Source of the DNA: Thermodesulfobacteriaceae bacterium
Lineage (GTDB): Bacteria; Desulfobacterota; Thermodesulfobacteria; Thermodesulfobacteriales; Thermodesulfobacteriaceae
DNA length: 64,000 bases
Assembly (NCBI GenBank): GCA_049414625.1
Contig: JBMSAU010000110.1
Span: 13,915-77,914 of the forward strand
Direction: 5' to 3'
Part shown: positions 1 to 64,000 of the stretch, one piece after another
Layout of the letters: every line of letters starts with the position of its first letter
Numbering within the stretch: position 1 is the stretch's first letter
The notes under the pieces: model-generated
What the model saw: the letters and a program-made list of their open reading frames with translations, nothing else
What the model was told of the DNA's origin: nothing
The model's database searches: none
Program-made: the position numbers and the translations under genes

Positions 1-625
1 TAACAAATATGCCAACAGCTTTATTTCTTACTTTTTCTGCCAATGTCAATATAAATTCCTGGGTTTGTAAACTTTCATAAACAAATTTAAGAGAAAAGCT
101 TATGTTGTTTACATTCATATTGTTTAACTGATCTACGAGTTTTGGATACGTATCTACATATTTATGTTGATATCTCATTTCTTTTGGTGATATGCTAAAA
201 TGAAATTTTATGTTATTACAATAAACAAAGTCATCTATTATAGGGTTTGTTCCATTTGTTTCTATTATGACAAAATCTTTTCCACTATATTCATTCCATA
301 GTTTTGATACTTCAATTATAAATGCTTGTCTATCTTCTGTCATTAAAGGTTCTCCACCAGTAAACATAAGCAAATAATCATTTAGCTCATAACTAACATT
401 CTGAACAGAATCAACTATATGGTTTGTTAATATGTAGTTTATCAGTTCCTCAGGACTAAAATCTTTACCTGGATTTGACCAATTCTCATAGCTATCACAG
501 AATTTACATCTTAGATTACAACTAGCAAATCTGATTAACAATACAGGTAATCCTATATATGCTCCTTCTCCTTGCAATGTCTTGAAAATTTGATAAATAC
601 GCTGTTTATTAACTTTGGTTGTCAT
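1..625 (-). CDS. queE: 7-carboxy-7-deazaguanine synthase (radical SAM), partial, runs off the window edge
   Basis: Not in the ORF track. Reverse translation from the ATG at 623-625 gives MTTKVNKQRIYQIFKTLQGEGAYIGLPVLLIRFASCNLRCKFCDS..., matching the QueE QGEG...CxxxCxxC signature. Exact CTAAATT-N7-ATG lies upstream (633-639). Confidence 0.85.
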   Translation of the reverse strand, partial: MTTKVNKQRIYQIFKTLQGEGAYIGLPVLLIRFASCNLRCKFCDSYENWSNPGKDFSPEELINYILTNHIVDSVQNVSYELNDYLLMFTGGEPLMTEDRQAFIIEVSKLWNEYSGKDFVIIETNGTNPIIDDFVYCNNIKFHFSISPKEMRYQHKYVDTYPKLVDQLNNMNVNNISFSLKFVYESLQTQEFILTLAEKVRNKAVGIFV

Positions 626-719
626 GCTAATAAATTTAGGTATATTGTAGCAAAAAACTAATCTAAGTGGTATTTATAGGCTTTTTTGATTATTTTTGTG
701 TCCTACATATTTAGTTGCT

Positions 720-748
720 ATTCTACCCTGAAGATAAATACCCGTCAA
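720..748 (-). promoter_or_regulatory. sigma70-type promoter upstream of queE: -35 TTGACG, 17-nt spacer, -10 TAGAAT
   Basis: On the minus strand, TTGACG (748-743), then a 17-nt spacer, then TAGAAT (725-720). It is preceded by the hairpin CTCCA...TGGAG. It is homologous to the module at 51817-51885. Confidence 0.55.
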
Positions 749-1356
749 TCTTTTCGCAATTCATCTCCACTTTTGTAGAGGATGGAGACATCAAGCATAC
801 AGGTTAAACTTATAGTCTTGTACTCTTTATCAAGTTGATCTTTAGCTGATTTTCCGTTTGCTGTAACTAGCAAAGGTTCGTTACGTGTAAAACCTTTAAT
901 GATAGCTCTGTTTTCCAAAACAATGGGAGCATTTGACCAATTGTAAACTGGGATCGGATTTCTTTTCTCTATCTTCAATACCTGAGATAAAGTGAGCATA
1001 CCAATACTTTGATAGAGATTAATTTTAGCCCAGAAATTTTTGTTGTTAAGTAGGTTATGATGTAGTTGTTCAAATGTTAGTGAAGCTATACCATGTGGAA
1101 CATGTATTGTAATTCGTGTATCAGCAACACCTGTTATTAAACAACTATCTTTATTGTTTGCTTCAAAGACTAACAGATATAATTCATTAACAAATTTTAC
1201 TTCTATATCAGATAACTCTTTTGTAATATAATTTCCATTTACAATAAATATTTTTTTGTCAAAATTCCAATATTTTCGTATGTTTTTCTGTATTTGTTCT
1301 CGCAATATCTGCATATTCTTAGTTGCTGTTAGTTGCTTTATATAATATCTAGACAA
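745..1356 (-). CDS. hypothetical protein
   Basis: ORF track entry with a TTG start. CTAAAATT variant lies just upstream. The 3' end overlaps the hairpin/promoter module for queE. Confidence 0.6.
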   Translation of the reverse strand: MSRYYIKQLTATKNMQILREQIQKNIRKYWNFDKKIFIVNGNYITKELSDIEVKFVNELYLLVFEANNKDSCLITGVADTRITIHVPHGIASLTFEQLHHNLLNNKNFWAKINLYQSIGMLTLSQVLKIEKRNPIPVYNWSNAPIVLENRAIIKGFTRNEPLLVTANGKSAKDQLDKEYKTISLTCMLDVSILYKSGDELRKD

Positions 1357-1556
1357 AAAATTTTAGAATACAAAAGGATGATTAATTTTTTGTTTAGATT
1401 GACTAGATAATTTATGTTCTAATTCTTTTTGTTTCTCTATAATTTTAGTTGCTTGAACATGAAATATAATCATAAAACTAGCGGGTAAATTAAAAATATC
1501 TAAATCTTTAATTTCCAAAACCAGAGCATTGCTCAAAAATGTTATTGGACTTAATT

Positions 1557-2441
1557 TTACTGTATGAAGATGTTGAAAAAATGTTGTATAGGTTCAAATG
1601 TAATCTCATTTTGATTTCCACATTCCTGACACGTAAACATATACTTTAAATTAATTCTTTCCTGACGATAAGGTTCAATAGCTTTGTTGAGTTTTCTTGT
1701 TATGATTTTGACTAGACTTTCAGGTAAATCTCTTAATACAGATACGTTTCCACTTGTAGCATTATACATTAGTTTAATTTTCTCCTGAGGTCCAGTTTCA
1801 AATATATATAGACTGTGAACATACTCAAAATTTGTAAAGGGAGCATTTATTACATCCTCAATATTTATACAAGCCAATGGGAAACCAACTCTTATTCTAA
1901 TATCTAGATTTTCCACATTTATATTTATATCTGTTGGTTCAAGACTCTTTTCTGGTAATTCAAAAATCAGTGGATAGATAGGTTTCTCTATCTCAAATTG
2001 CTCTCTTAGGTTTTTTATATGTTCAAGTATGTCAATATTGGGATCGTTGAATAAATTCAAATCATATGTGAGCACAAAATTATTTTCACTGTTGCATTTG
2101 GAACAATATTCCTTCACTTCAATAACAGTTAATGTTGCTAGCAACTCAATTATCGGTAGTATGAGATAATGTTTTTCTTCTAGTGTGATTTTTTGACTAA
2201 CTTGATCATACTCTTCTACACAATTCTCAACATAATTATCTATGATTTTATACAGGAACTTTATTCTCTCTAGACTTTTTTCTTCCTTATCTACATTACC
2301 AGCTGTTTGCAATGCTAAAAGATTGTTCATAATATTTATTCTTTGTTTTGCTAGTGGTTCTTTTACTGTTACGTATTGATTACTTTGAGGTAGATAAACT
2401 CTGATTCTCTTGCGAAGCTCTTCAAACTTACTCTTTTGCAT
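1557..2441 (-). CDS. hypothetical zinc-ribbon protein (CSKC...CQEC)
   Basis: The ORF track extends to a TTG at 2477. The first ATG is at 2439-2441 (MQKSKFEEL...). Two CxxC pairs are present. Confidence 0.55.
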   Translation of the reverse strand: MQKSKFEELRKRIRVYLPQSNQYVTVKEPLAKQRINIMNNLLALQTAGNVDKEEKSLERIKFLYKIIDNYVENCVEEYDQVSQKITLEEKHYLILPIIELLATLTVIEVKEYCSKCNSENNFVLTYDLNLFNDPNIDILEHIKNLREQFEIEKPIYPLIFELPEKSLEPTDININVENLDIRIRVGFPLACINIEDVINAPFTNFEYVHSLYIFETGPQEKIKLMYNATSGNVSVLRDLPESLVKIITRKLNKAIEPYRQERINLKYMFTCQECGNQNEITFEPIQHFFNIFIQ

Positions 2442-2534
2442 GTTTGGTATTGCTTTGTATTGTATAAAAAATAGCAAATATTTATTATGAAGGACAAGAA
2501 GAAGAAGAAGAAAGGCGGAAAAAAGTAATCAATG

Positions 2535-3029
2535 CTATATAACCATAATAGTTCTATGACTAATCAATTTTGATAGTATAACCTCGTATCTTGTAATGCG
2601 AATATGATAATTTTTATTCAATGTTGTAATATAGTCTTTAATTTTTTGTTCACTACACAAAACAATTATTGAATCTGTGGTCATATCTTTAATCTCCGTT
2701 TGATCAAAATAATCTACTCTCAATATTCTTTTGTTTATTTCTGCTATATAGTTTGTTTTGAATTTTTTGTGAAATTCTATCATCAGTGATTTCTTATCTC
2801 TGCTAGACGTGATACCAAAATCACTACTCAAAATGTCATTGTATTGATCTGATTTAATGAAGTCAACTAACCTATCAAACTTTCTAACATTTGCTGATAA
2901 ATATCTCATAGTTTGAAAGAAGCCATCAATTAAATCTATCTCAAATAGGTAGGGATCTTTAAATACATACACGGATGGTAAAATACCATTATCGCGGAAT
3001 ATATGTTTAATCAATGTATCTGATAGCAT
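2535..3029 (-). CDS. hypothetical protein
   Basis: ORF track entry. One-mismatch motif CTAAACT-N7-ATG lies upstream. Confidence 0.6.
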   Translation of the reverse strand: MLSDTLIKHIFRDNGILPSVYVFKDPYLFEIDLIDGFFQTMRYLSANVRKFDRLVDFIKSDQYNDILSSDFGITSSRDKKSLMIEFHKKFKTNYIAEINKRILRVDYFDQTEIKDMTTDSIIVLCSEQKIKDYITTLNKNYHIRITRYEVILSKLISHRTIMVI

Positions 3030-3074
3030 ATAACTAAGTTTAGATATGTTGTATTTTAAAGCTAAAATTTAACC

Positions 3075-4643
3075 ATGATGTTTGTTAGCCTACAGTTCAA
3101 GCTTGAACTGAAAAAAGAAGACAAAGAAAAACTCATAAAGCTAATGCGCAAGCAATCCTCTGCTATTCGTGTAGCATACAATATGCTAAAGGAGTTGGAA
3201 AAAGAAGAAACAAAAAACCCTCACTCTCAGATATACCACAGATTAAGACAGTTATTTCCTGAGTTGCCAACAGGATACATTAATTCAGCCATATACAAAG
3301 CTAAACAGTATACTACTGATAAATCAGTGGTATTTGGAGGTAGAAGACTTTTTGAAAAGCTTTGCAAAAACCACCTTACAGGAAAAGCAAGAGAAAAACT
3401 TAAAAAGCAATGGAGAGAACTAAGACAAGGAACATTGATTGCCATAGGTTCAAAACATAAAACCGTACAGGGTAATCAACTACTCAGGTTTGTGGAACTG
3501 GATGGAAAACTACATCTAAGAATTACCACAGGAAAAAGAGAGTTTATCTACGCAAAAGTGTTAAGAGAACCCAGCAATAGCAAAGATAAGTGGATAACTT
3601 TTATGATTATGCTTTTAGAAAGTTGGCAAACAAAAAACTACTTCGCCTACACAGTAGAACTAAAGCTAAGAGATGGAGAAGTTTATGGAAGCGTATCTTT
3701 TGAGATCCCAACACCTGAAGTGAAATACACCAAAGAAAACGGAGTAATAGCAGTAGACACAAACGCATCACCAATTCACTTAGCCATAGCAGAAGTTTCA
3801 AAGACTGGAGAACTGTTAAGCTATCAAACTATTAGCTTACACTACCTTTTAGGACTTTCCAAAAACACCAAGGATCATCAAGAGTGGATATTAGCCCATC
3901 AGATAGTGGATTTGGCTATTGAGAAAGGCAAAGCTATAGCAGTGGAAAATCTAAAGAAACTCAAAAAGGGAACCCGTGGAGATGGCAAGGCTAAACTGAG
4001 AAGAATACTTCACAGCTGGAACGCCAAAAAGTTTTTACAAAAGCTAAAAAGAGTAGCAAAGCTAAAAGGTGTAGAAGTGATAGAGGTCAACCCTGCCTAT
4101 ACCTCAGTTATCGGTATGCTAAAGTATGCACCGCAATTGAACATAGACAAGGATATTGCAGGTGCTTATGTAATAGGAAGAAGGGCACTGGGATTTAAAG
4201 AAGATACACCCGAGAATTACGAAAGACTACTAAAGGACAAGGCATATCTGGAGTTTGCACTGAAAAGATATGAAGAAAGAGAAAAGGAACTTAGAGAAAT
4301 TATAGAGAAGGAAAGCAACAAATACAAGAGAAATGCACTAAAAAGCGAACTAAAGAATGTAGAGAATGCAAAGAACATTTTAGTTAATCTCATACAAAGC
4401 CTTCAGAGTGAGTCAAGCTCCTGTGAGGGAGCCGATGGAAGGAATCCCGAGCAGGGAGAGACTAAAGAAGTCTCTCAAGTAGCTTGGCAAGTTCTGAAGG
4501 TAGCCTTCCTCTTCCCTATCCTTGGAAAGGTCTTACCAAGAGACCTTTCTTCTCTGAAGCCCATATTGGTGGAAGGGATGTGGGATAGGGTGAGGTATTC
4601 TAAAGGGTTAGCTCCTTTAGAGGCTGGAGGGGCGTCCCGATAA
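3075..4643 (+). CDS. tnpB: TnpB-like (IS200/IS605 OrfB family) RuvC nuclease lacking the zinc-ribbon insert
   Basis: The N-terminus SLQFKLELKKEDKEKLIKLMRKQSSAIRVAYN is TnpB-like. RuvC-I is VIAVDTNASP, RuvC-II is AIAVENLKKL, followed by VNPAYTS. RuvC-III is DKDIAGAYVIGRRAL. No CxxC...CxxC lies between NPAYTS and RuvC-III. G+C is visibly higher than in the flanks. Confidence 0.8.
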   Translation: MMFVSLQFKLELKKEDKEKLIKLMRKQSSAIRVAYNMLKELEKEETKNPHSQIYHRLRQLFPELPTGYINSAIYKAKQYTTDKSVVFGGRRLFEKLCKNHLTGKAREKLKKQWRELRQGTLIAIGSKHKTVQGNQLLRFVELDGKLHLRITTGKREFIYAKVLREPSNSKDKWITFMIMLLESWQTKNYFAYTVELKLRDGEVYGSVSFEIPTPEVKYTKENGVIAVDTNASPIHLAIAEVSKTGELLSYQTISLHYLLGLSKNTKDHQEWILAHQIVDLAIEKGKAIAVENLKKLKKGTRGDGKAKLRRILHSWNAKKFLQKLKRVAKLKGVEVIEVNPAYTSVIGMLKYAPQLNIDKDIAGAYVIGRRALGFKEDTPENYERLLKDKAYLEFALKRYEEREKELREIIEKESNKYKRNALKSELKNVENAKNILVNLIQSLQSESSSCEGADGRNPEQGETKEVSQVAWQVLKVAFLFPILGKVLPRDLSSLKPILVEGMWDRVRYSKGLAPLEAGGASR

Positions 4644-4663
4644 GGGATCTTTAGAACAGCCTC
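4399..4663 (+). ncRNA. candidate omega-RNA-like structured RNA overlapping the tnpB 3' end
   Basis: Perfect local stems: 4417-4421/4428-4432, 4456-4462/4470-4476 (7 bp), 4525-4533/4541-4549 (9 bp) and 4620-4626/4657-4663 (7 bp). Long-range pairs: 4401-4408/4552-4559 and 4514-4521/4583-4590. The in-frame translation here is low-complexity and not protein-like. Confidence 0.45.
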
Positions 4664-4675
4664 AGCATCGTAATC

Positions 4676-5932
4676 ATGTTTAAATTGGGTAACTTTGCTT
4701 TTGTTGGTAAAGATGTATCAGACAGATATAAAGATATTGATTACTTTTTGTATCAACAACATCTTGATGTTCTAGCAACATCAAACTGGGTATTATTCAA
4801 ACCATTTTATCAAAAAGATATTAACACTTCTAGATTGCATAATAAAATCAAAACGCTATTAATAGTTATGTTGCTTGTTAATGATCCCGGCTATACAAAT
4901 TTAGTAAATTGGTTCAAAGGTGTAGACGGATTGCAAGTAGCTGATTCAATTCCACATCTTATATTGCGGCATTTCAAAGTTCTTGAACAATATTTAAGGG
5001 AAGGTGTAAATTTTACAGGTGTAACAAAATTTACAACAAACAGTTTCAGTAAACAATTAGCTAGGGCAAAAAACAGACTAACAAATGTAAGTAACTTAGT
5101 GTACTTAGCTAAAGAACTGGATGTCAGTCTGCAGTACAACAATACACTAGAAAATGATGCAGGTATACAATTATTAAATTTTGGTATAGAGATGGCATCG
5201 GGTATTATTACAAATGTAGCAATATTAGCTGCTATTGGTGAATTGCTTGTAGATACTATTAATCAACTGATACCAAATCAAATATTTACTAGCTTAGATA
5301 GTGGTTTAAACAAAATAACTGACATTATTAGAAATTTAGTGTTAGCTAAACAACCAGCTTATCCTCAAGCATATGAGAGTAGTACATACTTACTATCAGT
5401 TAACATTAATATGAGATTTGTTGCAAACAGTTTCAATGAATTTGTTGAGAATATATTAGTACCTCTTATTGGTTTGTATATGATATCTGCTCCTACTTTA
5501 TGGAGTGATTATTGGTCTAATAATGATGATGCTATATCTCAATTTCTTAAATCTGGAACATTTCTAAGCAGATTATTTACTGCTCCACCTTATATGTTTT
5601 CATGTCTAGTTCCAGGACAAGTTTTTATACCAGTAGCCGCAGTTCAAAACATTAGTTTTACTCCATCTAAAGAGACTTTTATTTCAGGTCATCCAAAGTA
5701 TGTTGATGTAAATATGACTGTCATTGATCTCATACCTGTTTTATTGTTTTCATCAACAACAACAGATGGAACACCATCATTCAATCCTCTAGCAGGAGGC
5801 TTCCAAGCTCCAAGTAACTATAGAAAGCGATTCATAGAGGAGTTAATGAAACTTGAGAATGAATTTGAAGTTAAAGAGGATGCTCAAAAAATTTTAGTGT
5901 TAGGTCATCCTATACTTAAAAATATAAAGTAG
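4676..5932 (+). CDS. tail/baseplate-associated protein, short paralogue of 58854-60902 without the M23 domain
   Basis: Shared blocks with 58854-60902: FGKDV near the N-terminus, LVPGQVFIP versus LVPGKIFIP, SKETF..G.PK, LENEF versus LDNEF, and GHPILK. Confidence 0.65.
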   Translation: MFKLGNFAFVGKDVSDRYKDIDYFLYQQHLDVLATSNWVLFKPFYQKDINTSRLHNKIKTLLIVMLLVNDPGYTNLVNWFKGVDGLQVADSIPHLILRHFKVLEQYLREGVNFTGVTKFTTNSFSKQLARAKNRLTNVSNLVYLAKELDVSLQYNNTLENDAGIQLLNFGIEMASGIITNVAILAAIGELLVDTINQLIPNQIFTSLDSGLNKITDIIRNLVLAKQPAYPQAYESSTYLLSVNINMRFVANSFNEFVENILVPLIGLYMISAPTLWSDYWSNNDDAISQFLKSGTFLSRLFTAPPYMFSCLVPGQVFIPVAAVQNISFTPSKETFISGHPKYVDVNMTVIDLIPVLLFSSTTTDGTPSFNPLAGGFQAPSNYRKRFIEELMKLENEFEVKEDAQKILVLGHPILKNIK

Positions 5933-5954
5933 CAACAATACTAAATTTTTTTGT

Positions 5955-7775
5955 ATGAAGTTTGATAACTGTGCTTCATGTATGTTAAGAGATCGTCCTA
6001 TTGTTATGGAGGATTACATAGATAATGATTCAGATCAAACTATTATGTTAGTTGGTGAAGCACCAGGTTACACAGAAGCAAAAACGGGTAAGCCATTTAC
6101 AGGTAAATCAGGCTCCATAATTCGCAACATTATAAAACAAATCAAAAACTACAATATTGTAATAACAAATAGTGTTTTATGTCATCCAGATAAGAATGAA
6201 ACTCCAAATGATACTGTGCTAACAAAATGTAGACCAAACATCATTAATCAAATACAAAAATATTCACCAGTTAAAATTATTACACTAGGTAATAGAGGCT
6301 TGCAACAAATATGTAAAATTTACCAACTTAAGCATATCAAAGCATCACAAAAAGGATTTATAGACACTGTTTTGGATAGGAATACTAAACAAAAGATAGA
6401 AATTTATGCAACATATCATCCTGCTTACTATTTGAGAAGTAGAGAAGAGGATATCATAAATCATATTTTGGATACATTTAAGCAAGTAACAAATAATCCA
6501 AATCTAGTCTACATAGATACAGCAAGCAAAGTAGAAGCAGCAAAACAATTAGAGTTCTTACAATCAGAATATGATAGTGCTAAGAATTTAGATTTGGATA
6601 TTGATTTAAATGGATATGATATAATATCCTGCTTTGAATATGAAAATTATATGTTGTTATGTTTATACAAACCTGAAGCAGGCAAAAAGATTATCGGATT
6701 ACCAATTCAAACTTTTGTACATAATTTTGAAGCAGACAAAAAATTCAATTTTGCTACATTTGTAACAGGAGATAAAAAAGAACTCAGAATTGTTAGCAGA
6801 AACTACAGTAAAATACTTAGCGACTACATAAAAAATATAAATGGTAAAAGCTCTTCATTTGGAGTTATAGAGGGCAGTTTAGTTCAGAATTTTGCATTAT
6901 TCCTATCAGTATCTAGAAATAGATCGTTTCACAAACCCAGTTATGCATATTTGGATATAGAAGTTTTAAACAATGAAGGAGAATTTCCAGATCCAGTTAT
7001 AGCTGATAGACCCATCATATGTTACAGTTATATGGATAACAATAAGAACAAAATATATAGTTGTTACTTGCAAACAAAACATGTAGATTTACAAACAGTA
7101 AAAAAATATTTACCAGAACAAGTTAGTCAAGAAATTGAATTGATTGCTTTCGAAAATGAAAAGGATTTAGTTGTTCACATAACCAATAAAATAAAAGATG
7201 AGTTTGCTTTGTATGTTGGTTGGAATGTTGGCTTTGACGTATCATACATCATAAACAGATACATAAAGCTAACAAACGATAGTTCCATTATTCCCTGTAA
7301 AGTGAATGATGAAAAGAATGTGGGTACAGATTGTGACTTGGTCTATGGTGCAACAATAGATTTGTTAAAGATGTATCGCAATATAAAACCAGATCTAACA
7401 TCTTACTCTTTGGATAATGTCTCAAAATTAGAATTAAAATCTAGCAAAGTAAAACTAAACAAATCCTTAAAACAAATCTGGGATGAAGACCCAAGCTTAG
7501 TTATTGCATACAACATATATGACACTATTCTGGTTAGCATGATAGATGAAAAATATAAGTTTGTAGATCAATATCACTATTTGAGATCTTTGTATGAATT
7601 ACCTTTTAATGAGAAATTTGTTAACAGTAAAGTTTTAGCTACAACTATTAAGTTGATTGCAGTTGCTCTGAGACATAATCTAATTCCAACTATGTTAGTT
7701 AGCAAAACAATTGATTCGTATACAGGAGCATATGTAAGAGAGTTTATAAAAGGTGTATTTAGAGTAGAATCTTAA
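5955..7775 (+). CDS. family-4 uracil-DNA glycosylase domain fused to the family-B DNA polymerase N-terminal/3'-5' exonuclease domain (polymerase fragment 1)
   Basis: GEAPG...PFTG.SG matches the UDG4 signature. ExoI is YLDIEV, ExoII is GWNVGFDVSYI, ExoIII is AYNIYD. The protein ends at YTGAYVREFIKGVFRVES, just before polymerase motif A. Exact CTAAATT-N7-ATG lies upstream. Confidence 0.85.
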   Translation: MKFDNCASCMLRDRPIVMEDYIDNDSDQTIMLVGEAPGYTEAKTGKPFTGKSGSIIRNIIKQIKNYNIVITNSVLCHPDKNETPNDTVLTKCRPNIINQIQKYSPVKIITLGNRGLQQICKIYQLKHIKASQKGFIDTVLDRNTKQKIEIYATYHPAYYLRSREEDIINHILDTFKQVTNNPNLVYIDTASKVEAAKQLEFLQSEYDSAKNLDLDIDLNGYDIISCFEYENYMLLCLYKPEAGKKIIGLPIQTFVHNFEADKKFNFATFVTGDKKELRIVSRNYSKILSDYIKNINGKSSSFGVIEGSLVQNFALFLSVSRNRSFHKPSYAYLDIEVLNNEGEFPDPVIADRPIICYSYMDNNKNKIYSCYLQTKHVDLQTVKKYLPEQVSQEIELIAFENEKDLVVHITNKIKDEFALYVGWNVGFDVSYIINRYIKLTNDSSIIPCKVNDEKNVGTDCDLVYGATIDLLKMYRNIKPDLTSYSLDNVSKLELKSSKVKLNKSLKQIWDEDPSLVIAYNIYDTILVSMIDEKYKFVDQYHYLRSLYELPFNEKFVNSKVLATTIKLIAVALRHNLIPTMLVSKTIDSYTGAYVREFIKGVFRVES

Positions 7776-8023
7776 TGAGGATTTTTTTGTGTAATAGCAA
7801 CTACACTAAATTTAAAGATATGAGTAGTTTGTCTAGGCCGTATTACATTTTACTAAATAATAGTTCAGATGAAGATAATTTGTCTAGCATTATACAATTT
7901 GTTAGAAAACAACTAGGTCCAAATGCTAACATAAAAGTTATAAGAAAGCCACCACAATATATTGATCCGCTGTTCCGATTGAGATATGAAGGAACTACAA
8001 TAGATATTTATGAAGAAGCTTAA
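7775..8023 (+). CDS. hypothetical protein
   Basis: ORF track entry. The start overlaps the upstream stop as TAATG. Confidence 0.5.
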   Translation: MRIFLCNSNYTKFKDMSSLSRPYYILLNNSSDEDNLSSIIQFVRKQLGPNANIKVIRKPPQYIDPLFRLRYEGTTIDIYEEA

Positions 8024-8035
8024 CAAAAAAACATC

Positions 8036-9478
8036 TTAAACTATTTCATAATCCCAACCAAATAAATTGAAGAACTTTTTTCTACCATGAACCATAAATA
8101 ATATGGCAGGATTAAGTTCAACTCCAACTGTGTATATTTTTGATGTCCGTTTTTTAGGATTGTATGTTATTGTTGCAACCTGATACATTGTATGTATCCT
8201 AACTGTGTATGGTTTTACAATCGTTATTGGATCTGAGAGTAACTGATAAGTCATTATCTTTCTACGACCATTAACATAGAAGTAATAGTTGTCAATTAAC
8301 TGAGGCAGTTCAACCTCTAATATATCTTCTTGACCTCCTGGTAGTTGTATGTGAAATCTAACTTTTGAGACTAATGTAACTCTGTTATTGCTAAATGGTT
8401 TAACATGATCAATGTCAACTTTCTTAATCTTTATACCTTGATCTTCCATAATTCTAATCATTGCAGGTATTATGGTGCTATATTGTTCAATCCTATCATT
8501 CTTTATGATTCTCTCATCTTTCTGAGTTAAAAATCTAGAGAATGTTGGTATATGCAATTCTTTTCTCTCGAATGTTATGCTGCTAATATCAGGTATATGT
8601 TTTCTCTCTAGTGAGATATTTAATGTATGTGAAGCAGATATAAACTTTTTGAATTGATATTCTGTTTTGTTAGTCGGTTTATAGTTTGTAACATTTTGAT
8701 CTGCTATTGAGTATAATTTGTTTGTAGTAGTTGTTTGTTTATCTGTCTCCTCGGGAGCAAACTTTTTAAGATATTTATCCAAAATTTCTATAATCAAATA
8801 AGGTTGTCTGCTAACATTTGTTAGTTTAAGTATTTGCATTTTTACATCATTATCGTAGCCTCTACTTGTAACTATTGCCACGTATATTTCCGAAAACAAA
8901 TTAAGCCAATTGCTTCCATAATAGAGAATTTTACCGATAACATCATTTCTGATATTGTTTATGTTTAGTATATTTGCTGCGAACTGAGGATCAAATATCA
9001 ATACTAAAATGTTATTACTGTTTTGTTGCAAAACAAAATGATTCTCAATTATTTTGGTTAATGTTCTGTTTAGTTGTATGTATCTGGATTGATAATAGTT
9101 ATGTAAACTGCTAAATATTAGTGTTAAGTCTATGAAGTTAGCAACAGTCAAACTAAGTTTGTTATATGCTTTCTCTGGTTCTGCTACATCATCATTACTT
9201 TGTGATAGCATAGGAATTTTTGTTCTCCAATTTAAAACTGTAATGCCCTGTTGTGTTAAGGCTTTACGATATTCTATGTATGCATTCTGATTAGTTATAG
9301 TTAGCTTTGGAATAACAACCGTTGGTCTTAGCCTTGGTTTTATGTAATTGTTTATAAGTGACTTTATTATATTGTAGGTGTTAAAGGTTAAATCAAGTAG
9401 AAATATCTTTTGATTGTTAGATCGGATATAGGGTATTCTTACAATTCTTGGCTTTTGATTACTTTTGGTAGATAACAT
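8036..9478 (-). CDS. hypothetical protein
   Basis: ORF track entry of 480 aa. The start overlaps the upstream stop as TAATG. The C-terminal YYFYVNGRRKIMTYQLLSDP is faintly reminiscent of the RNAP beta FIINGxERV block, which is not enough for a call. Confidence 0.6.
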   Translation of the reverse strand: MLSTKSNQKPRIVRIPYIRSNNQKIFLLDLTFNTYNIIKSLINNYIKPRLRPTVVIPKLTITNQNAYIEYRKALTQQGITVLNWRTKIPMLSQSNDDVAEPEKAYNKLSLTVANFIDLTLIFSSLHNYYQSRYIQLNRTLTKIIENHFVLQQNSNNILVLIFDPQFAANILNINNIRNDVIGKILYYGSNWLNLFSEIYVAIVTSRGYDNDVKMQILKLTNVSRQPYLIIEILDKYLKKFAPEETDKQTTTTNKLYSIADQNVTNYKPTNKTEYQFKKFISASHTLNISLERKHIPDISSITFERKELHIPTFSRFLTQKDERIIKNDRIEQYSTIIPAMIRIMEDQGIKIKKVDIDHVKPFSNNRVTLVSKVRFHIQLPGGQEDILEVELPQLIDNYYFYVNGRRKIMTYQLLSDPITIVKPYTVRIHTMYQVATITYNPKKRTSKIYTVGVELNPAILFMVHGRKKFFNLFGWDYEIV

Positions 9479-9714
9479 TATACATTGTTGCTGTTTGTGT
9501 CTTTGAGATCTGTAGTGTATAAAGGTTGTCCTTTACTGTAGTCTACAATACCATCAACAATGTAAGTTGGTTTGTTGTATTTTTGCTCGATCTCCTTAAT
9601 CAGGTGAGCATATTTGCTTCTGACTAATATACAATCATCAATCAATAAACCAAAAACATCACAACTAGTATCAGTCTTAACAAAATCTTTGAGTATATCG
9701 CCCAGTCTGAACAT
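9478..9714 (-). CDS. hypothetical protein
   Basis: ORF track entry with an ATG start. It is coupled to the downstream gene. Confidence 0.5.
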   Translation of the reverse strand: MFRLGDILKDFVKTDTSCDVFGLLIDDCILVRSKYAHLIKEIEQKYNKPTYIVDGIVDYSKGQPLYTTDLKDTNSNNV

Positions 9715-9749
9715 AGAGTATTAGTGCTCATCTAAAAAAGTAAAAAAAA

Positions 9750-10907
9750 TTATCTTGAAGCAATTACCAATCTAGGTAATGTCTCTATTTTTTGTTTTAC
9801 AAGTTGATTGTATTTTTGTTCGTACTCTTGATATTTTTGTTTATAATAATTTCCGTGTTCTCTGTTTTGTCTATTATCCTGTTGTTGTTGTTTCTTTTGT
9901 TCTTCTAATGCTTTGACTGTAATCCAATATAGCGGAACATCTCTGAAAATATATGCTAGTGCTATAATAGCAACAAATATCAATACTTTGAAGCTAGTTA
10001 TTGCGTCTATTACAGTGGTGAAAGCATGTTGAGCAAATTTGAAGAAGAGTAGCATGAGATATCCTACAGCAACAAGGCTAGCAATTCCTACTACAATTAA
10101 AGTTGATATTTCTTCTTGATGTTCTTTATTTTCTGTGTCTTGTTTTGAAGTAGTTTCATTATCATTTTGTTTGGTATTATTCTGATTATTTTGTTTGGTA
10201 TCATCCTGTTTTGTATTATTCTCAGTTTGTTCAACTTTAATTAATTGATATACAAAACTATCCAATGATATGTTTTCTTTAATTAACATTTGTTGATATT
10301 TTTTAAGTTCTTGACCGTTATACACTAATGCAAAGCTTAAAACAGTCATCAGTTCCATATTATTTAATTCCATCGGTACTTGTCTGAATTTCTCTATCTT
10401 TTGATAGATTAATGATCTTCCAAATAGGAATTTAAAACCTAATCTTGCAATTAGATTTTGTCCCATTATCATTTTGTTTGATATAATTCTTGCTACTTGT
10501 TTAGAACCATGAGTGTAGATGAAGAATCTTAGTATTGTTAGATGCAATGCTCCGTAGTCAACAAATTTTTGTTTGTGTTCTTCTTCCTTAACCGCATTCA
10601 TCAATTTACGATGCATTGAATCATAAAACTTATTTAAGTCTCCACATTGTTTTATTATATTAACTGGTTCTTTTAAAACTTGAGTATCAACTAAATATAA
10701 CTGACCACTACTATGTTGTATAATGACTTTTGTATCTCTGCTAATAATATTTTCTAAGTCTCTAATTTTAAAACCTCTTTCCAGATCAAGAGTTGAAAAT
10801 TCAGCTATTGCAAAATTTTCTGGTTTAGTCTTCCTTCCAAATTCTTCTACAATTTTATCAAGATATAAAGTATACAAAGCGTTTATATTTACAGTTACAG
10901 TTGACAT
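9750..10907 (-). CDS. hypothetical membrane protein with a Q/N/T-rich linker
   Basis: The ORF track starts at a TTG (10931); the first ATG is at 10905-10907. Hydrophobic helices STLIVVGIASLVAVGYLMLLFF and VLIFVAIIALAYIF are present. Confidence 0.6.
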   Translation of the reverse strand: MSTVTVNINALYTLYLDKIVEEFGRKTKPENFAIAEFSTLDLERGFKIRDLENIISRDTKVIIQHSSGQLYLVDTQVLKEPVNIIKQCGDLNKFYDSMHRKLMNAVKEEEHKQKFVDYGALHLTILRFFIYTHGSKQVARIISNKMIMGQNLIARLGFKFLFGRSLIYQKIEKFRQVPMELNNMELMTVLSFALVYNGQELKKYQQMLIKENISLDSFVYQLIKVEQTENNTKQDDTKQNNQNNTKQNDNETTSKQDTENKEHQEEISTLIVVGIASLVAVGYLMLLFFKFAQHAFTTVIDAITSFKVLIFVAIIALAYIFRDVPLYWITVKALEEQKKQQQQDNRQNREHGNYYKQKYQEYEQKYNQLVKQKIETLPRLVIASR

Positions 10908-10930
10908 TTTACTTTGTAGCTTGTTTGTCA

Positions 10931-12124
10931 ATGTTGTTACTGCAAAATAAACAAAGCTTTATTGTTAGATACACTGCAAGCAATGTCAAACAGTATGCAT
11001 CGTATATTTTGAAAAGGTTGTTTGATAGAGATGTTGAATTTATGGATTTCGAGAATAATAAAACAAGACTTGATAGAATTATATTCCTATCTGGTCAACC
11101 ATCTATAATTGGTTCATACAGTGAATTGTTAGCCAGAGGTTTACCTAAACCATTTTGTGTTGTTTTTGATGAAAAAATAATGGATAGATATGAGCAACCG
11201 TTTTTAGGTCAGTTTCATGCTTCAGGTTTTGAACAACCTTTAATAAAATTATACCTTGCTGTTAGAGATGACTCACTAATAAACTTATCTGATAACAATA
11301 CAAATGTAGCAGGTTATACGAACTTTCAGATTGAGATTGTAGCTCACATAACTAGATTACCCTATCAAATGGATTTGGCTTTGCATTATAGTACACAGGC
11401 TCAGATGATTGAAAGTCAAACAACCATAACAAATCTATTTACAGTTGGTAGATATCACCTAATCAAAATTCCTTACATAATATATCTACCTAGAGAATTA
11501 TTCGTTGCTACAGAAAATAACGATTTACTTGGTAGCATTGATTTATACAATACACTCAGAGATGATACAGAAACAGTAAAGGTTTATCCTGTTTCTGGAC
11601 AAACTAATCAAGTTGGATTAGTTATAAATATGCATGCTTACGTTAGAATAGATGCTGCATCATGGACACAGAACATAATTGTTGATAGTCAGGAACAGAC
11701 TTTTAGAAGTGATTGGTCTGTATATGTTGATATGCCCTACATTAAATTTGTTGATTTGATAACTTACATTCCAATTAGAGGTGTAATTGTTAAGATATTT
11801 ATCAAGAATGATGTAACTGCAGAACCTTTATTGGTCCCTACTAGTATTGATGATTTGACATTGTTTCATATACAAGAGATTAATATTGATACATTCTATG
11901 CTAGAGATACATTCGTGATTGATATACCTACAGACATAAACTTAAGTGATATAAAAAAGATAGAAGTTATAAACTTTAGCAGTCAGATAACAGATCCAAG
12001 CACTAACTTTATAGGAGGTATGTTAATTAAGAAATTGGAATATACATTAGATAGTAATAATGGACGTATACAGGTTTTGAACGAAGTATATCCAGGTAAA
12101 GTTAGGGTTTATTACTGGCGTTAG
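10931..12124 (+). CDS. hypothetical protein
   Basis: The ORF track starts at a TTG (10901); the first ATG is at 10931. Confidence 0.6.
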   Translation: MLLLQNKQSFIVRYTASNVKQYASYILKRLFDRDVEFMDFENNKTRLDRIIFLSGQPSIIGSYSELLARGLPKPFCVVFDEKIMDRYEQPFLGQFHASGFEQPLIKLYLAVRDDSLINLSDNNTNVAGYTNFQIEIVAHITRLPYQMDLALHYSTQAQMIESQTTITNLFTVGRYHLIKIPYIIYLPRELFVATENNDLLGSIDLYNTLRDDTETVKVYPVSGQTNQVGLVINMHAYVRIDAASWTQNIIVDSQEQTFRSDWSVYVDMPYIKFVDLITYIPIRGVIVKIFIKNDVTAEPLLVPTSIDDLTLFHIQEINIDTFYARDTFVIDIPTDINLSDIKKIEVINFSSQITDPSTNFIGGMLIKKLEYTLDSNNGRIQVLNEVYPGKVRVYYWR

Positions 12125-12195
12125 TTCCTCGCAAATGTATTTCTTTTTTTTACAAACATGAGATAAACTTTTACAATTACACTAAATTTTTTATC

Positions 12196-12645
12196 ATGAA
12201 GCAAACAGACAAAATACAAAAATTTATTCATGATTTTCGTCTGCAAATTGATTATGAGCGCAAACTAATTACAGTAGATAAACACTTTTTAAATTTATCT
12301 GATAAGATATATGCTCCAGTATTTAAGTATCATGATGTAGATTATGCTCTTAGGTTTATAGCTAATGTTGTATTACATCAAGATAAGTTGGATACGCATC
12401 AATTAAAAGAACTACCTCCAGAGGTTATTAATGTGGCCAATAAGTTAAAAAATTTCAAAGTTTATGTTGCTAACTCAAAAAAGAATTATCGTGTTTCAAT
12501 TTATCATAAAGGTAGAGAATATCAAACATTAACTGATGTTAAAGTTGTATGGCTCTGGTGTTTATATGATTTGATAGTTTACTTGACTAATGCAAAAAGT
12601 CATCTAAATTTATATGTATGTCAGACAGAAGACAGGAAGAGTTGA
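12196..12645 (+). CDS. hypothetical protein
   Basis: ORF track entry. Exact CTAAATT-N7-ATG lies upstream. Confidence 0.65.
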   Translation: MKQTDKIQKFIHDFRLQIDYERKLITVDKHFLNLSDKIYAPVFKYHDVDYALRFIANVVLHQDKLDTHQLKELPPEVINVANKLKNFKVYVANSKKNYRVSIYHKGREYQTLTDVKVVWLWCLYDLIVYLTNAKSHLNLYVCQTEDRKS

Positions 12646-12788
12646 TAAAAATGCTTAGAATGTATACTCATTTACTACATTTGAATAGACCAACAATTCA
12701 AATTCATAAACAGAATAATCTAGATACATTGATAAAATTACAAATGCAGTTACTCAAGAAAATGAAGAAATAATCTAAATTTTTTTAT

Positions 12789-13226
12789 ATGCACACACTA
12801 TACAGATTACTAGACGATTATTTCATGATTAGACTTAGTGATAACAAAATTATTTTGAGCTATCAGATTAGTTACAACATTAATAGAATATTAACCAGCA
12901 TTGAATATGTAATACGTAGGCACCTATATAAAATACCTAATCATTTTCAAAAATATTTCATACACGTAACATTAAACTGTTTGAATTTAAAAAGTAACAT
13001 ACAATTTGACTTTGCAAGAAAAGAAGTAGTTATAATAACAAGACAAAAAAATGTAAAAGTGTTAGAAGAATTTTTAACTACCTACAAATACAAGTTTCTA
13101 AATACATATGCTTTCAAAAGTTCTATGTTAACAATGATATTTCCTCTGTTTATAGAGAATCAAATTAATGCAGAAACTATACTGTGGTATGTTTTGCTAA
13201 TGACACATCCTATCAATCAATTGTGA
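12789..13226 (+). CDS. hypothetical protein
   Basis: ORF track entry. Exact CTAAATT-N7-ATG lies upstream. Confidence 0.65.
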   Translation: MHTLYRLLDDYFMIRLSDNKIILSYQISYNINRILTSIEYVIRRHLYKIPNHFQKYFIHVTLNCLNLKSNIQFDFARKEVVIITRQKNVKVLEEFLTTYKYKFLNTYAFKSSMLTMIFPLFIENQINAETILWYVLLMTHPINQL

Positions 13227-13279
13227 AAACTAATGTTGCAGTTATAGAAAAAACAATACAAAAAAAGTAAAATAAGTTT

Positions 13280-14227
13280 TTACGACATTAATAGATCTAC
13301 TATCAAAGCAGCAGCGAACCAATTTCCTACATCATCGTATTCATCTTTAGTTACATTAAGTTTTTTGATTTTGTCTAGTTGCTTTTTATCTAGTTTGCTA
13401 ATAATGGAAGGTATGTTTCTAATAATATCGTTAGTTGCTAGAGGATGTTTGCTCACAATAGAACGAATTATATTAGTTAAATCTTTTCTATCATCACTGT
13501 TAATATAATCCATAACTTTTAGGTATTCCAATTTGTTATACATTTCCTGAGCAAATATCTTATTCTTCGTTTTTGCATACAATATAGCATAAACGAAAGA
13601 CATCACTAATCTTGTTCTATCATAGTTATCGTTTATGTTCAGTTTTATCTTAGGTTCTGTTTTTGTTGCAGGTTGTTCTTCGCTAGATTCTTTGGCTAGT
13701 ATAGAATCGTATACTTTCAATTTGTATATGTTGTATGATATTAAATCTAGTAAGGAATTTTCTGCATTAGGATCAAACAATTTATAGATACCAAAAATAC
13801 TCTTTGGTCTCAATAATCTGAATGCAACTCTATCTTTAACAAGTTTGCGTAACAAATCCGTATTTGTTATGGGTATGTTAATCTTTTCAGTGAAGCCTGT
13901 CGTACTTATAGTCATCTGAGCAACATTCACATTCATTAATGATAGTCTATACAATCTACCTAGGATTAAGTTTATAGCAAAAACTATGTCCTGTATAAGT
14001 TTATCAAAACGTGTTTCCTTATTTGTTTTGATTTTGATTGTTATTTGTTCATTCTTGAGATTTATTGTTGCAAAACTTAACTGTTTTTCAATGTCATCTA
14101 GATTGATTTTTTGTTCGTTTTCGATGTTTAATGAGAATGACGGAGTCGTAAGTTTTGTTATATTACTAAAAAAGTGATAGTAGATTGAAGATAGTAATAT
14201 ATCATTTGCATTACCTATTCTAGACAT
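13280..14227 (-). CDS. hypothetical protein
   Basis: ORF track entry. GGGAGGAG lies 6 nt upstream of the ATG, inside the end of the upstream gene (Shine-Dalgarno-like coupling). Confidence 0.6.
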   Translation of the reverse strand: MSRIGNANDILLSSIYYHFFSNITKLTTPSFSLNIENEQKINLDDIEKQLSFATINLKNEQITIKIKTNKETRFDKLIQDIVFAINLILGRLYRLSLMNVNVAQMTISTTGFTEKINIPITNTDLLRKLVKDRVAFRLLRPKSIFGIYKLFDPNAENSLLDLISYNIYKLKVYDSILAKESSEEQPATKTEPKIKLNINDNYDRTRLVMSFVYAILYAKTKNKIFAQEMYNKLEYLKVMDYINSDDRKDLTNIIRSIVSKHPLATNDIIRNIPSIISKLDKKQLDKIKKLNVTKDEYDDVGNWFAAALIVDLLMS

Positions 14228-14230
14228 TTT

Positions 14231-15160
14231 TTACTCCTCCCTATTTCTATTTTGTAAAATTTCTACAAGTAAATCATTGAAGTCAGATTGTGATGCAACA
14301 TCTCCCTCCGGAGCATAATCTACTACATTAACATTACCTTCCCTATCTATTATAACAGTTAGGTTGACAGATGGTATATACACAGCATACTCATTATCAT
14401 TTTTCTTATAAATGGTGTATTCACATTTGTTTGCCTCTGTTGGAACAACGGAAGTTACTTCAAGTCTTTTTTCATTCAAATCAACTTTGATTACAGGAGA
14501 TATGAATAGTGATGTTATGAATATGCTATCATTTGTTGCGTATATGTTTACGAATTGATTGTTTGGTGTAAATGTTCCAGCAATCATAAGACTATCATCA
14601 TTACTGTTATCGATCTCTATTTGAGTATCATCTTCTGTTTCGGCTTGTTCTTCTTCTGATTCAAGAGTTTCACTTTCAGATTCAAAATCAAATTTATCAT
14701 CAAAGTCGAAGTCAACTAAGTTATCTAAATCATCTAGATCTGTTTCCTCTGTATTATTGGGTGTTTCATCTTCCATGTATAGATCACTTAAATCCAATAC
14801 TTCAACATCATTTTCTTCTTTAATTTCTTCATCCTCTTGTTCATCCATAAAATCAAAATCAAAATCGTCTAAATTATCTACTTCCTCATTATTTATTGCA
14901 TCTTCTTCATTTTCATCTTCTACTTCCTCATCGTTATCATCCTCATCTAAATCTATCACAATATCCTCTTCCTCATTGTTTATCAATTCTTCTTCTTCAA
15001 TATCAACTTCAATATTATCAGGTTCATATTGTTCTTCATCCTGTGGTAAATCAGGTTCATTAATTACCTCATCTTGTTTAATCAATTCATCTTCCTGTAT
15101 ATCTTTAGATTCATCAAAATTTTGAAAATTGTCCTGTGAAAGATACTCTTTTTCGTCCAT
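14231..15160 (-). CDS. extremely acidic (D/E/N-rich) protein
   Basis: The ORF track starts at a TTG (15163); the ATG is at 15158-15160, with an exact CTAAATT-N7-ATG. The first ~180 aa are dominated by D/E runs. The C-terminal ~120 aa have ordinary composition. Confidence 0.65.
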   Translation of the reverse strand: MDEKEYLSQDNFQNFDESKDIQEDELIKQDEVINEPDLPQDEEQYEPDNIEVDIEEEELINNEEEDIVIDLDEDDNDEEVEDENEEDAINNEEVDNLDDFDFDFMDEQEDEEIKEENDVEVLDLSDLYMEDETPNNTEETDLDDLDNLVDFDFDDKFDFESESETLESEEEQAETEDDTQIEIDNSNDDSLMIAGTFTPNNQFVNIYATNDSIFITSLFISPVIKVDLNEKRLEVTSVVPTEANKCEYTIYKKNDNEYAVYIPSVNLTVIIDREGNVNVVDYAPEGDVASQSDFNDLLVEILQNRNREE

Positions 15161-15266
15161 CAAAGAAAATTTAGCTATGTTTAAGTGAGATAGTTTTGCA
15201 AACCTGTTTAGTTTTCATGAATAAGATTAATATAGCCTCAGATACAACTACACTAAATTTTTGTAT

Positions 15267-16364
15267 ATGTTTCGGTTATCTACTCTAGATGCAAAAAATA
15301 TAGTCGACGCTATCGATTCAAGGTTTGAGAAAATTACTGTCTTTTTGGATATTGATAATTTATTCTTTGATCTCTACTATGATAGCATATATGCTGACAT
15401 TAACGATTTTCTTGGCCAATTAAGAAAGTCTGCTCAGGAAGTGTTGTATTCTCTATTTAACTTCCAACAGTATCTAGTTCAAGAATCACAGAAAAATAAT
15501 TTAAAGTATCCAACCATCATTTTATACACTAATTTTTCTGCTCCAAATAAAATACTTAAAATAATGCCAAAATATAAGCAGCATAGACGAACACTCAAAA
15601 TATTACCGTCTACACAATTAATCAAATTTCTCAAAGCTAAATATGGTGAGTTTAATGTTAATGAGATAAAATCTGTAGCAAAGAGATACTTCTACAAACT
15701 GATACAAAACATAATAAACAATAATTTTCGAAATACAGTTTTTGTTATAAGTAGGAATATGGATAGTGATTACATACCATATCTTATACTAAAAACATAT
15801 ATGAAAAATACGAATGCTTACTTCATTGTTAGTTGTGATAAAGATTACATACAATTGTTAGCCTACGATAACTTATTCATATATCGCAGGCGCAATATAA
15901 AAGTTGAGAATGAATTGATAGGAGATTACATAAAGGTTGATTACAAAATACTAACAGGCAAAAATTTAGACATTAAACTGAAGCATCCTTTATTGCATCC
16001 TATATATCTAGCATTAGCAGGAGATAGTAGTGATAATATACCTTCATTAAGAAAGAGATTAAACATTAAGAAAGTTGAAGATATCTTAAATAATTATGCA
16101 GATGATTTGATTAAAGCTATGCAGAAAGAAAGTATTGATGATGTCATGCAAATATTATCTAATATTTTCAAAAAATCTGTTGATGAACCAATTATGCAAC
16201 AATTGAAAACAAATCTAACTGTAACAACGTTCTTTGCACAAGATAGTTTATATGATCAGATTGATAAAAGTTTTGTATTAAATCAATTAAAATTTCTAAA
16301 CTCATATCATGAAAATTTAACTAGAGATAAACTTGATGAAATTATAGCTCAGAATTTGATTTAG
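15267..16364 (+). CDS. FEN-family 5'-3' exonuclease / RNase H-like flap endonuclease
   Basis: LALAGDSSDNIPSL matches the GDxSDNIPG(V/L) helix-3-turn-helix motif of 5'-3' exonucleases. The ATG at 15267 is chosen by the exact CTAAATT-N7-ATG (the track starts at a TTG at 15261). Confidence 0.7.
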   Translation: MFRLSTLDAKNIVDAIDSRFEKITVFLDIDNLFFDLYYDSIYADINDFLGQLRKSAQEVLYSLFNFQQYLVQESQKNNLKYPTIILYTNFSAPNKILKIMPKYKQHRRTLKILPSTQLIKFLKAKYGEFNVNEIKSVAKRYFYKLIQNIINNNFRNTVFVISRNMDSDYIPYLILKTYMKNTNAYFIVSCDKDYIQLLAYDNLFIYRRRNIKVENELIGDYIKVDYKILTGKNLDIKLKHPLLHPIYLALAGDSSDNIPSLRKRLNIKKVEDILNNYADDLIKAMQKESIDDVMQILSNIFKKSVDEPIMQQLKTNLTVTTFFAQDSLYDQIDKSFVLNQLKFLNSYHENLTRDKLDEIIAQNLI

Positions 16365-16369
16365 TTTTT

Positions 16370-17044
16370 TTATGTAAGGAATGTGAATAGATTTCTGCTT
16401 ACAATTCTAGTAAAGTATGGTGTAAGCATTTTCGGTGAAAGTTGTTGCAGATTATCCAATTTCATTTGTGGTCTACCCTTGTATATTCTCTGAAATCTGA
16501 AATAATAGTTACCATCAAAACGATACAGGCTATGAAAATTTCTCTCTTTAATGAAATCATAATAGAGTGCATACACAGAACCCTGATTTATCAGCAATGG
16601 TATCAAACCTGAATGTCTTTCAAAATACAATATATAAACAATCATAGGCTGTTTAACATATAAATCCAGTAGATAAACATAGCCTGTTTCTGCTATCTTC
16701 CAATTACCAGGTGGATAATCTCTTTCTCCTTTGAATTTAAGTTCAGTAAATGGAACAACGTATTGTGTTATTATCATCATTCTGTCTTCATGCAAACTTT
16801 TTGGCCAGTGTCTACATACTAATACTCTGTATAATGCTTGTCTATCATCAAAATAGAATGTTTTGCCCAACGAAAGAAACCTATTTGCAAGCAACGGATT
16901 AGGTAAAGCCATATACAAATCAATTAGTAATCCTTTCTGTGGATGATAGTTTAGTTTAATAGTGTAAAAGCTACGAAACAAAGGTATGTATAGTTTTTTG
17001 TTATTGAAATTAAATCTTATGTTTAGATGCCTATGTTCTTCCAT
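16370..17044 (-). CDS. hypothetical protein
   Basis: ORF track entry. Confidence 0.6.
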   Translation of the reverse strand: MEEHRHLNIRFNFNNKKLYIPLFRSFYTIKLNYHPQKGLLIDLYMALPNPLLANRFLSLGKTFYFDDRQALYRVLVCRHWPKSLHEDRMMIITQYVVPFTELKFKGERDYPPGNWKIAETGYVYLLDLYVKQPMIVYILYFERHSGLIPLLINQGSVYALYYDFIKERNFHSLYRFDGNYYFRFQRIYKGRPQMKLDNLQQLSPKMLTPYFTRIVSRNLFTFLT

Positions 17045-17064
17045 ACTTTCAGCTGCTTTACAAT

Positions 17065-19080
17065 ATGACTTTTATTGTGGATGCAAAAGCATACAGTCCA
17101 TTTGTAAAAGATCGTATCAAAAATCTTGAAGTTGAGTATGATGAATTGTATGTTGACACAAATAGTATAACTTACAACTTTAGAGTTGACAGTTATTATA
17201 GTGATAGTTCTGCTCCAGTTTTATTTGTTAACAGAACAATTGATCTCAAAGTGATAACCAAAAAAGTAAATACTTTCAATAGATTGCTTACTGATATAGA
17301 GAATGAAGCTTTTGGTTCCTATATTTGGAAGTATCAAAATACAATACTAGGTCTTGGTAGAAGAATTTCAGATCGTATTGCTTACACAGACTTTGATATA
17401 GAGCATACGAACTCTTATCCGTCAATCAAATTAAGATTTCAACTGGATAGATCATTATTACCTATTGTTGATGTTCGCACTATATACACTTCACAACGTT
17501 TATCAGTTTCAGATATTATGAACAAAACTATTAATAAATTTAACGAATTGATAAGTAGTTTTGCTATCTCAAAGATAAAATTTCTGTCGCATCCTTTTAA
17601 TGATGTTGAAGCAAGCTACTTTACAAAAAGTTATAGAAATGATTTAGTGCTCACATTGTATGATATACTAAACCTCTGTGTGCAAGACTATAAGCCTGTA
17701 GATTTATCTCTGTTATCTTATATTGCTCAACAAGAGAATGAATTAACTTTATATCTAATTCCGCTTACTGTTGATAATATAAATCCTAATTCAGATTTTC
17801 CTGTTTTAACAAATATATTTGTTGATCAAAACATTTATCTTACAGAGAATGAATACAGTTTTAAGAAATATGATGATGTGATCGAAATACTCAAGAGTAA
17901 CGCTTCGCAGCATACTAAACACAAAGCCATCGCTATTTTTAATCACAATTTACAACAACCAGATACAAATACACAAAGAAGAACAGATGTTGTAGATAGT
18001 GATGGAAATTATTTGTCTGCAATGGAAAATATCTCCAATGAATCTAGTAGTATGTTTGATTATAAACAGATAACAGAATCACTACTAAAACTCAATACTT
18101 TTGTAACAAGAAACTCAAAACTAATTAAGTTTAACAATGATGATGTAATTATGGTTTATAATGACCGATATAGCAGTGAGCTAGACCTAGATTTTGATTT
18201 TCCATTTTTATGTAGATACAGTGAATTTTATTTACGACCTACATCCAATTCTACAATTATTAGGATAGCTAATTTGGTTATTCCATTTAATCTAACAATA
18301 GGTTTAGTAAATATATTGGATGTTGATCTAACTCCATCTACAAATAATACAATCACACCTCAATCATCTAGCAATAATCTTTATAAACGAGTAGAACAGG
18401 GATTAGAACAAAGATTGAATGAGTATATGCAAGCAAATAATCTGCAAGAAAAAAGAGTCATCAAATACTATAGGGTTCTACCAAATGATTTGGATAACAT
18501 TACTCTAATAGTTAATGTGTTAGAGAGAAGTCTTGTGTTAGCACATCAGTTAGCTAAAACAGATGAAAAGCAAATGTATGCTAGAAGAGCAGAACAATTG
18601 CTAAATGAGAATAAAAGCAGTATTGCACCCATTATAAATATTACACCAACTAACTTTTCCAATCTTATCAAGAATTCACATAGCACACTATCTGATTTGT
18701 TGAGAAAAGATTATTATCATTTTGGTAGACCTGAACAAGTTTCTATTATTTTCACATCGCTAGGCAATCTTGGTAATATCAATCAGCAATTATATAACCT
18801 AATAAACGTAATTAAAGATGGATCAGGATCAGAACAAAACATATTAGAAATGTTAAATCAGTTTGCTACAAACGTTAACAATATTTTACGACTTTTTACT
18901 TATCTACCAGATAACAATAAGCAAATTCTACGAAATATTATAGATGATGTCCTAACAAATTTAAACTATCTGCTAGGATTGATTGACAAAATTATAACAA
19001 CAGATACCACAAGATCTATGATAATAAATCAAATTGAGAGCATTATGTATAGTATACAGCAAAAAACGAGTTTTGTTTAG
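17065..19080 (+). CDS. hypothetical protein (671 aa)
   Basis: ORF track entry. Confidence 0.65.
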   Translation: MTFIVDAKAYSPFVKDRIKNLEVEYDELYVDTNSITYNFRVDSYYSDSSAPVLFVNRTIDLKVITKKVNTFNRLLTDIENEAFGSYIWKYQNTILGLGRRISDRIAYTDFDIEHTNSYPSIKLRFQLDRSLLPIVDVRTIYTSQRLSVSDIMNKTINKFNELISSFAISKIKFLSHPFNDVEASYFTKSYRNDLVLTLYDILNLCVQDYKPVDLSLLSYIAQQENELTLYLIPLTVDNINPNSDFPVLTNIFVDQNIYLTENEYSFKKYDDVIEILKSNASQHTKHKAIAIFNHNLQQPDTNTQRRTDVVDSDGNYLSAMENISNESSSMFDYKQITESLLKLNTFVTRNSKLIKFNNDDVIMVYNDRYSSELDLDFDFPFLCRYSEFYLRPTSNSTIIRIANLVIPFNLTIGLVNILDVDLTPSTNNTITPQSSSNNLYKRVEQGLEQRLNEYMQANNLQEKRVIKYYRVLPNDLDNITLIVNVLERSLVLAHQLAKTDEKQMYARRAEQLLNENKSSIAPIINITPTNFSNLIKNSHSTLSDLLRKDYYHFGRPEQVSIIFTSLGNLGNINQQLYNLINVIKDGSGSEQNILEMLNQFATNVNNILRLFTYLPDNNKQILRNIIDDVLTNLNYLLGLIDKIITTDTTRSMIINQIESIMYSIQQKTSFV

Positions 19081-19082
19081 TA

Positions 19083-19703
19083 TTATTGTTCAAGCATTGT
19101 TATGTCAATACAAATACCTAGATCTGCATACTCTAATGTTGAGTATAATGTGATATGATCTTGTATGAGATATTTGTCTTCATTAAACAAAACAATTAGT
19201 ATTCTCTTGTCTTTTATATTGTTGTTGTAATTTTTTTGAATGATTTTATCATCGGTTGATATATAGAAAGCTACAATTTTGTTTTCATATTCTAATATTC
19301 CTTTGTCAAATATTAGTTGATCGTTATTGATTAATACATCTAGTTTTAATGAGCAAGGGTAGTTATTGTTTACATTGCCAAGTATATCATTCAGTATATA
19401 TGTTAATTCATCAATGATTTTACATTTATTGTTTACATTATTTAATGTCTCAAACTTACAAGCAAACGATAGATTTTTGCTTACAACTACTTTGATATTT
19501 GCTCTGCAATAATCACTTATTAGATTTTTGTTTAATATAATCTTGTCATCATATAAAATACCTTCAATGTAATTTTTGTAAACTATTGGCTTTCCTTGTT
19601 CTGTTACAATAGTAAAATTTTTTACATCACTAGGTAAATCAATTAATGGATCTTTGATTTGAATAAATTGTGAGTTGCTTAATACATAGGCATATATATT
19701 CAT
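19083..19703 (-). CDS. hypothetical protein
   Basis: ORF track entry. Exact CTAAATT-N7-ATG lies upstream. Confidence 0.65.
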   Translation of the reverse strand: MNIYAYVLSNSQFIQIKDPLIDLPSDVKNFTIVTEQGKPIVYKNYIEGILYDDKIILNKNLISDYCRANIKVVVSKNLSFACKFETLNNVNNKCKIIDELTYILNDILGNVNNNYPCSLKLDVLINNDQLIFDKGILEYENKIVAFYISTDDKIIQKNYNNNIKDKRILIVLFNEDKYLIQDHITLYSTLEYADLGICIDITMLEQ

Positions 19704-19733
19704 ACAAAAAAATTTAGTTTAGTTGCTAAACTA

Positions 19734-21656
19734 TTAGGCTAGCACACGCTTCCAATCAATGTTTCTGCTAGCAGGAACATCAAACAATTGTTTCACCTTT
19801 TCCTTAAACTTTTCAACTAATAGTTCTTGTTTTTGTTGAATAGTTACTTTATCAGATTTTAGTTTTAGGTAGTATATATATGTCTCTCTTGTTTGCGAGA
19901 ATCTATATACTCTGGCTACTGCTTGATGCAGATCTACATCTCTAAAGGGTAAGTCTGCATACATAACTATCCTGCCTTCTGTTAAAGTAAAGCCAAATGA
20001 TAAAGATGAATATGTTGCTATCAGTATTGTTCCTGGTTGCTGCTTGAATATTTGAATTGATTTTTTACGTTCTTTCAAAGATTGTTCTCCTGTAACAATT
20101 ACAATATTCCTAATACCATGTTTCTCAAGAGTTTGTTTTATGGCTTCCAATGTGTATTTGTAGTTCGTGAATATTATTATTCTTTCCTGCTTGGAAACTA
20201 AATCTTTTATGAGCTTAATATTCTTTTCATATAACTCGATGACTAACTCTATTAATCTTTGTTTATATATACTACTTAATTCTTTAGTGAAACAAATCAA
20301 TTTACCCATAAATAGTTGCGACATTGCTTTGTTAAATTGTTCAGCTAAAGTATGTTCGTTTCTACTTTGCAGAAAATCATAGATTTGTTTGCGAGCGTAA
20401 ACTAAATCTCTTGTTAATTTAATTTGATTTTGTTTGGCGTTTTCCCTAATCATTTTTACATAATCACTAATTTGATTATCTGTATCAACTTGTTCTATTT
20501 TTGATAGCACATCAATTAGGTTTTGTTTATAGGTGTTGTAGTTTTGATTTACTTGTTGCAGACAACCTGATGACTGATCTCTGGCTTGCTCAATAATACT
20601 ATCAACTATGTATTTATCAATATTATCTACATTTGTTTCTATAACTATTTCATGTTTTGGTGGTAAGGATAGACTGCTACTAATTTGACTTCTTGTTACT
20701 CTGATCATACTTAAACTAAGTCTATGCTTTATCAAATCTATAGCATGTGTAGCATAAGCTGAATTATAGGCTTTAATGAAATAAGGGTAAGCATCCATAT
20801 CAAATAAAGGATCCAACAATAAAAATGCTCCTGATAGTTCAGCATATCTACCTTTGACTGGAGTTCCAGATAACAATAATACATCATTAATGTTGTTAGC
20901 AATGACAAATTTGTATAGAGATTGCATTGTCTGTGTATCAGCATATCTTATGACTTGAGCCTCATCTATGATAAGGAAAATTCTCTCAATATTATAGTTC
21001 CACGGAACATGTATTTTTGAAACATTATTAAAGTTTGTTATGATTGCAATATGATTATGGTTTGGTTGATCTAAAGGAAAAGCGCAAACCTGTTCTCTTG
21101 GTATGTTGGTTAATTTCTCAAATTCATCTAGCCAATTTAATATAAGTGTTTTGGGACAAACAACAATAACTTTTGTTCCATAGGCCAGTGATGTATATAG
21201 AGATGTTAGTGTTTTACCTGTGCCAACATCAAAGGCCAAATAATAACCTCTTAGTTTGAGGTTATCCTTATATTCACCGTAATGCTGAACAAATTTATTT
21301 TGATGTGGCATTAACTCAACTTTGAAGATTTGTTTCGCTTTATCTAAATGTTTTGGTGTATCTGGTTTATGATCAAACAATATATGATGCAATACAGTAT
21401 TCTCAATTAGTTCACGAGCAATTTTTAGTTGATTGTTGGATATTAGTGATAGAACAATCTCAACTGTAAAAAAGCGATGAAATTTGTAGTATGTTTTGCT
21501 TCCTACTCTTACATCATCGATAATCATTTTTAAAAAATTTTTGTCCTGTTCACTAACATAATCTAGCAAATTCAAATCCGTTAGATAGAAGTTTTTGCTT
21601 TCAATAATTTGCATAAACATAAATCGCTGAGATATTATCGTCAAAACAACAAACAT
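19734..21656 (-). CDS. SNF2-family DNA/RNA helicase
   Basis: Motif I DVGTGKT, motif II IIDEAQ, motif III LLLSGTP, motif VI QAVARVYRFSQT. An alternative ATG at 21612-21614 would remove the overlap with the upstream gene. Confidence 0.85.
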   Translation of the reverse strand: MFVVLTIISQRFMFMQIIESKNFYLTDLNLLDYVSEQDKNFLKMIIDDVRVGSKTYYKFHRFFTVEIVLSLISNNQLKIARELIENTVLHHILFDHKPDTPKHLDKAKQIFKVELMPHQNKFVQHYGEYKDNLKLRGYYLAFDVGTGKTLTSLYTSLAYGTKVIVVCPKTLILNWLDEFEKLTNIPREQVCAFPLDQPNHNHIAIITNFNNVSKIHVPWNYNIERIFLIIDEAQVIRYADTQTMQSLYKFVIANNINDVLLLSGTPVKGRYAELSGAFLLLDPLFDMDAYPYFIKAYNSAYATHAIDLIKHRLSLSMIRVTRSQISSSLSLPPKHEIVIETNVDNIDKYIVDSIIEQARDQSSGCLQQVNQNYNTYKQNLIDVLSKIEQVDTDNQISDYVKMIRENAKQNQIKLTRDLVYARKQIYDFLQSRNEHTLAEQFNKAMSQLFMGKLICFTKELSSIYKQRLIELVIELYEKNIKLIKDLVSKQERIIIFTNYKYTLEAIKQTLEKHGIRNIVIVTGEQSLKERKKSIQIFKQQPGTILIATYSSLSFGFTLTEGRIVMYADLPFRDVDLHQAVARVYRFSQTRETYIYYLKLKSDKVTIQQKQELLVEKFKEKVKQLFDVPASRNIDWKRVLA

Positions 21657-22123
21657 AAATAATAGACAAAACTATTTACAAAAACTACTCGTGGTATGTA
21701 TTTTTGCTCTATAATTAGGTTAAGAAATGTACTAACTATCAAATTATTTTCTACACCTACAGAATGATAACTATGAATTTCGAGATTACTGTTTTCCATA
21801 TCTATAGTAATACGTTTTTTGTAATACATAAGTATTATTGTTAAATTTTGAAGGTAATTGGTTTTCAGTGTGTTTGGAAATGATATGAATGGTAATATAG
21901 GAACATATATATTTGGACAAAATTTGCTCAACATTATGTAAACGATAAATTTGGAGTAATCAACATTTTCTATTTTGTTGCAATTAGCTAGTAGATCTAG
22001 CAGAGTATCTTCAAAATTGTTGCTGTAGCCAAAACCATCAAACCATACGTCTACATAGGCTGAATTATAGTGTATAAATTTGATAAGTCTATTTATCGTT
22101 TCGTAAGCAGATTTAATGATCAT
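21641..22123 (-). CDS. hypothetical protein
   Basis: ORF track entry. Exact CTAAATT-N7-ATG lies upstream. Confidence 0.6.
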   Translation of the reverse strand: MIIKSAYETINRLIKFIHYNSAYVDVWFDGFGYSNNFEDTLLDLLANCNKIENVDYSKFIVYIMLSKFCPNIYVPILPFISFPNTLKTNYLQNLTIILMYYKKRITIDMENSNLEIHSYHSVGVENNLIVSTFLNLIIEQKYIPRVVFVNSFVYYLCLLF

Positions 22124-22148
22124 AACAGAAAATTTAGATCATTTTTCA

Positions 22149-22619
22149 TCACATGAGTAGCGTTATGTAACTCAATATTGGAGCATTAAAATCTCTGACA
22201 TAACTATTTATCAAAGCAACATTCGCAAATAAGTTTGCAAGTATGACATTCTGTATTGGTATTGCTGATGAAGGTGATAATATTAACTTAGAATTTTTAT
22301 GTTTGTAATAAAATAGTGTTTTTATTTTGAAAGACAACTCATAAAATATAATATGATGCAAAATTTTGTTTATGTTTTTGCATAATATTATCCTTATATT
22401 ATCTAGCAAATCGACATTATGAAAATCAATATCTGTTGTGTAATTTGCTTGCAACAATAACATGTAAGTTATTATCTTTTCAAATGAATCAACACTATCT
22501 AACAAACTTAACATAACATTACCAAATTCTGATGATCTATAGTAAAGTCCGTAATACAAATAAGGATAATGTAGTTTTGAGAATAATACATCCTGTAACA
22601 AAGTCAGACTGGAATACAT
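22149..22619 (-). CDS. hypothetical protein
   Basis: ORF track entry. Exact CTAAATT-N7-ATG lies upstream. Confidence 0.6.
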   Translation of the reverse strand: MYSSLTLLQDVLFSKLHYPYLYYGLYYRSSEFGNVMLSLLDSVDSFEKIITYMLLLQANYTTDIDFHNVDLLDNIRIILCKNINKILHHIIFYELSFKIKTLFYYKHKNSKLILSPSSAIPIQNVILANLFANVALINSYVRDFNAPILSYITLLM

Positions 22620-22649
22620 GACAAAAAATTTAGTGTATTTGTAAAAAAA

Positions 22650-24251
22650 TTATTTGCCTGCGTATGCGAATGCAAATACTCTATTATTCATATTCTTAAC
22701 ATCTTGCTTAACTTTGTTTATATCCATAGAAGTAGATACGATGCGTCTTTTATGTAGCGTTTGTAGTATCTTTGCTCCAACCAATATTACACCTATACCA
22801 ATCAATCCTGCGATACCAACTTTGGCAAAAGTAGGTATATCGGAATATACTTGCTGCAATTTCTCTATTAGAGATTTACCAGTAGTTTGAACTTTTTCTG
22901 CTACATCACCAATCTTTTCAACAACTTCACCAGATTTTTGTTCTACATTAGCAGCAGTATCTTGAGCTTGTTTAGCAGCTTCCACTATTTTATCTGTATT
23001 CAACGCTGTAAGCAAGCCAATTATAAAACCAAATATACCAGCACCAACAACTGGAGTAGCAGCTTTCAATATACCAACTAGAGCTGGAATTATACCTGGA
23101 TTTGCTTTTCTCTGACTAACTTTTGCGTAAGCTTCTTTGCTTACAAATTTACTTACTAGCTTTTTGTAATTGTTTATTCCTTTCTTACCAGCTTGTTCGA
23201 AAATCGATACAGCTTCTTTTGCTACTTGTTTGACATCCAAAGTAGGATTTGTTACAATAAGAACACTAGCTATATCATCTAGCACAGCATATGTAAGTTT
23301 GTCATTAGGTATGCTTGCAAATTCTCTAGCTGCTACTCTTACAGCTCTCTTCTTCATAATAAGCATTATTATTCCGACAATGCTTGCTGTTGCAACTGCT
23401 GTTGTGATGGTTGGATAATGTGTTACAAAATCTTTTATAAACTTAACTATAGATTCAACCTGTGATCCTATTTTTGAAAGTATTTGTGATAACTCGGCTT
23501 TTAGTTTGCTGAAGAATGTAATTACCTCTTGGATGAATCTTTCAATAATATCACGAACCTTCATATAAACCTTCACAAATGGATCTTGTAGAATTCGTTT
23601 TTCCTCGGGAGTTAATACCTTATCTTTTATTTTTTCTTTAACTTCAGCTTTAAATTTTTCCCAACCTTGCTTAAAGTTCTCTGCTCCTTTCTTTTCCGAA
23701 ATGTCTTGTGAATCTTGTTCCATTTTTACACCATAAACTTTGGATATATAGGAAGATGCAATAGCTGCAAAGTATGATTCAACATTAATCATAGACTCAA
23801 CATTTGCTTCCTCACCCTGTTCAACGTTAATTACCTCTATAGTAAATACAGCATCTTGCTCACCATATTTTGATCTAACATGAGATTGATCAATCATTAT
23901 ATGCAAACTTTCACCTGGATTTGTAACTATGCTATTAGCCACTACTGCAGCACTATGTACAAATTCTTTAGGATTTTTTATGAATGGTATTGATGGATTT
24001 GCTACGTTAACATAAACATCTACTTCTGATACTGGCAGATCTACTTCACCTACAACCACATTATTAATTTTTACTGTTGCTGATTGTTTTGAAGCTTCAA
24101 ATACTATTGTCTCATCTAAATCATCAAATACATCAAAATCTTCTATTGCTGATTCTTTGGTTGTTTTACTATTGCTGACAATGGTTCTAATTACTCCTAA
24201 ATATTGTCCTATCAAAAGACTATAAGGTGAAAGATATTCAGCTGTCAACAT
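22650..24251 (-). CDS. membrane protein, paralogue of 37471-39111
   Basis: SATVKINNVVVGEVDLPVSEVDVYV aligns with NATVHIKNVAIGKTSIPVSDIRVEV in 37471-39111. Several hydrophobic helices lie in the C-terminal half. Confidence 0.65.
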   Translation of the reverse strand: MLTAEYLSPYSLLIGQYLGVIRTIVSNSKTTKESAIEDFDVFDDLDETIVFEASKQSATVKINNVVVGEVDLPVSEVDVYVNVANPSIPFIKNPKEFVHSAAVVANSIVTNPGESLHIMIDQSHVRSKYGEQDAVFTIEVINVEQGEEANVESMINVESYFAAIASSYISKVYGVKMEQDSQDISEKKGAENFKQGWEKFKAEVKEKIKDKVLTPEEKRILQDPFVKVYMKVRDIIERFIQEVITFFSKLKAELSQILSKIGSQVESIVKFIKDFVTHYPTITTAVATASIVGIIMLIMKKRAVRVAAREFASIPNDKLTYAVLDDIASVLIVTNPTLDVKQVAKEAVSIFEQAGKKGINNYKKLVSKFVSKEAYAKVSQRKANPGIIPALVGILKAATPVVGAGIFGFIIGLLTALNTDKIVEAAKQAQDTAANVEQKSGEVVEKIGDVAEKVQTTGKSLIEKLQQVYSDIPTFAKVGIAGLIGIGVILVGAKILQTLHKRRIVSTSMDINKVKQDVKNMNNRVFAFAYAGK

Positions 24252-24291
24252 ATTTTTAGTTAGCTAAATAATAAGTTCAATCAAAAAATAA

Positions 24292-24885
24292 TCATAGAAT
24301 CAATTCAACATAAGCTTTCTGTGTCTCATAAAGTCTAATTTTACTAAGTTGTATTTTTGCTGGAATTAATCCTATAGTTTTCATTCTATCAAATATTTTT
24401 ACAAACCAATTACATAAATTTTCTGCAGTCGGAACAAAATCAACGATTATGAAGCTCTGTTTATGTTCATTGGTAAATTCTTCATAATATCTATTGAATT
24501 TTGAAAATAGAGATTTTTCCTTATCTGTTGATACTAACTCTAGCTTACCATCCATCTCAGTAATGGTGTAATAAACTAAGCATTTAGACCAATCTAGTCT
24601 GTTATTTGTTACTCCGGTTATTGATTCAAACAATGGATCATTTATATCCAAGATGAATTTATGATCGATAAATCTTTGTATAAAATCGTTTAGATAGTTG
24701 AAAAATGTGAAATCTAGCACCATACCGCTTTCATCTAGATCAGATGTAATAAATAATTCCAACACATATTCATGTCCATGTAGAAATCTACATTTATTTG
24801 GTCCCAATGATTTTGGTAAATTTTGCGAATGTACCCTGTGACCTGCAACAAAATTAATTTTTTTGGTTATAAGCATTTCACTCAT
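24292..24885 (-). CDS. queD: 6-carboxy-5,6,7,8-tetrahydropterin synthase
   Basis: FVAGHRV...NKCRFLHGHEY...GMVLDF...IDHKFILD matches the QueD/PTPS pattern. The ATG at 24883-24885 is chosen by the exact CTAAATT-N7-ATG (the track extends to 24918). Confidence 0.85.
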   Translation of the reverse strand: MSEMLITKKINFVAGHRVHSQNLPKSLGPNKCRFLHGHEYVLELFITSDLDESGMVLDFTFFNYLNDFIQRFIDHKFILDINDPLFESITGVTNNRLDWSKCLVYYTITEMDGKLELVSTDKEKSLFSKFNRYYEEFTNEHKQSFIIVDFVPTAENLCNWFVKIFDRMKTIGLIPAKIQLSKIRLYETQKAYVELIL

Positions 24886-24895
24886 ACAAAAAAAT

Positions 24896-25606
24896 TTAGA
24901 TTGGTTGGTTTGTTTCAAGTAATGTTGATGCTACTTCTGTAAGCAATATATCTCTTTCTGCCATATAACTTACTAACTCAAATTCATCTTTAAATACTTC
25001 TTTTACAAAGAGTTTATCAATAGCTTTACCATAAACATAAACAGATGTTAACACATCTCTATATACATCAGCATCAATAGCATTTTCCATGCTAATCATT
25101 AATTCTATATTCTCTAGCTCATCATTAGTTAGTTCATTCTTGGCTTCATTCACTATTTGAGCAACCCGAAGTTTTATATCATCTTCCTTGATGTAACAAT
25201 ACTTTGGTAGCAGATTTTGTTCAATCTTTTCCTGAACAGTTACTATTATGTTATTGATCAATGTGCTTATATTTTCATACTCCTTAGCTAACGACACATC
25301 TTCAAAGAGCATATACTCCAAAGCCTTACGATAAAATTCTTTCACATCAGTAATATAAGTTTGATCCTCTTTAATCTCATTTTTGCTATTGTTTTCTGTT
25401 TGTTCTTGTTTTACTACCGATTTTATAACTTTTGCAAAGGATAATAGATTTTCATCTATTGTCGAACTCGCTTCATTTATAATTTTCATTTGAATTTCTA
25501 CTATCTCTTTATCTTTTTGTTCTATGGGTAACGGAACTATTGAGGATGATTCATCAACGTTTTCATCGCTGTTTAGAATAACCTTAAGTAAATCATCTCT
25601 AAGCAT
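24896..25606 (-). CDS. hypothetical acidic protein
   Basis: ORF track entry. Confidence 0.6.
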   Translation of the reverse strand: MLRDDLLKVILNSDENVDESSSIVPLPIEQKDKEIVEIQMKIINEASSTIDENLLSFAKVIKSVVKQEQTENNSKNEIKEDQTYITDVKEFYRKALEYMLFEDVSLAKEYENISTLINNIIVTVQEKIEQNLLPKYCYIKEDDIKLRVAQIVNEAKNELTNDELENIELMISMENAIDADVYRDVLTSVYVYGKAIDKLFVKEVFKDEFELVSYMAERDILLTEVASTLLETNQPI

Positions 25607-25641
25607 TTACTTGTAGCTTAACATTCTAAGCAATGAAAAAA

Positions 25642-26331
25642 TCAAATCTGTTGCTGAGACAATTTCAATAACAAATAGTTTCTGTATTTTAGGAATTTAC
25701 TATCTACTCTTTTATTTTGAGGAACATTTTTTATATTTATCACAGAATTGATTTCTGTTGATATGGATACAGTGTAATCATATAATAGGTATATGATCAG
25801 TATAGCTATATGTCTATCTGTTTCTGTATTGTATTTGTTTGATGACAGTAGTTTAATGGTATGATAAGTGAAATATGCTAAAGGTAAAGAACCATAATAT
25901 ACCATTGGAGACAAATCTTTGTTAACAGTATAATTACTTTTGTATGTTATTAATGAAGGCTCCTTTAAAACAATTGGATATTGTTTACTCATACTAATAG
26001 CCATACCAACTCTATCAAAAGCTAATCCTAATACATCATAATTATCAAAGAAGTTTAATAATTGCTCAAAGGGAACAACATAATAATCATTTGTTTCTAA
26101 TTCATCATTTACACAGTGTAATAGGTAGAGAATAGATGTCAAAGCCAAATCAGATTTTGGATCTACAATTGCATGATTGATACCATTTATGGATTGTATG
26201 ATAAATTTTTTGTTTGTATTAATGCTAATTTGTTTTGGGAGCTTAAAGTTAACATTTTTATCATAAGGAAATCCAAAATATTTCAAAGCCATATCAATGT
26301 TAGCAAATAGATTTGGATTTCTGACTAGCAT
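25642..26331 (-). CDS. hypothetical protein
   Basis: ORF track entry. Exact CTAAATT-N7-ATG lies upstream. Confidence 0.65.
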   Translation of the reverse strand: MLVRNPNLFANIDMALKYFGFPYDKNVNFKLPKQISINTNKKFIIQSINGINHAIVDPKSDLALTSILYLLHCVNDELETNDYYVVPFEQLLNFFDNYDVLGLAFDRVGMAISMSKQYPIVLKEPSLITYKSNYTVNKDLSPMVYYGSLPLAYFTYHTIKLLSSNKYNTETDRHIAILIIYLLYDYTVSISTEINSVINIKNVPQNKRVDSKFLKYRNYLLLKLSQQQI

Positions 26332-26409
26332 ATCTAAAAATTTAGAGTGGATGTGGTGTTATTTATTGTCACTTTAAGATTGTTTTACAACGGATCTAAA
26401 TATATTAGT

Positions 26410-26745
26410 ATGTTGTACGTTTTCAACTCACAAATTATACCACTGAATTGGCAATTAGCAGATTCTTATACCGTTAAGATTAAAAGGATTGATGTGAATC
26501 AGGCGAGACAATTAGTTAATCAGAATCAATTTATATCCGCCATCGGACATGAATCAACAGCGAAATTGCTGTCAATGTTGTTAGGGATAGACATTCCAAT
26601 AAATAGAATTCAAGTTGAAATGGTTTCGGGAGATATAGGGTTACATTTTGTATTAAAAAAGAGATTACAAGAAGGACAAATAATTAAAGACATTCAGGAA
26701 TTGCAAGAAATTGGGTTTGATTTAGTAATGAGCGAAGTTTTATGA
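26410..26745 (+). CDS. DUF1874 / AcrIII-1-like viral ring nuclease (cyclic tetra-adenylate degrading anti-CRISPR family)
   Basis: ISAIGHESTAKLLSMLLG...NRIQV...GD...KKRLQEGQII resembles the GH(D/E)ST...NR...R(L)EEG pattern of SIRV1 gp29 / STIV B116, recalled from memory. The size (112 aa) fits. The ATG at 26410 follows CTAAATA-N7; the track starts at a GTG at 26347. Confidence 0.55.
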   Translation: MLYVFNSQIIPLNWQLADSYTVKIKRIDVNQARQLVNQNQFISAIGHESTAKLLSMLLGIDIPINRIQVEMVSGDIGLHFVLKKRLQEGQIIKDIQELQEIGFDLVMSEVL

Positions 26746-26833
26746 TCAATATTTTCATTTCTATCCATTTTTTCAGTTTTTTTATGAAACAAAAGTAACT
26801 CAAGGAGTTAGCTTCACAAAAAAATAGAATTTA

Positions 26834-27634
26834 TTATTCTATTGCTTCTGCTAGCTCATCTAAATCTTTTAGCAAATGATTTACTTTTGATTTGTTAGCA
26901 TCATCAAGTAAACTCCACATATCAACATAAACTTGTGTATCATCCAACGCATAACTGAACAATATTAACATTAACAAAACATCATAGTTTTTATTCTGTT
27001 TAATTTTGTTTATGAATAACAATGTTTTACTAGCAATCATACGGAAAATCTTTCTTGATGGTAAGTTATAATCAAGAGTTAGTTTTAATGCTTCAGTTAA
27101 ATCTTCTATATTCAAATCAGAAGCATTTATGTATCTATATAGATGATACAATCTCTTATCGAGATTTAATAATTCTGACTCGTTTAATTTTAATCCCAGG
27201 TTGATCTCAATAATTTTATAGTGTTTACTCAATATATTAGATAAAACTAAATTTTCCAAACCAAATTGTCTTAATAATATGTTTAACTCATTGTTAAGTC
27301 GTTTTAAAATCGATGTTAAGACATTTATTGTATTTTGATTGGGATCATCCTTGAATGAATAATACATAAAACGGTATATATCAAGTATAATATCCTTTGA
27401 TGGATAAGAATTAATTTTTTGCTCCAGTGTGTCTATCATCTTTTCTGCGTAATCATATCTACCTATTTGCAGCATAGCAAGGAAGATTCTATTGAATAAG
27501 ATTATGTCAGGTATGTCATATTCATGTTTAAACACATCTTCAACAATATCTTCAAAATCAGTTTCATTAAGATTTGATGTTAGCTTATAGAAGGCTCTAA
27601 CCTCAGCTAAACTGTTTAGTAACATTTTATACAT
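26834..27634 (-). CDS. hypothetical protein
   Basis: The ATG at 27632-27634 is chosen by the exact CTAAATT-N7-ATG (the track extends to a TTG at 27664). Confidence 0.6.
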   Translation of the reverse strand: MYKMLLNSLAEVRAFYKLTSNLNETDFEDIVEDVFKHEYDIPDIILFNRIFLAMLQIGRYDYAEKMIDTLEQKINSYPSKDIILDIYRFMYYSFKDDPNQNTINVLTSILKRLNNELNILLRQFGLENLVLSNILSKHYKIIEINLGLKLNESELLNLDKRLYHLYRYINASDLNIEDLTEALKLTLDYNLPSRKIFRMIASKTLLFINKIKQNKNYDVLLMLILFSYALDDTQVYVDMWSLLDDANKSKVNHLLKDLDELAEAIE

Positions 27635-27737
27635 AATAAAAAATTTAGATATGTTAGAATCCAAGCATTGCTAAATAATTTGTAGTTGTTTTACTTAGTA
27701 TTGTTATATCATTTGCTTTTGATGTAACTTTTTTATA

Positions 27738-29033
27738 CTATTCATTATTTATACTCCCTTCAACGAATTGCTTTGGAATAGCTATTACAAGTCCTATTGG
27801 TAAATCTCTGAAGTAAGTTATTTTATTTGTTTTTTTGCTTTTGACTCTAATTGTTATATTTGCATCAACGCTATCACCATCAAAGTCTCCTCCCAGTGGT
27901 GCACAAGCTAACGGATGTATTTGTATTGTATCTTGATCTGCTATAACTGGTTTTGCTGCTAGCCAAGATGTCTTATGCAAAGCTGGGTCTCTTTTATAAA
28001 CCACTACAGCATCTGGTAAAACATCTTGCTCTAAAACCTTTCTAAAGAAGTTTATCAATTCTTGTGGAAACAGAGTAGGATAATTGGAAATCTTGTTTAT
28101 AAGCTTAGTTATATCATTAACAGCAGGTTTAATCTCTTGTCTTGCAGTTTTTGTTATCTCTATAAATTCTTGTTTGTGTTTTGTTAGTATGCTATTAATT
28201 ATTTGTGGCTTGTATAGTTGCAACAGAGCTGTAAATGGAATAGCAATTTGGTCTATCTCAAGATTTGGATTAGGACTAATAACAGATCTTGCTGTGTAGT
28301 TAACTGTTTTGCTAGCAAGTTGTTCTCTAATAAAACCTGTTTTTGTTCCAAATTGTTCTGCTAACAAATCTATTAGTTTAACGATCAACCTATACAATTT
28401 TGAGCTATTAGCATTACCAACTTCAAAAGTTTTGTTTTGTTCTATTATTTTTGAGTAAACATCTGTTAACGGATGTATTGATATTTTGTTGTCTATCTTT
28501 GAGTAATCTCTCCAACCAGGAGGAAGCACAATTATTTTGTTTGTTATCAAATTCTCAACTTTATTGTTTGATAATTTGATTATCTCATTTATTAACTGAC
28601 CGGATACACTATTCTGTTGAGCAATATACTCAATCAATTTAATCAGTTTGTTTTTCTCAAAGAAGTCTGCGAAGCCTTGCATCAAGATTTTATGATTTGT
28701 GTAGCTAATCTCTTTCTCATCTTCCAAAACTAAATTCCCTTCTTCATCAATTGCTAAAATCCTATCTGGTCTGTTTCTGAATGCTCTGATTGTGGGTAAA
28801 TTATCCAGAATCATCAACACAGGAAACTTAGGGATATATACATTCAACGGTATATATCCCATTTGCTCAAACCATTTTGAACTTTTTCTCTCACCAAATA
28901 GATATTGTGAGTACAATCCATTTATTTGGCTCAGTAACTTTTGTTCATTTAAGTTTGCAGGTAATGGTTCCATAATAGCTGGAGCATTATGCTCCTTAAT
29001 AAATTGTTCCACATTTAGTAGTTCAAAAATCAT
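27738..29033 (-). CDS. multisubunit RNA polymerase beta-prime, N-terminal fragment ending just after the catalytic loop
   Basis: TVNYTARSVISPNPNL..IAIP aligns with VDYSGRSVI..P.L..CGLP. KRDPALHKTSWLAAKPV aligns with NRAPTLHRLGIQAFEPV. IHPLACAPLGGDFDGDS aligns with LHPLVC..YNADFDGDQ. Confidence 0.85.
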   Translation of the reverse strand: MIFELLNVEQFIKEHNAPAIMEPLPANLNEQKLLSQINGLYSQYLFGERKSSKWFEQMGYIPLNVYIPKFPVLMILDNLPTIRAFRNRPDRILAIDEEGNLVLEDEKEISYTNHKILMQGFADFFEKNKLIKLIEYIAQQNSVSGQLINEIIKLSNNKVENLITNKIIVLPPGWRDYSKIDNKISIHPLTDVYSKIIEQNKTFEVGNANSSKLYRLIVKLIDLLAEQFGTKTGFIREQLASKTVNYTARSVISPNPNLEIDQIAIPFTALLQLYKPQIINSILTKHKQEFIEITKTARQEIKPAVNDITKLINKISNYPTLFPQELINFFRKVLEQDVLPDAVVVYKRDPALHKTSWLAAKPVIADQDTIQIHPLACAPLGGDFDGDSVDANITIRVKSKKTNKITYFRDLPIGLVIAIPKQFVEGSINNE

Positions 29034-29066
29034 TGATTTTGATTGCTCAAGAAAACAGCAAAAAAA

Positions 29067-30623
29067 CTAAAGCATATCTTTGATTGATTTTACGAATTTA
29101 TTCACATATTCTTGTTCCAAGCCAACTACATAATTTTGAACAAAGTTTATTGCTTCATCGCTATCCTCAACAACAATCACAGACGCATTTTTTGCTTTAT
29201 TAACAACAAGCATAACAATATCCAAAGGTAAATGTTGTCTCAATTTGTCTGATAACTCATTTAAAAACTTTAGTGAATATTTTCCTTTTAGTGATAGACC
29301 TCTGCTTCCATGACTGAACACAGGACCAACTATTAGATTGTATAGCAACATACCAAAGATATGCGGTGCAATTGACTTTAATATTTTTTCAGCTTCACTT
29401 CTGTTTTTAGCCGCTTTCAATATGGATATTAAATCATTGCTAGTTAATGTTGTAGTTTTCCAAGCAACCATACCTGATATATCTCGTAATGTTGTAAGAT
29501 CAAGATTTGCATTATAATCTTTCAATATACTTATTAACTCCATTTTTATGATATGTTCCAACATAGTTAACTTAACCTCTCCTCTACATATACGTTTAAA
29601 CAGATTTATCAAATACTCATTCAAAAAGTCTGGATTTTGTCTATTCAAAAAGCCTGCTAGCTTATACTCATCAGTCTGAGAGTTATATAGGAAATATCTC
29701 TTCTTAACTCCTGTTCCAAATGCAGAGTCTCCAACAAATTCCAATTTAACTTTTGGATAATGTGCTAGTACTTTTTGTTTGTATGTGTTTGTAGCAAATC
29801 TATGAGCATAAGTGTAAACCAAGGGTAAAATACTATTATTCAAAACATCTTCATGCAAAATATCATATTTATCGTAAACAAAGAAGCTATCTGTATCGTT
29901 ATACATTATGAATTGAGTATTTGCATCAAACTTTTTACGAGCGCTAATAAAATCATTTATATTAACAGACAAATCATTAATATTTTTTGTTTGTATATAA
30001 CGATTAATCAAAGCTGATGTTGTTAGAGATATATATTGTCCTGTTATTGTTATGGCTTCAGCAATGTATATATTGTAGAATGGAAATGAATCTGTTCCGA
30101 AGACACCGTACATGCTATTCATGGCAAGTTTGGTTGCATTCTGTATGAGATCTGCAACTTGATCGCCTTGCTTTGCCTTTGCCTTATATATATCTCTCAT
30201 TTTAATCCATTCAACTAAAGTCTTTTCTAGTAAGATAGATAACTGATTACCATTTGTTAGTAATCCATTAGGAGTAACAATTATGTTTTTGTTTTGTATT
30301 AAGTCCAGTAAATCTTGTCCATTCATTTCATGATTGGTAAATCGTTTTGTTGTTATAAACCATTTGTATTTGACAATTTCATCATACAATCCAAACCAAA
30401 ACAATGTTCCAAATATCCTACCTGCAAACCTACCTTTTGCAAAATTATTCCAATAGGATAAATCAGCTTCATTATTTGTTTCAATACATAACAATTCTTG
30501 CAAGTATTTCTCTTCGTTTTTTATGTTTGATCCTGATACAAATCCATGAACATCTAGAATATTGTTTGCTACCATGAGATTTGGATATAGTGAATTTACG
30601 TCAAAAACTTTTATTGTTGGCAT
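29067..30623 (-). CDS. family-B DNA polymerase, polymerase (palm/fingers/thumb) domain (polymerase fragment 2)
   Basis: Motif A is VFDVNSLYPN, motif B is KLAMNSMYGVFG, motif C is YNDTDSFF. The ATG at 30621-30623 (MPTIKVFDV) has its own exact CTAAATT-N7-ATG; the track extends to 30656. Confidence 0.9.
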   Translation of the reverse strand: MPTIKVFDVNSLYPNLMVANNILDVHGFVSGSNIKNEEKYLQELLCIETNNEADLSYWNNFAKGRFAGRIFGTLFWFGLYDEIVKYKWFITTKRFTNHEMNGQDLLDLIQNKNIIVTPNGLLTNGNQLSILLEKTLVEWIKMRDIYKAKAKQGDQVADLIQNATKLAMNSMYGVFGTDSFPFYNIYIAEAITITGQYISLTTSALINRYIQTKNINDLSVNINDFISARKKFDANTQFIMYNDTDSFFVYDKYDILHEDVLNNSILPLVYTYAHRFATNTYKQKVLAHYPKVKLEFVGDSAFGTGVKKRYFLYNSQTDEYKLAGFLNRQNPDFLNEYLINLFKRICRGEVKLTMLEHIIKMELISILKDYNANLDLTTLRDISGMVAWKTTTLTSNDLISILKAAKNRSEAEKILKSIAPHIFGMLLYNLIVGPVFSHGSRGLSLKGKYSLKFLNELSDKLRQHLPLDIVMLVVNKAKNASVIVVEDSDEAINFVQNYVVGLEQEYVNKFVKSIKDML

Positions 30624-30675
30624 AAATGAAAATTTAGATTGGATGCAAAAAAACAAGCCGCCTAAATTTTTTTGT

Positions 30676-31674
30676 ATGCTAGACGTTAGGAATATCTTTA
30701 ACTACTATGTATATAAGCCTATTTATTACAAACGAAATCACATATTAATACGGTGTCCTTTCTGTGGAGACAGTGTTAAAAATGTTATGCATGCTCATTT
30801 GTATATTGAACCAGATTTGATGGTATTTTGGTGTGCAAGATGTTATGAAGGTGGTTCGCTAGCCTATCTGCTAACCAAAATCAGAGACAGATTTTCAATT
30901 GATGTAAATCCGATAATAAACCAATTACGTAATGTTATAGTTAGTAATACTAGCTTACAAAAATCAAAACAAATAAACTTAGATATAACTTACATTGAGA
31001 TGCAAAAACTAAAACAAAAATTAAGTCAAGAATCTATTGCTAGGTATAGAAATGAGCTAGAGTATTACTTCATCAAAAAGCAAATCAATATCAGTGAACA
31101 TGTATTACATCAATTACCGATTGCTATGTATGATGTAGTGTACGATTATTTGCTACCACATAAAGATAGATTGGATAATTCACTAGTCGTATTTACAATC
31201 GGTAGTAGAGTAATTTACAGATATGATTATTTGAGTTTGTTACATAACTTCAAAACAGAAAGAAGGTTTATGAATCTCTATCTAGCAATAGGTAAAAGCT
31301 ATCAAGCTCTACAATATAGTTTGTTTACATTGCTACCATACAACTTTGATAGAAAGTTTTATCAATCATACAATCTAAGCAGAAAAAATTTACTACTTGT
31401 TTCTGAAGGATTAACTGATATGATATTGTATGCAGAACATTTACTAACAAGTGTAGATACACCAATAACTTGCTTAGTGTTAAATGGTAAATGGTATGAA
31501 ATTATAAAAGACTTTGAACCTTTGTTTGACAATATTACAGTAATTGTTGATAATGATGCTGCAACTAAAGCATACATAGCTGGTCTCAAGATAAACAGTA
31601 AACTAAGTTTTGTTATACCAGTTACAGGTAATGATCTTAGAGAGAGTAAAAAATATCTTGAAGTAGAAATTTAA
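30676..31674 (+). CDS. DnaG-like primase (zinc ribbon plus TOPRIM)
   Basis: CPFCGDS...CARCYEGG forms the zinc ribbon. LLVSEGLTDMI and VIVDNDAAT are TOPRIM E..D and DxD elements. The ATG at 30676 is chosen by the exact CTAAATT-N7-ATG (the track starts at 30562). Confidence 0.7.
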   Translation: MLDVRNIFNYYVYKPIYYKRNHILIRCPFCGDSVKNVMHAHLYIEPDLMVFWCARCYEGGSLAYLLTKIRDRFSIDVNPIINQLRNVIVSNTSLQKSKQINLDITYIEMQKLKQKLSQESIARYRNELEYYFIKKQINISEHVLHQLPIAMYDVVYDYLLPHKDRLDNSLVVFTIGSRVIYRYDYLSLLHNFKTERRFMNLYLAIGKSYQALQYSLFTLLPYNFDRKFYQSYNLSRKNLLLVSEGLTDMILYAEHLLTSVDTPITCLVLNGKWYEIIKDFEPLFDNITVIVDNDAATKAYIAGLKINSKLSFVIPVTGNDLRESKKYLEVEI

Positions 31675-31690
31675 TGAGCACATTTTTTGA

Positions 31691-32584
31691 ATGATAGATT
31701 TACTACAACAAAACTATTCTAAATTGAAAGCAATAGAAGAGTTTAGTTTTAAACATATGCTTAGTTCATCAGCAGCTAAAGACTTTGTTGATAACTTAGT
31801 TGCAGAACAAAACAACCCATATTTAAGCAAGATATACAATCATCTTATAGATAACAACATATTAGTTATAACATATGACAGAGATTTGATTAGCAGAACT
31901 ATAACATACTTTCTTGGTTTAATAGTTAGAGGTCCTATGGTTTTAGGTTTCCATAGTCCAGAGAATAAAAAGATTTATTTGTTGCTAGATAACAACTACA
32001 TAGTATCCAAGCATACAAACCAACATATTAATAAGAGAATTATACAAACATTAATACATGAAACTGTTCATTATTTTGCTACAGTAAAACCAAAAGAATT
32101 TTGTGAACAATTTGATACAATAATACAACGATTCTTCAAACTTGTTTTCTCAAACATAGACCCTAGGTTGGAGTATTATAAAATTGCAGATAGTTATTAT
32201 GATTTGTTATATAACAGTAGAAAACAAATCTTTACAAAAAGTTATTATCAGACTTGGTTTGATACATTTATAAACTATGGGCGTGATGAAGTATTAAATG
32301 CTTTTGTTAAAGATTCACAGTATGATAAGGCATTTAACTACATGATTAAACATCCAGTTTATTTAAAGATTGTTGCTACACTCTATGTGGCAAATGGAAA
32401 AAGAGAAGCTATACCCTATTCTTTCTTTGCTGATATGTATAATGCCTATGTTAAGCTAACAGGTCAGTTAACAATTAACCTATACTATCAGGAGTTATTT
32501 TATCCCGATGAAGTAATATGTGTGCTATCAGAAACAGATAAAAAGAGAGACAATATATTACAAAAGTTGTTACACTTGATCTAA
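31691..32584 (+). CDS. hypothetical protein with an HExxH motif (possible zinc metallopeptidase)
   Basis: LIHETVHYF is the only recognisable element. Confidence 0.45.
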   Translation: MIDLLQQNYSKLKAIEEFSFKHMLSSSAAKDFVDNLVAEQNNPYLSKIYNHLIDNNILVITYDRDLISRTITYFLGLIVRGPMVLGFHSPENKKIYLLLDNNYIVSKHTNQHINKRIIQTLIHETVHYFATVKPKEFCEQFDTIIQRFFKLVFSNIDPRLEYYKIADSYYDLLYNSRKQIFTKSYYQTWFDTFINYGRDEVLNAFVKDSQYDKAFNYMIKHPVYLKIVATLYVANGKREAIPYSFFADMYNAYVKLTGQLTINLYYQELFYPDEVICVLSETDKKRDNILQKLLHLI

Positions 32585-32594
32585 ATTTTTTTGT

Positions 32595-34187
32595 ATGAGT
32601 AATTTGACATATAAACCGACACAGTTATTAACTGCTACTATGTTATGCGTTCCATTTCTAAGATTTAACGATCCAAATAGATTGCAGATGGCTTCCAACC
32701 ATCTAAGACAATCTCTACCTTTGGTTAATGCTGAAATTCCGAGGATAAGAACTGGATTTGAGAATGTAATTGTTAAGAAAGCAGAAAGCTTTTACATTGA
32801 GACAAATACTTTTGAGAAAATTGATGAATTTATAGTTAAAACAGATGAAGGTTTGAAGTTTAATGCTATGTTTTTAAAATATGATGAGAAATTAAAAGTT
32901 GCATACAATCCTTATCATATATGTTTTGTCAGAGATATTGTTAGCGGTGGTTGGTGTCCTGAGCTCAAACTAGGAGTAAATGCTTTAGTTGGTTATATGT
33001 CTTACTATGGTTTCAACTATCAAGATGCCGTAGTAATATCTGAATCTTTTGCTAAAAGACTAAAACATATCGAGAGAAAAGTATTTATTATTAGATTGCC
33101 TGCAAATAGTCAATTAAAACATATCAGTAGTAATGACAATACTATTAGTTTGATACCAATACCAGGTAAAACATACAATACACTAATATCCTATGAGTAT
33201 ATTGAAGCAGGTGTATTACAACGAAAACAAATTAATGTTGACAATTTGCTTGTAGTTGATGTAAGAGTTAAAGCTCTACCAAATTACAGATTACCTGCAT
33301 CAGTAGCAGAATTCATCAAGAAAGCAAAGAAACCATTCAAACTAGCAAAATTAGAAACAGAACCTACACAAAAATATCCTATTGTTATACAAATAATTGG
33401 TTATGTTACCAGAGAAGCAACAATAGGAGATAAACTAACAAATAGACATGGAAACAAAGGAGTCATTGGCTTGATTGTTCCTGATGAAGAAATGCCCAAA
33501 ACAAAAGACGGAAAGATATTAGATATATTGTTCTCTCCTCTTTCTGTTCCATCCAGAATGAACCTAGGCCAATTAATGGAAAATTTGCTTGCAAAAATTG
33601 TCGTTAAGGTTGAACAACAGGTATTAGATTTGCTTAATAGGAATATGAGGGATAAAGCTCAAAAAATGTTGCTAGACTTTTTAAAGAGAGTTGAAAAACG
33701 AAGTTCATTTCATCATTTAATTGACAATGTTTTAACTAAAAGATGGGATTTATTGGAGTATAACCTAACAAAATATGGATTGAGCATCATACAACCACCT
33801 TTTAGTGAATTGAATGCAGAAGAGATAAAACAATTAGCCAAAGACTATAATGTCAAGGAAATAGATTATGTTAGAGTAGACAATTATGATGTTAGCATCA
33901 ATGTGGGTTATCAAACTATATTAAAACTAGAACATTTAGCATCAAGCAAAGTAACAGGAGCAGGCATAACAAACAATGAATACACTAATCCACAAAGAAT
34001 CGGAGAAATGGAAACTTGGAATATCATTGCTCACGATTATGATGAAATTAAGAGATTATTCCGCAGAAGTTATGAATTTGAAAAACTATCCTACTATAGC
34101 GATAAGTTTGGCTTTGATAGTTATATATTCAAACCTGATGTAAATAATGTATATCAAGTTTACAAGAAAGTTTTATTCAATGAGTAA
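32595..34187 (+). CDS. multisubunit RNA polymerase beta, C-terminal fragment
   Basis: [24 protein letters not shown] aligns with [39 protein letters not shown] aligns with [28 protein letters not shown] aligns with PLGVPSRMNIGQ. Exact CTAAATT-N7-ATG lies upstream. Confidence 0.9.
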   Translation: [530 protein letters not shown]

Positions 34188-34214
34188 TCTTTTTTTATTA
34201 CAGCACAAATGTAG

Positions 34215-34880
34215 ATGCATATAACAGAAGTAGTTGAGTATGTAAAAGGTATGCTAACAGGCTATGCAATTGATTTGGAGATAGATGATCAACAAATACA
34301 GAACATCATAAAAAATAGTGTCATATCGATACTAAACCAATATGTTCCACAAGTTAAGATCAGAACAATACCTCAAGCAAATTTTGATAATACAACTTGG
34401 ACTGTGGAATTACCTGAACAACAAGTTGTTAATATATTACATGTTAGCACGAAGCCATTTCCTCTGTATCCGTTATTATTGGCTAATCAACAAAGTTTGA
34501 TAGTTGCTCAAGAATTTGTTTCGAATAGAATTATAGATAGTTACTCCTATATATATGATGTTAGATTTAGTTTCATACCTCCAAACAAATTACAACTATA
34601 CAGTCAACCAATGTCTGATATAGTTGTAATGTATAGTTGCAGTTACAAAGATGATTTATCGGATGTCCCAAACAGTCTTGAATATTTGGTTAAAGCTCTT
34701 GCTCTTGCAAACGTTAAAATAGCAATAGGCAATATACGTACAAAATATCAAAGTTTCGACACTCCATTTGGAAGCATAACACTAGCATATGATATAAAAC
34801 AAGAGGGTATGGATGAACTGAGAACAATAATAGAGGAATTGAAAGTATCTCCTCCACCTATACCCGTTATAGTAGTGTAA
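34215..34880 (+). CDS. hypothetical protein
   Basis: ORF track entry. Confidence 0.6.
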   Translation: MHITEVVEYVKGMLTGYAIDLEIDDQQIQNIIKNSVISILNQYVPQVKIRTIPQANFDNTTWTVELPEQQVVNILHVSTKPFPLYPLLLANQQSLIVAQEFVSNRIIDSYSYIYDVRFSFIPPNKLQLYSQPMSDIVVMYSCSYKDDLSDVPNSLEYLVKALALANVKIAIGNIRTKYQSFDTPFGSITLAYDIKQEGMDELRTIIEELKVSPPPIPVIVV

Positions 34881-34909
34881 GTATAGCAACTTGTCTAAAT
34901 TTATATTAC

Positions 34910-35317
34910 ATGAGTACTTCTACTTTAAGACAAGGACTCTATACGATTGTCAGAGATCGTGAGAGCGGCAAATTGGGTTTATGCGCGCCATTCACTGTCA
35001 GGAATGTTGTATTACCTCTAAACATTAATCAATATAAAATCCATTTCATAACAAGATTTGACGAAAACAAACATGAAAAAATAATAGAGGTATTTCTGAT
35101 AGATGAAGAATTACAGAAACAATTGAAAAATATGTCTCCATATGGTGTTTATATTATACAAGATATAGAAACAAATTATTATGGCTTAAATGTACCTTTT
35201 TATTTCAGATATGAAACTCCATTTCAATTAAGAGTTGATGGACAAATATACACCATCGCATTCATACGCTATGGTAAGATAAAAGATAAAAAGTACAAAA
35301 AAGTAGCAAGAATATGA
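34910..35317 (+). CDS. hypothetical protein with two internally repeated modules
   Basis: CTAAATT-N8-ATG lies upstream. GLCAPFTVRN...YKIHFITRF parallels GLNVPFYFRY...YTIAFIRY. Confidence 0.6.
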   Translation: MSTSTLRQGLYTIVRDRESGKLGLCAPFTVRNVVLPLNINQYKIHFITRFDENKHEKIIEVFLIDEELQKQLKNMSPYGVYIIQDIETNYYGLNVPFYFRYETPFQLRVDGQIYTIAFIRYGKIKDKKYKKVARI

Positions 35318-35334
35318 AAAAATCTCTTTTTTTG

Positions 35335-36366
35335 CTAGGCTAGGTTTGTGGATAATAACACTACTAACAAATCTCTGTATAACGGATGACTCTCATCAAG
35401 ATATGTAGATAGGTTATTTGATAGTTCATTTGCAAAAGTTGTTAATCTATCATCTTCTATGTCAAATGAAGTTGTGTAGTATATGTATGCTCTTGGATTA
35501 GTAGCAAACAGTGTAGCTAGAAATTCAATTAACTGATTTGAGACATTACCAAATGTTATAGTTATTCCTGATGGCGTATTTGTTAGCAATGCTTCCAAGG
35601 ATTGTAAGTATTGATCTCTTGTAATGGTAGGCTGTATCGTTTCAGGTAGAATAGCAATTCCTACTAGTAAATCCTTAACTCCGCTTATAGCGTTATCGCA
35701 ATACGGAGATCGTATTAGGTTAGTGTAAACATGATCATAAAATCCTATTATATCCAATAGAATTCTACAAGAATCACCTGTTAAACACTCAGACCTGTAA
35801 ATTTGTGAACTAAAACAAATTGGTGTTTCTACATTATCATTTATACATATGAATGTATCTGTATGTATGGTACAGGATTGTTCGTAAAATTGTTCCTCGT
35901 ATTCCAAAAATCTGTTATCAATCTCATGTAACATCAAGTATAAAATTTTGTAAATAGTTGCCATCTGTTTATTGTGTTGTTCAATATAATCTAGCAAATC
36001 ATAAACATATTTATCTCTTTGTGAAACAAAACAAATTGATGTTTCTACATTATCATTTATACATATGAATGTATCTGTATGTATGGTATAGGATTGTTTT
36101 AGAAAATCGTAAAATTGTTTTTTGTATTCCAAAAATCTGTTATTAATCTCATAGACCGAATCACAAATTGTACTCATACTGTTTGTAGAATTCAAGCAAA
36201 TATTATTGGTAAAACCTAAATGTAAAAGGAAAAGTTCGTCTTTTTGATTGTTATATAGTATGTTCTCAACTAAAACAGAACAATCAATATTATCTGAGTC
36301 TTCATTACTACAACTTGAACAATATATATTTCTAATCAAGTCAACTATATAAAAATATTGCTTCAT
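35335..36366 (-). CDS. hypothetical protein containing an internal ~125-nt duplication
   Basis: ORF track entry. NRFLEY(K/E)(K/E)QFY...TIHTDTFICINDNVET(S/P)ICF occurs twice. Confidence 0.6.
   Translation of the reverse strand: MKQYFYIVDLIRNIYCSSCSNEDSDNIDCSVLVENILYNNQKDELFLLHLGFTNNICLNSTNSMSTICDSVYEINNRFLEYKKQFYDFLKQSYTIHTDTFICINDNVETSICFVSQRDKYVYDLLDYIEQHNKQMATIYKILYLMLHEIDNRFLEYEEQFYEQSCTIHTDTFICINDNVETPICFSSQIYRSECLTGDSCRILLDIIGFYDHVYTNLIRSPYCDNAISGVKDLLVGIAILPETIQPTITRDQYLQSLEALLTNTPSGITITFGNVSNQLIEFLATLFATNPRAYIYYTTSFDIEDDRLTTFANELSNNLSTYLDESHPLYRDLLVVLLSTNLA
35812..36152. repeat. two near-identical ~125-nt direct copies (35812-35936 and 36027-36152) inside one CDS
   Basis: Aligned by eye. 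The copies differ by a few transitions and one 9-nt indel. Confidence 0.85.
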
Positions 36367-36399
36367 GTTGGTAGTTGCTTACTGATTAGCACAAAATTT

Positions 36400-37212
36400 A
36401 TGCTTGCACAGCAAAAGCCAATATCATCTAAGCTAAGAAACAAGCTATTGGTATTGATAAATAGATTAGGAGTAAGAAGTTTGAATGATCTCATACTAAA
36501 TCAAAAAATAAACAAGAAATTTTACAAGTATGTATTTGACATACATGTTAATGCAAACGATATTAGTGAAACTCTTGTTAACAATCTATACACAAACATA
36601 AAGCAATTTTATGCAAAACATGGATTAAATATAACTTTAAATAGTTCAGATATTGCAACTCTGATAGGACTTAGGGCTGGAACCTATGCAACCTTAAAGC
36701 TTATTAAACAAAAAGTTTTGTTTGATGAAAATTATGCTCAGATAAAACCTAGTTCTGATGTGACAATAGATAGTTTTATAGAATCTGCTATTACAACAAA
36801 GGATTACAATATATCTTACTTCTTACTGTATTTGGATTATACACCTGATGATTTATTAAATTTGTTGCTTGATGGTATTAACATACTTACAAAAGCAGAC
36901 AAGTATGATAGCGATTACAATTTTGCTGCTGTAACAATGATTTTGTATATATCCATGATTGTTAAAACTATTCGTGATAGTTATAATAGATTGGTTAGAT
37001 CGTCTCCACTATATGGAACAATATTGTATTTATCCTTCATGATAAGATATTATGTTATATTATTGGATTTGAGAAACAATTTAAAAAATATAATGACTAA
37101 AATTAGTGACACTGAAATAGAGGGAACAACATTAAAGAAATATAAACAAATAAAACAGGATTATCTCAGATTTCTAATACAACCCACAAAAATTTATCCA
37201 TCAAGCATGTAA
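36400..37212 (+). CDS. hypothetical protein
   Basis: The track starts at 36358, overlapping the divergent gene start. The ATG at 36400 follows CACAAAATTT. Confidence 0.5.
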   Translation: MLAQQKPISSKLRNKLLVLINRLGVRSLNDLILNQKINKKFYKYVFDIHVNANDISETLVNNLYTNIKQFYAKHGLNITLNSSDIATLIGLRAGTYATLKLIKQKVLFDENYAQIKPSSDVTIDSFIESAITTKDYNISYFLLYLDYTPDDLLNLLLDGINILTKADKYDSDYNFAAVTMILYISMIVKTIRDSYNRLVRSSPLYGTILYLSFMIRYYVILLDLRNNLKNIMTKISDTEIEGTTLKKYKQIKQDYLRFLIQPTKIYPSSM

Positions 37213-37214
37213 AA

Positions 37215-37430
37215 TTATACTACATCTTCGGCTTTAACAGGAACAAGTATTATATCTGCCATAATCGCTTCACAATTATTCTTTTCTTCTTCATCTAACT
37301 CAATAATTTCTCCTGGATATATGTAGTCGAGTTTACGAATAGGATTATCTTCTTTTACATCTAGCATGCTAATCAATATTGGTTGACTTGATCCACTTTT
37401 ACGATTGATGATATATTTTTGTCTACGCAT
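37215..37430 (-). CDS. hypothetical small protein
   Basis: ORF track entry. Confidence 0.5.
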   Translation of the reverse strand: MRRQKYIINRKSGSSQPILISMLDVKEDNPIRKLDYIYPGEIIELDEEEKNNCEAIMADIILVPVKAEDVV

Positions 37431-37470
37431 TGTAAATAGATGCTAAATAGGTAAAAAAGCTAACAAGGTT

Positions 37471-39111
37471 ATGGCTTCATTGCAAGCAAGTGATCTAGTA
37501 ATAGCTTACAATGTTGGGAAAATACTTAAAAATGTCAAAATATACACTAGTAAACAAGAAGTTGCTCTTACAGATGATGTAGATATATTAGATGTATTAC
37601 TTGAACAAACATCTAGTAATGCAACAGTACATATAAAAAATGTAGCCATAGGTAAAACCAGTATACCCGTTTCTGATATTAGAGTAGAGGTAGAAGGTAA
37701 TGTAAATAGAGTTGTTACATTTAAAGACGAAAAACAAGTTAAGGAAATACAAACAAAGCTAGCAGATTCAATTAACCAAAATCCAAACGGTAAAATTAAA
37801 ATGATTTTTAAGGAAGCAGAAAGAAAAGTCGAAGTGTATTATAACGATCAACTTATATCAGAGGGTAGATTAATATCACTAAATCCAGTTAACTTAGTTA
37901 GCAAAGGAACTGCTGTTAAAGAGTTTGCTCAGGAATTTGATTTTAGCGAACAACAATTAAACGAAGGTAGTGGAATAGTAGCTATAAAGAAGGAAGATCA
38001 AAGTGTTATATTGATGTTTGATGATGGTGAAGAAGTAAAAGTTGATAGGACAATCTTTGAGTTCATGAAACCAATAATAACTGCCGTAAAACAAGAACAA
38101 ACAGGAAATCAAAATAATACCATATCAAATCGTGGTGCACTAAAGCTTCCTGTGGTTGTGTTCAAAGTGGTTATAACTAATCTCTTTAGAGTTCTACGAG
38201 CTGTTATAACCAATAAATTCCTACTAGTGTTTCTGCTTGGTGCAGGTTTAAGTATAATACTACTTAAATTTGTCATTCCTTATATTACTTCAATTCAAGG
38301 AGTTGATCAAGTTTTAGGAAAAGTTTCATCTACATTCAAATCTATTATTAATCATCTTGGTATTGGAAAGGGAATTGAAGAGACAACAACATCAGCAACA
38401 ACAGATGTTATACATGGTCAGCAATCAATGCAACTTACACCACCTGCTGATACTACAACTCAAACATCTCAAGTAAGTGAATCAGCTATACTTCCAAGAA
38501 TAGCTATTGGTGCTGGTATAGGATTAGTTATAGCCTTTGCAATAAGAAAGTTGCTTAATAGTAAAAACAATTTAAAACAGGAATCTATTGAGCAAATAGT
38601 TGAAAAAGAGTTTACTATTCCTTCAGCAGTTATTCCAGATTTTAATACTGTTGCAAGTTCTAATCCGAATTTAGCCTTAGTTATAAGTGTACTCTGTTTG
38701 TATTCAATCCTCTGGATCGGATACTACATACTTGATAAATTTGGACAAGGTTTCCTATCAGGTATTTTATCGATTTTAAGTATATTATCATTTATTGGTT
38801 TTATGGTAATTATAGCTTACGCAATGTCTGGTGGAAAGCTAGACACTACTAATACCTTTCTTGCGATAGTAAAAACTGGCTATCAGGTTGTGAAATTTAT
38901 ATTCAGTGGTGTTGCTTATTTATTTCAGAATTTCGGGCAATTACCAGGGCTTATACAATTTATAGCGATATTTTCAACAGGAGTATTTCTACTTGTTGCT
39001 TTCACACGTATAAGATCAATGCTAACAGGTGGTAATGCTATCACTATGGTAAACAGAGTTAGACAAGGACCAACGGCTCAAGATGCAGCTCTAGCTTATC
39101 GTGCAGCATAA
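37471..39111 (+). CDS. membrane protein, paralogue of 22650-24251
   Basis: The N-terminal domain is shared with 22650-24251. There are at least 6 hydrophobic helices in the C-terminal half. Confidence 0.65.
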   Translation: MASLQASDLVIAYNVGKILKNVKIYTSKQEVALTDDVDILDVLLEQTSSNATVHIKNVAIGKTSIPVSDIRVEVEGNVNRVVTFKDEKQVKEIQTKLADSINQNPNGKIKMIFKEAERKVEVYYNDQLISEGRLISLNPVNLVSKGTAVKEFAQEFDFSEQQLNEGSGIVAIKKEDQSVILMFDDGEEVKVDRTIFEFMKPIITAVKQEQTGNQNNTISNRGALKLPVVVFKVVITNLFRVLRAVITNKFLLVFLLGAGLSIILLKFVIPYITSIQGVDQVLGKVSSTFKSIINHLGIGKGIEETTTSATTDVIHGQQSMQLTPPADTTTQTSQVSESAILPRIAIGAGIGLVIAFAIRKLLNSKNNLKQESIEQIVEKEFTIPSAVIPDFNTVASSNPNLALVISVLCLYSILWIGYYILDKFGQGFLSGILSILSILSFIGFMVIIAYAMSGGKLDTTNTFLAIVKTGYQVVKFIFSGVAYLFQNFGQLPGLIQFIAIFSTGVFLLVAFTRIRSMLTGGNAITMVNRVRQGPTAQDAALAYRAA

Positions 39112-39135
39112 TATTTTTTTGTTAGCATCAGCTAA

Positions 39136-39957
39136 ATGGAGAAAAAAGCGAAAGCTTTGCAATTCATAGCCTATCTAACAGAGCTTACAAGATACTATCC
39201 TTATAGATTTGCTTTGATATATAATCCTCTACTTAAAAAATATATTGAAGATTATTTTCGAAAAACAAAAATCGGCACAGAATTTGTAGAAGCAAGAGGA
39301 AATATTTTAGTTAGTAAAACAGGTATCTTAACACCATACTACTTTAAAAACAATTATTTGCTTTGCCCTATATTCTCTAATATAAGTTTTGCATTTGATG
39401 ATAAGAGTTTGCAAACTATAGATATGTTGACTCATGCTGGAAACTATCAATTACCATATCTAACTAACTTAGCAGGAACTATATCTATCTCATATCTTGA
39501 AATGATGAACCCTATTGTATCAAAAATACATAGCTTATGGTTTTCTTTTGTTCAGCAGGCAAGTTATGACTCCTATAGTGCTCTTGAAATTCCTTATGGA
39601 CATATATTTATATTTACAACAACTCCAGATTTAAAATCTCCTTTATCAGGTATACTTTTGTTGGGAGCTATTCCAAGCAGAGATCCTATAACTAACATAC
39701 TGCAAGGCAATATAGCAGATAACACATTAGTTGAGGTGCAAGTTGAGTATATATATAGAAGTTATCGTAGGTTTTATATATCTGATCAAGTTATCTCTAC
39801 TATATATGATCCAGTTAATCAAGTAATTGATGAAAACGTAGCAAATACTACTGTTTACAAATCTATATATGCAATCAAAAAATTAATTGATGCTTTTATA
39901 CTAACAGATGATATTTTCTGGTTAGGAGCTCTTACCAATACCTCCAACGCTCAGTAA
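39136..39957 (+). CDS. hypothetical protein
   Basis: ORF track entry. Confidence 0.6.
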   Translation: MEKKAKALQFIAYLTELTRYYPYRFALIYNPLLKKYIEDYFRKTKIGTEFVEARGNILVSKTGILTPYYFKNNYLLCPIFSNISFAFDDKSLQTIDMLTHAGNYQLPYLTNLAGTISISYLEMMNPIVSKIHSLWFSFVQQASYDSYSALEIPYGHIFIFTTTPDLKSPLSGILLLGAIPSRDPITNILQGNIADNTLVEVQVEYIYRSYRRFYISDQVISTIYDPVNQVIDENVANTTVYKSIYAIKKLIDAFILTDDIFWLGALTNTSNAQ

Positions 39958-40564
39958 TAACATTTTTGTAAATTTGTCCGTACTTGTATATTTTTTGTGA
40001 GTAACTGTAATTTATGTCACATGCATGTCTGTATTGTTTGCAACCATGTTCAGTTCTCCAAACACAAACTTTACCTCTGCATTTAGTGTATCCATAGTTC
40101 TTGCAATTTATACATTGATCATAACAAACACTGTGATCAAAAGATTTAGCTCTTTTGCATTCAATTAATGGCCAATTACCACCATTATACATTTGCATCG
40201 TTAACCATAATCTTTTCTCTCTGCTTTCTGTGGCACTTGGATTTTTAACATGCAAGATATTAAACAAATAATGTATACCTGCTTGTATGTTTCCTGTATA
40301 GCTATAAATGTTATATTGAGTTATAACTTCTTTTGGTATAAGGTTTGGAGTTAATTGCATAAAACCAATAGAACCAAGTCCGTCTAGAGATGTTCTCCAT
40401 TTACATCCTGTTTCCGCTTGAATTAAACCAAGTACGTACCACCAAGGAGCATCATCAGCTACCATAATCTTTGTGTAATATTGAACATGTCTAGCTAGAG
40501 ATCTACAATCATTTGCATAGGAAATATTTATGAGTGTGAATATTAGTAAAAACAATGTTAGCAT
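39932..40564 (-). CDS. secreted lytic transglycosylase (SLT domain) with a Cys-rich C-terminus
   Basis: Signal-like N-terminus MLTLFLLIFTLINISYA. Catalytic region LIQAETGC, then IGFMQL, then MQMYNGGNW (the E-S/T, GLMQ and AYNAG pattern). Confidence 0.75.
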   Translation of the reverse strand: MLTLFLLIFTLINISYANDCRSLARHVQYYTKIMVADDAPWWYVLGLIQAETGCKWRTSLDGLGSIGFMQLTPNLIPKEVITQYNIYSYTGNIQAGIHYLFNILHVKNPSATESREKRLWLTMQMYNGGNWPLIECKRAKSFDHSVCYDQCINCKNYGYTKCRGKVCVWRTEHGCKQYRHACDINYSYSQKIYKYGQIYKNVITERWRYW

Positions 40565-41052
40565 GTTTTTTGATTGCTATTAATGTTTAGCATACAAGAT
40601 AACACTTGTTTGAAATTATTTAAAGATATTAGCCCACAATCATCAAATAGAGTTACATATTCACTAACATTAATATACATCATATTGCAAACAACATATA
40701 TTGGACTTCTATTACCCGCTATCACTAGAAACATCTTTTTGTCTTTATGTTTTGAAATGTATTGATTGTACAATCTTCTTATTAATGACTTTTGTTTAAT
40801 GGGATTATGAAATTGTTTCCATTTCTTGCATTCAATAACTATATCCACAAGTTCAGGAAATATCTGATAATATAATCCAAAATCAATATCACCTTTATCT
40901 GTTTTGCTAGAACCTGACGATCTTGATCTCTTAACTTTTAGTTGATCATCGTTAGGTTTTATTTTGCTCCATTCTTCTAACCAATTTTGTAGTATGTTTG
41001 CAATCTTGTCTTCAAACTTTTTACCTTTTTGTTTTCTATTGCTATACTTCAT
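40558..41052 (-). CDS. putative PD-(D/E)xK nuclease (Hjc/resolvase-like)
   Basis: GDIDFG...VDIVIECKKWK fits D...ExK. The ATG at 41050-41052 is used (the track extends to a TTG at 41088). Confidence 0.45.
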   Translation of the reverse strand: MKYSNRKQKGKKFEDKIANILQNWLEEWSKIKPNDDQLKVKRSRSSGSSKTDKGDIDFGLYYQIFPELVDIVIECKKWKQFHNPIKQKSLIRRLYNQYISKHKDKKMFLVIAGNRSPIYVVCNMMYINVSEYVTLFDDCGLISLNNFKQVLSCMLNINSNQKTC

Positions 41053-41082
41053 TTTAGCGCTTAGCTTCAGCGGGTTAATAAG

Positions 41083-43281
41083 ATGCAAGAGAACACTCTT
41101 GTTAGTTTATATAATTATCTTGCATTTGGATTTTCAAATGAAAATATTAACAATAGTCCAGATACTCTCATTGAAAGAAGTGTTTTTGGAATTAAAGATA
41201 CTAAACTACATGAATACAATAAAACATTACTCGCATTAGTTGATTGTATACCTGGCTTTCATATAGCTACATGTTACTTCAATAACCAACTACCTAATTT
41301 ACATACTGATTACAAATTTGATAGGTTATATCTATATAGGTTTTTGTTTGATGATATGACAACAATAGCTAAAAATCTAGAACAAACTCTAGATATTAGT
41401 TATGCTAATAATTACGTTGTATTACGATATCAAAATAGTGAACTAATACCTGGCAATCTGTATTTTAGTAACTATCCTCAGATAAAAAATTTACATTACG
41501 TTGTTGAAAAGGGAGTAGACTACTATCAGCTAGAAGCAAATAAACCTTTTGTCTACTTTTTATTGTTAACTCAAGACTTTCTCAACAAACAACAAGTACA
41601 AGCAACTGATAAATTCTACATATATTTATTTGGCTTAGCGAACTCAAGTTATTTGGAACACGAGACATCAATATCAATAGATGATGTATTTAAACAAAAC
41701 TACATAAGGAATTTGTATGGGTTTGTTACTCCATACTATATCAAAACTGTTGATACCAATTTACTATTTGATAATAATCAGGTTAAAATTAGAGCACAAG
41801 TTTATCGTCACAGAGAATTCTTTAATCCTTATAATGATATCATATCAGAGAAATTTAAAAAGCAGTTAGAGCGCCCTATATTGCTAGCTAATCTTTACAT
41901 CAATTTTATGGATAATCAAAATCTGAACAAAGATTTATATAACATACAATCATTTCTTGCTACAATAACTCGATTTGCATCCATTTATCCAAGAGGTATG
42001 CACGTAGATACATATGATACTATATTTGACAATAGAAATAGTTTGTTCGGTGGTAATATTGTTTTACGTAATGCCAAAGCTAACGGTATAGATATAAACG
42101 TTTATGCTATCAAACTACCTAATAATTTTGAACTGGATAGACAATTACATTATTTTTCCTTAGCATTCTACGAATTTGAAGAAATACCTCTAAGCAAAAT
42201 CTATTCAAACTACATTGATGATTTGGTTTATGATTTTGATAGTTTTAAAGTTGAATATAATTTACCAGAGAACATACAAAATTTATGTACAGCTACTATA
42301 AGAGAAGGAAACAAAACCTTAACAGGTATATGGAAATACAGCTATCTGGGAACAAAAAGACGGAAACATTTCATAAGTCCAATTAGTGTACTATCATACA
42401 ATATTGAGTTAGAAGATACTCTGGAACAAAAAATCATAACTCTATATGAGTTCGACATATGTCCGCAAACAAGATATAGGATTATAGATGCTGATTTACC
42501 ATTTGAGGAAGAAATAAAATATGATGATTTAACATTTTTATTGCTACGTATTGGACCTGGTTTGTATCAAATTATGAGCAATGAAGTTCTAAACAGAATC
42601 AATATTAGCTGCGATACAGAGTATGGAGATATTTTAGTCAGAGAGCTAACATATATATATAAGCCAACTATTAAAGCATTGCTAGAAGGTAAAGTCAGTT
42701 TTCATATACATCATATCCCGACAAACAGATACTATGAGATAGATTTTAAACTGAATTTAGCTTTACCTTTTACCTCTGAGTATATTGTTAGAGAAATGTT
42801 CGATCGTACAATAGAAGAATTGTTTATAACACCGGCTATAACAAGTGATAGCTTACAAACAAATAAGTTTATGCTCGTAAACTATTATAATGCATCGAGC
42901 TTGACCGAACCAAGAGAACCAAGAGAACCAAGAGATACATGTCCAAATACCTATGTATGTTCTACATCGGATACCAGTTTAGCTTTTGCTCGTCTACAAG
43001 ACACATGTCCAAATACCTATGTTTGTTCTACATCAGATACCAGTTTAGCTTTTACTCATCTACCATACATTCTATGTTTAAGAGGTGAAACCATATGCTA
43101 TCATATTTGTAAAAATGCATTTGATATACAACAGTTAGAAAATATGTTAAAAGATAATCTGTTAGTTTACATACATGAATCGTATAGACTTGTATCATCT
43201 GCTATGCTATTACCATACACAGATACAGAGATAAGAGACTTACAAATAAACCACAATACCTATTATGCAGTCAGAATGTAA
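41083..43281 (+). CDS. hypothetical large protein with C-terminal tandem repeats
   Basis: ORF track entry of 732 aa. Confidence 0.65.
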   Translation: MQENTLVSLYNYLAFGFSNENINNSPDTLIERSVFGIKDTKLHEYNKTLLALVDCIPGFHIATCYFNNQLPNLHTDYKFDRLYLYRFLFDDMTTIAKNLEQTLDISYANNYVVLRYQNSELIPGNLYFSNYPQIKNLHYVVEKGVDYYQLEANKPFVYFLLLTQDFLNKQQVQATDKFYIYLFGLANSSYLEHETSISIDDVFKQNYIRNLYGFVTPYYIKTVDTNLLFDNNQVKIRAQVYRHREFFNPYNDIISEKFKKQLERPILLANLYINFMDNQNLNKDLYNIQSFLATITRFASIYPRGMHVDTYDTIFDNRNSLFGGNIVLRNAKANGIDINVYAIKLPNNFELDRQLHYFSLAFYEFEEIPLSKIYSNYIDDLVYDFDSFKVEYNLPENIQNLCTATIREGNKTLTGIWKYSYLGTKRRKHFISPISVLSYNIELEDTLEQKIITLYEFDICPQTRYRIIDADLPFEEEIKYDDLTFLLLRIGPGLYQIMSNEVLNRINISCDTEYGDILVRELTYIYKPTIKALLEGKVSFHIHHIPTNRYYEIDFKLNLALPFTSEYIVREMFDRTIEELFITPAITSDSLQTNKFMLVNYYNASSLTEPREPREPRDTCPNTYVCSTSDTSLAFARLQDTCPNTYVCSTSDTSLAFTHLPYILCLRGETICYHICKNAFDIQQLENMLKDNLLVYIHESYRLVSSAMLLPYTDTEIRDLQINHNTYYAVRM
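42907..43065 (+). repeat. in-frame tandem repeats: 3 x 9 nt (GAACCAAGA, 42907-42933), then 2 x 66 nt (42934-42999 and 43000-43065)
   Basis: Read directly from the sequence. The protein reads EPR-EPR-EPR, then DTCPNTYVCSTSDTSLAF(A/T)(R/H)L twice. Confidence 0.9.
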
Positions 43282-43314
43282 TATTTTTTTATTTGAAAAG
43301 CGATTTCAAATCTA

Positions 43315-43866
43315 ATGAAAATTTTCTGCCCAGAGAATTTCATTAAGATAGGAACAAACTTTTACTTGGATAATAACTCTAACCTATTGCATATAGCAAA
43401 TGCAGAGATCATACAGCTAGGTAATTTACTTTATCTCTCAGGTAGTATTCCTGTTGAAGTTAGGTATAATGTTTTTGAGATAGTAGATTATGAGATAAAG
43501 TTTATCAAAACTAAGTTTTATAAACTTAAGTTATCAAACAATTTGGAAACATATATCAACTATATGAACAAAGATATTGATAAACTAAAACTAATACCTG
43601 TTGTTAATATAAATAGAAATCAAAAAATTAGAACAAATACAATGCATACAAAGATAGATAATATAGCAAAGTATAGAAGTTTGTTAAATCAGGGTTTATT
43701 AACTTATGTGGGACAAAACTATATAAGCACTAAACCAGATAACTACTTGATTGAGGATGATGGTGTTTATGTAAAAGTAGTTAGTAAGGAAGTAGTTGAA
43801 TTTCCGTTTATTATTGAATTCAGTAAAGATATAAGTTTGATTGATTGTCTCTACTATTTACAGTAA
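43315..43866 (+). CDS. hypothetical protein
   Basis: ORF track entry. Confidence 0.6.
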   Translation: MKIFCPENFIKIGTNFYLDNNSNLLHIANAEIIQLGNLLYLSGSIPVEVRYNVFEIVDYEIKFIKTKFYKLKLSNNLETYINYMNKDIDKLKLIPVVNINRNQKIRTNTMHTKIDNIAKYRSLLNQGLLTYVGQNYISTKPDNYLIEDDGVYVKVVSKEVVEFPFIIEFSKDISLIDCLYYLQ

Positions 43867-43875
43867 ACAAAAAAA

Positions 43876-45210
43876 TCAGAATAATTTGTATGGATCTCTA
43901 TCAGCTTTAATGTTTATTATACTTTCGTATTTAATCCAAAGTGAATTCTTGGGAATAAAGACTATATCATTTCTATCAAACACAAAATCAGATATAAATA
44001 TCATAACATCATTATCATTCATTTTATCCTTTAAATGACTTAACACTTTTTTGGGACTTGTTCCGCCTCTTCCACGAACTTCAATATTTTCAAAATCTTT
44101 TTTGCTTCTTAATATCACTGGACCATAAAAGTCTACATCAAAGTAGTATACTTTTATTCTGCTCATCTTGATTAATTTTGAGAATTTACCAAACACATCC
44201 TCGAGAAATTCTGTTGGAATTGATCCGGATGTATCTATTACTGCATAAAGATATCTGGGATAACCTTTATACATAAATTTTGTTCCCAATAGATCAGGAT
44301 TTAGTTTATTGATCTTCATAGGAGTTCTTCTCACATCATAAATTTTTTTACCATATAAATCATAATCTCTAGCAAATTTTTCAAGATATTTCCTCCAGTC
44401 GAATTGTGAATGTTCTTTTGCTTTGACCAATTCTACAAAATTTCCTCGGTTAGTTCCTACATCTTTAATGCTTTCCAATACTCTATTAATCAAAATGAGT
44501 CTCATATCATCTGTTATATCCGGAGCATCTTGTATCAATTCACCATCTATCATATTGTTAAAATCAAGTGTCATATAATTATAATGTTGTATATTATTTT
44601 CTTGTTTAACAGAACATGTATTGCAATTGCTTTCGCTATTTATAGATGTCCCTTTATCTTCTTTTTGTTGCATTCTTTTGTATATTTCATATGCTAATTG
44701 TTCTATTGTCATTGCTAAAGCATCTTCTATTCTAATACCAAATAGTTCTTCAATGTCATTTAGGAATATATCTTTCTTCAGAAAATCTCCCAAATCTGAA
44801 GATTTGCCTAGTTTAAACATTTTTTTGATATCTTCAATTTTTTCATTTTTGTTAGCATAAATTTTTGTAGTGGTAAATTTATCAATCTTATATGCTAACT
44901 GATATATGATCTCATTAATAAATGCATTAGCGGCCATGTTGTAAATATCAGGTGGAATAATTTCTTTAACATTGTTATATCTCTTTATATGGTTGAAGAT
45001 TATATGCATTGCTCCATGAACTAGATATTTTAATAATGTAGATTCATCCTTTATTACATTTCTATTTACAATGATACAATCATCCTTTACTATTATGGGA
45101 ACACCAGATAATGATGCTTCTGCAATCTTTATGAATTGTAACATATGTCTGATTTCAATCGGAATCTGATTCATTAAATAAATCTTTCTTACTGCGTTTC
45201 TGATATCCAT
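43876..45210 (-). CDS. vWA-domain protein with an N-terminal metallopeptidase-like region (DUF2201-like architecture)
   Basis: AVIDTSGSI is a DxSGS MIDAS motif. The N-terminal VHGAMHIIFNH is His-rich. Exact CTAAATT-N7-ATG lies upstream. Confidence 0.6.
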   Translation of the reverse strand: MDIRNAVRKIYLMNQIPIEIRHMLQFIKIAEASLSGVPIIVKDDCIIVNRNVIKDESTLLKYLVHGAMHIIFNHIKRYNNVKEIIPPDIYNMAANAFINEIIYQLAYKIDKFTTTKIYANKNEKIEDIKKMFKLGKSSDLGDFLKKDIFLNDIEELFGIRIEDALAMTIEQLAYEIYKRMQQKEDKGTSINSESNCNTCSVKQENNIQHYNYMTLDFNNMIDGELIQDAPDITDDMRLILINRVLESIKDVGTNRGNFVELVKAKEHSQFDWRKYLEKFARDYDLYGKKIYDVRRTPMKINKLNPDLLGTKFMYKGYPRYLYAVIDTSGSIPTEFLEDVFGKFSKLIKMSRIKVYYFDVDFYGPVILRSKKDFENIEVRGRGGTSPKKVLSHLKDKMNDNDVMIFISDFVFDRNDIVFIPKNSLWIKYESIINIKADRDPYKLF

Positions 45211-45217
45211 GACATTA

Positions 45218-45254
45218 AATTTAGATTAGTTGTTTCTAGCATCCACTCTAAATT
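45218..45254. promoter_or_regulatory. divergent pair of CTAAATT elements, each exactly 7 nt from its ATG (45210 minus strand, 45262 plus strand)
   Basis: AATTTAG at 45218-45224 and CTAAATT at 45248-45254. This is a representative of the window-wide cassette. Confidence 0.6.
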
Positions 45255-45261
45255 TATAATC

Positions 45262-46941
45262 ATGCTTGGTTTGCTAGAGTTATTGAAACCATCAACATAT
45301 GTGATTGAAGTATCATTCTTCTGTGCATTACAAAATAAAAAGATGCTAGATTTAATCAAAAACATTCTACCCTATTGGAGTATGCTTGCAACTGAGGAGC
45401 AAAAACCTTTATTATCAATGTTAAATACATTTGTGAATAAGGGTATACCAGAACATGATTTCAAACTATCACAGCCATTGGAGTTTTATTACAAACTATT
45501 TGATGTAGCAAATCTCGATGAATTGCAATCAACAATATTGGATAGGTTATATAAAATACAATTTATTGCTAAGGTATATGAGAAGATTCAACTACTCCAG
45601 CATCCAATACATGACTATAATAAAGTTGAAATGCTTGTTAGTGAATTGTTATCTGATCTTAATGAAGTTAGAGATAAAGAGCTAACAGAGAAAATCTTCA
45701 ATGCAAAAGATTTATTAAATGTAACAGAAATATCTGATTTGAAATTGGTTAGTTTGATACCAGAGCTAGATTTAGTATTAGGAGGATTTTATGTTAATAA
45801 TCTTTATCTGTTTGCCGCAGGATTGGGACAGGGTAAATCATTTACATTACTTAACATGGCAGTAGGATTTTCAGTTTTCCTAAAAGCATTTGAAAACTAC
45901 TATAAAGATTGGTATGGTAAAAAACCAGTTGTTTTATACATATCACTGGAAAATACTAGCGTTCAGATCAGGAACAGATTATACACATTACTAAATGATT
46001 GCACATTAACAATACCAAAAGAAAAAAATACTCCTTTGAAACAATTATTCCAAGCTGTGGATAACTTCTATATTATATCTTTATCAGATGAGATAGTGGA
46101 TTATGTTTACATAGAGAATATTGTGTTGTCGATGCAATCAAAAAATATGCATCCAGTTGTCATTGTGTTAGATTATATGGATGAGTTATATGCTCCTGCT
46201 AACATAAGTGAACATAGACATAAGTTAGGTTATAATGCTAGAATGTTAAGAAAGATAGCTATGAATCACAATCTACTAGTTGTATCAGCTACACAGATAA
46301 ACAGAAAAGGCATTGAAGAAGGTAATATATCCATTACACATTTATCAGAATCGATAGAGCATGGTAAAGTAACAGATGCATTGATTGGTTTGGTTCCGGT
46401 AACAATAAACAAAGGTTATGTTATTACAAATCAACCTTTAACCAGAGATATTATTAAAAGCAGTCTAGACAACAAAGCAGATGCAATTGGAATGATAAAT
46501 AGCATGTATCTCAAAGTATTAAAAAATAGACCAAATCTATTAACAGGATTTGGGTATGCAATTAGTAATCAAAGTTTAACAGGATTTAGATCTCTCATAT
46601 ATGGATTGAATTATGAAATCTCAATCTATCTTGTTCCAAGTTTACATTCATATTTAGGAGATGATTATATAACTACAAACTATGATATATTGCATAGCAG
46701 TGTTACAAATAGAATAGCACCATTCGTAAAAAATCTTGATGTTAAGGATTACAGTAAATATCAATACGGATTAGAGTTAATATCAAATCTACTTGGTATT
46801 GATATAAAACAAATAAATGTAAATAATGAAAACATAGAAAATGACTTTGTAGTAAGTAATATCAATCAAAACATAGATGCACTTGATATCATAGATGATT
46901 TTGAAGCATTCGAACAAAAAAGTTTAGATTTAGATATATAG
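45262..46941 (+). CDS. DnaB/RecA-fold replicative helicase
   Basis: Walker A is AAGLGQGKSF. Walker B-like is VIVLDYMDE. SATQINRKG is also present. Exact CTAAATT-N7-ATG lies upstream. Confidence 0.7.
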   Translation: MLGLLELLKPSTYVIEVSFFCALQNKKMLDLIKNILPYWSMLATEEQKPLLSMLNTFVNKGIPEHDFKLSQPLEFYYKLFDVANLDELQSTILDRLYKIQFIAKVYEKIQLLQHPIHDYNKVEMLVSELLSDLNEVRDKELTEKIFNAKDLLNVTEISDLKLVSLIPELDLVLGGFYVNNLYLFAAGLGQGKSFTLLNMAVGFSVFLKAFENYYKDWYGKKPVVLYISLENTSVQIRNRLYTLLNDCTLTIPKEKNTPLKQLFQAVDNFYIISLSDEIVDYVYIENIVLSMQSKNMHPVVIVLDYMDELYAPANISEHRHKLGYNARMLRKIAMNHNLLVVSATQINRKGIEEGNISITHLSESIEHGKVTDALIGLVPVTINKGYVITNQPLTRDIIKSSLDNKADAIGMINSMYLKVLKNRPNLLTGFGYAISNQSLTGFRSLIYGLNYEISIYLVPSLHSYLGDDYITTNYDILHSSVTNRIAPFVKNLDVKDYSKYQYGLELISNLLGIDIKQINVNNENIENDFVVSNINQNIDALDIIDDFEAFEQKSLDLDI

Positions 46942-47008
46942 TTTTTTTGCTATGGAATTATAAAATGTCATAGGAAAAAAGAAAGTTCAAGCAAAGATTT
47001 CACATAGC

Positions 47009-47036
47009 TTGAAAAGGCTTAAGTTAAGCTTAAATT
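47009..47036 (+). promoter_or_regulatory. candidate sigma70-type promoter (TTGAAA, 16-nt spacer, TAAATT) with an embedded palindrome GCTTAAGTTAAGC
   Basis: -35 at 47009-47014 and -10 at 47031-47036. The palindrome lies at 47017-47029. The ATG at 47044 is only 7 nt after the -10. Confidence 0.35.
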
Positions 47037-47043
47037 CATAGAC

Positions 47044-47790
47044 ATGGATACTCTGGAAATTATAGGACAAAGGCTAAAACAAGCACGAGAAACTGTAGGC
47101 TACACGCCAGAAGAGGTCTCACAAAAGCTTGGAATTAGCACGGATGAAATTTTGCTTTTTGAAAGCGGAAGGAAAAGCCCGCCACTTAGCCTTTTGAGAA
47201 AACTTGCCAAACTCTATGGAGTCTTTGATAGCTACTTCTATGGGATAGATAAACCCGAAGGAACCGCCTTTACCCTACTTCTTGATAAAGCCAAAAAACT
47301 CTCTTTTCCTCCTGAAACCATAAGCCAGCTTCACCGCTTTGTTTTTCTGTGTAGGGAGATAGTAAAGCTTAGGCAAAAGCTTGGCATTCCAAAGCCTGAA
47401 ATTCCTCGCCATATAGATAACCAAGAGAACTTGGGAGAACTCTTGGAGAATATGGGTATCCCAGTAATCAGGATGTCCTTAGGCAAAGAACTTTCTTCCG
47501 CCATGGTTTGTGATAAAAGGTTTGGTGCGTTTATCCTCGTGAATTCCGATTGTCCTGACCAAAACCAGCTTATTGCCCATGAGTATGCCCGCATCCTTCA
47601 GGGAGAAAAAATTCATCTAAATGCTAAAGATTGCCCAAAAGCCATGCCACTACAAAGCAGAACTTCACGACCTGTGTCCAAGGTTCTTTGGGAACTTGTT
47701 TTGACTGCGGTAAAACACGGACTGATAAGCACCAGTTATGCATCCGATTTGCTTGAAATAAGTCCTATGGAAATTGAAGAGTTTTCATAA
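47044..47790 (+). CDS. XRE-family HTH regulator fused to an ImmA/IrrE (DUF955)-like domain with a degenerate metal site
   Basis: IGQRLKQARETVGYTPEEVSQKLGISTDEILLFESGRKSP is a Cro/C1 HTH. The C-terminal GAFILVNSD...LIAHEYARIL aligns with ...HELGH..., but the second His is replaced by Arg. Confidence 0.8.
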   Translation: MDTLEIIGQRLKQARETVGYTPEEVSQKLGISTDEILLFESGRKSPPLSLLRKLAKLYGVFDSYFYGIDKPEGTAFTLLLDKAKKLSFPPETISQLHRFVFLCREIVKLRQKLGIPKPEIPRHIDNQENLGELLENMGIPVIRMSLGKELSSAMVCDKRFGAFILVNSDCPDQNQLIAHEYARILQGEKIHLNAKDCPKAMPLQSRTSRPVSKVLWELVLTAVKHGLISTSYASDLLEISPMEIEEFS

Positions 47791-47791
47791 A

Positions 47792-47828
47792 GCCCGCACG
47801 GGCTTCTTATTGGTGCGGGCAATTTTTC
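47792..47828 (+). terminator. rho-independent terminator
   Basis: GCCCGCAC (47792-47799) pairs with GTGCGGGC (47813-47820), followed by AATTTTT. Confidence 0.6.
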
Positions 47829-47980
47829 CTGATGAATTTTGATAAGACTGTAAGCTGATGGTAAGCTGTTAGTTCTATAGCATCGCCCTCCAGATCTATC
47901 ACCCTAACTGGTCCCGTCCCCTCCCTCTCAATGAAAAAAAAGGGAGGGCGGAGAGGGTTTGTTCTATGTTTCTGGTCTCA

Positions 47981-48427
47981 TCAGTCTTCATAGTAGACTC
48001 TGTAGTTATCATCCTCCTGATAACTCCTTAGCAGGCTTTCTGCTTCGTCCTTTGTCAACAGTTCTGCATATTCTCCCTCTTTCAAGGTTGACAGTTTTCC
48101 GATAGGTTTGCCCTTGTCAAAGATTACCACGTATCTCAACTCACTCGCGCTAAAAGCATCACGGGTATTCTCATGGGTCGCCAAGTAGATGTGTGGAGTA
48201 ATCTGATACAACCGAATGATGTCGTGATACCATCCGCCATCATTATGGCGTACATTACCAAATCTCCTCCAGCAATCACACCTCTCGTAGATCGTAACGA
48301 TAGGCGTTAGACTGTTCAAAGATTCCATCCACTGCTCTTCCGTATGATACACGTATAAGCTAATGTCTCCAAGGCGGGAACTCCACCAGAGTTCCCTATC
48401 GTCTGGGTAGTATGCGGTTTGTTGCAT
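47981..48427 (-). CDS. hypothetical acidic protein (island gene)
   Basis: ORF track entry. AGGAGG lies 9 nt upstream of the ATG. CCTAAATT lies 35 nt upstream of the ATG. Confidence 0.65.
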   Translation of the reverse strand: MQQTAYYPDDRELWWSSRLGDISLYVYHTEEQWMESLNSLTPIVTIYERCDCWRRFGNVRHNDGGWYHDIIRLYQITPHIYLATHENTRDAFSASELRYVVIFDKGKPIGKLSTLKEGEYAELLTKDEAESLLRSYQEDDNYRVYYED

Positions 48428-48590
48428 GTTTATTACCTCCTGTGGGTTTTATTTGTTTATTAAATTTAGGTAGATTTTTATTCTGATCTTAAAGTGATTT
48501 TTTTGTTATTGTTTTTTACTAAATAGATAACATGCTAGTTGAGAGTCTCTTATAGCTTCTCTTCATTCCTTTATCTCCTTATTTATAAAT

Positions 48591-48610
48591 GGAGCCGTAG
48601 GAGAGGCTCC
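48591..48610 (-). terminator. hairpin GGAGCC-N8-GGCTCC followed by an A/U-rich tail on the minus strand
   Basis: It lies directly downstream of the stop of 48625-49086. Confidence 0.4.
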
Positions 48611-48624
48611 TGAGGAAGTAAAAG

Positions 48625-49086
48625 TCAATAGACTTTTATCTTTACTGGATTTAAAGCTGTCATTAATCTTGGAAGTAGTTCCTCTAAGTCTTCTTGACTG
48701 CCTACGAAGATATAACCTCCATCAAGCTCTAATTTTGCAATCGTCTCAAGTTCTTGCTTATCCCAAACATACACTGCAAAGTATTCCTCTTCAAATCCAA
48801 CAAAAGCATGGACTATATACAAATCACACATCACAACCCGATAAACATCTATATGGTAGAGAATGTCCGACCCTTCTACTCTAAAAAGTATCTCAAGAAC
48901 CAATGCTGCTCCTTCATTTGCGAAATGATTTTCTTTTGGGTTTTCTTCCACTTCCACCTCATAATCATTAATAGAGTGCACAATCTCAAAATGCTTTCCA
49001 TACGGTGGAACAAACGGAACAAGCACTTCCTTCGTTCTTGCAAAACCTAAGTCTCTTAGTATTTTGTCAAGTTTTTCTTTCGTCAT
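48625..49086 (-). CDS. hypothetical acidic protein (island gene)
   Basis: The ATG at 49084-49086 is preceded by AAGAAGGAGGTGAAGCT. The track extends upstream to 49152. Confidence 0.6.
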   Translation of the reverse strand: MTKEKLDKILRDLGFARTKEVLVPFVPPYGKHFEIVHSINDYEVEVEENPKENHFANEGAALVLEILFRVEGSDILYHIDVYRVVMCDLYIVHAFVGFEEEYFAVYVWDKQELETIAKLELDGGYIFVGSQEDLEELLPRLMTALNPVKIKVY

Positions 49087-49160
49087 AGCTTCACCTCCTT
49101 CTTTAGTGTTTTCGGTTATGTTCTTAAGTTCTTCCATCTTCATGGCAAACACCTCCTTTG

Positions 49161-49619
49161 TTATATTCTCACAACGGGTAGGTTATTCAGTTCTTCCTCA
49201 GCTCTTTCTCTTGCTTCTTCCCACAAAGCGTCCTCTTCATCTTCTCCGTAATAATCACTTAACCTCTCTGCCCATTCTTCTGTAAGCCTCTCATACGCAT
49301 ATTCGTAGGTCTCATACACATTGTTATACCAAAACAGATTCTTCCTACCATACTCGTCGAAATACGGCGGAAACTCAATCTCACGACCTCCAAAATCGTC
49401 AGGAATGAAAACCTTTTTCCCTTCCAATTTCTCAGACAAGAAAACACTCTTTCCTACTCCAGGTGGGATACTCCAAAACTCTTCGTAATCCTCCTCATCT
49501 GTAAATTCTACAATGAGAAAGGTATGAATACGATTAGCCGCATCAATTGTACTCCAGATCACTCTTAGATCCCTCATAGCTTCTCCTCCTTCTTGGGTTA
49601 GCTGTTGCTTCTTCCTCAT
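49161..49619 (-). CDS. hypothetical acidic, aromatic-rich protein (island gene)
   Basis: Two Shine-Dalgarno-preceded ATGs are possible: 49617-49619 (TAGGAGGTGAAGAC) and 49575-49577 (AAGAAGGAGGAGAAGCT). The track extends to 49679. Confidence 0.6.
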   Translation of the reverse strand: MRKKQQLTQEGGEAMRDLRVIWSTIDAANRIHTFLIVEFTDEEDYEEFWSIPPGVGKSVFLSEKLEGKKVFIPDDFGGREIEFPPYFDEYGRKNLFWYNNVYETYEYAYERLTEEWAERLSDYYGEDEEDALWEEARERAEEELNNLPVVRI

Positions 49620-49800
49620 GTCTTCACCTCCTAAAGTTTTATTTATATATTTAATTTTATACAACTTTATAAAAATCAAGAGGGCATATTATGATTTGCG
49701 TCATGTCCTCATTCCCTTTGAATATGCGTGTAGAACAGAGAACTCAGTGTTAGGTCTTTGTATCTTTTCCAGATAAGCTTTAGAAAGTCCCTTATTTGAC

Positions 49801-49860
49801 GGGACACCCTTCACAGTATTGAAAATCAACCTGTTCAGAAGGGTAGGGTGTCCCATTTTT
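49801..49860 (+). terminator. long hairpin GGGACACCCTTC...GAAGGGTAGGGTGTCCC followed by T7 (plus-strand orientation)
   Basis: Stems 49801-49812 and 49838-49854; T-run at 49856-49862. Confidence 0.45.
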
Positions 49861-49937
49861 TTGTCAAATTATAGGAATACAATAAGTTCAATAACAAAAA
49901 AAGAGGGAGGAAGAGGGCAATTATGAAGAGCTTCTAA

Positions 49938-51674
49938 TTACCTTTGAACGATAAGTCTACCTACTACATTAGGATAGATTACAGATACTCCGAATCTATG
50001 AACAGCAGTCATTGCTTGACCAAGAGTATTTGCAGGATAAGGTATCATATGGGTTGCATAAGGTGCATATATTGCAGTAGAGAAGAATTCTTGTTTGGAT
50101 TTGAGTACAAGTAAGTTCCTACCAACAGGAAGTATAGGTGTAGGCAATACCTTTATCCATTCTTCAGATCCATCTTTGCTTCTGGTGTATATCTTGAATG
50201 GGTCTGCTTTCGTTACAGGGTCGGATACCCACTTACCTATGTTAACAAGTAGTGAAGCATCTTCAACATTCATCACAAGTATGGGTTCTACTTCGGGAAC
50301 AGGTGTATTCCTGAGTATCTTACCAAGCAGGTTAGATATTGCATAAGGGAAATGAGTCATAACGTACATGCCTGGTCCCCAACTGTAAGCAGCAAGAGCA
50401 GCAGCAGTCATATCTACAGATTCTTCTATGTTATGAACAAGTGATGCATTATACAAGTTCATTAGAAGGAATGCATCAGTGTTAAGTGCAATTATAGCAG
50501 ATAGTATGCTACTTACTTCGCCGAGTATGTCGAGATTGAAGAGAACTTGAGCATCAAAAGCCATTTCGGGAGATACAAGTATTGTGCTTTCAAGCCTGTT
50601 TTCAGCAAGAGTTTGTCTTGCAAGTTCAAGTCTGAGCTTCCTAGCAGGATCTCTCGCTTCATAGGCTACTCTTGCATATATCTCTATACCTTGAACTTCA
50701 GGAGCAGTTCCACCAGTTACTATAACAGTTATAGTGAAATCACCAGATTTGAAGTCTACTCTACCAGTTACATTAACAGTGTAGGTATTGGCACTAATAG
50801 TTACAGTCCCAGCTCCGGTTATAGCACCAGATGATTCAATATTGGAAGATACATTTATTGTTCCAGATGTCGCACCATCAGTTATACGAACAGCTATTAC
50901 TCTAAAATCAGGTGTTACTCTAAGCTTATTGTCAGGAGCAACAGTCGCAGGAGGCAACAAGTTAGCATCACGTAGAATGTTATACACATTACCTCTTATT
51001 ATCTCTTCTGCAGAAGGAGTTGTAGCGGGAACAAATACACCCTGCCCAGGAGCTGTTCCGTAATAGCCAAGAGAATCTCCACTGAGAAGTCTACCAGTTG
51101 TCATGTCTACTGATAGATAGGATGAGAATGGATAAGGATTTGTAGAGTTAGTTAGTTCTTCATAAAACCTGAAGAAGTAAACATAGGCACCTGGAGCAGA
51201 CATATTCCTGACATCATATACTTGCGTTGCAACAAGTCTTGGATACATAAACCTTATCAGTGGTGCCAAATACATAAAGTATGGTATCACATTAGCAGAT
51301 GTATTTTCTGTAGCTATAGCCCTAAGACTATTTTCATACAAAACTTTAATGGCTTTGGATAGTGAATATACTTCTGCCTCTGATAGATTACCTTGTTCTG
51401 CAACTATATCGGTTACTATTGCATTGGATATTAAATCAATTACAGTCTTATCACCTTGTAAAGCTCTTTTTGCCAGTTCTGATATTTTATCTACAAATTC
51501 TGATGGATTTTTAGATGCATTAACCTTAGTTATATCCGAATAAAATTCTTTTACTATTTTCTTGGCATCTTCAACATTCTTATTTGCCATTTCCATTGCT
51601 AGACTGTAAATTCTTTTCGTAGATATAATTGAGTCAGATGGGTAAAATCTTGATAGTCTTACGTCTTTATCCAT
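49938..51674 (-). CDS. probable major capsid protein (T4 gp23 / HK97-fold-like)
   Basis: A/G/T/V-rich composition and higher G+C than neighbours, as in highly expressed genes. Spine-helix-like segment ARKLRLELARQTLAENRLES...EMAFDAQVLFNLDILGEVSSIL. A beta-rich insertion is also present. The call rests on family resemblance only. Confidence 0.55.
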   Translation of the reverse strand: MDKDVRLSRFYPSDSIISTKRIYSLAMEMANKNVEDAKKIVKEFYSDITKVNASKNPSEFVDKISELAKRALQGDKTVIDLISNAIVTDIVAEQGNLSEAEVYSLSKAIKVLYENSLRAIATENTSANVIPYFMYLAPLIRFMYPRLVATQVYDVRNMSAPGAYVYFFRFYEELTNSTNPYPFSSYLSVDMTTGRLLSGDSLGYYGTAPGQGVFVPATTPSAEEIIRGNVYNILRDANLLPPATVAPDNKLRVTPDFRVIAVRITDGATSGTINVSSNIESSGAITGAGTVTISANTYTVNVTGRVDFKSGDFTITVIVTGGTAPEVQGIEIYARVAYEARDPARKLRLELARQTLAENRLESTILVSPEMAFDAQVLFNLDILGEVSSILSAIIALNTDAFLLMNLYNASLVHNIEESVDMTAAALAAYSWGPGMYVMTHFPYAISNLLGKILRNTPVPEVEPILVMNVEDASLLVNIGKWVSDPVTKADPFKIYTRSKDGSEEWIKVLPTPILPVGRNLLVLKSKQEFFSTAIYAPYATHMIPYPANTLGQAMTAVHRFGVSVIYPNVVGRLIVQR

Positions 51675-51816
51675 AACGTTCTTCTGCTAAAAAGTTGTGA
51701 GTAAACAACTTTAAATATTAATGCAAAAAATTTTTTACAAGTATGCTAAAGATAATACTGTAAGAAAACAAACATTTTATTATTGGATGCTATCATTTAA
51801 CACACCTCCGCAAGAA

Positions 51817-51885
51817 GTCTCCATCTTCCGTAAGGTGGAGATTAATTGCGAAAGACTTGACAAGGTTCTTATTTTGGACTATATT
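51817..51885 (+). promoter_or_regulatory. hairpin plus sigma70-type promoter: -35 TTGACA, 17-nt spacer, -10 TATATT
   Basis: Hairpin CTCCATCTT-CCGT-AAGGTGGAG at 51819-51840. -35 at 51857-51862 and -10 at 51880-51885. It is homologous to the queE promoter module at 720-800 on the minus strand. Confidence 0.55.
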
Positions 51886-51889
51886 AATA

Positions 51890-51995
51890 AATGTCCCGAT
51901 AATCAAGGGACCTAGGGCTGGAGCGGCCCGAAGTTAAGCCTGTGGAGAGGCGAAAGCCTCTATGAAGCAGGAAGCTCCACCTATTGGAGCGGCTC
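51890..51995 (+). ncRNA. candidate small structured RNA transcribed from the 51857-51885 promoter
   Basis: A 5' hairpin GTCCC-N9-GGGAC is followed by a G+C-rich element of about 85 nt. Within it, GGGCTGGAGC pairs with GCTCCACCT, CCTG pairs with CAGG, and AGAGGC-GAAA-GCCTCT forms a GNRA-capped stem. No credible ORF is present. Confidence 0.35.
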
Positions 51996-53316
51996 ACTCG
52001 ATATTGTTCTCAAATTGCCAAACAAGATAGTTAACTGATCCAACTTTCTTTGATTCTGGTGTTACAATAGGGTCCAAGTATCCCAACATATCTGTTACAA
52101 GTCTTATTTTGTGACTTAATCTCTTCATTGCAAATTTATGAGCATATGTAGCTTTTAACTGTAACATAACTTCTGATATAGGATTATGTATTTTATCCTC
52201 TACATATTCAACTTGCATTATCTTATACAAAATGGATAGAGATGTTGAATGCTTTCTGGGCAATTTTCGTGTTCTAATTCTCTCATACACCAAGTGCATT
52301 AGTTGTCTAACCAATGGATGCAATAAGAATGTTTTGAATCTTACTGTTTTGCTTTTTAGTGAGCTATACAAACCACAATTTTTTATATAATTGTAGAAGT
52401 CATTGCTTGGAACAAATGTAAATAGAAAGTAATAGGGATCTTTAAACTCCTGTCTAACCAATGGATCAAATATAGCACTTATCTCTCCATATAATAATGT
52501 CATTATCTCAAAAGAATGTTTACCCATAAGTCTTTCTAATAACCTACTTCCACCGTAGTCCTTGAATGATTTTGCAAATCTTCTCCTATAATTGCTTTCA
52601 TATGTTACATCTACAATTAATTGTTTATTGACTGATGTATCTGTATACACAATAGATGTTTCCGTTTCTTGTATTGTTATATATTTAACTTTCTTTCCTT
52701 TTGTTACAGTAGTTACTATGTTTGATTGATTATTATCTAGCTCTTGCATATCAACTTGAAAGCCAGTTTGTTGTAAAACCATATACAACAAATCTAGCAA
52801 GGATAAATTACTTTCCATTAAACTTTCATCATTCTTGAGCAAATACAATATCAAAAAGTTCAATATAGGTAATGTTTTATGTTTTGATTCATATAAGATT
52901 GGTTTTGTTTCATCTAAAATATTTTTAAACACTACTTTCCTATACAGATTAGATAATTTTGCATCCATACTCTCTGTTCCAAATCTATCCAAGAACTTAT
53001 CTGCGATTGAGTAAATAAATACATATCGTTGTCCATTAACTATTATGTAGTTTCCAATAAACCTAGGAATGAATGTTTTATAATTACAAATTGCTCCATC
53101 CTTTTTGTCCTTCAAACTATATTTGATAGTATAAACAGATACTAATCCGTCTGTTGACATGAGATCTTCTTCCTCAATTTGTAAATCAATTAATTCAGCA
53201 TCAATCAGATCACAAAACCAAATTATGGTATTTTTAACATCTTCTGTAATATTGTTTAATACTTGTTTGCGATATGAAATGGGTTTACTGTCTATGTTTA
53301 GGTTTATGAAATACAT
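51994..53316 (-). CDS. multisubunit RNA polymerase beta, N-terminal fragment
   Basis: FIGNYIIVNGQRYVFIYS aligns with FIINGxERVIVSQ. The C-terminal LDPIVTPESKKVGSVNYL aligns with ICPIETPEGPNIGLINSL. The ATG at 53314-53316 is chosen by the exact CTAAATT-N7-ATG (the track extends to 53400). Confidence 0.75.
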   Translation of the reverse strand: MYFINLNIDSKPISYRKQVLNNITEDVKNTIIWFCDLIDAELIDLQIEEEDLMSTDGLVSVYTIKYSLKDKKDGAICNYKTFIPRFIGNYIIVNGQRYVFIYSIADKFLDRFGTESMDAKLSNLYRKVVFKNILDETKPILYESKHKTLPILNFLILYLLKNDESLMESNLSLLDLLYMVLQQTGFQVDMQELDNNQSNIVTTVTKGKKVKYITIQETETSIVYTDTSVNKQLIVDVTYESNYRRRFAKSFKDYGGSRLLERLMGKHSFEIMTLLYGEISAIFDPLVRQEFKDPYYFLFTFVPSNDFYNYIKNCGLYSSLKSKTVRFKTFLLHPLVRQLMHLVYERIRTRKLPRKHSTSLSILYKIMQVEYVEDKIHNPISEVMLQLKATYAHKFAMKRLSHKIRLVTDMLGYLDPIVTPESKKVGSVNYLVWQFENNIE

Positions 53317-53365
53317 GATAGTAAATTTAGTATGGGTGCTCAAAAAAAATGTTTTATTTTTTTTG

Positions 53366-53992
53366 TTATAGTAATATATCATCTGAATCTGATGATACAT
53401 TTACAGTCACATCAGATAGATCCAAATCCAATTCATCTTCTATTGTATCTGATTTATCAATTTCGGATATTTTCTTTTTAGATGGTGCTTCTGTTGTATA
53501 TTTATTGTATAGTTCCCAGAATCTTGTAGCATCTCTTTCAATTCTTTTTAATGTGACACCTTTTCTCATTAGTTCTTCAATTGCATTAATAACCCTATCA
53601 ATCTCCTCTTTGACATTTTCCAATACTTCATCATTTATCTCATTGTCCATTTTTGTTCCAATTTCTCTTAGATATAATGCATGATTTTCTTTTATCACTG
53701 CTATGTATGGAGATGTTTTCAATCCTGTAGCTGATGTCAATCTGTTTGAATAAATCAATGCTACTGTATATCCATTCGCATCATACAATTTGGTTCCTAG
53801 TAGCAAATTCTCTCTTTTCTTAATCACAATTACGTGATCTTTGGATATTGGCTCAATTATTTTGAATTTTTTATTTGCTGGAAATCCGACTAAATTGCTA
53901 CCTACTAACGTACAATAATATATTTGTTCATCATATTTAATTGGTTTGAATACACTTGATAATTTTTCTATGGAGATTACTCTGACCTTCAT
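53366..53992 (-). CDS. hypothetical protein
   Basis: The ATG at 53990-53992 is chosen by the exact CTAAATT-N7-ATG (the track extends to a TTG at 54010). Confidence 0.6.
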   Translation of the reverse strand: MKVRVISIEKLSSVFKPIKYDEQIYYCTLVGSNLVGFPANKKFKIIEPISKDHVIVIKKRENLLLGTKLYDANGYTVALIYSNRLTSATGLKTSPYIAVIKENHALYLREIGTKMDNEINDEVLENVKEEIDRVINAIEELMRKGVTLKRIERDATRFWELYNKYTTEAPSKKKISEIDKSDTIEDELDLDLSDVTVNVSSDSDDILL

Positions 53993-54022
53993 GTCTATAA
54001 ATTTAGACAAGTTGTAAAAAAC

Positions 54023-55180
54023 TCAAAACCAATCAATTTCATTTGAAGTATCTTTAACAGGAGATCTACCCAAATACATAAACAAATACAAAACTAAATG
54101 CTTTGCTATGTTTGAATACGTTTGCAATGAATACTTACTTAATATATCCTCTCTAATCTTAGGTATTGATATTGTTACACTATATAATTTATTTATCTGA
54201 TTCATATTGGTAGCATCCAATGGAAATCCGACTACACTTATGATTTTATTTACAATCATTTTTAATTCATCATAACTCAATTTTTGTAATTGTTGAATGT
54301 ATTGTTTGAATGTTTGTTTTGATATTTTGTTTCCGAGCATCTCGATTATAGTATCAACTAAATCGTCTATTGGTTCAGGTTCCATTTTGAAGTTAATTAT
54401 TGCATCATGATAATACCTACTGTAATCCCGTTCAGCAATCTCATCTTTAGTAATTTTCTTCTCTTTTGCTATATGTATTAGATTGTCTTTCAATCTGTTA
54501 GCATAGTTATTAACTCTTGCTCGCAAATAACCCGTCCACACATTATGTATTTTTTTCGGATTGGATTCTCTATCAACTAATATTAATTGAGCCTTTCTTT
54601 CTGCAATTGACTCTAATAATCCTGATATGGATGAGAAATTGCTTGGATGTAATAAGTTAGATCTGGGTAATAGTCTTCTGGCTTGTTCAAGATCATGCTT
54701 GTTAAGTATTACAACAGACTTAGTTACTTGAACTATAAACATGATAGCAGAAAACATAAAGTAAAGATTACGAAGTATGGCTAGCTTATCTATAACTGGA
54801 TTGTTATCACAATCTACTAACGTAACAACATCAGCATGTAAGACAATAGCCGCAAGATGCCATCTGTTCATATAGTAAATTGGATTAGATAAACTTGGAT
54901 CAAGAGTTTTATGAAGTTTGAATACTAATTCCTTTAATTCCTTTTGAACTATGCTGGTATTCGTATGCATCTTATCAAACAATAGAGGACGAAATTTTTC
55001 TACACTGATAACATTTAAGTTGTCAACGTATGGTCTTATTTGAGTTGTAATTCTATCGGTTGTACGATACAAAGTTAGCATATAATCTTCAAAATTTTGA
55101 AAACCAAAATAGCGCACAATATGCTCAATTAGTTCTTTTTGTTGATTATTTAACCAGTGAACATATTTACAGTTCGTCAT
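54023..55180 (-). CDS. hypothetical protein
   Basis: ORF track entry. CTAAATT-N8-ATG lies upstream, within the palindrome AGCTAAATTTAGCT. Confidence 0.6.
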   Translation of the reverse strand: MTNCKYVHWLNNQQKELIEHIVRYFGFQNFEDYMLTLYRTTDRITTQIRPYVDNLNVISVEKFRPLLFDKMHTNTSIVQKELKELVFKLHKTLDPSLSNPIYYMNRWHLAAIVLHADVVTLVDCDNNPVIDKLAILRNLYFMFSAIMFIVQVTKSVVILNKHDLEQARRLLPRSNLLHPSNFSSISGLLESIAERKAQLILVDRESNPKKIHNVWTGYLRARVNNYANRLKDNLIHIAKEKKITKDEIAERDYSRYYHDAIINFKMEPEPIDDLVDTIIEMLGNKISKQTFKQYIQQLQKLSYDELKMIVNKIISVVGFPLDATNMNQINKLYSVTISIPKIREDILSKYSLQTYSNIAKHLVLYLFMYLGRSPVKDTSNEIDWF

Positions 55181-55235
55181 AATAGCTAAATTTAGCTGCG
55201 TTGTGTATTACTAATACATAAACAGTTGTGAACTA

Positions 55236-55257
55236 CTCCATCTTCTACAAGATGGAG
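55236..55257 (+). promoter_or_regulatory. perfect hairpin CTCCATCTT-CTAC-AAGATGGAG upstream of the tail sheath gene
   Basis: It shares the 10-mer CTCCATCTTC with the hairpin at 51819-51840. Confidence 0.4.
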
Positions 55258-55294
55258 ACTTCTCACCTAAATTTTTAAAAGCACATAATGAAAT

Positions 55295-57034
55295 ATGTTT
55301 ATTCCAAATCAACTTGCACCTGGTGTTTACATCAATGTTGTATTTGCACCTGAACCATTAATTGGATTACCTGAAAAATACAATGCATTATTCTTTATTG
55401 TAGCAGAGAAAGGACCTGCAAATAAACCAGTGTATATAACATCAGCTCAAAGATTTCTTGATACTTTTGGTCAGCCAGATCCGAAATTCCCATTAACATC
55501 ACTTTATGCATATGAATATGTTAGGAATGGTGGACCAGCATATGTGGTTAGATTACTTCCAAGAAATGCTACAAAAGCTAATGCTACCTTAGCTCTTGTT
55601 CCTGATCCGGATGATGCAGATACCTATGTATGGGCATATGGGTATGTAGATTACTCTACTAATACATTTATTGGTCGCGATGAAATTAATGATAGAAACG
55701 TATCACTACCTGTATCTGCAACTTATGCTCCACCAGAACCTAACAAAGCAGTTATAATTGCGCAATTTGGTGAATACGGTATGTATTACAATACCTATAG
55801 ATTGAGATTTTCATTACCTTTACTTAGAACAAATAAAACATTTAATGTAGTTATAGAAAGAGTTATAGGAACACAAACTGAAAATGTTGCGGTATTCAAT
55901 AATGTTACTTTTGAACCAAATGTAAATGAATTGGGATATCCAACACAAATTAATCATACTCTTTACACATTTAATCAACCAGCATTTGAATACTTAAAGA
56001 CTAACTACATAATAAAGTATAAAGATTATGAAACGAATACTATTACAGATACTAATACAAGACCAATAGATTCTGTTGACATAGTGTATTCAACTAATAC
56101 AATATGGAATTTTGCAGGTGGTTCTGATGGTGGATTAAGAGATCCGCTTACAGGTTTGGTAAATTTCTCATTGTTTGCTGATCTAGTTGTAGAAGCCGTA
56201 TATGGTTATACTACATTACTTCCAAACAGAATACAAGGACTTATTGATGATGAAACAATATTCATCAAATACATTGTTGATCCCTGTGATGAGAGATTTC
56301 CCTACACAAAGAGAAGATCAGTATGGAATGCTTTAGTTGATTTGGCTCAATCCAAGTATATGCTTAATGCTGGTGCTATAGTTCTGAGTAACATAGCTGA
56401 TTTGTTTGACTGGACAGATATAGGACTTTTAGATTCAACCAACCCTCCTATACCTAGACATTATCTACATGCAACTTACTATTCAAAAATTGAGGATGTT
56501 GATGGCAGAATATATCCTCATCTTAGATATGTTGTTCAAAATATTGCTAGATTAAGAGCACAACAACAAAGTATTGAACCACTTGCTGGTGTTATTAATG
56601 CTACGATACCAACAGGAGTAGATGTTATACCGAGATTAACAGTTCCTGAGAGATCAAGGCTGGTAGAACTTGGAATTAACTTTGCTCACAAAGATCCTTT
56701 CTATGGTGTATTTACTGATCTTGATAGAACTACATCACTTGCTCTCGGTAAATTTCTGTATGTAATTGAGGATGTTGTTGATATTAAGAGAGAGCTAGTT
56801 AAATTGCTAAGACCGTTTGTACATAAATTAGAAACTTATGATTGGGAGAGCATCAAGAGTTTAATCATAGACTTCTTACTAAAACCAAGAGTAGCAAGTG
56901 GTTTAATAAAGGAATATGAAGTTAACTTGAGATTATCCGAAGAATTAACTAGACAAAATGTACTAGGCATAGATATGAATCTACGATATGCTCGCGAAAT
57001 AGAACGTATTGCAGTAACAATATATGTGAGATAA
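55295..57034 (+). CDS. contractile tail sheath protein
   Basis: The N-terminus APGVYINVV...ALFFIVAEKGPANKPVYITSAQRFLDTFG matches the typical sheath PGVY...G...GP.N.P..(V/I)TS...F...FG pattern. The size is 579 aa. Confidence 0.75.
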   Translation: MFIPNQLAPGVYINVVFAPEPLIGLPEKYNALFFIVAEKGPANKPVYITSAQRFLDTFGQPDPKFPLTSLYAYEYVRNGGPAYVVRLLPRNATKANATLALVPDPDDADTYVWAYGYVDYSTNTFIGRDEINDRNVSLPVSATYAPPEPNKAVIIAQFGEYGMYYNTYRLRFSLPLLRTNKTFNVVIERVIGTQTENVAVFNNVTFEPNVNELGYPTQINHTLYTFNQPAFEYLKTNYIIKYKDYETNTITDTNTRPIDSVDIVYSTNTIWNFAGGSDGGLRDPLTGLVNFSLFADLVVEAVYGYTTLLPNRIQGLIDDETIFIKYIVDPCDERFPYTKRRSVWNALVDLAQSKYMLNAGAIVLSNIADLFDWTDIGLLDSTNPPIPRHYLHATYYSKIEDVDGRIYPHLRYVVQNIARLRAQQQSIEPLAGVINATIPTGVDVIPRLTVPERSRLVELGINFAHKDPFYGVFTDLDRTTSLALGKFLYVIEDVVDIKRELVKLLRPFVHKLETYDWESIKSLIIDFLLKPRVASGLIKEYEVNLRLSEELTRQNVLGIDMNLRYAREIERIAVTIYVR

Positions 57035-57055
57035 TTTTTTTTACTAACAAAAAAA

Positions 57056-58015
57056 TTAAGATAGATGGATAGTTTGAATTGTTGCAGGATAAACTTTTAT
57101 TTTTTGATTTCCAAATGTTGTTAATATGCTTTCAAAGTAAAAGTTTGGAGCTAAGACCTGATTATCATTTTCAACAATCTTTAAAATTGGTTTAATAATA
57201 GCACTTGGATAAAGTAAAGGTCTATTAACTTTGTTGTTTATAATAATGTCTATAATCAAGTTTTCATCTTCATTATAAAGAAAACCTGTTATATCAAAAA
57301 TAGTATAGGTTATGCCAGAACGATTTATTGTTATTAATTCATTAGTTGATTCAACAGGTAATGTATATCTGTTACGAAGCATATTAAAATCAGAAATTAG
57401 TTTTGCTTTCGATAAATTAATTGCATAACTATAAACTTCAACATTCAAAAATCTGTTACTCATCATTCTAGCAAACAATGATGAATCTTGTTCATAATCT
57501 ACAATCAAATCTACTATTAAAGCATTTGTTTTTGGTAAACGAAATCTTAAAAAGTTTTGTTGTAATAGGGAATTAGCATAAAATACTGGAATCGTATCCA
57601 TATTTAACAATATCCGGTGTGCTAGTATTGGTAAGTAAATATAATCCAAACTACTATTGATATTTAGTTCAGCTAAAGTATGCTCTTGTGTTGTATTTGT
57701 AATTACATCTTGATAAACTATTTTGTAGATTATTTTATTTAGTGTCCAGTTAAAATTATAGACTTGTCTAAAGAGATAAGGTGTATAATATTCTGGTGTT
57801 GTTATTAACCTAATATGCTTATCAAAAGTCAAAGTTGTATAAGAACTTAGCAGACTCGTAGGTATTTCCAAAAACAGAAGACGATAAGAATTTCTGAGTG
57901 TATTTATGTCATAGGTGTAATCTGTATGTTCTGCGTACAGGTTAAAAGTTGTTGAAATTATATTTGCTTCTATTAGTTTGAGTAAATTTTCCAGATGTCT
58001 ATTAACAACATACAT
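57056..58015 (-). CDS. hypothetical protein (tail/baseplate gene neighbourhood)
   Basis: ORF track entry. Confidence 0.6.
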   Translation of the reverse strand: MYVVNRHLENLLKLIEANIISTTFNLYAEHTDYTYDINTLRNSYRLLFLEIPTSLLSSYTTLTFDKHIRLITTPEYYTPYLFRQVYNFNWTLNKIIYKIVYQDVITNTTQEHTLAELNINSSLDYIYLPILAHRILLNMDTIPVFYANSLLQQNFLRFRLPKTNALIVDLIVDYEQDSSLFARMMSNRFLNVEVYSYAINLSKAKLISDFNMLRNRYTLPVESTNELITINRSGITYTIFDITGFLYNEDENLIIDIIINNKVNRPLLYPSAIIKPILKIVENDNQVLAPNFYFESILTTFGNQKIKVYPATIQTIHLS

Positions 58016-58027
58016 TTGCTTTATGCT

Positions 58028-58852
58028 TTAACCTATATTGCCAAGCAGAAATTTCTCAAATTCTGTTATACTATCTTGTTTACGTACAAGTAAATTAGGT
58101 ATTGCTAACTTGATATTCTCAAAATACAACTGTCGTATTGGATATAAATATTTTATGGTTTGCTTAAATCTTAGCATTTTAGCATACTTACAATTACTAT
58201 TCCTATACAACTTAAATACATCATCATTACAAGTTAAAGTTTGAGCAAGCCAAGTCTCGATATAAACACTAGTTATATCCAAACCTAGTAGTTCTGCTAA
58301 CTGTTGTATTCTGTCAAATGCTTTTTGACCATTCAAGCCATTTATCATGTTAAGCCAATCTGCCATTTGCTCTAGTATTGACATTGCAATATCAGCAGTT
58401 AACGTTAGATTTTCTATCCTAGCAAATGGCGTTTGTTCTTCAGGATAATACAACAAAGCCAAGTACACATTTTTATCTTTGATCCTGAGGGTTAAATTAT
58501 CTGATTCAGTATCTTGAGATTCTGCTTCAGATAACAACCTAGACAAAGGTCTATTTGTTTTTTGTAAATTAGCTTCGTTCAAATATACACATACATAATG
58601 TATACCAGTAGTGTAATAAACATTACTATATTTTGCATCATGTAAGTCTATAGTCTCTTCGTTATCTAGCAAATCATATATTTCCAGAGCAATATCTCTA
58701 TCCTGTGTAAAATATAACAATGGTATACAATAAAGTTCGTTTTCCTGTTTTAATATATGTGTTGTTTTAAGAATGATATACAAATTAGATAAATTTGTTA
58801 GCAATGTTACATTATCACTGTCTACAGTAATAGGAATTTTATCTTTACTCAT
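58028..58852 (-). CDS. hypothetical protein (tail/baseplate gene neighbourhood)
   Basis: ORF track entry. Confidence 0.6.
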   Translation of the reverse strand: MSKDKIPITVDSDNVTLLTNLSNLYIILKTTHILKQENELYCIPLLYFTQDRDIALEIYDLLDNEETIDLHDAKYSNVYYTTGIHYVCVYLNEANLQKTNRPLSRLLSEAESQDTESDNLTLRIKDKNVYLALLYYPEEQTPFARIENLTLTADIAMSILEQMADWLNMINGLNGQKAFDRIQQLAELLGLDITSVYIETWLAQTLTCNDDVFKLYRNSNCKYAKMLRFKQTIKYLYPIRQLYFENIKLAIPNLLVRKQDSITEFEKFLLGNIG

Positions 58853-58853
58853 T

Positions 58854-60902
58854 CTAGTTGGGTGCTATTCGACGTGTGGGAATTCCAGCAACTCTACTCA
58901 AATCTACTAATTCCCACTTACCATTATAATATTCAAGAACTGCTATATGAAAGTGATGTCCTGTAGACAGTCTGGATATGTATTCTGTTCTATTTATTTC
59001 ATAATGTTTCATATCAACTACAACTATTTTACCATCACTAGTTTTTGCTCTTAATATGTAGTTTGCATCTCTAGAACCAAAAGAACAAATACCAAAATAG
59101 CGACTTATTCTATTTATAATATTTGTTCCCATATCTATTTTTGGACTTCCAGTTGGTATATCAGTACCTGCATGATGTCCTAGACCAGGTCTTACATCTA
59201 ACGGAACTGATGATGCAAATCTGAATTTGTTGTTATATAGTATGTTAGGTATTTGAGATATTAAACTGGTTGCACTATATTGTGTTGTTACAATATTTCC
59301 GTTACAGTCTAATGAAACTTCATCCAAACATAATCTACCAGAACGACTAATTTGTTGTTGTAATTGCTTACGTACATTATCATCTTCTGTAAATACCCAC
59401 CTGTTATTTCTCAGAATGTAGGTTGTTATACGACCTCTTTCATACTTTACCTTAACTGGAACCTGTTCTCCATTAATAATTACATAATTATTACATCCGA
59501 TTGTTTTTATTGGTATTCTTGTTTTTGCATTTGGTTTGGTATAAGTATCTTTTTTTGGTGGAGCAATCGGTCCAGTAGCTCCAGTTCCTGTTTCAATGCT
59601 CAATCTATCCTTTGTTAGAGTCTTCAAAATTGGATGACCCATTGCTAACATAATCTCTCTAGACTGAAATTCATTATCTAGTTTAGATATATCTTGCTCT
59701 AAAACATACTTAATGGGATCAAAGAAATATGCTCCAGTAAATAGCGGTAAAGTCGGTTGAGCAAGATACTTGAGATCTTTAGTTGCAACAACTATGTTTG
59801 CTATATCAGAGACAGTTAAGTTGATAGTTACTTTTTTAGGCCATCCGTTAGCAAAAGTTTCTTTGCTTGTTTGTAAATTAAAATCTGTTATAATTCCTAA
59901 TGGTATGAATATTTTACCAGGAACTAAGAGTGTAACATAGTGAGGTTCACCAGCAAATAATTGAGAATAGTTTTGTAATATGGCTAATATATGTTTAATT
60001 AACCTGTTTGTTGCTTCAAATCTATTTAGATAGTCAGGTCCAGCTTGTTGCAAGGTCATACCTGTTAGATATAAAGATGGAACAAATATATTCTCGTAAA
60101 ATTGTCTAGTAGAATTTGCTACCAAAGTTATTGTTATTGAGCATTGACAATTGTAAGAGGTAGATGTATACACTCTTGGTAGTTGTATGTTTTTAATTAA
60201 CTTGGATAACAGTATGGCTAGAGTTGCTGTTTCCATAAGAGTTTCAGGTAGATTAGTTAGTATATTTGATGTTGGTTCATTTGTTGTAGTTGATTTATTA
60301 ATTCCAATTAAATCGATTATAGATTTTGCAAGACTACTACCTAGATAAACTGATATACCATATTGTCTGAGCAACTGAACAAACCGTTCATCTAGATCTA
60401 ATTCAGAATCGCTATAACGATTAGTTATTGTCTGACTAATGTCTACATTATCAGCTAAAAATCCTACCAAAACAGATCGCCTCAAGCTACTAACCAATTT
60501 ATTAACATTAACTCCTCTTATTACATCCATTGTATCAAATCTTTTAAGTTTTTCTGAATTACCGGATAATGATAATATATACTGAGCAATTTTATCGTTA
60601 TAATATCTGGCTCTGCCTCCAACAGACCTAATAAGCTTGTAAAATTCAAATACGTTGCTAGCAGATAGTTCAACTTTAGTTTTGTTCAAATCCAACGTTG
60701 TTAACAAACCGATTAGTAGAATTGATTGTATAGTTGTTAGTTGTCCTAAATTTATGTTTATAGGATCTAAGGGAAATAAATAACAAATGTCACTTGTTAT
60801 AATTGTATCTTTATAAACTTGACTCATTAATGCATCTGTATTTGAAGTCACATCTTTTCCGAAAACAGTGATAGTTCCAAATCTGCTTTCTAGGGTATAC
60901 AT
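58854..60902 (-). CDS. tail-associated protein with a C-terminal M23/LytM peptidoglycan endopeptidase domain
   Basis: GHHAGTDI provides HxxxD and GHHFHIAV provides HxH. The central region is paralogous to 4676-5932. The ATG at 60900-60902 (MYTLES...FGKDV) is preferred because it aligns with the paralogue's N-terminus; the track starts at a TTG at 60926. Confidence 0.75.
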   Translation of the reverse strand: MYTLESRFGTITVFGKDVTSNTDALMSQVYKDTIITSDICYLFPLDPININLGQLTTIQSILLIGLLTTLDLNKTKVELSASNVFEFYKLIRSVGGRARYYNDKIAQYILSLSGNSEKLKRFDTMDVIRGVNVNKLVSSLRRSVLVGFLADNVDISQTITNRYSDSELDLDERFVQLLRQYGISVYLGSSLAKSIIDLIGINKSTTTNEPTSNILTNLPETLMETATLAILLSKLIKNIQLPRVYTSTSYNCQCSITITLVANSTRQFYENIFVPSLYLTGMTLQQAGPDYLNRFEATNRLIKHILAILQNYSQLFAGEPHYVTLLVPGKIFIPLGIITDFNLQTSKETFANGWPKKVTINLTVSDIANIVVATKDLKYLAQPTLPLFTGAYFFDPIKYVLEQDISKLDNEFQSREIMLAMGHPILKTLTKDRLSIETGTGATGPIAPPKKDTYTKPNAKTRIPIKTIGCNNYVIINGEQVPVKVKYERGRITTYILRNNRWVFTEDDNVRKQLQQQISRSGRLCLDEVSLDCNGNIVTTQYSATSLISQIPNILYNNKFRFASSVPLDVRPGLGHHAGTDIPTGSPKIDMGTNIINRISRYFGICSFGSRDANYILRAKTSDGKIVVVDMKHYEINRTEYISRLSTGHHFHIAVLEYYNGKWELVDLSRVAGIPTRRIAPN

Positions 60903-60945
60903 AAGCTGACTTGCTTGCTGTTTCAATTAAATGATAACAAAAAAA

Positions 60946-61374
60946 CTATATAACTACCTGAGCAATATAATCTACTCCATTAATTCTTACTCTCACTTCA
61001 TAAAATGGTAGAGCATCAGATTGAGTTACTGCATCCACTTGATCATGGATAACATACTCATTTGTTGTTGGATCTTTAAGCAAATACTTTAAATTTAATT
61101 CTATACTTTCAATTAGTAATAAGAGTTCGCGAGCTTCTGTTTCACTTAGACCATAGTTAATCATGTTACGAACTATATCCTCTCTAAAATCATTAAGTGA
61201 AGGATAATGAGTTTTACCAAGCAAATTGTATAAATAACTACCTCCAGTTAAATCTATTATAAAAGCATTTTTTGGAAAACTTAATGTTTTTATGATAAAG
61301 TATAATAACTTTAATGCTTCATCATCAATATCTCTTAAAATTGACCCATCATAAATGTTTTGTATTGGAAGCAT
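60946..61374 (-). CDS. hypothetical protein
   Basis: ORF track entry. Confidence 0.6.
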   Translation of the reverse strand: MLPIQNIYDGSILRDIDDEALKLLYFIIKTLSFPKNAFIIDLTGGSYLYNLLGKTHYPSLNDFREDIVRNMINYGLSETEARELLLLIESIELNLKYLLKDPTTNEYVIHDQVDAVTQSDALPFYEVRVRINGVDYIAQVVI

Positions 61375-61381
61375 CTACATA

Positions 61382-62437
61382 ATGCTAGATATTAAGAGAA
61401 TATATGCCACAGATAATTCAGAGATTACAAACTTATTCAAAAAAGTTCCTCTAAAAAAAGATGAAACTTCTGTTATGAAACTTTACCAACTAACTTGTAA
61501 AGGTTCTGCTTCCGTTAACTATACAGAAACAGAAAAAAATAAATTAATTAGGATACCCATATTTACTTTATCTGTTAACAAAACAATTATTTACATTCCA
61601 AAGTATGATTTATATAACGTTGACATTGTAACTCCTGTTAAAGAGTTAGAAGAATATTTTGGAAAGTTTTATGCCAAGTTTTTAGCAACTCTATCAGATC
61701 AAGGAAAAATAGTTATAGTTAGAGATATCGTTTTACCCAGATTTATAGCCGTTCAATGTCCTACGTATGTAGCTGATAGATTTGTCTTGAATTCACTGCC
61801 CAAAATTGTTAGTGATTTATATATCATATTTAAAAGTAAAGATGAAGTCACTGTAGATGCTTTGTTATCTCCGATTAGTAAGATTAAATTGATGCTTGAT
61901 ATGTATAACAATATCAACAACAGGTTTGATATATTAGTAGAGTATTTATCCAGCAATGTTGAAATATTTTTGGAACAGGTCTTGGAGATGTTTAAATACT
62001 TTCTATTTTCACAGAAAGGACTAAATGTTAGTCAAATCAAAGATGAAGTTCATGCTAAAATAACACTTTACATTTTACATCACTTTATATCTCCATTAAT
62101 GTTTCCGAATTTGACTGATCAACAAAGAGAACAAATCATAAACAAGTTTTCAAAACGATTGAACTATAAATTTGTTTACAATCCAAATTACATACCAACA
62201 CTGGGAAATCTGTTCTCATCAATATCCGAGTTAGATAAAGAGTTATACTACTATCAAGATGTAACAAGAGTATTTGCTCGTGCCTATAAAATACATCCGT
62301 ATTTGCTATGGACTTTAAGTAATATTTATGGTATGTTGCATACTCTTATTGCGAATCAATTCAACATACAAATAATGAAGATACCTTTGTTATCAAGGTT
62401 TATTACCTTACAACTTCCTCTAAAAAGAGGAGAGTAA
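61382..62437 (+). CDS. hypothetical protein
   Basis: The first ATG is at 61382 (the track starts earlier, at 61355). Confidence 0.55.
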   Translation: MLDIKRIYATDNSEITNLFKKVPLKKDETSVMKLYQLTCKGSASVNYTETEKNKLIRIPIFTLSVNKTIIYIPKYDLYNVDIVTPVKELEEYFGKFYAKFLATLSDQGKIVIVRDIVLPRFIAVQCPTYVADRFVLNSLPKIVSDLYIIFKSKDEVTVDALLSPISKIKLMLDMYNNINNRFDILVEYLSSNVEIFLEQVLEMFKYFLFSQKGLNVSQIKDEVHAKITLYILHHFISPLMFPNLTDQQREQIINKFSKRLNYKFVYNPNYIPTLGNLFSSISELDKELYYYQDVTRVFARAYKIHPYLLWTLSNIYGMLHTLIANQFNIQIMKIPLLSRFITLQLPLKRGE

Positions 62438-62439
62438 AA

Positions 62440-63096
62440 ATGATTTACATAACTTATAAATATAACATGAGACAATCTCCTGCAACTAAATCATTAAAAC
62501 ACTTCGAGCAAAGAATATTTGATCGCATACATCAGATCGAGAAAGGATTACTTGAATTACAAATATCTCCTTTGTTTAAGTTTAATAAAAATGAGTTTAG
62601 ATGGCTCTTGTTTTTGGATGTAGAAACCATCACTAAAATTAGAGAACCAAATAAAGGATTAACATTAAAAACTTTCACAGGTAGAGGCTTACATGTTTTC
62701 AATTTTGTTGCTTACAAGATTCGTGATATTATTAAAACTAGACAAATGTTAAAACAAAACGAATGCATAAAAAATAAGATTGATATAGCAACTACATTAA
62801 GAGTAACACCAATGAGATTTTTAGGTTGCTTTTCAACAAAACATAAAATATGGCTACATCCTTATTTAGTTGAACATGGTGATTACGAACAAATAAAATA
62901 TCTTGCTTCCAAACCACCGAGTGTGTATTTGCAAACAAAATTTGCAAAACAAGTTTGTGATTATTTATCCATACCATATAACAAACACGATTTAGATACG
63001 TATGCTAGAATAATAGTTGAACCTTTCAAAAAAATTATTAAAAGCGAAAGTAACATTTTGGATATTGTAAATCATATGCTAAACTGTGTACAATAA
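62440..63096 (+). CDS. hypothetical protein
   Basis: ORF track entry. AGAGGAGAG lies 5 nt upstream of the ATG (Shine-Dalgarno-like coupling). Confidence 0.6.
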   Translation: MIYITYKYNMRQSPATKSLKHFEQRIFDRIHQIEKGLLELQISPLFKFNKNEFRWLLFLDVETITKIREPNKGLTLKTFTGRGLHVFNFVAYKIRDIIKTRQMLKQNECIKNKIDIATTLRVTPMRFLGCFSTKHKIWLHPYLVEHGDYEQIKYLASKPPSVYLQTKFAKQVCDYLSIPYNKHDLDTYARIIVEPFKKIIKSESNILDIVNHMLNCVQ

Positions 63097-63112
63097 AGCT
63101 AAATTTTAAAAC

Positions 63113-63556
63113 ATGAGGAACTTTGCCATACCTAGAAACCTATTGAACATATCCTTTAATGTTGTTTATGCAGATAAATTCATTATTTGTAGCATGGAAC
63201 CCAGTACTAGTGATGAAGATAGTCTTCTGATTGCAGGATTAGATCACACAGAAATTGTTGCTAATAATAAACGAGTAAAATTTTCCAACTTAGAAAAAGG
63301 TTTAAGATTGTATACAGGTAGTTATTACTATGTTGTTAAGGATATCGTACATGTAAAACAAAATAATCTAGTTCCATTTTACATTGCAAAACCATTTATG
63401 GAAATCGGAGAATTTAGAATCTTTGGTCCGTTTAGAGTTAATTTAGAAATAACAGAAAACGAAACTGAGGAATATGAAATAGCTAATCTAAAAATAAGTT
63501 TTGAAAAGAAATTTAATTTGTTAGAGGTATTAGATACTAACTTTGCGGCAAATTAG
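63113..63556 (+). CDS. hypothetical protein
   Basis: ORF track entry. Exact CTAAATT-N7-ATG lies upstream. Confidence 0.65.
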   Translation: MRNFAIPRNLLNISFNVVYADKFIICSMEPSTSDEDSLLIAGLDHTEIVANNKRVKFSNLEKGLRLYTGSYYYVVKDIVHVKQNNLVPFYIAKPFMEIGEFRIFGPFRVNLEITENETEEYEIANLKISFEKKFNLLEVLDTNFAAN

Positions 63557-63578
63557 CAAATTGTCTAAATTTTTTACA

Positions 63579-63830
63579 ATGAGGAAAGTCAAAGTTCCAA
63601 AAAAAGAAATTTCCAATTTAGATCAATTAATACTCGATTTCATGAATCTACCGTCAATTGACAGAATGAGAAGAATTATGTATTGCATGTATAATGTAAA
63701 TACATATGATGAAGATACAATAAAAATTGATCCTTATTTGTTACCGATGTTTAGAAAATTAAAATCTATGTATCCAACGGTTAGGGATGAAGTCTTATTA
63801 AGAGCAACGATGCTAAATTTATCAAAATGA
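63579..63830 (+). CDS. hypothetical small protein
   Basis: The ATG at 63579 is chosen by the exact CTAAATT-N7-ATG (the track starts at a TTG at 63543). Confidence 0.55.
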   Translation: MRKVKVPKKEISNLDQLILDFMNLPSIDRMRRIMYCMYNVNTYDEDTIKIDPYLLPMFRKLKSMYPTVRDEVLLRATMLNLSK

Positions 63831-64000
63831 AAGAGTTCTTGAGTATAGCAAAACAATTAGTAGATTTAACAAAAAATGATTCATTTGCAAATCATTTTAC
63901 TGAATCTGCAGAGAGAATATCAAAATACTGGATGGAGATTATGCAATTTGCTATTAATAGAAAAAATTTTGATTCTGATGTAGAATGTATTAAGCATCTG
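63827..64000 (+). CDS. hypothetical protein, partial (runs off the window)
   Basis: Not in the ORF track. The ATG at 63827 overlaps the upstream stop as ATGA and follows an exact CTAAATT-N7. The frame stays open for 58 codons to the window end (MKEFLSIAKQLVDLTKND...). Confidence 0.5.
   Translation, partial: MKEFLSIAKQLVDLTKNDSFANHFTESAERISKYWMEIMQFAINRKNFDSDVECIKHL

Follow-up and report, generated by a model that had tools for sequence, protein, structure and literature searches.

The stretch of DNA analysed here, called the window in the following, comprises 64,000 nucleotides of a contig filed under a Thermodesulfobacteriaceae bacterium, and it covers about half of the ~129-kb genome of a large hot-spring phage, with 69 genes. 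At positions 45208-45264, a gene for a DUF2201 metallopeptidase/VWA protein and a gene for a DnaB-like helicase diverge from each other, and the 51-bp gap between their start codons at 45210 and 45262 is filled by two copies of one sequence element. This element, which we term class B, includes the heptamer CTAAATT at a distance of seven nucleotides from the ATG. Its copies and variants in the window are the following.

623-647, minus strand: class B element of the form CAATATAC-CTAAATTT-N6-ATG, ATG 625; the gene runs off the window
3027-3051, minus strand: one-mismatch variant CTAAACTT-N6-ATG (CTAAACT), ATG 3029
5323-5347, minus strand: exact match to CTAAATT-N7-ATG, PWM score lowest of all, before a 15-codon ORF antisense in gene 4676-5932
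5933-5957, plus strand: class B element, gene for the N-terminal half of PolB (UDG and exonuclease), ATG 5955
7798-7822, plus strand: class B element, 67-codon ORF, ATG 7820; not listed before
12174-12198, plus strand: class B element, ATG 12196
12596-12620, plus strand: class B element, 51-codon ORF, ATG 12618; not listed before
12767-12791, plus strand: class B element, ATG 12789
15158-15182, minus strand: class B element, ATG 15160; a Shine-Dalgarno (SD) sequence leads cistron 13280-14227 downstream of this gene
15245-15269, plus strand: class B element, 5'-3' exonuclease-like gene, ATG 15267
19701-19725, minus strand: class B element with the top PWM score, ATG 19703
22121-22145, minus strand: class B element, ATG 22123
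22617-22641, minus strand: class B element, ATG 22619
24883-24907, minus strand: class B element, QueD/PTPS gene, ATG 24885
26329-26353, minus strand: class B element, ATG 26331
26388-26412, plus strand: one-mismatch variant CTAAATAT-N6-ATG (CTAAATA, 26410), STIV B116-like gene
27632-27656, minus strand: class B element, ATG 27634
30621-30645, minus strand: class B element, gene for the C-terminal half of PolB, ATG 30623; divergent partner of 30676
30654-30678, plus strand: class B element, primase-like gene, ATG 30676
32573-32597, plus strand: class B element, gene for the C-terminal fragment of RNAP beta, ATG 32595
34887-34912, plus strand: N8 version (CTAAATTT-N7-ATG), ATG 34910
45208-45232, minus strand: class B element, DUF2201 metallopeptidase/VWA gene, ATG 45210
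45240-45264, plus strand: class B element, DnaB-like helicase gene, ATG 45262
53314-53338, minus strand: class B element, gene for a 440-aa protein (putative N-terminal fragment of RNAP beta), ATG 53316
53990-54014, minus strand: class B element, ATG 53992
55178-55203, minus strand: N8 version, ATG 55180
63091-63115, plus strand: class B element, ATG 63113
63557-63581, plus strand: class B element, ATG 63579
63805-63829, plus strand: class B element, GTP cyclohydrolase I gene (complete in contig L189), ATG 63827

A preliminary description had reported CTAAATT exactly 7 nt before the ATG of 22 genes, and all of these are among the 25 exact matches found on both strands of the window. The proposal was said there to fall if shuffled sequence did as well, but the comparison supports the motif: dinucleotide-preserving shuffles contain 0.74 matches on average (sd 0.77, maximum 3), and 0 of 100 shuffles reached 25. 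The three additional matches belong to the start codons 7820 (+), 12618 (+) and 5325 (-), the last of which is probably a chance occurrence. CTAAATT itself occurs 44 times, with an ATG at N7 in 25 cases, at N8 in two and at any other spacing in at most two, and in none of the 44 copies does a GTG or TTG follow at N7. The expected total is 32.4 +/- 5.6, and the 19 copies that are uncoupled to an ATG are within chance. The N8 versions at 34910 and 55180 and the one-mismatch variants at 3029 and 26410 were found as described, and at the latter site the sister strain L002 possesses a perfect CTAAATTT. A further variant at 3075, however, has the form CTAAAATT-N5 and not N6 as described, and is part of a TnpB insertion that is specific to the strain. 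In 21 of 24 cases, no other in-frame ATG lies between the upstream stop and the motif ATG. Gene callers often misplace starts because SD sequences are missing, and with the box the true start codons can be assigned and small genes become visible; RNAP beta has been called as 515 aa and as 530 aa.

While CTAAATT-N7-ATG is real, the element is longer than had been described, and a second class of box, AGCW at -14..-12, had been overlooked. The full class B element reads CA(A)(C)-N4-CTAAATTT-(T-rich N5)-Y-ATG, with a conserved signal that spans 17 bases and is separated from the start codon by six bases. CTAAATTT is conserved at each of its eight positions and invariant in 25 copies. The -35 position upstream of CTAAATTT has zero information content, a TG extension is also absent, and no promoter-like conservation is found farther upstream of the element. 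The comparison of TAAATT with a -10 hexamer holds in so far as it fits TAnnnT, but with eight conserved positions, the additional CA(A)(C) and neither -35 nor TG, it is not a plain -10. All 24 PWM matches that reach 15 bits have an ATG behind them, in one case a base farther out, and the window contains no strong orphan copy of this score without ATG. A pyrimidine is found at -1 in 21 of 24 box copies in the window (p = 0.0003) and in 5 of 5 N8 cases, compared to 13 of 27 class A genes, as those with the second box are called here. The box-to-ATG spacer is T-biased and not merely AT-rich, whereas class A spacers are A-rich. Eight further box copies lie just outside the window in a sister contig. 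A scan of IMG/VR with the 17-mer CTAAATTTTTTTGTATG gave multiple matches in the two sister contigs only, an Rfam search gave no family, and a literature search on the motif gave nothing relevant. Exact-protein look-ups for genes at the ends of the window yielded no record.

The box genes all belong to DNA metabolism, with RNAP beta in addition. They encode both PolB halves, primase, DnaB, exonuclease, a RecA-like protein and an AAA ATPase, and on the nucleotide side the RNR small subunit, QueD and GTP cyclohydrolase I (FolE). Class A, with AGC(A/T) at -14..-12 before the ATG, covers most of the remaining genes, including those for the major capsid, baseplate and SLT-like proteins, and the tail sheath gene has AGC at -15. 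The SLT-like match is sub-threshold. The CTAAATTT box is absent from the genes for capsid, baseplate and sheath. The class B element has (A/G)CAA as its upstream half, which is similar to AGCA of class A with a shift of 10 bp. The restriction of the compact class B element to one functional gene class supports its reading as a promoter, and this class would be expressed early.

SD sequences had been described as limited to the internally coupled genes 14227 and 62440 and to a foreign island. Indeed, SD-like sequences occur at only five of the 69 genes (14227, 62440, 48427, 49143 and 49619), two of which follow an upstream gene at a distance of 2-3 nt, while the other three are part of a strain-specific insertion, and none of the box genes among the 69 possesses one. 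This restriction of SD sequences to internal cistrons fits leaderless 5'-proximal cistrons. CTAAATTT as such is probably not an SD-type translation signal, as it has no CCUCC complementarity and keeps a rigid spacing, unlike an SD signal with its variable 5-9 nt; true GGAGG sites are present elsewhere in the same genome. The island was also the basis of an argument for a promoter, as CTAAATT lies there ahead of an AGGAGG and 35 nt upstream of the ATG of gene 47981-48427. This argument has to be given up: the copy scores low, has no upstream half, would be expected by chance, and is part of a 2.9-kb insertion that is missing from a sister strain.

Divergent box/box pairs have start codons 51-52 bp apart, which corresponds to two elements back to back, and 7 of 24 box copies are found in divergent intergenic regions without an upstream same-strand gene. 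At junctions of same-strand class B genes, the box is nearly always present, and the overlap with the upstream stop codon that had been described before is often seen. Sigma-70-like promoters are not enriched in the window (121 versus 137.6 expected), and together with the absence of a -35 and a TG this speaks against a sigma-70-type host promoter. Hairpin terminators are not enriched in the window either (5 versus 4.5 expected), and hairpin-less T-runs are found after genes. An archaeal TATA/BRE was rejected, as there is no conserved element at about -27, and in divergent pairs with 20-23 bp between them this position falls inside the opposite gene. No tRNA genes were found in the window.

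The arrangement TAAATT(A/T)-N6/7-ATG is shared by diverged uncultured lineages with 35-55% RNAP beta identity and a GC content of 24-42%. Nine N7 cases were counted in L004 and ten in L007, and the box precedes the RNAP beta orthologue in five lineages (L004, L006, L007, L086 and L087) and the orthologue of the 440-aa gene in L004 and L007. The upstream GCAA half is also kept in relatives, as is the pyrimidine at -1 (17 of 19). The box is retained in 5 of 5 class B orthologues and present in 0 of 10 class A orthologues, and no comparable arrangement was found in ~75 more distant RNAP-encoding phage loci. Between the window and L001/L002, box changes (3/136) can be set against 3.6% changes in other intergenic DNA, but these strains are 96-98% identical and thus too close for the comparison to be informative on box conservation. 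L003 was discarded as unrelated, being a contig of 48% GC with a fused 2086-aa RNAP and two CTAAATTT copies inside ORFs. A near-DNA search of a phage database with the window gave no match; there are no cultured relatives, and top protein matches are 24-36% identical. Binning is unreliable with respect to the host and was set aside, as near-identical contigs were binned as Sulfurihydrogenibium sp. and as Candidatus Aenigmatarchaeota.

The phage carries split bacterial-type beta and beta' RNAP subunit genes, and two fragments are candidate subunits of the enzyme that would read the box.

32595-34187, plus strand: C-terminal fragment of RNAP beta, class B box (Rpb2 domain 6 match, 5e-39)
27738-29033, minus strand: N-terminal fragment of RNAP beta' with the DFDGD catalytic motif, class A box (Rpb1 domain 2 match, 1.4e-25)

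The beta C-fragment matches the AR9 nvRNAP chain 7s00_C (6e-26). A search for paralogous RNAP fragments in ~85 kb revealed just one beta C- and one beta' N-fragment, all others being orthologues. The two belong to opposite classes, with the CTAAATTT box before beta and AGCW before beta'. A two-polymerase scheme is thus hypothetical for this phage, and it may have a single RNAP that is unable to transcribe its own early genes. Best matches gave a contradictory assignment to virion or non-virion enzymes (AR9 g270 is non-virion, and a Madawaska match is annotated 'viral'). The 440-aa protein starting at 53316 may be an N-terminal fragment of RNAP beta, an assignment taken just from a TPE..VG..N motif at its C-terminus and from the position of its gene next to beta in relatives; PDB sequence searches with the conserved 440-aa and 273-aa families gave nothing.

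Late promoters of poxviruses and giant viruses carry TAAAT(G) at the ATG, early transcription ends at T5NT, and the RNAP is a multisubunit enzyme. The phage resembles them in that genes would be served one by one by a short promoter at the ATG with a TAAAT core, in the virus-encoded multisubunit RNAP, and in the hairpin-less T-runs after genes. However, these are eukaryotic viruses, in which transcription starts inside TAAAT and a poly(A) head is added, and the likeness is considered convergent and implies no homology. The T4 late promoter TATAAATA, which depends on gp55/gp33, is likewise a -10-only AT-rich box of 8 nt that shares TAAAT and lacks a -35, but its targets are late structural genes whose leaders contain SD sequences, and it is read by host core RNAP. 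The phage box, in contrast, abuts the ATG of replication rather than structural genes, and Pfam scans found no gp55 or sigma domain in the window (about half of the genome), so that a T4-type late promoter was rejected. A further parallel is seen in the promoters of leaderless mRNAs from Deinococcus, Mycobacterium, Streptomyces and many archaea, in which a -10 TAnnnT lies 6-7 nt before the start codon. They share a TAnnnT-like box ending 7 nt before an AUG, the exclusive use of AUG, and 5'-proximal genes without SD next to tightly coupled downstream cistrons with SD (PMC4007540), but they are degenerate and read by host sigma-A holoenzyme or archaeal RNAP, whereas the phage box has 8 invariant nucleotides, a second half at -22 to -19 and a class-specific distribution.

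Another known system is that of the early promoters read by the virion RNAP of jumbo phages. In AR9 the early promoter is AAATATATATTAT-(6N)-G+1 (PMC5312081), and in phiKZ and phiR1-37 the transcription start also lies 6 nt after an extended AT-rich box, with a T-rich part upstream of -19 in phiKZ (PMC5312081, PMC7598289, PMC8244752). Common features are split beta/beta' RNAP genes in the phage, a conserved AT-rich box before many non-structural genes, a box-to-start distance of 6 nt, which in our case is predicted from the geometry, a T-rich sequence that is often present farther upstream, and a very short motif at the late genes instead. Different are the sequence of the box, the start point, which would here coincide with the start codon, the presence of a separate box copy at nearly every gene, and the genome size of ~129 kb instead of >200 kb; the virion RNAP is here putative. 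The 5' UTRs of phiKZ are typically 31-40 nt long and no leaderless transcript is found (PMC8244752), while those of AR9 have 26-491 nt (PMC5312081).

Based on this, we think that the box probably represents a class of phage-RNAP promoters giving leaderless mRNAs, as the preliminary description had proposed. The evidence that speaks for it is indirect and consists of the coupling to ATG, the conservation, the class restriction, the tight divergent pairs, the -1 pyrimidine, the geometry of AR9 and phiKZ, and SD sequences at internal cistrons only. Against it speak the lack of leaderless transcripts in the RNAP-encoding jumbo phages characterised so far and the different box classes of beta and beta'. 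CA(A)(C)-N4-CTAAATTT-N6-ATG would act as a DNA-level promoter of replication, recombination and nucleotide-metabolism genes, in which the AT-rich box would span -14 to -7 and CA(A)(C) would lie farther out, at -22 to -19. It would be read by phage-specified machinery, namely the split multisubunit RNAP, by analogy a virion-type enzyme. As the box-6N-+1 geometry is that of the mapped early promoters of AR9, phiKZ and phiR1-37, transcription is predicted to start six bases past the box on the A of ATG, which the class-specific pyrimidine at -1 fits, and each box gene would give one leaderless (5'-AUG) mRNA that is translated without SD. DNA-level action, exact start point, identity of the polymerase and early timing are all part of what we infer here.

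The main alternative, though an unlikely one, is an element at the mRNA level, in which transcription starts upstream, for example 11-13 nt after (A/G)CAA and inside or just before CTAAATTT, so that the box and a U-rich spacer form a fixed leader of 10-14 nt that serves as translational operator or enhancer. T4 RegA sites and S1-dependent AU-rich leaders are models for this, and the regulon of replication genes resembles that of RegA. The rigid spacing to AUG and the exclusive use of AUG would suit such an element, the T-biased spacer could equally reflect a U-rich transcribed leader, and the likeness of the upstream half to a class A box shifted by 10 bp makes a start inside the box, with a leader of 10-12 nt, conceivable. 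Against it, the class-specific Y(-1)/A(+1) signature fits a start site, conservation reaches to -22 and thus beyond such a leader, Pfam scans of most of the 69 genes, except the smallest, revealed no RegA-like domain, and the box-(6N)-+1 geometry is that of mapped vRNAP promoters (PMC5312081). Even so, the leader would have at most 14 nt and no SD.

The leaderless mRNAs would remain if host RNAP read a -10-only box, either with a phage sigma-like factor, as T4 gp55 on TATAAATA, or directly, as for TAnnnT without -35 in Deinococcus and Mycobacterium. The fit of TAAATT to TAnnnT, the distance to ATG, which equals that of the -10 boxes of leaderless genes (PMC4007540), and the single beta and beta' fragments in different motif classes point in this direction. 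We nevertheless give it a low probability, as the eight conserved positions plus CA(A)(C) far exceed what sigma-70 needs at -10, and as the missing -35 and TG, the lack of enrichment of sigma-70-like sites and the failure to find a sigma or gp55-like domain in the window all speak against it. Very improbable in our view is an RNA-processing site at which an endonuclease cuts polycistronic transcripts just upstream of each cistron. The box at nearly all same-strand class B junctions, often over the upstream stop codon, would agree with this, but the seven copies in divergent regions have no upstream same-strand gene to be cut from, and promoters are more often confined to genes of one function; the absence of promoter-like conservation farther upstream also counts against processing.

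With the promoter reading, the most likely leaderless arrangement before the replication genes is one that has not been reported for this kind of phage. Should transcription start on the ATG, the lineage would be the first among large phages with an RNAP of their own to have a leaderless early/replication regulon. The element would represent a 17-bp promoter that has a fixed, predicted start point and is read by a non-canonical multisubunit RNAP, probably of a thermophilic setting, which makes it attractive for work on transcription in vitro and for the design of expression systems that are orthogonal and thermostable. With the two-box system, metagenomic sequence may also suffice to assign genes to temporal classes. 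As a tentative extension, it is possible that in this clade of uncultured large split-RNAP phages nearly every gene is a monocistronic unit, with a promoter abutting the ATG, an mRNA that is leaderless or has a leader of up to 14 nt, and an oligo-T terminator without hairpin a few bases behind the stop, and that TAAATTW-(6N)-ATG at DNA-metabolism genes and GCW at about -13 at virion genes set the temporal programme. If this is true, read-through would not affect expression, owing to leaderless translation, and a tailed phage of hot springs and other habitats would follow a poxvirus-like or archaeal-like logic of gene expression.

On both strands of the window, the arrangement CTAAATT-N7-ATG occurs 25 times, as compared to 0.74 ± 0.77 times in 100 dinucleotide-preserving shuffles, none of which contained more than three. 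All 22 start codons for which the preliminary description had reported CTAAATT at this spacing are among the 25 exact matches, and three were added:

ATG 7820, plus strand: exact CTAAATT-N7-ATG, 67 codons
ATG 12618, plus strand: exact CTAAATT-N7-ATG, 51 codons
ATG 5325, minus strand: only 15 codons, antisense within a gene, lowest motif score

For these last reasons, ATG 5325 is treated as a chance copy. The heptamer as such is present 44 times (32.4 ± 5.6 expected), with an ATG at N7 in 25 copies, at N8 in two, and at any other spacing in at most two, and none of the 44 is followed by GTG or TTG at N7. The 19 uncoupled copies match the prediction from composition. Past the upstream stop, 21 of the 24 ATGs linked to the motif come first in frame, which explains why the motif, as had been claimed, corrects over-long starts; in the mechanically derived ORF list these are TTG codons.

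The heptamer is thereby confirmed, but the true element is longer. In the site alignment, CTAAATTT is invariant beyond CTAAATT alone, and a second conserved half is found eight bases upstream of it (C 19/25, A 24/25, A 19/25, C 14/25). In the spacer, T predominates and the last base, immediately 5' of the ATG, is a pyrimidine. The full element reads CA(A)(C)-N4-CTAAATTT-N5-Y-ATG, covering -22 to -1; genes with this element are referred to as class B. In a position-weight scan of the window with a cut-off of 15 bits, all 24 hits had an ATG downstream at the fixed spacing, with one extra base in a single case, and there were no strong orphan copies. Just past the right end of the window, the sister-strain contig L189 (11400-20000) carries eight more perfect elements in series, most of them with a T7 run and ACAA/ACAC upstream, preceding genes for GTP cyclohydrolase I, an AAA ATPase, the ribonucleotide reductase small subunit, a RecA-like protein and unknowns. 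Genome-wide, there are probably 40-50 copies.

The window belongs to the genome of a large tailed phage of about 30% GC, for which no close cultured relative was found. It encodes a primase, a DnaB-like helicase, an SNF2 helicase, a gp23-like capsid protein, a tail sheath and a baseplate protein, together with the following split enzymes:

27738-29033: beta' N-terminal fragment of a bacterial-type multisubunit RNA polymerase (RNAP)
32595-34187: beta C-terminal fragment of a bacterial-type multisubunit RNAP
5955-7775, plus strand: family-B DNA polymerase, UDG-exonuclease half, class B box
29067-30623, minus strand: family-B DNA polymerase, polymerase half, class B box

The two DNA polymerase halves lie 21 kb apart on opposite strands, with a uracil-DNA-glycosylase domain fused to the N-half. 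Depending on the gene caller, beta is annotated as a 515-aa or a 530-aa version, because its start has no Shine-Dalgarno (SD) sequence. Two IMG/VR contigs are 96-98% identical to the window, one of which is 129 kb long and circularly permuted relative to it. Near-identical contigs (L088, JAJHRL010000070.1; P0001, MBX0310201.1) have been deposited in a Candidatus Aenigmatarchaeota MAG and in a MAG of the unrelated Sulfurihydrogenibium sp., a double placement that likely reflects mis-binning by low GC; a hot spring is the probable environment.

A second box marks many of the remaining genes. In the map of 69 genes, of which 24 are class B, AGC (mostly AGCA or AGCT) stands exactly 14, 13 or 12 nt upstream of the start codon in 27 of the 45 others, with about 1.5 expected. 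These class A boxes have an A-rich spacer without pyrimidine bias at -1, and in relatives they take the form of a T-run plus GC(A/T). Examples are:

51675-51688, minus strand: before the capsid gene
29034-29047, minus strand: before beta'
17045-17064: between divergent genes

The two boxes divide the genes by function, as surveyed in the window and in the adjoining 9 kb of the sister contig. The class B genes of recognizable function encode both DNA polymerase halves, primase, DnaB, 5'-3' exonuclease, QueD, GTP cyclohydrolase I, the small subunit of ribonucleotide reductase, a RecA-like recombinase, an AAA ATPase, the DUF2201 metallopeptidase/VWA protein, RNAP beta and a 440-aa protein, and no virion gene over this range is in class B. 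Class A includes the major capsid protein, a baseplate protein, an SLT-like protein, a PDDEXK nuclease and the beta' fragment; in front of the tail sheath gene, the AGC is at -15. This separation of DNA metabolism from virion genes is what would be expected of temporal promoter classes.

51994-53316, minus strand: 440-aa class B protein (in diverged relatives: L004 8654-9970, L007 7223-8539)

The 440-aa protein has no match in Pfam, PHROG or PDB, its gene immediately precedes that of the beta C-fragment in relatives, and its end (...TPETKKVGSVN...) resembles the beta motif 'ETPEG..IGL'. The protein probably corresponds to the N-terminal fragment of beta, moved 20 kb away in this phage. Of the class B genes listed above, QueD/PTPS (24292-24885, minus strand) and GTP cyclohydrolase I (63827-64000, plus strand; complete copy in L189 11412-12017) together suggest a 7-deazaguanine (preQ0-type) DNA modification pathway. 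A STIV B116-like protein (26410-26745, plus strand; Pfam 4e-27), whose family is known to occur in viruses infecting thermophilic archaea, is preceded by CTAAATAT in the window, where the sister strain has a perfect CTAAATTT. A TnpB-like gene (3075-4643; IS200/IS605 accessory, RNA-guided nuclease family) lies on a ~1.6-kb insertion (3055-4663) that does not occur in the 129-kb sister contig and whose insertion point directly precedes the AGCA box belonging to gene 4676.

Conventional signals are scarce. SD-like sequences precede only five of the 69 genes, and in agreement with the preliminary description these are two coupled genes (14227 and 62440, each 2-3 nt behind the upstream gene) and three genes of unknown function in the GC-richer island 46959-49869 (~38% GC), which also encodes an HTH/XRE protein (47044-47790). 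Therefore, SD sequences are usable in this host, yet avoided at 5'-proximal cistrons. The island is an insertion, as the sister strain joins 46958 straight to 49870 and a GGAAT repeat is present at both junctions. Its CTAAATT copy had been taken as evidence for a promoter function, a point that has to be given up: CCTAAATT, 35 nt before an SD-led gene, has no upstream half, scores 11.8 bits versus a median of 21.4, is within chance expectation, and is located in a strain-specific insertion. Neither sigma-70-type promoters nor hairpin terminators are enriched in the window. In its intergenic DNA, runs of 6-8 T show an enrichment of about 12-fold, and 32 of 40 follow a same-strand stop codon at a distance of 4-44 nt (often 4-8 nt) without a hairpin, making them candidate oligo-T terminators, for example:

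34189-34196, 39113-39120, 43283-43290, 46943-46949 and 57036-57043, plus strand: T-runs

Five diverged lineages were reached through homologues of the beta fragment:

L006: beta identity 55%, GC 36%
L004/L005: beta identity 42%, GC 27%
L007/L008: beta identity 43%, GC 24%
L086: beta identity 42%, GC 31.5%
L087: beta identity 35%, GC 41.6%

In all five, TAAATT(A) or TAAATAC stands upstream of the beta orthologue, followed by six (sometimes seven) bases and the ATG. L004 and L007 contain 9-10 box sites each, with an N7 spike as in the window. The upstream half in the relatives is GCAA, nine to ten bases 5' of the box and often preceded by a T-run, and 17 of 19 sites have a pyrimidine before the ATG. 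Orthologues keep their class, with the box at 5/5 class B and 0/10 class A genes, and no comparable arrangement was seen in about 75 loci of more distant RNAP-encoding phages (25-30% identity), some of which have an ordinary SD. The arrangement is thus a trait conserved within one clade and no accident of composition.

The divergent gene pairs bear on the function of the boxes. Between two class B genes, 51-52 bp separate the ATGs, corresponding to two 23-bp elements back to back, and class A pairs share a palindromic AGCT with just 20-46 bp between ATGs (20-23 bp at minimum). As these gaps are filled by the elements, and as the aligned window sites show no conservation further upstream, the transcription start signals must lie within these few bases, so that a leader can have no more than about 14 nt. 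Multisubunit RNAPs prefer Y(-1)R(+1), which fits the pyrimidine at -1 in class B (21/24, p = 0.0003; N8 cases 5/5), as compared to 13/27 in class A. The geometry CTAAATTT-(6N)-ATG is exactly that of the AR9 virion-RNAP early promoter, AAATATATATTAT-(6N)-G+1 (PMC5312081). Early promoters of phage virion RNAPs are generally ~10-nt AT-rich boxes centered near -10 (PMC7598289), with an additional T-rich part upstream of -19 in phiKZ (PMC8244752). By this analogy, transcription would start on the A of the ATG, six bases after CTAAATTT, and class B mRNAs would be leaderless, with their 5' end at the AUG. Class B also resembles leaderless systems, where the start codon is exclusively AUG and SD sequences are confined to distal cistrons (PMC4007540 and general knowledge), and the class A box, short as it is, resembles the tiny motifs of late promoters in AR9 (AACA-(6N)-T-A/G) and phiKZ (TATG).

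A start inside the box is a tenable alternative, which would give a fixed 10-12-nt U-rich leader serving as translational operator or enhancer; in its favor, the class B spacer is T-biased more than merely AT-rich, and the upstream half resembles a class A box displaced by 10 bp. The box could be read by a virion RNAP, a non-virion RNAP or the host RNAP together with a phage factor. In the roughly 85 kb covered, just a single beta and a single beta' fragment were found, in different box classes, and their best matches assign them contradictorily to virion and non-virion enzymes.

Returning to the leaderless promoter reading, the split RNAP genes and the long, conserved AT-rich box that precedes many non-structural genes are features of the phiKZ-like phage-RNAP early promoter family, and by analogy we think that the class B element probably works like, and is a member of, this family. 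Leaders are 31-40 nt in phiKZ, where no leaderless transcript was found (PMC8244752), and 26-491 nt in AR9 (PMC5312081), whereas in the present clade as a whole almost all class B genes have the box right next to their ATG. It is this placement of the box that is new, the promoter family itself being already known from phiKZ-like phages.

Follow-up and report, generated by a model that had tools for sequence, protein, structure and literature searches.

The window, the whole 64-kb stretch of DNA that was analyzed, carries, where the helicase and capsid genes of a phage converge, an island of foreign DNA that is probably a mini-prophage fragment with conflict-type accessory genes, acquired from a temperate phage. 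The features of the island are collected in Table 1. Its carriers are hot-spring phages of about 30% GC with a Gp23-like capsid and a DnaB-like helicase, and the island is present in part of this population only. The view taken in a preliminary description, that this is a moron-like foreign island, is strongly supported by an empty site in nine related contigs, by foreign third-position GC (GC3) and by translation signals of its own.

Table 1. Positions in the window of the island, its junctions and its genes
Feature	Position	Strand	Remarks
Left GGAAT target copy	46954..46958	.	In loop of backbone inverted repeat TTTTTTTGCTATGGAA / TTCAATAACAAAAAAA
Inserted DNA	46959-49878		~2.9 kb; between convergent helicase and capsid genes
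Insert left end	46959..47010	-	Terminus TATAAAATGTCA, then donor intergenic sequence
Perfect palindrome GCTTAAGTTAAGC	47017..47029	.	Overlaps CTTAAATT; 14 nt upstream of XRE start
Gene A	47044..47790	+	XRE-family HTH, 248 aa
XRE gene terminator	47792..47827	+	G+C-rich hairpin GCCCGCAC...GTGCGGGC, then AATTTTT
Remnant of 68-69-aa gene	47810..47950	-	Residues about 24-69, start codon missing; intact gene follows B in donors
Gene B	47981..48427	-	148 aa, pI 4.9 (4.91), mostly beta strand; AGGAGG upstream
AT-rich spacer	48428..48624	-	Repeat families D1 and D2
Gene C	48625..49086	-	153 aa, pI 4.7 (4.68); AAGGAGGTGAAGCT upstream
Gene D	49161..49619	-	138 aa from ATG 49577, pI 4.3 (4.27), 17% aromatic
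C-terminal remnant of donor 173-aa gene	49700..49791	-	In upstream region of D
Donor-phage end module	49794..49873	.	Two inverted TTTGAC..GGGACAC copies forming a long hairpin, then T7, terminus GTCAAATTATA
Right GGAAT target copy	49874..49878	.	Backbone resumes with ACAATAAGTTC...

The GC content of the island is 0.40-0.46 compared with 0.30 for the backbone (mean 0.299, sd 0.031 in 300-bp windows), with a sharp step from 0.23-0.30 to 0.40-0.46 near position 47000. Codon usage agrees, the GC3 of genes A, B, C, and D being 0.382, 0.523, 0.299, and 0.396, respectively (0.30-0.52 overall), against 0.231 ± 0.033 for 55 backbone genes. High GC extends beyond the island over the capsid gene, as far as about 51300. 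The excess in the capsid gene is confined to GC1 and GC2, its GC3 is 0.237, and the same excess is present in island-free relatives, indicating that it is native and that the right border of the island lies at 49878. The G+C-rich block first delimited as 46941-49938 is therefore foreign in GC, as claimed, and in GC3, but it ends before the capsid gene. Comparison with relatives shows that the island is not conserved in all of them: in nine contigs (about 97% amino-acid identity), out of about 15 related ones, the helicase stop is followed after 66-76 bp by the capsid stop, so that the genes flanking the island are adjacent.

The insertion lies in the AT-rich inverted repeat I7, within its loop. 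The empty sites in the nine relatives read TTTTTTTGCTATGGAAT directly followed by ACAATAAGTTC and contain GGAAT as a single copy, and this sequence is present as an exact 5-bp duplication on both sides of the island. The left terminus is the reverse complement of ATG ACA TTT TAT AA, the first codons of the gene at the prohead-protease position in the donor phages, and the left end is 84-93% identical to contigs L033 (5575-5627), L008 (3852-3800), L028, and L030. The end module on the right is 85-91% identical to L033, L008, L028, L030, and L005. In inverted orientation the two termini match at 9 of 12 bases, and the TTTGAC..GGGACAC motif is repeated only at the right, genuine end.

The donors are phages of about 45% GC integrated in bacterial DNA of GC 0.51-0.56, unrelated to the carrier and known from one end only. 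From that end they show a terminal repeat module, variable small-gene cassettes, an XRE regulator and the first codons of the prohead protease; the island, read on the minus strand, shows the terminal repeat module, the 173-aa gene remnant, D, C, B, the 68-aa gene remnant, the XRE gene in antisense and the first codons of the head protease. This comparison of sequences shows the island to be a mosaic copy of a donor-phage end region. The XRE gene with its terminator is 84% identical in nucleotides to L033 5961-6788 and the end module matches L033 7202-7285; in L008 and L030, B comes after D. The remnant of the 68-69-aa gene is 76% identical to L003 2204-2413 (tblastn), and that of the 173-aa gene is 71% identical to L004 1901-2422 over residues 134-166 (tblastn; 89% by blastn). 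The spacer between B and C holds a decayed cassette start (48550-48583) and one copy of CTAAATTT on the minus strand (48462-48469). In the myovirus-type donor contigs (L008, L028, L030, and L033) the terminus always adjoins tRNA-Ser(tga), and in the TerL-type group it lies at the end of a beta-propeller gene in L005 and within hisD in L036 (Histidinol_dh, E=8e-124), where hisD breaks off after APEH. Searches with Pfam and PHROG found no transposase or integrase among the genes of the incomplete donor genomes, nor the DDE transposase that would mark a Mu-like mini-element.

At least five other cargo states occur between the same ends in other strains, and several different intact versions persist in different springs and samples. 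The XRE gene occurs without the small genes in L001, and the small genes occur without it at the island site in L011, L012, and L025 as well as in donor phages. Decay is seen as a truncated C in L011 and an XRE remnant in L018. Two more sites, in the relatives L015 and L027, also carry related cassettes. In L015 a backbone promoter segment of about 60-100 bp has been duplicated ahead of every cassette, and three to four copies of the segment ending in TCTAAATTTATAGACATGAAGGAGGTG lie before successive cassettes. At this second site the B- and C-family copies are ameliorated (GC 0.33-0.38) and stand behind the duplicated backbone promoters, which suggests long residence and expression in the carrier lineage.

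The fragment may have been inserted by a transposition-like event during replication of the AT-rich phage in a lysogen, using the genuine prophage end together with the internal look-alike end, and would thus have yielded a "mini-prophage" dispensable for the carrier. The cargo may later have been exchanged when the common ends recombined homologously with those of resident prophages, which would explain the strain variants. As no transposase or integrase was identified in the available donor DNA, the transposition step rests on the 5-bp duplication and the 9/12 terminal match. Phage Mu inserts near-randomly with 5-bp target duplications, and has repeated transposase-binding end sites and a repressor gene beside its left end. 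The present case resembles a mini-Mu in a donor end that appears to meet many different flanks, among them the interior of hisD, in an end motif that is repeated at the genuine end, in a repressor-like gene transcribed toward the end, and in the exact target duplication. It differs in that neither a DDE transposase nor a MuB-like gene was found in the donors, that head protease and capsid genes lie next to the donor end in an order that is not Mu-like, that the location of all four myovirus-type contigs at tRNA-Ser looks site-specific, and that one end of the island is an internal look-alike and no true end.

Arrival by plain illegitimate recombination at a fragile terminator hairpin, with GGAAT arising by fill-in or microhomology, appears somewhat unlikely. 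Microhomology-mediated joining could produce identical junctions, the left breakpoint falls within a donor gene, the incomplete donor genomes yielded no transposase, and the cassettes at the L015 hotspot are clearly joined in this way, via ATGAAGG/AAGGAGG microhomology and duplicated backbone segments of variable length. What speaks for transposition instead is that the target duplication is exact, that one junction is, to the base, the terminus at which the donor meets five other flanks, and that the two termini, with one inverted, agree at 9 of 12 bases. Morons and hyperplastic regions are known in phages, including PeSL-mediated modular shuffling in T4-type phages (PMC2839356, PMC4122927). 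The island is like these in consisting of non-essential ORFans lodged where two genes lie side by side in close relatives, with a different composition and apparently expression signals of its own; cassettes bounded by repeated regulatory sequences are found in L015, where indels lie at repeated promoter or terminator sequences, and common ends bound the cargo at the island. In contrast to such loci, the whole island can be traced to a single defined region of a different type of phage and has a discrete element terminus with a 5-bp target duplication, and the composite motif of a sigma-70 promoter plus stem-loop was not demonstrated.

Gene A is a member of the XRE family, with matches to HTH_31 (E=7e-11, 42.7 bits; Pfam cut-off 27) and HTH_3 (38.4 bits; cut-off 23). 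It had been described as an XRE domain fused to an ImmA/IrrE-like domain with a degenerate HExxH. The HTH is solid and the degenerate metal site HEYAR is present, but the ImmA/IrrE resemblance of the C-terminal domain is weak and below threshold (Peptidase_M78, E=0.011, 16 bits; cut-off 22). Among ImmR/ImmA (ICEBs1) and Xre-COG2856 systems including RosmerTA, the HTH of A is closest to ICEBs1 ImmR (7t8i, E=1e-7, HTH only) and is followed by the weak M78/ImmA region; A differs from these systems in that its domains are fused within 248 aa, HExxH is lost and there is no operon partner. The homologue in L033 is 83% identical, lies at the equivalent position and has the motif HEYTR. The palindrome upstream of A occurs once in the window, within the gene's own promoter, and is a candidate autoregulatory operator, an assignment to a single palindrome that is unlike those flanking the L033 homologue. 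Gene A may thus be the ImmR-like regulator of the donor with an inactive ImmA-like sensor domain, probably repressing its own promoter at this palindrome.

Strong Shine-Dalgarno sites had been reported ahead of all genes of the island. AGGAGG-type sites do precede the starts at 48427, 49086, 49577, and 49619, that is, three of the four genes, but the GGAGA reported for the XRE start at 47044 is absent, as is any other Shine-Dalgarno sequence upstream of it. This gene is instead preceded, within the palindrome, by CTTAAATT, a near copy of the backbone upstream motif. No Shine-Dalgarno 4-mer was found around any candidate start in 53 of 57 backbone genes. A scan for promoter-like sequences gave 16 matches compared with 14.6±4.0 expected, which is not above chance. 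Hairpins are present at all three places proposed as terminators. The one at 47792-47820 (z=-3.05) recurs after the L033 homologue of A and is also found in L023, whereas that at 48591-48610, after gene C, is weak (z=-2.3). The third (49794-49868, z=-4.4), proposed as a terminator at 49801-49860, consists of the donor phages' repeated end motif, present twice in opposite orientations.

The description of B, C, and D as three unrelated acidic, aromatic-rich proteins of no recognizable family is borne out: their pI values are 4.27-4.91, F+W+Y makes up 12-17% of residues, pairwise comparison shows no relationship between them, and none has a match in Pfam, PHROG, PADLOC, or NCBIfam. Gene B belongs to a family of 15 clusters, every one metagenomic, with the invariant motifs DDRELWW and E-x-C-D-C...H-N-D-G-G-x-Y-H (alignment A1), the latter a possible metal site. 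The family of C comprises 24 clusters, with only six representative clusters among 1.84 billion proteins and 37 invariant columns in alignment A2; a PolA-type phage has a homologue in its early region. For D, whose family comprises 50 clusters, the conserved start is set by the family alignment, and a short in-frame leader from 49619 carries the second Shine-Dalgarno site. Substitution patterns indicate that all three genes are under purifying selection, the figures being for B (pN 0.20-0.27, pS 0.85-0.92) and D (dN/dS 0.06-0.13). Structure searches covered B and D, whose AF2 models (pLDDT 81 and 93, the latter confident) have no fold match in PDB or, for D, in PDB or BFVD; for C the comparison was by sequence, with no match in PDB.

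The layout had been called classic for an acr/aca-type anti-defense operon, in which B, C, and D would inhibit CRISPR-Cas, restriction, or other immunity and the XRE protein would be an Aca-like repressor limiting them. We consider this rather doubtful. The likeness lies in small acidic ORFans (pI 4.3-4.9) with strong Shine-Dalgarno sites of their own, adjoining an HTH gene (in the window and in L005) in a strain-variable hotspot; their families are common to several unrelated phage lineages of the same springs, and the donor copies adjoin variable regions with D12 methyltransferase or type IV-B-like Csf genes. However, the XRE gene is convergent and forms a separate plus-strand transcription unit with its own terminator, whereas B, C, and D lie on the minus strand; neither D nor B has a copy of its palindrome upstream; the XRE gene and the small genes are independently present or absent (L001; L011, L012, and L025); and B, C, and D resemble no known family or fold and are not homologous to known Acr or Aca proteins. 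To our knowledge, known Aca proteins are unlike a two-domain protein of 248 aa such as A.

The truncated C, the XRE remnant, and the absence of the island from most relatives suggest that it may give little benefit. That it is a functionless passenger, prophage DNA picked up by accident in a lysogen and now being lost, with selection reflecting life in the donor only, is nevertheless unlikely. Such a passenger would fit the nine island-free contigs, the decay products (including the two gene remnants within the island) and the different start-site architecture of the carrier's own genes. It sits poorly with four reading frames that are still intact, with the several intact cargo versions kept between the same ends in different springs and samples, and with the ameliorated copies behind backbone promoters in L015. 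An Xre/COG2856 (RosmerTA-like) toxin-antitoxin or exclusion module protecting the carrier or excluding rivals, the alternative in the preliminary description, pairs a zinc-peptidase antitoxin with a toxin of unknown function (bioRxiv 10.1101/2022.05.11.491447). Such a module, in which A would be the antitoxin and one of the small proteins the toxin, is very improbable here: A matches PADLOC RmrA models (E=1e-11 to 1e-10, two reaching residue about 130) and the NCBIfam "spr1629 family repressor/antitoxin" (E=2e-8), but the RmrA matches are essentially to the HTH (33 bits against a family cut-off of 335) and to profiles of 360-400 aa, the HExxH is degenerate in A and in L033, Peptidase_M78 is below threshold, and the genes are convergent rather than a co-directional, bicistronic pair, with B, C, and D widespread without such a partner and the XRE gene alone in L001.

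We return to the mini-prophage fragment with conflict-type cargo. B, C, and D would be independently translated, Shine-Dalgarno-led, stably folded proteins from a cassette pool on which at least four phage lineages draw. Most likely they bind host or rival-phage proteins in counter-defense or inter-phage competition, and we would not see them as phage-replication enzymes or virion parts. As a tentative proposal, they may be three new counter-defense or inter-phage-conflict families of thermophile phages, which circulate as Shine-Dalgarno-led cassettes in at least four unrelated lineages and which reached a large lytic phage of leaderless type when a mini-prophage transposed out of a resident lysogen. 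If true, genes would pass from temperate to lytic phages along a path that is undescribed for hot-spring viruses. The island provides a base-by-base case of a lytic-type phage that acquires, and then keeps swapping, accessory genes with unrelated temperate phages of the same hot-spring community. It also defines three well-conserved ORFan families that look promising as thermostable inhibitors of host immunity, and its Shine-Dalgarno-led cargo, among carrier genes that start right behind a -10-like motif, makes a natural test of foreign-gene expression.

An empty site between the helicase and capsid genes was found in nine distinct related contigs, one of them a 129-kb IMG/VR contig, in which these two genes are ~97% identical in protein. 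All nine read helicase stop, TTTTTTTGCTATGGAAT followed by ACAATAAGTTCAATAACAAAAAAAGAGGG, and capsid stop, with a spacer of 66-76 bp. The empty-site spacer forms an AT-rich inverted repeat (I7), whose loop in the window is longer by 2,920 bases. The insert spans positions 46959-49873 and is flanked on both sides by the pentamer GGAAT (46954-46958 and 49874-49878). The GC3 values of gene A, which encodes a 248-aa XRE-type HTH regulator, and of genes B, C, and D, which encode small acidic proteins, are 0.382, 0.523, 0.299, and 0.396, respectively, compared with 0.231±0.033 for the backbone, the remainder of the AT-rich phage. The foreign GC3 and the empty site in nine relatives uphold the view of the preliminary description that this is a foreign accessory island. 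Its higher G+C content was also confirmed: the whole window has 30.6% G+C, 300-bp windows outside 47000-51300 have a mean of 0.299 (sd 0.031), and at ~47000 the value steps from 0.23-0.30 to 0.40-0.46. The high G+C content over 47000-51300 made the capsid gene a candidate part of the island. This was ruled out, and the gene is placed outside the island, because its GC3 (0.237) is that of the backbone, with high GC1 and GC2, and its G+C content is unchanged in relatives without the island. The AT-rich spacer between B and C contains TTTTTTTGTTATTG (48498-48511; I8), which is perfectly complementary to the right arm (49889-49902) of the inverted repeat of the backbone. This match may reflect chance or else a second, nested insertion. 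Two nested insertions, as suggested by this copy of a terminator arm, were given little weight because parts of the spacer are donor-derived.

Features of the island and its neighbors in the window, and of related and donor-phage contigs (L numbers)
Feature	Position or contig	Strand	Remark
DnaB-like helicase gene	45262-46941	plus	left neighbor of island
Gene A (XRE)	47044-47790	plus	
Remnant of 68-aa gene	47810-47950		gene follows B in donors
Gene B	47981-48427	minus	
Gene C	48625-49086	minus	
Gene D	49161-49577	minus	
Remnant of 173-aa donor gene	49700-49791		
Gp23-like capsid gene	49938-51674	minus	right neighbor of island
Gene order, island	window	minus	end module, (173-aa remnant), D, C, B, (68-aa remnant), XRE antisense, protease start
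Gene order, donor	L008		end module, 133, 272, D, B, 133, 68, 72, protease
Gene order, donor	L033		end module, 65, XRE antisense, 72, protease
Donor type 1, myovirus type	L008, L028-L030, L033		sheath, tube, and capsid genes
Donor type 2	L003-L005, L031, L036		convergent terminase module
Terminus flank, tRNA-Ser	L008, L028, L030, L033		
Terminus flank, end of beta-propeller-repeat gene	L005		
Terminus flank, interior of histidinol dehydrogenase gene	L036		Pfam E=8e-124, broken after ...APEH
CTGCAAATTTGCAG sites	L033		
Same ends, XRE alone	L001		from same sample as window-type contigs L009
Same ends, 684-bp remnant	L018		C-terminal third of diverged XRE allele
Same ends, single unrelated 211-aa gene	L025		SD-led
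Same ends, B-like gene	L023		30% identity, C-D-C...HNDGG-x-YH motif kept
Same ends, D and C inverted, new left junction	L011, L012		C truncated in L011

The sequence AGGAGG is located 6-9 nt upstream of the start of each of B, C, and D, whereas an SD-like 4-mer is lacking ahead of every candidate start in 53 of the 57 backbone genes. The strong SD sites attributed to the island are thus present for these three genes, but the GGAGA named for 47044 does not exist, and gene A has no SD upstream. Throughout the window, backbone genes without an SD instead carry CTAAATTT ~8-19 nt upstream of the ATG (for example at 5941, 12182, 12775, 19710(-), 22626(-), 32581, and 45248), with 34 occurrences observed compared with 11.2±3.5 expected. 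This motif looks like a -10-type promoter element positioned right ahead of the reading frame. Such an arrangement would give mRNAs with no leader or almost none, as reported for Deinococcus-Thermus (PMC12340547). All three hairpins described as terminators exist in the island and two clearly exceed shuffled sequence in stability; the third is formed by two inverted copies of TTTGAC...GGGACAC, a motif present in two or three copies at the donor end. No tRNA and no Rfam family was detected in the island.

B, C, and D represent genuine genes. The dN/dS of D is 0.06-0.13, B has a pN of 0.20-0.27 against saturated pS, and the alignment of the C family contains 37 invariant columns. AF2 models of D and B have pLDDT values of 93 and 81, respectively. 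As originally described, the proteins are acidic (B, pI 4.91; C, 4.68; D, 4.27) with a high content of aromatic residues (12-17%), they are mutually unrelated by hhalign, and they belong to no recognized family, with no match in Pfam, PHROG, PADLOC, or NCBIfam and nothing significant in profile searches against PDB sequences. Foldseek comparison of the B and D models with the PDB, and of D also with BFVD, resulted in no match, with TM-scores of at most 0.28. A set of 1.84 billion proteins holds no more than six representative clusters of the C family. Residues Glu-48, Cys-50, Cys-52, His-61, Asn-62, Gly-64, Gly-65, Tyr-67, and His-68 are invariant in B and could possibly form a metal site. One B-family protein, P0015, ends in a D-family C-terminal tail (...EEDALWEEARQKAEEELKNLPVVGI) and is either a recombinant of adjacent cassettes or an assembly chimera; this single chimeric sequence caused a 71% match that had pointed to kinship between B and D, which was rejected.

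Homologues of B, C, and D were found in hot-spring metagenomes only, most of them in phage contigs of 42-45% G+C. In these donor phages D, B, and other ORFans are arrayed in one direction, with D followed directly by B in L008 and L030. The myovirus-type donor L033 contains a homologue of A with 83% amino-acid and 84% nucleotide identity and the same terminator hairpin, and ~400 bp downstream of it an 80-nt module matching the right end of the island, directly followed by tRNA-Ser(tga). The left 52 bases of the island match a donor segment spanning the gene start at the prohead-protease position (ahead of scaffold and capsid), and the island begins with the reverse complement of ATG ACA TTT TAT AA. 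The two gene remnants in the island make its collinearity with the donors complete. The donors are integrated elements; their terminus T(A/T)ATTTGACAAAAAAATGGGACAC abuts a different flank in each context, and the DNA flanking donor termini has a G+C content of 51-56%. At L036 1-957 a bacterial hisD gene (G+C 0.51) is cut by the donor-phage end. The small 44% G+C phage contig L003, which carries a B homologue, has a type IV-B CRISPR-Cas-like cluster of Csf1, Csf3, and PAPS-reductase (CysH-like) genes at 2425-5591, in a variable region beside the cassette array. In a search for the closest isolate phage, the carrier capsid protein gave no tblastn match in 50,697 phage records, and XRE gave matches at the HTH level only.

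We propose a transposition-like event in which a resident lysogen would have been the source of a truncated "mini-prophage" that inserted into the replicating AT-rich phage, because one island junction falls on the genuine donor terminus, an exact 5-bp target duplication is present, and the second terminus agrees with the first at 9/12 bases in inverted orientation (TATAAAATGTCA versus TATAATTTGACA). Formation of the junctions by microhomology-mediated illegitimate recombination is a serious alternative, because the donor contigs examined yielded neither a transposase nor an integrase. After a transposition-like insertion, the cargo would be swapped by repeated homologous exchange with variable prophages via the shared ends, which would account for the cargo variants as well as for the assembly breaks at the island.

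Cassettes are also present at other sites. A second hotspot is the 3.75-kb array at L015 2049-5799 (corresponding to window positions about 53986-54072), in which five ORFan genes are found, among them B-like (55%) and C-like (42%) genes of lowered G+C content, together with a 65-bp piece of window 62418-62482. Each cassette in this array is preceded by a duplicated promoter/start segment of the resident gene (~60-100 bp, ...TCTAAATTTATAGACATGAAGGAGGTGAAGCNATG), and a cassette junction shows ATGAAGG/AAGGAGG microhomology. A third site is in L027 (183-674 and 754-949), where a D-family gene (82%) adjoins sequence matching window 63805-64000; the bin label "Candidatus Aenigmatarchaeota" of this contig is probably due to mis-binning. 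The cassette pattern resembles the promoter/terminator-mediated modular shuffling of T4-type phages (PMC2839356, PMC4122927). Unrelated cassette genes have one common start context, (A)AGGAGGTGAAGCNATG, shared by the window genes B, C, and D and by cassettes of L004, L008, L011, L012, L015, L025, L028, L030, and L034. Many also have a common leader of ~60-90 nt (in translation "...TPAGRVSQQ..GGEAM"), which led gene callers to false N-terminal extensions, and the start context and leader are likely to be a portable recombination or translation module.

The carrier phage contains other foreign DNA. A G+C-rich insertion of ~184 bp (0.46-0.49) at window 51810-51993, absent from relatives, is positioned exactly at the stop codon of a 468-aa gene, changing ...GAC TAA to ...GAG TGA. 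It matches the left-end region and the tnpB 3' end (right end) of an IS200/IS605 element (ISCsa5-like) carried by Thermus phage YS40_Isch, and looks like a miniature transposase-less IS200/IS605 derivative. It folds stably (z=-2.8), with a weak, below-threshold match to RAGATH-18. The region 3075-4643 (+), G+C-rich to about 4800, encodes a 522-aa TnpB-related protein (TIGR01766, E=1.5e-16, above cut-off; weak Cas12f-like TNB match) with the highest GC3 of the backbone set (0.359), and is probably a second foreign element, of the IS605 family.

Protein A has a solid XRE HTH (HTH_31, E=7e-11), and its nearest solved relative is ImmR of ICEBs1 (E=1e-7), in the HTH part only; matches to PADLOC RmrA and NCBIfam spr1629 are likewise essentially to the HTH. 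In the proposed fusion with an ImmA-like domain, the HTH and the degenerate motif stand, with HEYAR replacing HExxH (HEYTR in the L033 homologue), but the M78/ImmA resemblance is below threshold. A 253-aa protein with an intact HE(V/I)GH is conserved just upstream of D in the donor phages (L004 2922-3683, L008 842-1660, L030 437-1195, and L036 1621-2382). It has no match in Pfam or PHROG, and its kinship with the C-terminal domain of XRE was rejected, as the BLASTP comparison was not significant and a Pfam match was lacking. The perfect palindrome GCTTAAGTTAAGC, a candidate operator, overlaps the motif ahead of the A start, and no second XRE operator was found upstream of the cargo genes. We infer that A may regulate only its own expression, because this palindrome is unique in the window.

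We favor the reading that B, C, and D would act by binding other proteins in conflicts between phage and host or between phages. This reading is preferred because the module is dispensable and strain-variable, the cassettes are common to at least four phage lineages (one a PolA-type phage with C among the early genes), the donor cassettes adjoin variable regions with D12 methyltransferase or type IV-B-like Csf genes, and these small, acidic proteins fold stably. The island may instead be a neutral passenger. The preliminary description was essentially right in its observations, with small corrections, but its specific functional labels are unsupported. The HTH gene argues against a classic acr/aca locus, because it is convergent, separate, and independently present, with no operator in common with the cargo. 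An Xre/COG2856 toxin-antitoxin module is at odds with the dead peptidase motif and the lack of an operon and of obligate co-occurrence. The island is of an already known kind, a phage accessory island or moron. What is new is a documented instance of capture from a prophage end, along with three families of ORFans, of which two have no fold match. The hisD junction of L036 offers a clue to the donor phages' host.

Follow-up and report, generated by a model that had tools for sequence, protein, structure and literature searches.

PATE elements often encode omega-RNAs that need the action of TnpB in trans (Meers et al., PMC10055086). The PATE-like ISGst elements of Geobacillus stearothermophilus (Meers et al. 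2023, PMC10055086) have hairpins at the left end (LE) and the right end (RE), contain no ORF, and depend on TnpA and TnpB supplied in trans. Their omega-RNA takes its guide from the 3' flank, their transposon-adjacent motif (TAM) is a T-rich 5-nt sequence, and TTCAC has been reported as their TEM (PMC10055086). The omega-RNA (reRNA) of ISDra2 TnpB follows the same logic, with the scaffold at the tnpB 3' end and RE, the guide in the flank, and a TAM that is also the TnpA target (Karvelis et al. 2021, PMC8612924). The guide of an IS200/IS605 element is taken from whatever sequence lies immediately 3' of its right end (PMC8612924, PMC10055086). RAGATH-18 (RF03064) is the core of the IS607 TnpB guide RNA (reRNA) and has been reported only with IS607 (Ren et al. 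2024, PMC11061315).

In this study, a G+C-rich stretch at 51886-51995 of the window, which is the whole 64-kb stretch of DNA analysed, was compared with these systems. The stretch makes up the right half of an insertion of 197 bp, at 51801-51997. It is close to certain that this insertion is a protein-less, non-autonomous miniature IS200/IS605 (IS605-group) element of the PATE/MITE kind. By its features it resembles the ISGst PATE-like elements in all the respects listed above, and the TEM of its family is the same TTCAC (PMC10055086). The TAM of ISGst2 is TTTAT, whereas it is TTTAA here, and the element in the window sits in a phage of a hot-spring Aquificaceae-type host. ISDra2 has a different sequence and encodes its own TnpA and TnpB. 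The ISDra2 TAM is TTGAT, unlike the TTTAA found here. Because PATE omega-RNAs that use TnpB in trans have been described (PMC10055086), the kind of element is already known; it is a selfish element and no new RNA class.

The first-pass annotation had described an orphan structured RNA under a consensus promoter. The structured RNA was real and its promoter strong; it was no orphan RNA gene, but half of an element reaching left to 51801. Read from left to right, the element carries a hairpin at the left end, then an internal promoter and a scaffold for TnpB omega-RNA (with a 5' hairpin, stem A, which covaries, and a RAGATH-18-like k-turn hairpin), followed by a hairpin at the right end and a ...TCAC terminus. 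The features are as follows.

51796-51800, + strand: TTTAA target, or TAM, directly 5' of the insertion
51801-51997, + strand: whole 197-bp miniature IS200/IS605 element, gene-less
51810-51849, + strand: conserved LE, GCAAGAAGTC...AATTGC
51818-51841, + strand: left-end subterminal hairpin TCTCCATC-TTCCGTAA-GGTGGAGA inside the conserved LE, predicted TnpA binding site
51857-51885, + strand: internal sigma-70-type promoter, TTGACA (51857-51862), 17-nt spacer, TATATT (51880-51885)
51893-51911, + strand: 5' hairpin S0, GTCCCGATAATCAAGGGAC, that is GTCCC-GATAATCAA-GGGAC, where the 5' end of the transcript is predicted
51915-51929, + strand: omega-RNA stem A, GGGCTGGAGCGGCCC (GGGCTG-GAG-CGGCCC)
51939-51971, + strand: k-turn (internal-loop) hairpin CCUGU-GGA-GAGGC-GAAA-GCCUC-UAUGAA-GCAGG, with a RAGATH-18-like core
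51974-51990, + strand: right-end hairpin GCTCCA-CCTAT-TGGAGC, shortened in this copy
51991-51997, + strand: right terminus GGCTCAC
51994-51996, - strand: TGA stop codon of the 468-aa gene, from the last bases of the element
51998-52017, + strand: predicted omega-RNA guide segment TCGATATTGTTCTCAAATTG, assigned by position, with an assumed length of 16-20 nt; antisense to the 3' end of the 468-aa gene

The ORFs on both sides of the element lie on the minus strand, at 49938-51674 (578 aa) and 51994-53400 (468 aa). The 578-aa product, earlier labelled a capsid protein, is a gp23-like major head protein (Pfam Gp23, E = 4.6e-8; phrog_138); it had no tblastn match in the phage collection. The 468-aa gene is convergent on the promoter, as had been stated. 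Its product matched nothing in Pfam, PHROG or PDB, and the earlier "beta-N" label had no support there.

The boundaries were given by an empty site. The viral contig L049 encodes a homologue of the 468-aa product with 98% identity, and exactly 51801-51997 is missing from it. The L049 junction reads ...gctatcatttaG/tcgatattattctc... (tcgatatt...) with nothing between. The occupied site of the window reads ...gctatcatttaA/CACACCTCC ... GGAGCGGCTCAC/tcgatattgttctc..., with the insertion between the slashes. From this comparison, the insert was delimited to 51801-51997 (197 bp). The insertion is recent, since it is missing from a 98% relative. A target duplication was absent. At the LE junction, the occupied TTTAA differs by one base from the TTTAG of the unoccupied target (TTTAG-TCGATATTATTC...), so a scarless insertion is not demonstrated. 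Apart from this caveat of TTTAG at the empty site, the insertion 3' of its target motif with no duplicated target is as expected of IS200/IS605 elements, which use a fixed target of 4-5 nt. The stop codon of the 468-aa gene also differs between the two alleles. The protein ends ...WQFENNIE* in the window and ...WQFENNID* in L049, where the stop is a TAA overlapping the TAM.

Subterminal imperfect palindromes were found at both ends (LE, 51818-51841; RE, 51974-51990), and terminal inverted repeats were absent. In consensus copies, the LE and RE hairpins are alike. The LE pattern was unique in the window, with 0 occurrences expected by chance, and was also found at 28 genome loci. The same LE lies 5' of tnpA plus tnpB in the full-length elements of Thermus phage YS40_Isch, Thermovorax (L074) and Caldanaerobacter (L060), and accompanies tnpB alone in Hydrogenobacter sp. 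RSW1 and an Aquificaceae MAG. The ends of the element are therefore homologous to those of autonomous elements with a Y1 (HUH) TnpA. The TTGACA/TATATT promoter reported earlier agreed with the consensus at 11 of 12 positions. The positions of its -35 and -10 boxes are kept across all miniature copies, and tnpA of the full-length YS40_Isch element is driven from the same promoter. The promoter is the transposon's own. As had been noted, no credible ORF lies downstream of it, and none was found within the 197 bp.

A sensitive blastn search against phage genomes matched 51905-51982 to two places. The first, in YS40_Isch, was the last ~75 nt of tnpB in an IS200/IS605 element with an IS200-like tnpA and tnpB. 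This element (annotated ISCsa5-like; MK257744, 12.2-13.9 kb) has the same LE, GCAAGAA.TCTCCATC...AATTGC, the same promoter position, the same ...GTTCAC end and the same TTTAA flank, and its omega-RNA core is 82% identical over 68 nt. It encodes an IS200-like TnpA and a 392-aa TnpB, whereas the element in the window has lost both. The second match was in an unannotated intergenic gap of Rhodothermus phage RM378 (NC_004735, ~25.39-25.74 kb, between Rm378p028 and Rm378p029). The likeness of this copy extends to the left of 51886, as GCAAGAAGTCTCCATC...GGTGGAGAT.AATTGC followed by the TTGACA promoter. It is a miniature with LE, promoter, omega-RNA and RE of the same family and a TTTAA flank; it retains ~53 codons of the tnpB N-terminus and is longer (~350 bp).

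The core pattern GCCTGTGGAG-N-ATGAARCAGGAAGC was found at 46 viral loci. Full-length TnpB ORFs end over most of these loci, and the pattern was therefore identified as the omega-RNA and right end of canonical IS605-group elements. The position of the motif at the end of the TnpB ORF, at most of the 46 loci and in YS40_Isch, is as expected of an omega-RNA, which in full-length elements is encoded over the tnpB 3' end and RE, on the same strand, up to the element boundary.

Scans with the LE pattern yielded protein-less derivatives of 185-228 bp. Miniature derivatives were found in viral contigs, Hydrogenobacter sp. RSW1, the Aquificaceae MAG and other hot-spring genomes, and all followed one plan. 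After the TTTAA flank come C..GCAAGAAGTC, the LE hairpin and AATTGC, then the -35/-10 promoter, the omega-RNA scaffold, the RE hairpin and the terminal GTAGTTCAC. The element in the window was aligned end to end with 10 other miniature copies. Its exact architecture, including ATGTCCnGATAATCAAGGGAC, recurred in three copies, L051, L052 and a Hydrogenobacter copy (L078). When metagenomes were scanned for the window-type core, 53 loci were obtained, 33 of them complete copies, with 25 distinct flank pairs and a modal length of 204 nt. The TTTAA flank was present in 30 of the 33 and the tail GTAGTTCAC in 28. In hot-spring metagenomes the ~204-bp miniature is thus present at no fewer than 25 distinct sites, and it occurs in Aquificaceae genomes as well, with multiple copies at unrelated sites and neither transposase nor other ORF; the family is thereby shown to be mobile. 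Several deletion derivatives (185-228 nt) are independent of one another, and in all of them the promoter stands immediately before the scaffold. This points to expression of the guide RNA as the retained property, and it fits selection for that expression in elements that lack a nuclease of their own.

The structure of the RNA was investigated by folding and covariation. The G+C content was 0.57 at 51900-51999 against 0.20-0.35 nearby, in agreement with the earlier description. The plus-strand RNA folded at -44.4 kcal/mol (z = -3.3), and 0 of 200 shuffles were as good; the minus-strand fold was weaker (z = -1.9). The strings on which the first-pass annotation had built its stems were all present: GTCCCGATAATCAAGGGAC at 51893-51911, GGGCTGGAGCGGCCC at 51915-51929, CCTG...CAGG around AGAGGC-GAAA-GCCTCT at 51939-51971, and CTCCA-CCTAT-TGGAG at 51975-51989. 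The reported 9-mer repeat TGGAGCGGC exists, with its second copy at 51985-51993 rather than 51983-51991. A long-range pairing of GGGCTGGAGC with GCTCCACCT is possible on paper, but covariation favours the local stem A hairpin.

Covariation, which had been proposed as a check, was measured in 32 family sequences with the window left out, and slid structures served as controls. The named structure had 89.7% paired cells, a covariation score of 0.511 and 141 cells changed on both sides. The slid controls gave 34-51%, 0.08-0.14 (at most 0.143) and 21-44, respectively. Changes on both sides were seen in three of the four helices, affecting 5 pairs in helix 1, 4 in helix 3 and 5 in helix 4. In stem A (helix 1, alignment A5), 5 of 6 pairs were changed on both sides and 90.6% of cells were paired. 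The outer stem of the k-turn hairpin is invariant, and its inner stem covaries, with 4 of 5 pairs altered in both partners. The RE hairpin (helix 4) covaries across the family. A secondary structure conserved by covariation, as expected of an omega-RNA, was therefore found. Against the covariance model R1, which was built from those 32 sequences, the window copy reached 73.8 bits (E = 8e-18). Two possible pseudoknots, one joining the linker GAAnUnAA to the GUAGUUCAC tail and the other joining the loops of S0 and RE, were inspected by eye, and neither showed convincing covariation.

The family consensus reads, 5' to 3', S0 hairpin; UAGGGCnGGAAnnGCCC (stem A); GAAnUnAAC; GCCUGUGGAG; variable hairpin; NAUGAAGCAGGAAGC; RE hairpin; GUAGUUCAC; the flanks then diverge. 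The S0 loop is kept on a different stem in L014 (CGCAAC-GATAATCAA-GTTGCG), and the counterpart in L029 and L057 is GCTTAGC-GATAGCCAA-GCTAAGC. A hairpin adjoins TAGGG in every miniature lineage that has one. By per-sequence folding, the k-turn distal hairpin forms in most family members despite unlike sequences, and the variable and RE hairpins form in most members with unrelated sequences. The right terminus, together with C at 51990, can be aligned with G-TAGTTCAC, the consensus tail of the family. Divergence from relatives begins right after CAC. The TEM is CTCAC in the window copy and TTCAC in the family.

Known RNA families were searched with Rfam, as had also been proposed. Nothing was found in the whole window at the gathering threshold, and ARAGORN found no tRNA or tmRNA. 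In a permissive scan, the sole meaningful match was RAGATH-18 (RF03064) at 51939-51973, with 32.6 bits (E = 2e-4). The element shares with RAGATH-18 the CCUGUGGAG ... GAUGAAGCAGGAA internal-loop/k-turn hairpin in the middle of a TnpB guide-RNA scaffold (PMC11061315). Membership of that family was rejected, as the score lay below the gathering score of 44.9 and only the internal-loop hairpin matched, with 37 apical-stem model positions reduced to 1 nt. RAGATH-18 has a long apical stem, whereas the element has a 5-bp GNRA hairpin. RAGATH-18 goes with the IS607 serine recombinase, while full-length relatives of the element carry an IS200-like Y1 TnpA, so an IS607 association was rejected too. The RAGATH-18-like k-turn hairpin is thus not limited to IS607 elements.

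GAAGCAG, a string of the k-turn hairpin, also occurs in SRP RNA. From this and from the G+C-rich hairpins and GNRA loop, the stretch could be read as a free-standing phage sRNA, a mimic of a host RNA such as SRP domain IV, or a strong bidirectional terminator between two minus-strand genes. The S0 complement followed by AUUUAUUA on the minus strand also speaks for such readings. No SRP or other sRNA family matched at the gathering threshold or even at E <= 10 (51650-52100), and the motif likened to SRP domain IV matched the RAGATH-18 k-turn hairpin instead. The terminator proposal failed as well. There was no T-run, 0 terminator-like sites were found on either strand at 51500-52300, and the relative with the empty site manages without the hairpins. 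The block is a mobile insertion missing in a near-identical phage, and it recurs at no fewer than 25 unrelated sites, unlike a locus-specific regulator. These readings are exceedingly improbable.

The RNA had also been proposed as a trans-acting guide or decoy for the 522-aa TnpB-related protein encoded at 3075-4643 of the window. The proposal was right in placing the RNA in the world of TnpB guide RNAs, but the suggested partner belongs to an unrelated IS. Its ORF lies inside a separate insertion (about 3055-4664) that is missing in two relatives, so both elements are insertions missing from relatives. The strings said to be shared were present in a different order: GTCCCGATAA at 4634 and 51893 (0.02 expected by chance) and GGCTGGAGSGGC at 4622 and 51916 (0.00 expected). 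Both adjoin the stop codon of the 522-aa gene, each with an expectation of at most 0.02, and AAGAAGTCTC is also common to its 3' region and the 197-bp element. Against this partnership, the best local alignment of the two regions scored 20, no better than shuffles (mean 17.7, maximum 26), and the strings were weaker in the Thermocrinis ruber copy of the 522-aa element (GGTTGGAGGGGC and GTCCCGATGA), which has terminal inverted repeats. The shared 10-12-mers are fixed features of each element family and are weaker in relatives.

The 522-aa protein itself falls in a different family (Pfam SSO2105_N). It had 2049 homologues at E <= 0.001, and among the matches listed more than 100 Thermocrinis and hot-spring proteins were 85-90% identical. 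A profile of the TnpBs that accompany the window-type omega-RNA did not detect it even at E <= 10, and a viral-contig scan for its relatives found none. Exact-protein look-ups gave no record for it or for the 468-aa product. The ~270-nt 3' region of its gene has a very strong fold of its own (z = -6.4) with an architecture unlike that of the 197-bp element; Rfam gave nothing credible and R1 no match there. A link of the 51.9-kb RNA to the 522-aa gene is unsupported, and the 522-aa protein as partner is highly improbable.

The mechanism proposed here is modelled on the established IS200/IS605 and TnpB scheme (PMC8612924, PMC10055086). The element would have inserted 3' of TTTAA at the extreme end of the 468-aa phage gene, keeping the parts needed in cis: the LE and RE hairpins for a Y1 TnpA, its own promoter, and the omega-RNA scaffold for TnpB. 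The promoter at 51857-51885 would drive an RNA of ~105 nt starting near 51892 and comprising S0, stem A, the k-turn hairpin and the RE hairpin. The RNA would then read into the flanking phage sequence, which would serve as the guide (predicted at 51998-52017). TnpA and the cognate TnpB would be supplied in trans by full-length copies, which most probably reside in the Aquificaceae host. TnpA would recognise the LE and RE hairpins, move the element as single-stranded DNA and insert it 3' of TTTAA. Loaded with the RNA, TnpB would cut TTTAA-plus-guide sites that carry no element, and recombinational re-copying would restore or spread the insertion. On this basis, the window RNA is predicted to bind TnpB and to direct TAM-dependent DNA cleavage. 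That this in-trans scheme is operative for the window copy, now or recently, is fairly probable. Neither a cognate TnpA nor a cognate TnpB was found in the 64-kb window (tblastn; TnpB-family HMM at E <= 10), and function therefore depends on partners outside the observed sequence.

The state of the window copy was investigated by comparison with other copies, to which it is 81-87% identical; the differences cluster in RE. The RE hairpin has lost 7 nt and, at -1.9 kcal/mol, is the least stable among 41. RE substitutions lie at positions invariant in 19 other unique copies, the tail is GCGGCTCAC instead of the family GTAGTTCAC, and LE has a change at one invariant position (51843). Excision and integration by TnpA in trans would be expected of an IS200/IS605 derivative, but the RE of this copy is degenerate. 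Cleavage by TnpA, binding of TnpB or both could be lost as a result, and the copy may already be immobile. The element could accordingly be a dead relic, that is, a decaying miniature IS605 copy no longer excisable or usable by TnpB, whose transcript is noise or at most interferes in antisense with the 3' end of the 468-aa gene. The changes at invariant RE and LE positions, the shortened hairpin, the lack of a cognate TnpA or TnpB in the window, and the gathering of decaying remnants of the same IS in this phage lineage agree with such decay. Against it stand the recent insertion, the intact promoter, S0, stem A and k-turn hairpin, and the 73.8 bits still scored with the family model. On inspection of aligned copies, the k-turn distal stem also shows an apparent compensatory change from T-A to C-G relative to most copies, of which the invariant-position comparison picks out just 51951, on the 5' side (C here, T in 17 of 19 copies). 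A dead relic is possible but rather doubtful. The identity as a miniature IS605 element is near-certain whether the copy is a relic or operates in trans as proposed.

A further reading is that a TnpB-less phage omega-RNA acts as an RNA-guided gene drive between phages, which is distinctly unlikely. If it did, host TnpB would cleave co-infecting sibling genomes without the insertion (TTTAA plus TCGATATTGTTC...), which would be converted or excluded, comparable to the action of free-standing homing endonucleases of T4-like phages. Escape mutations would then account for both the guide mismatch in L049 and its synonymous change of TTTAA to TTTAG.

A possible new phage RNA is thus replaced by a transposon-derived guide-RNA cassette, which is ordinary yet instructive. 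Phages of hot-spring Aquificaceae-type hosts have been colonised repeatedly by host IS200/IS605-type elements, and the window has three separate traces of them. The occupied and empty alleles offer a natural pair of target and guide for tests of in-trans TnpB homing in a phage.

A solo hairpin remnant of the same IS was observed at 55228-55274, and a relative carries a longer remnant at the same site.

The 9-mer TGGAGCGGC was found twice in the 197-bp miniature IS605-group element, at 51919-51927 and 51985-51993, and this duplication was peculiar to the window copy. The right end (RE) of other family copies had TGGAGTAGT in place of TGGAGCGGC. Three RE substitutions in the window copy reproduced, at the RE, the sequence of stem A, a part of the omega-RNA (the TnpB guide RNA scaffold). 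Such substitutions would be compatible with templated repair, or with a template switch between the two TGGAG sites.

The viral contig L049, a close relative with an empty site for this element, was compared at the insertion. L049 (5395-5412) had TTTAG, whereas the window (51796-51800) had the target motif TTTAA; the difference was synonymous, turning the final codon of the adjoining 468-aa gene from GAT into GAC. The guide region of L049 had one mismatch, at guide position 9. These two changes would weaken TnpA targeting and TnpB cleavage, though local divergence, judged by eye, seems to be about 2-3% in any case.

The same IS family had left a second trace in the window, a solo hairpin, TTTAA|AAATTTAGGTGAGAAGTCTCCATCTTGTAGAAGATGGAGTAGTTCAC:

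55228-55274, minus strand, 47-nt solo hairpin, flanked by the 385-aa ORF and the tail-sheath gene

The left flank of this hairpin was of the left-end (LE) type and its tail of the RE type, as if it were the product of recombination between an LE hairpin and an RE hairpin. At the homologous site of L049 the remnant was longer, about 105 nt, and retained part of the k-turn hairpin of the omega-RNA.

Related elements were found in other phages and viral contigs. One was an unannotated miniature IS605 element in Rhodothermus phage RM378:

NC_004735, ~25.39-25.74 kb (locus L002, ~2750-3105), miniature IS605 element between Rm378p028 and p029

The order of the RM378 element was LE, promoter, the first ~53 tnpB codons, an internal deletion, omega-RNA, and RE. 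Three viral contigs (L050, L054, and L055) had the same LE as the main element, TTTAA|CCTAAATTCAGCAAGAAGTCTCC...AATTGC, followed by different A+T-rich cargo. No RE was found within reach behind this LE, and in the three contigs the shared left end may precede another passenger.

The 522-aa TnpB-related gene (ORF 3075-4643) was also a mobile insertion, at about 3055-4664 on the plus strand. Its empty site, gttgtatAAgcatcg, was present in two relatives, L084 (98%) and L085 (94%). Identity between the 522-aa protein and Thermocrinis proteins was 85-90%, and this suggests that the host belongs to the Aquificaceae. In T. ruber, the copy of the element had the inverted repeats GAGGCTGTTCTAAA...TTTAGAACAGCCTC, of which the left one was missing from the window copy. 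The 3'-terminal ~270 nt of the ORF (folding z = -6.4) look RNA-like rather than protein-coding.

The recurrent motif CTAAATTTTTTTGTATG (complement CATACAAAAAAATTTAG) sat right at gene starts, on both strands of the window, and probably serves the phage as a promoter or translation-start signal:

5926-5958, 12169-12200, 19698-19736, 22614-22652, 24880-24918, 26329-26360, 27632-27656, 30621-30679, 63550-63582, motif sites

Two dispersed direct repeats were located at 35802-36152, one of 81 nt (95% identity) and one of 46 nt (91% identity). Their spacings of 216 nt and 225 nt suggest a local duplication of ~220 nt across the junction of two ORFs:

35335-36366, minus strand, 343-aa ORF
36358-37212, plus strand, 284-aa ORF
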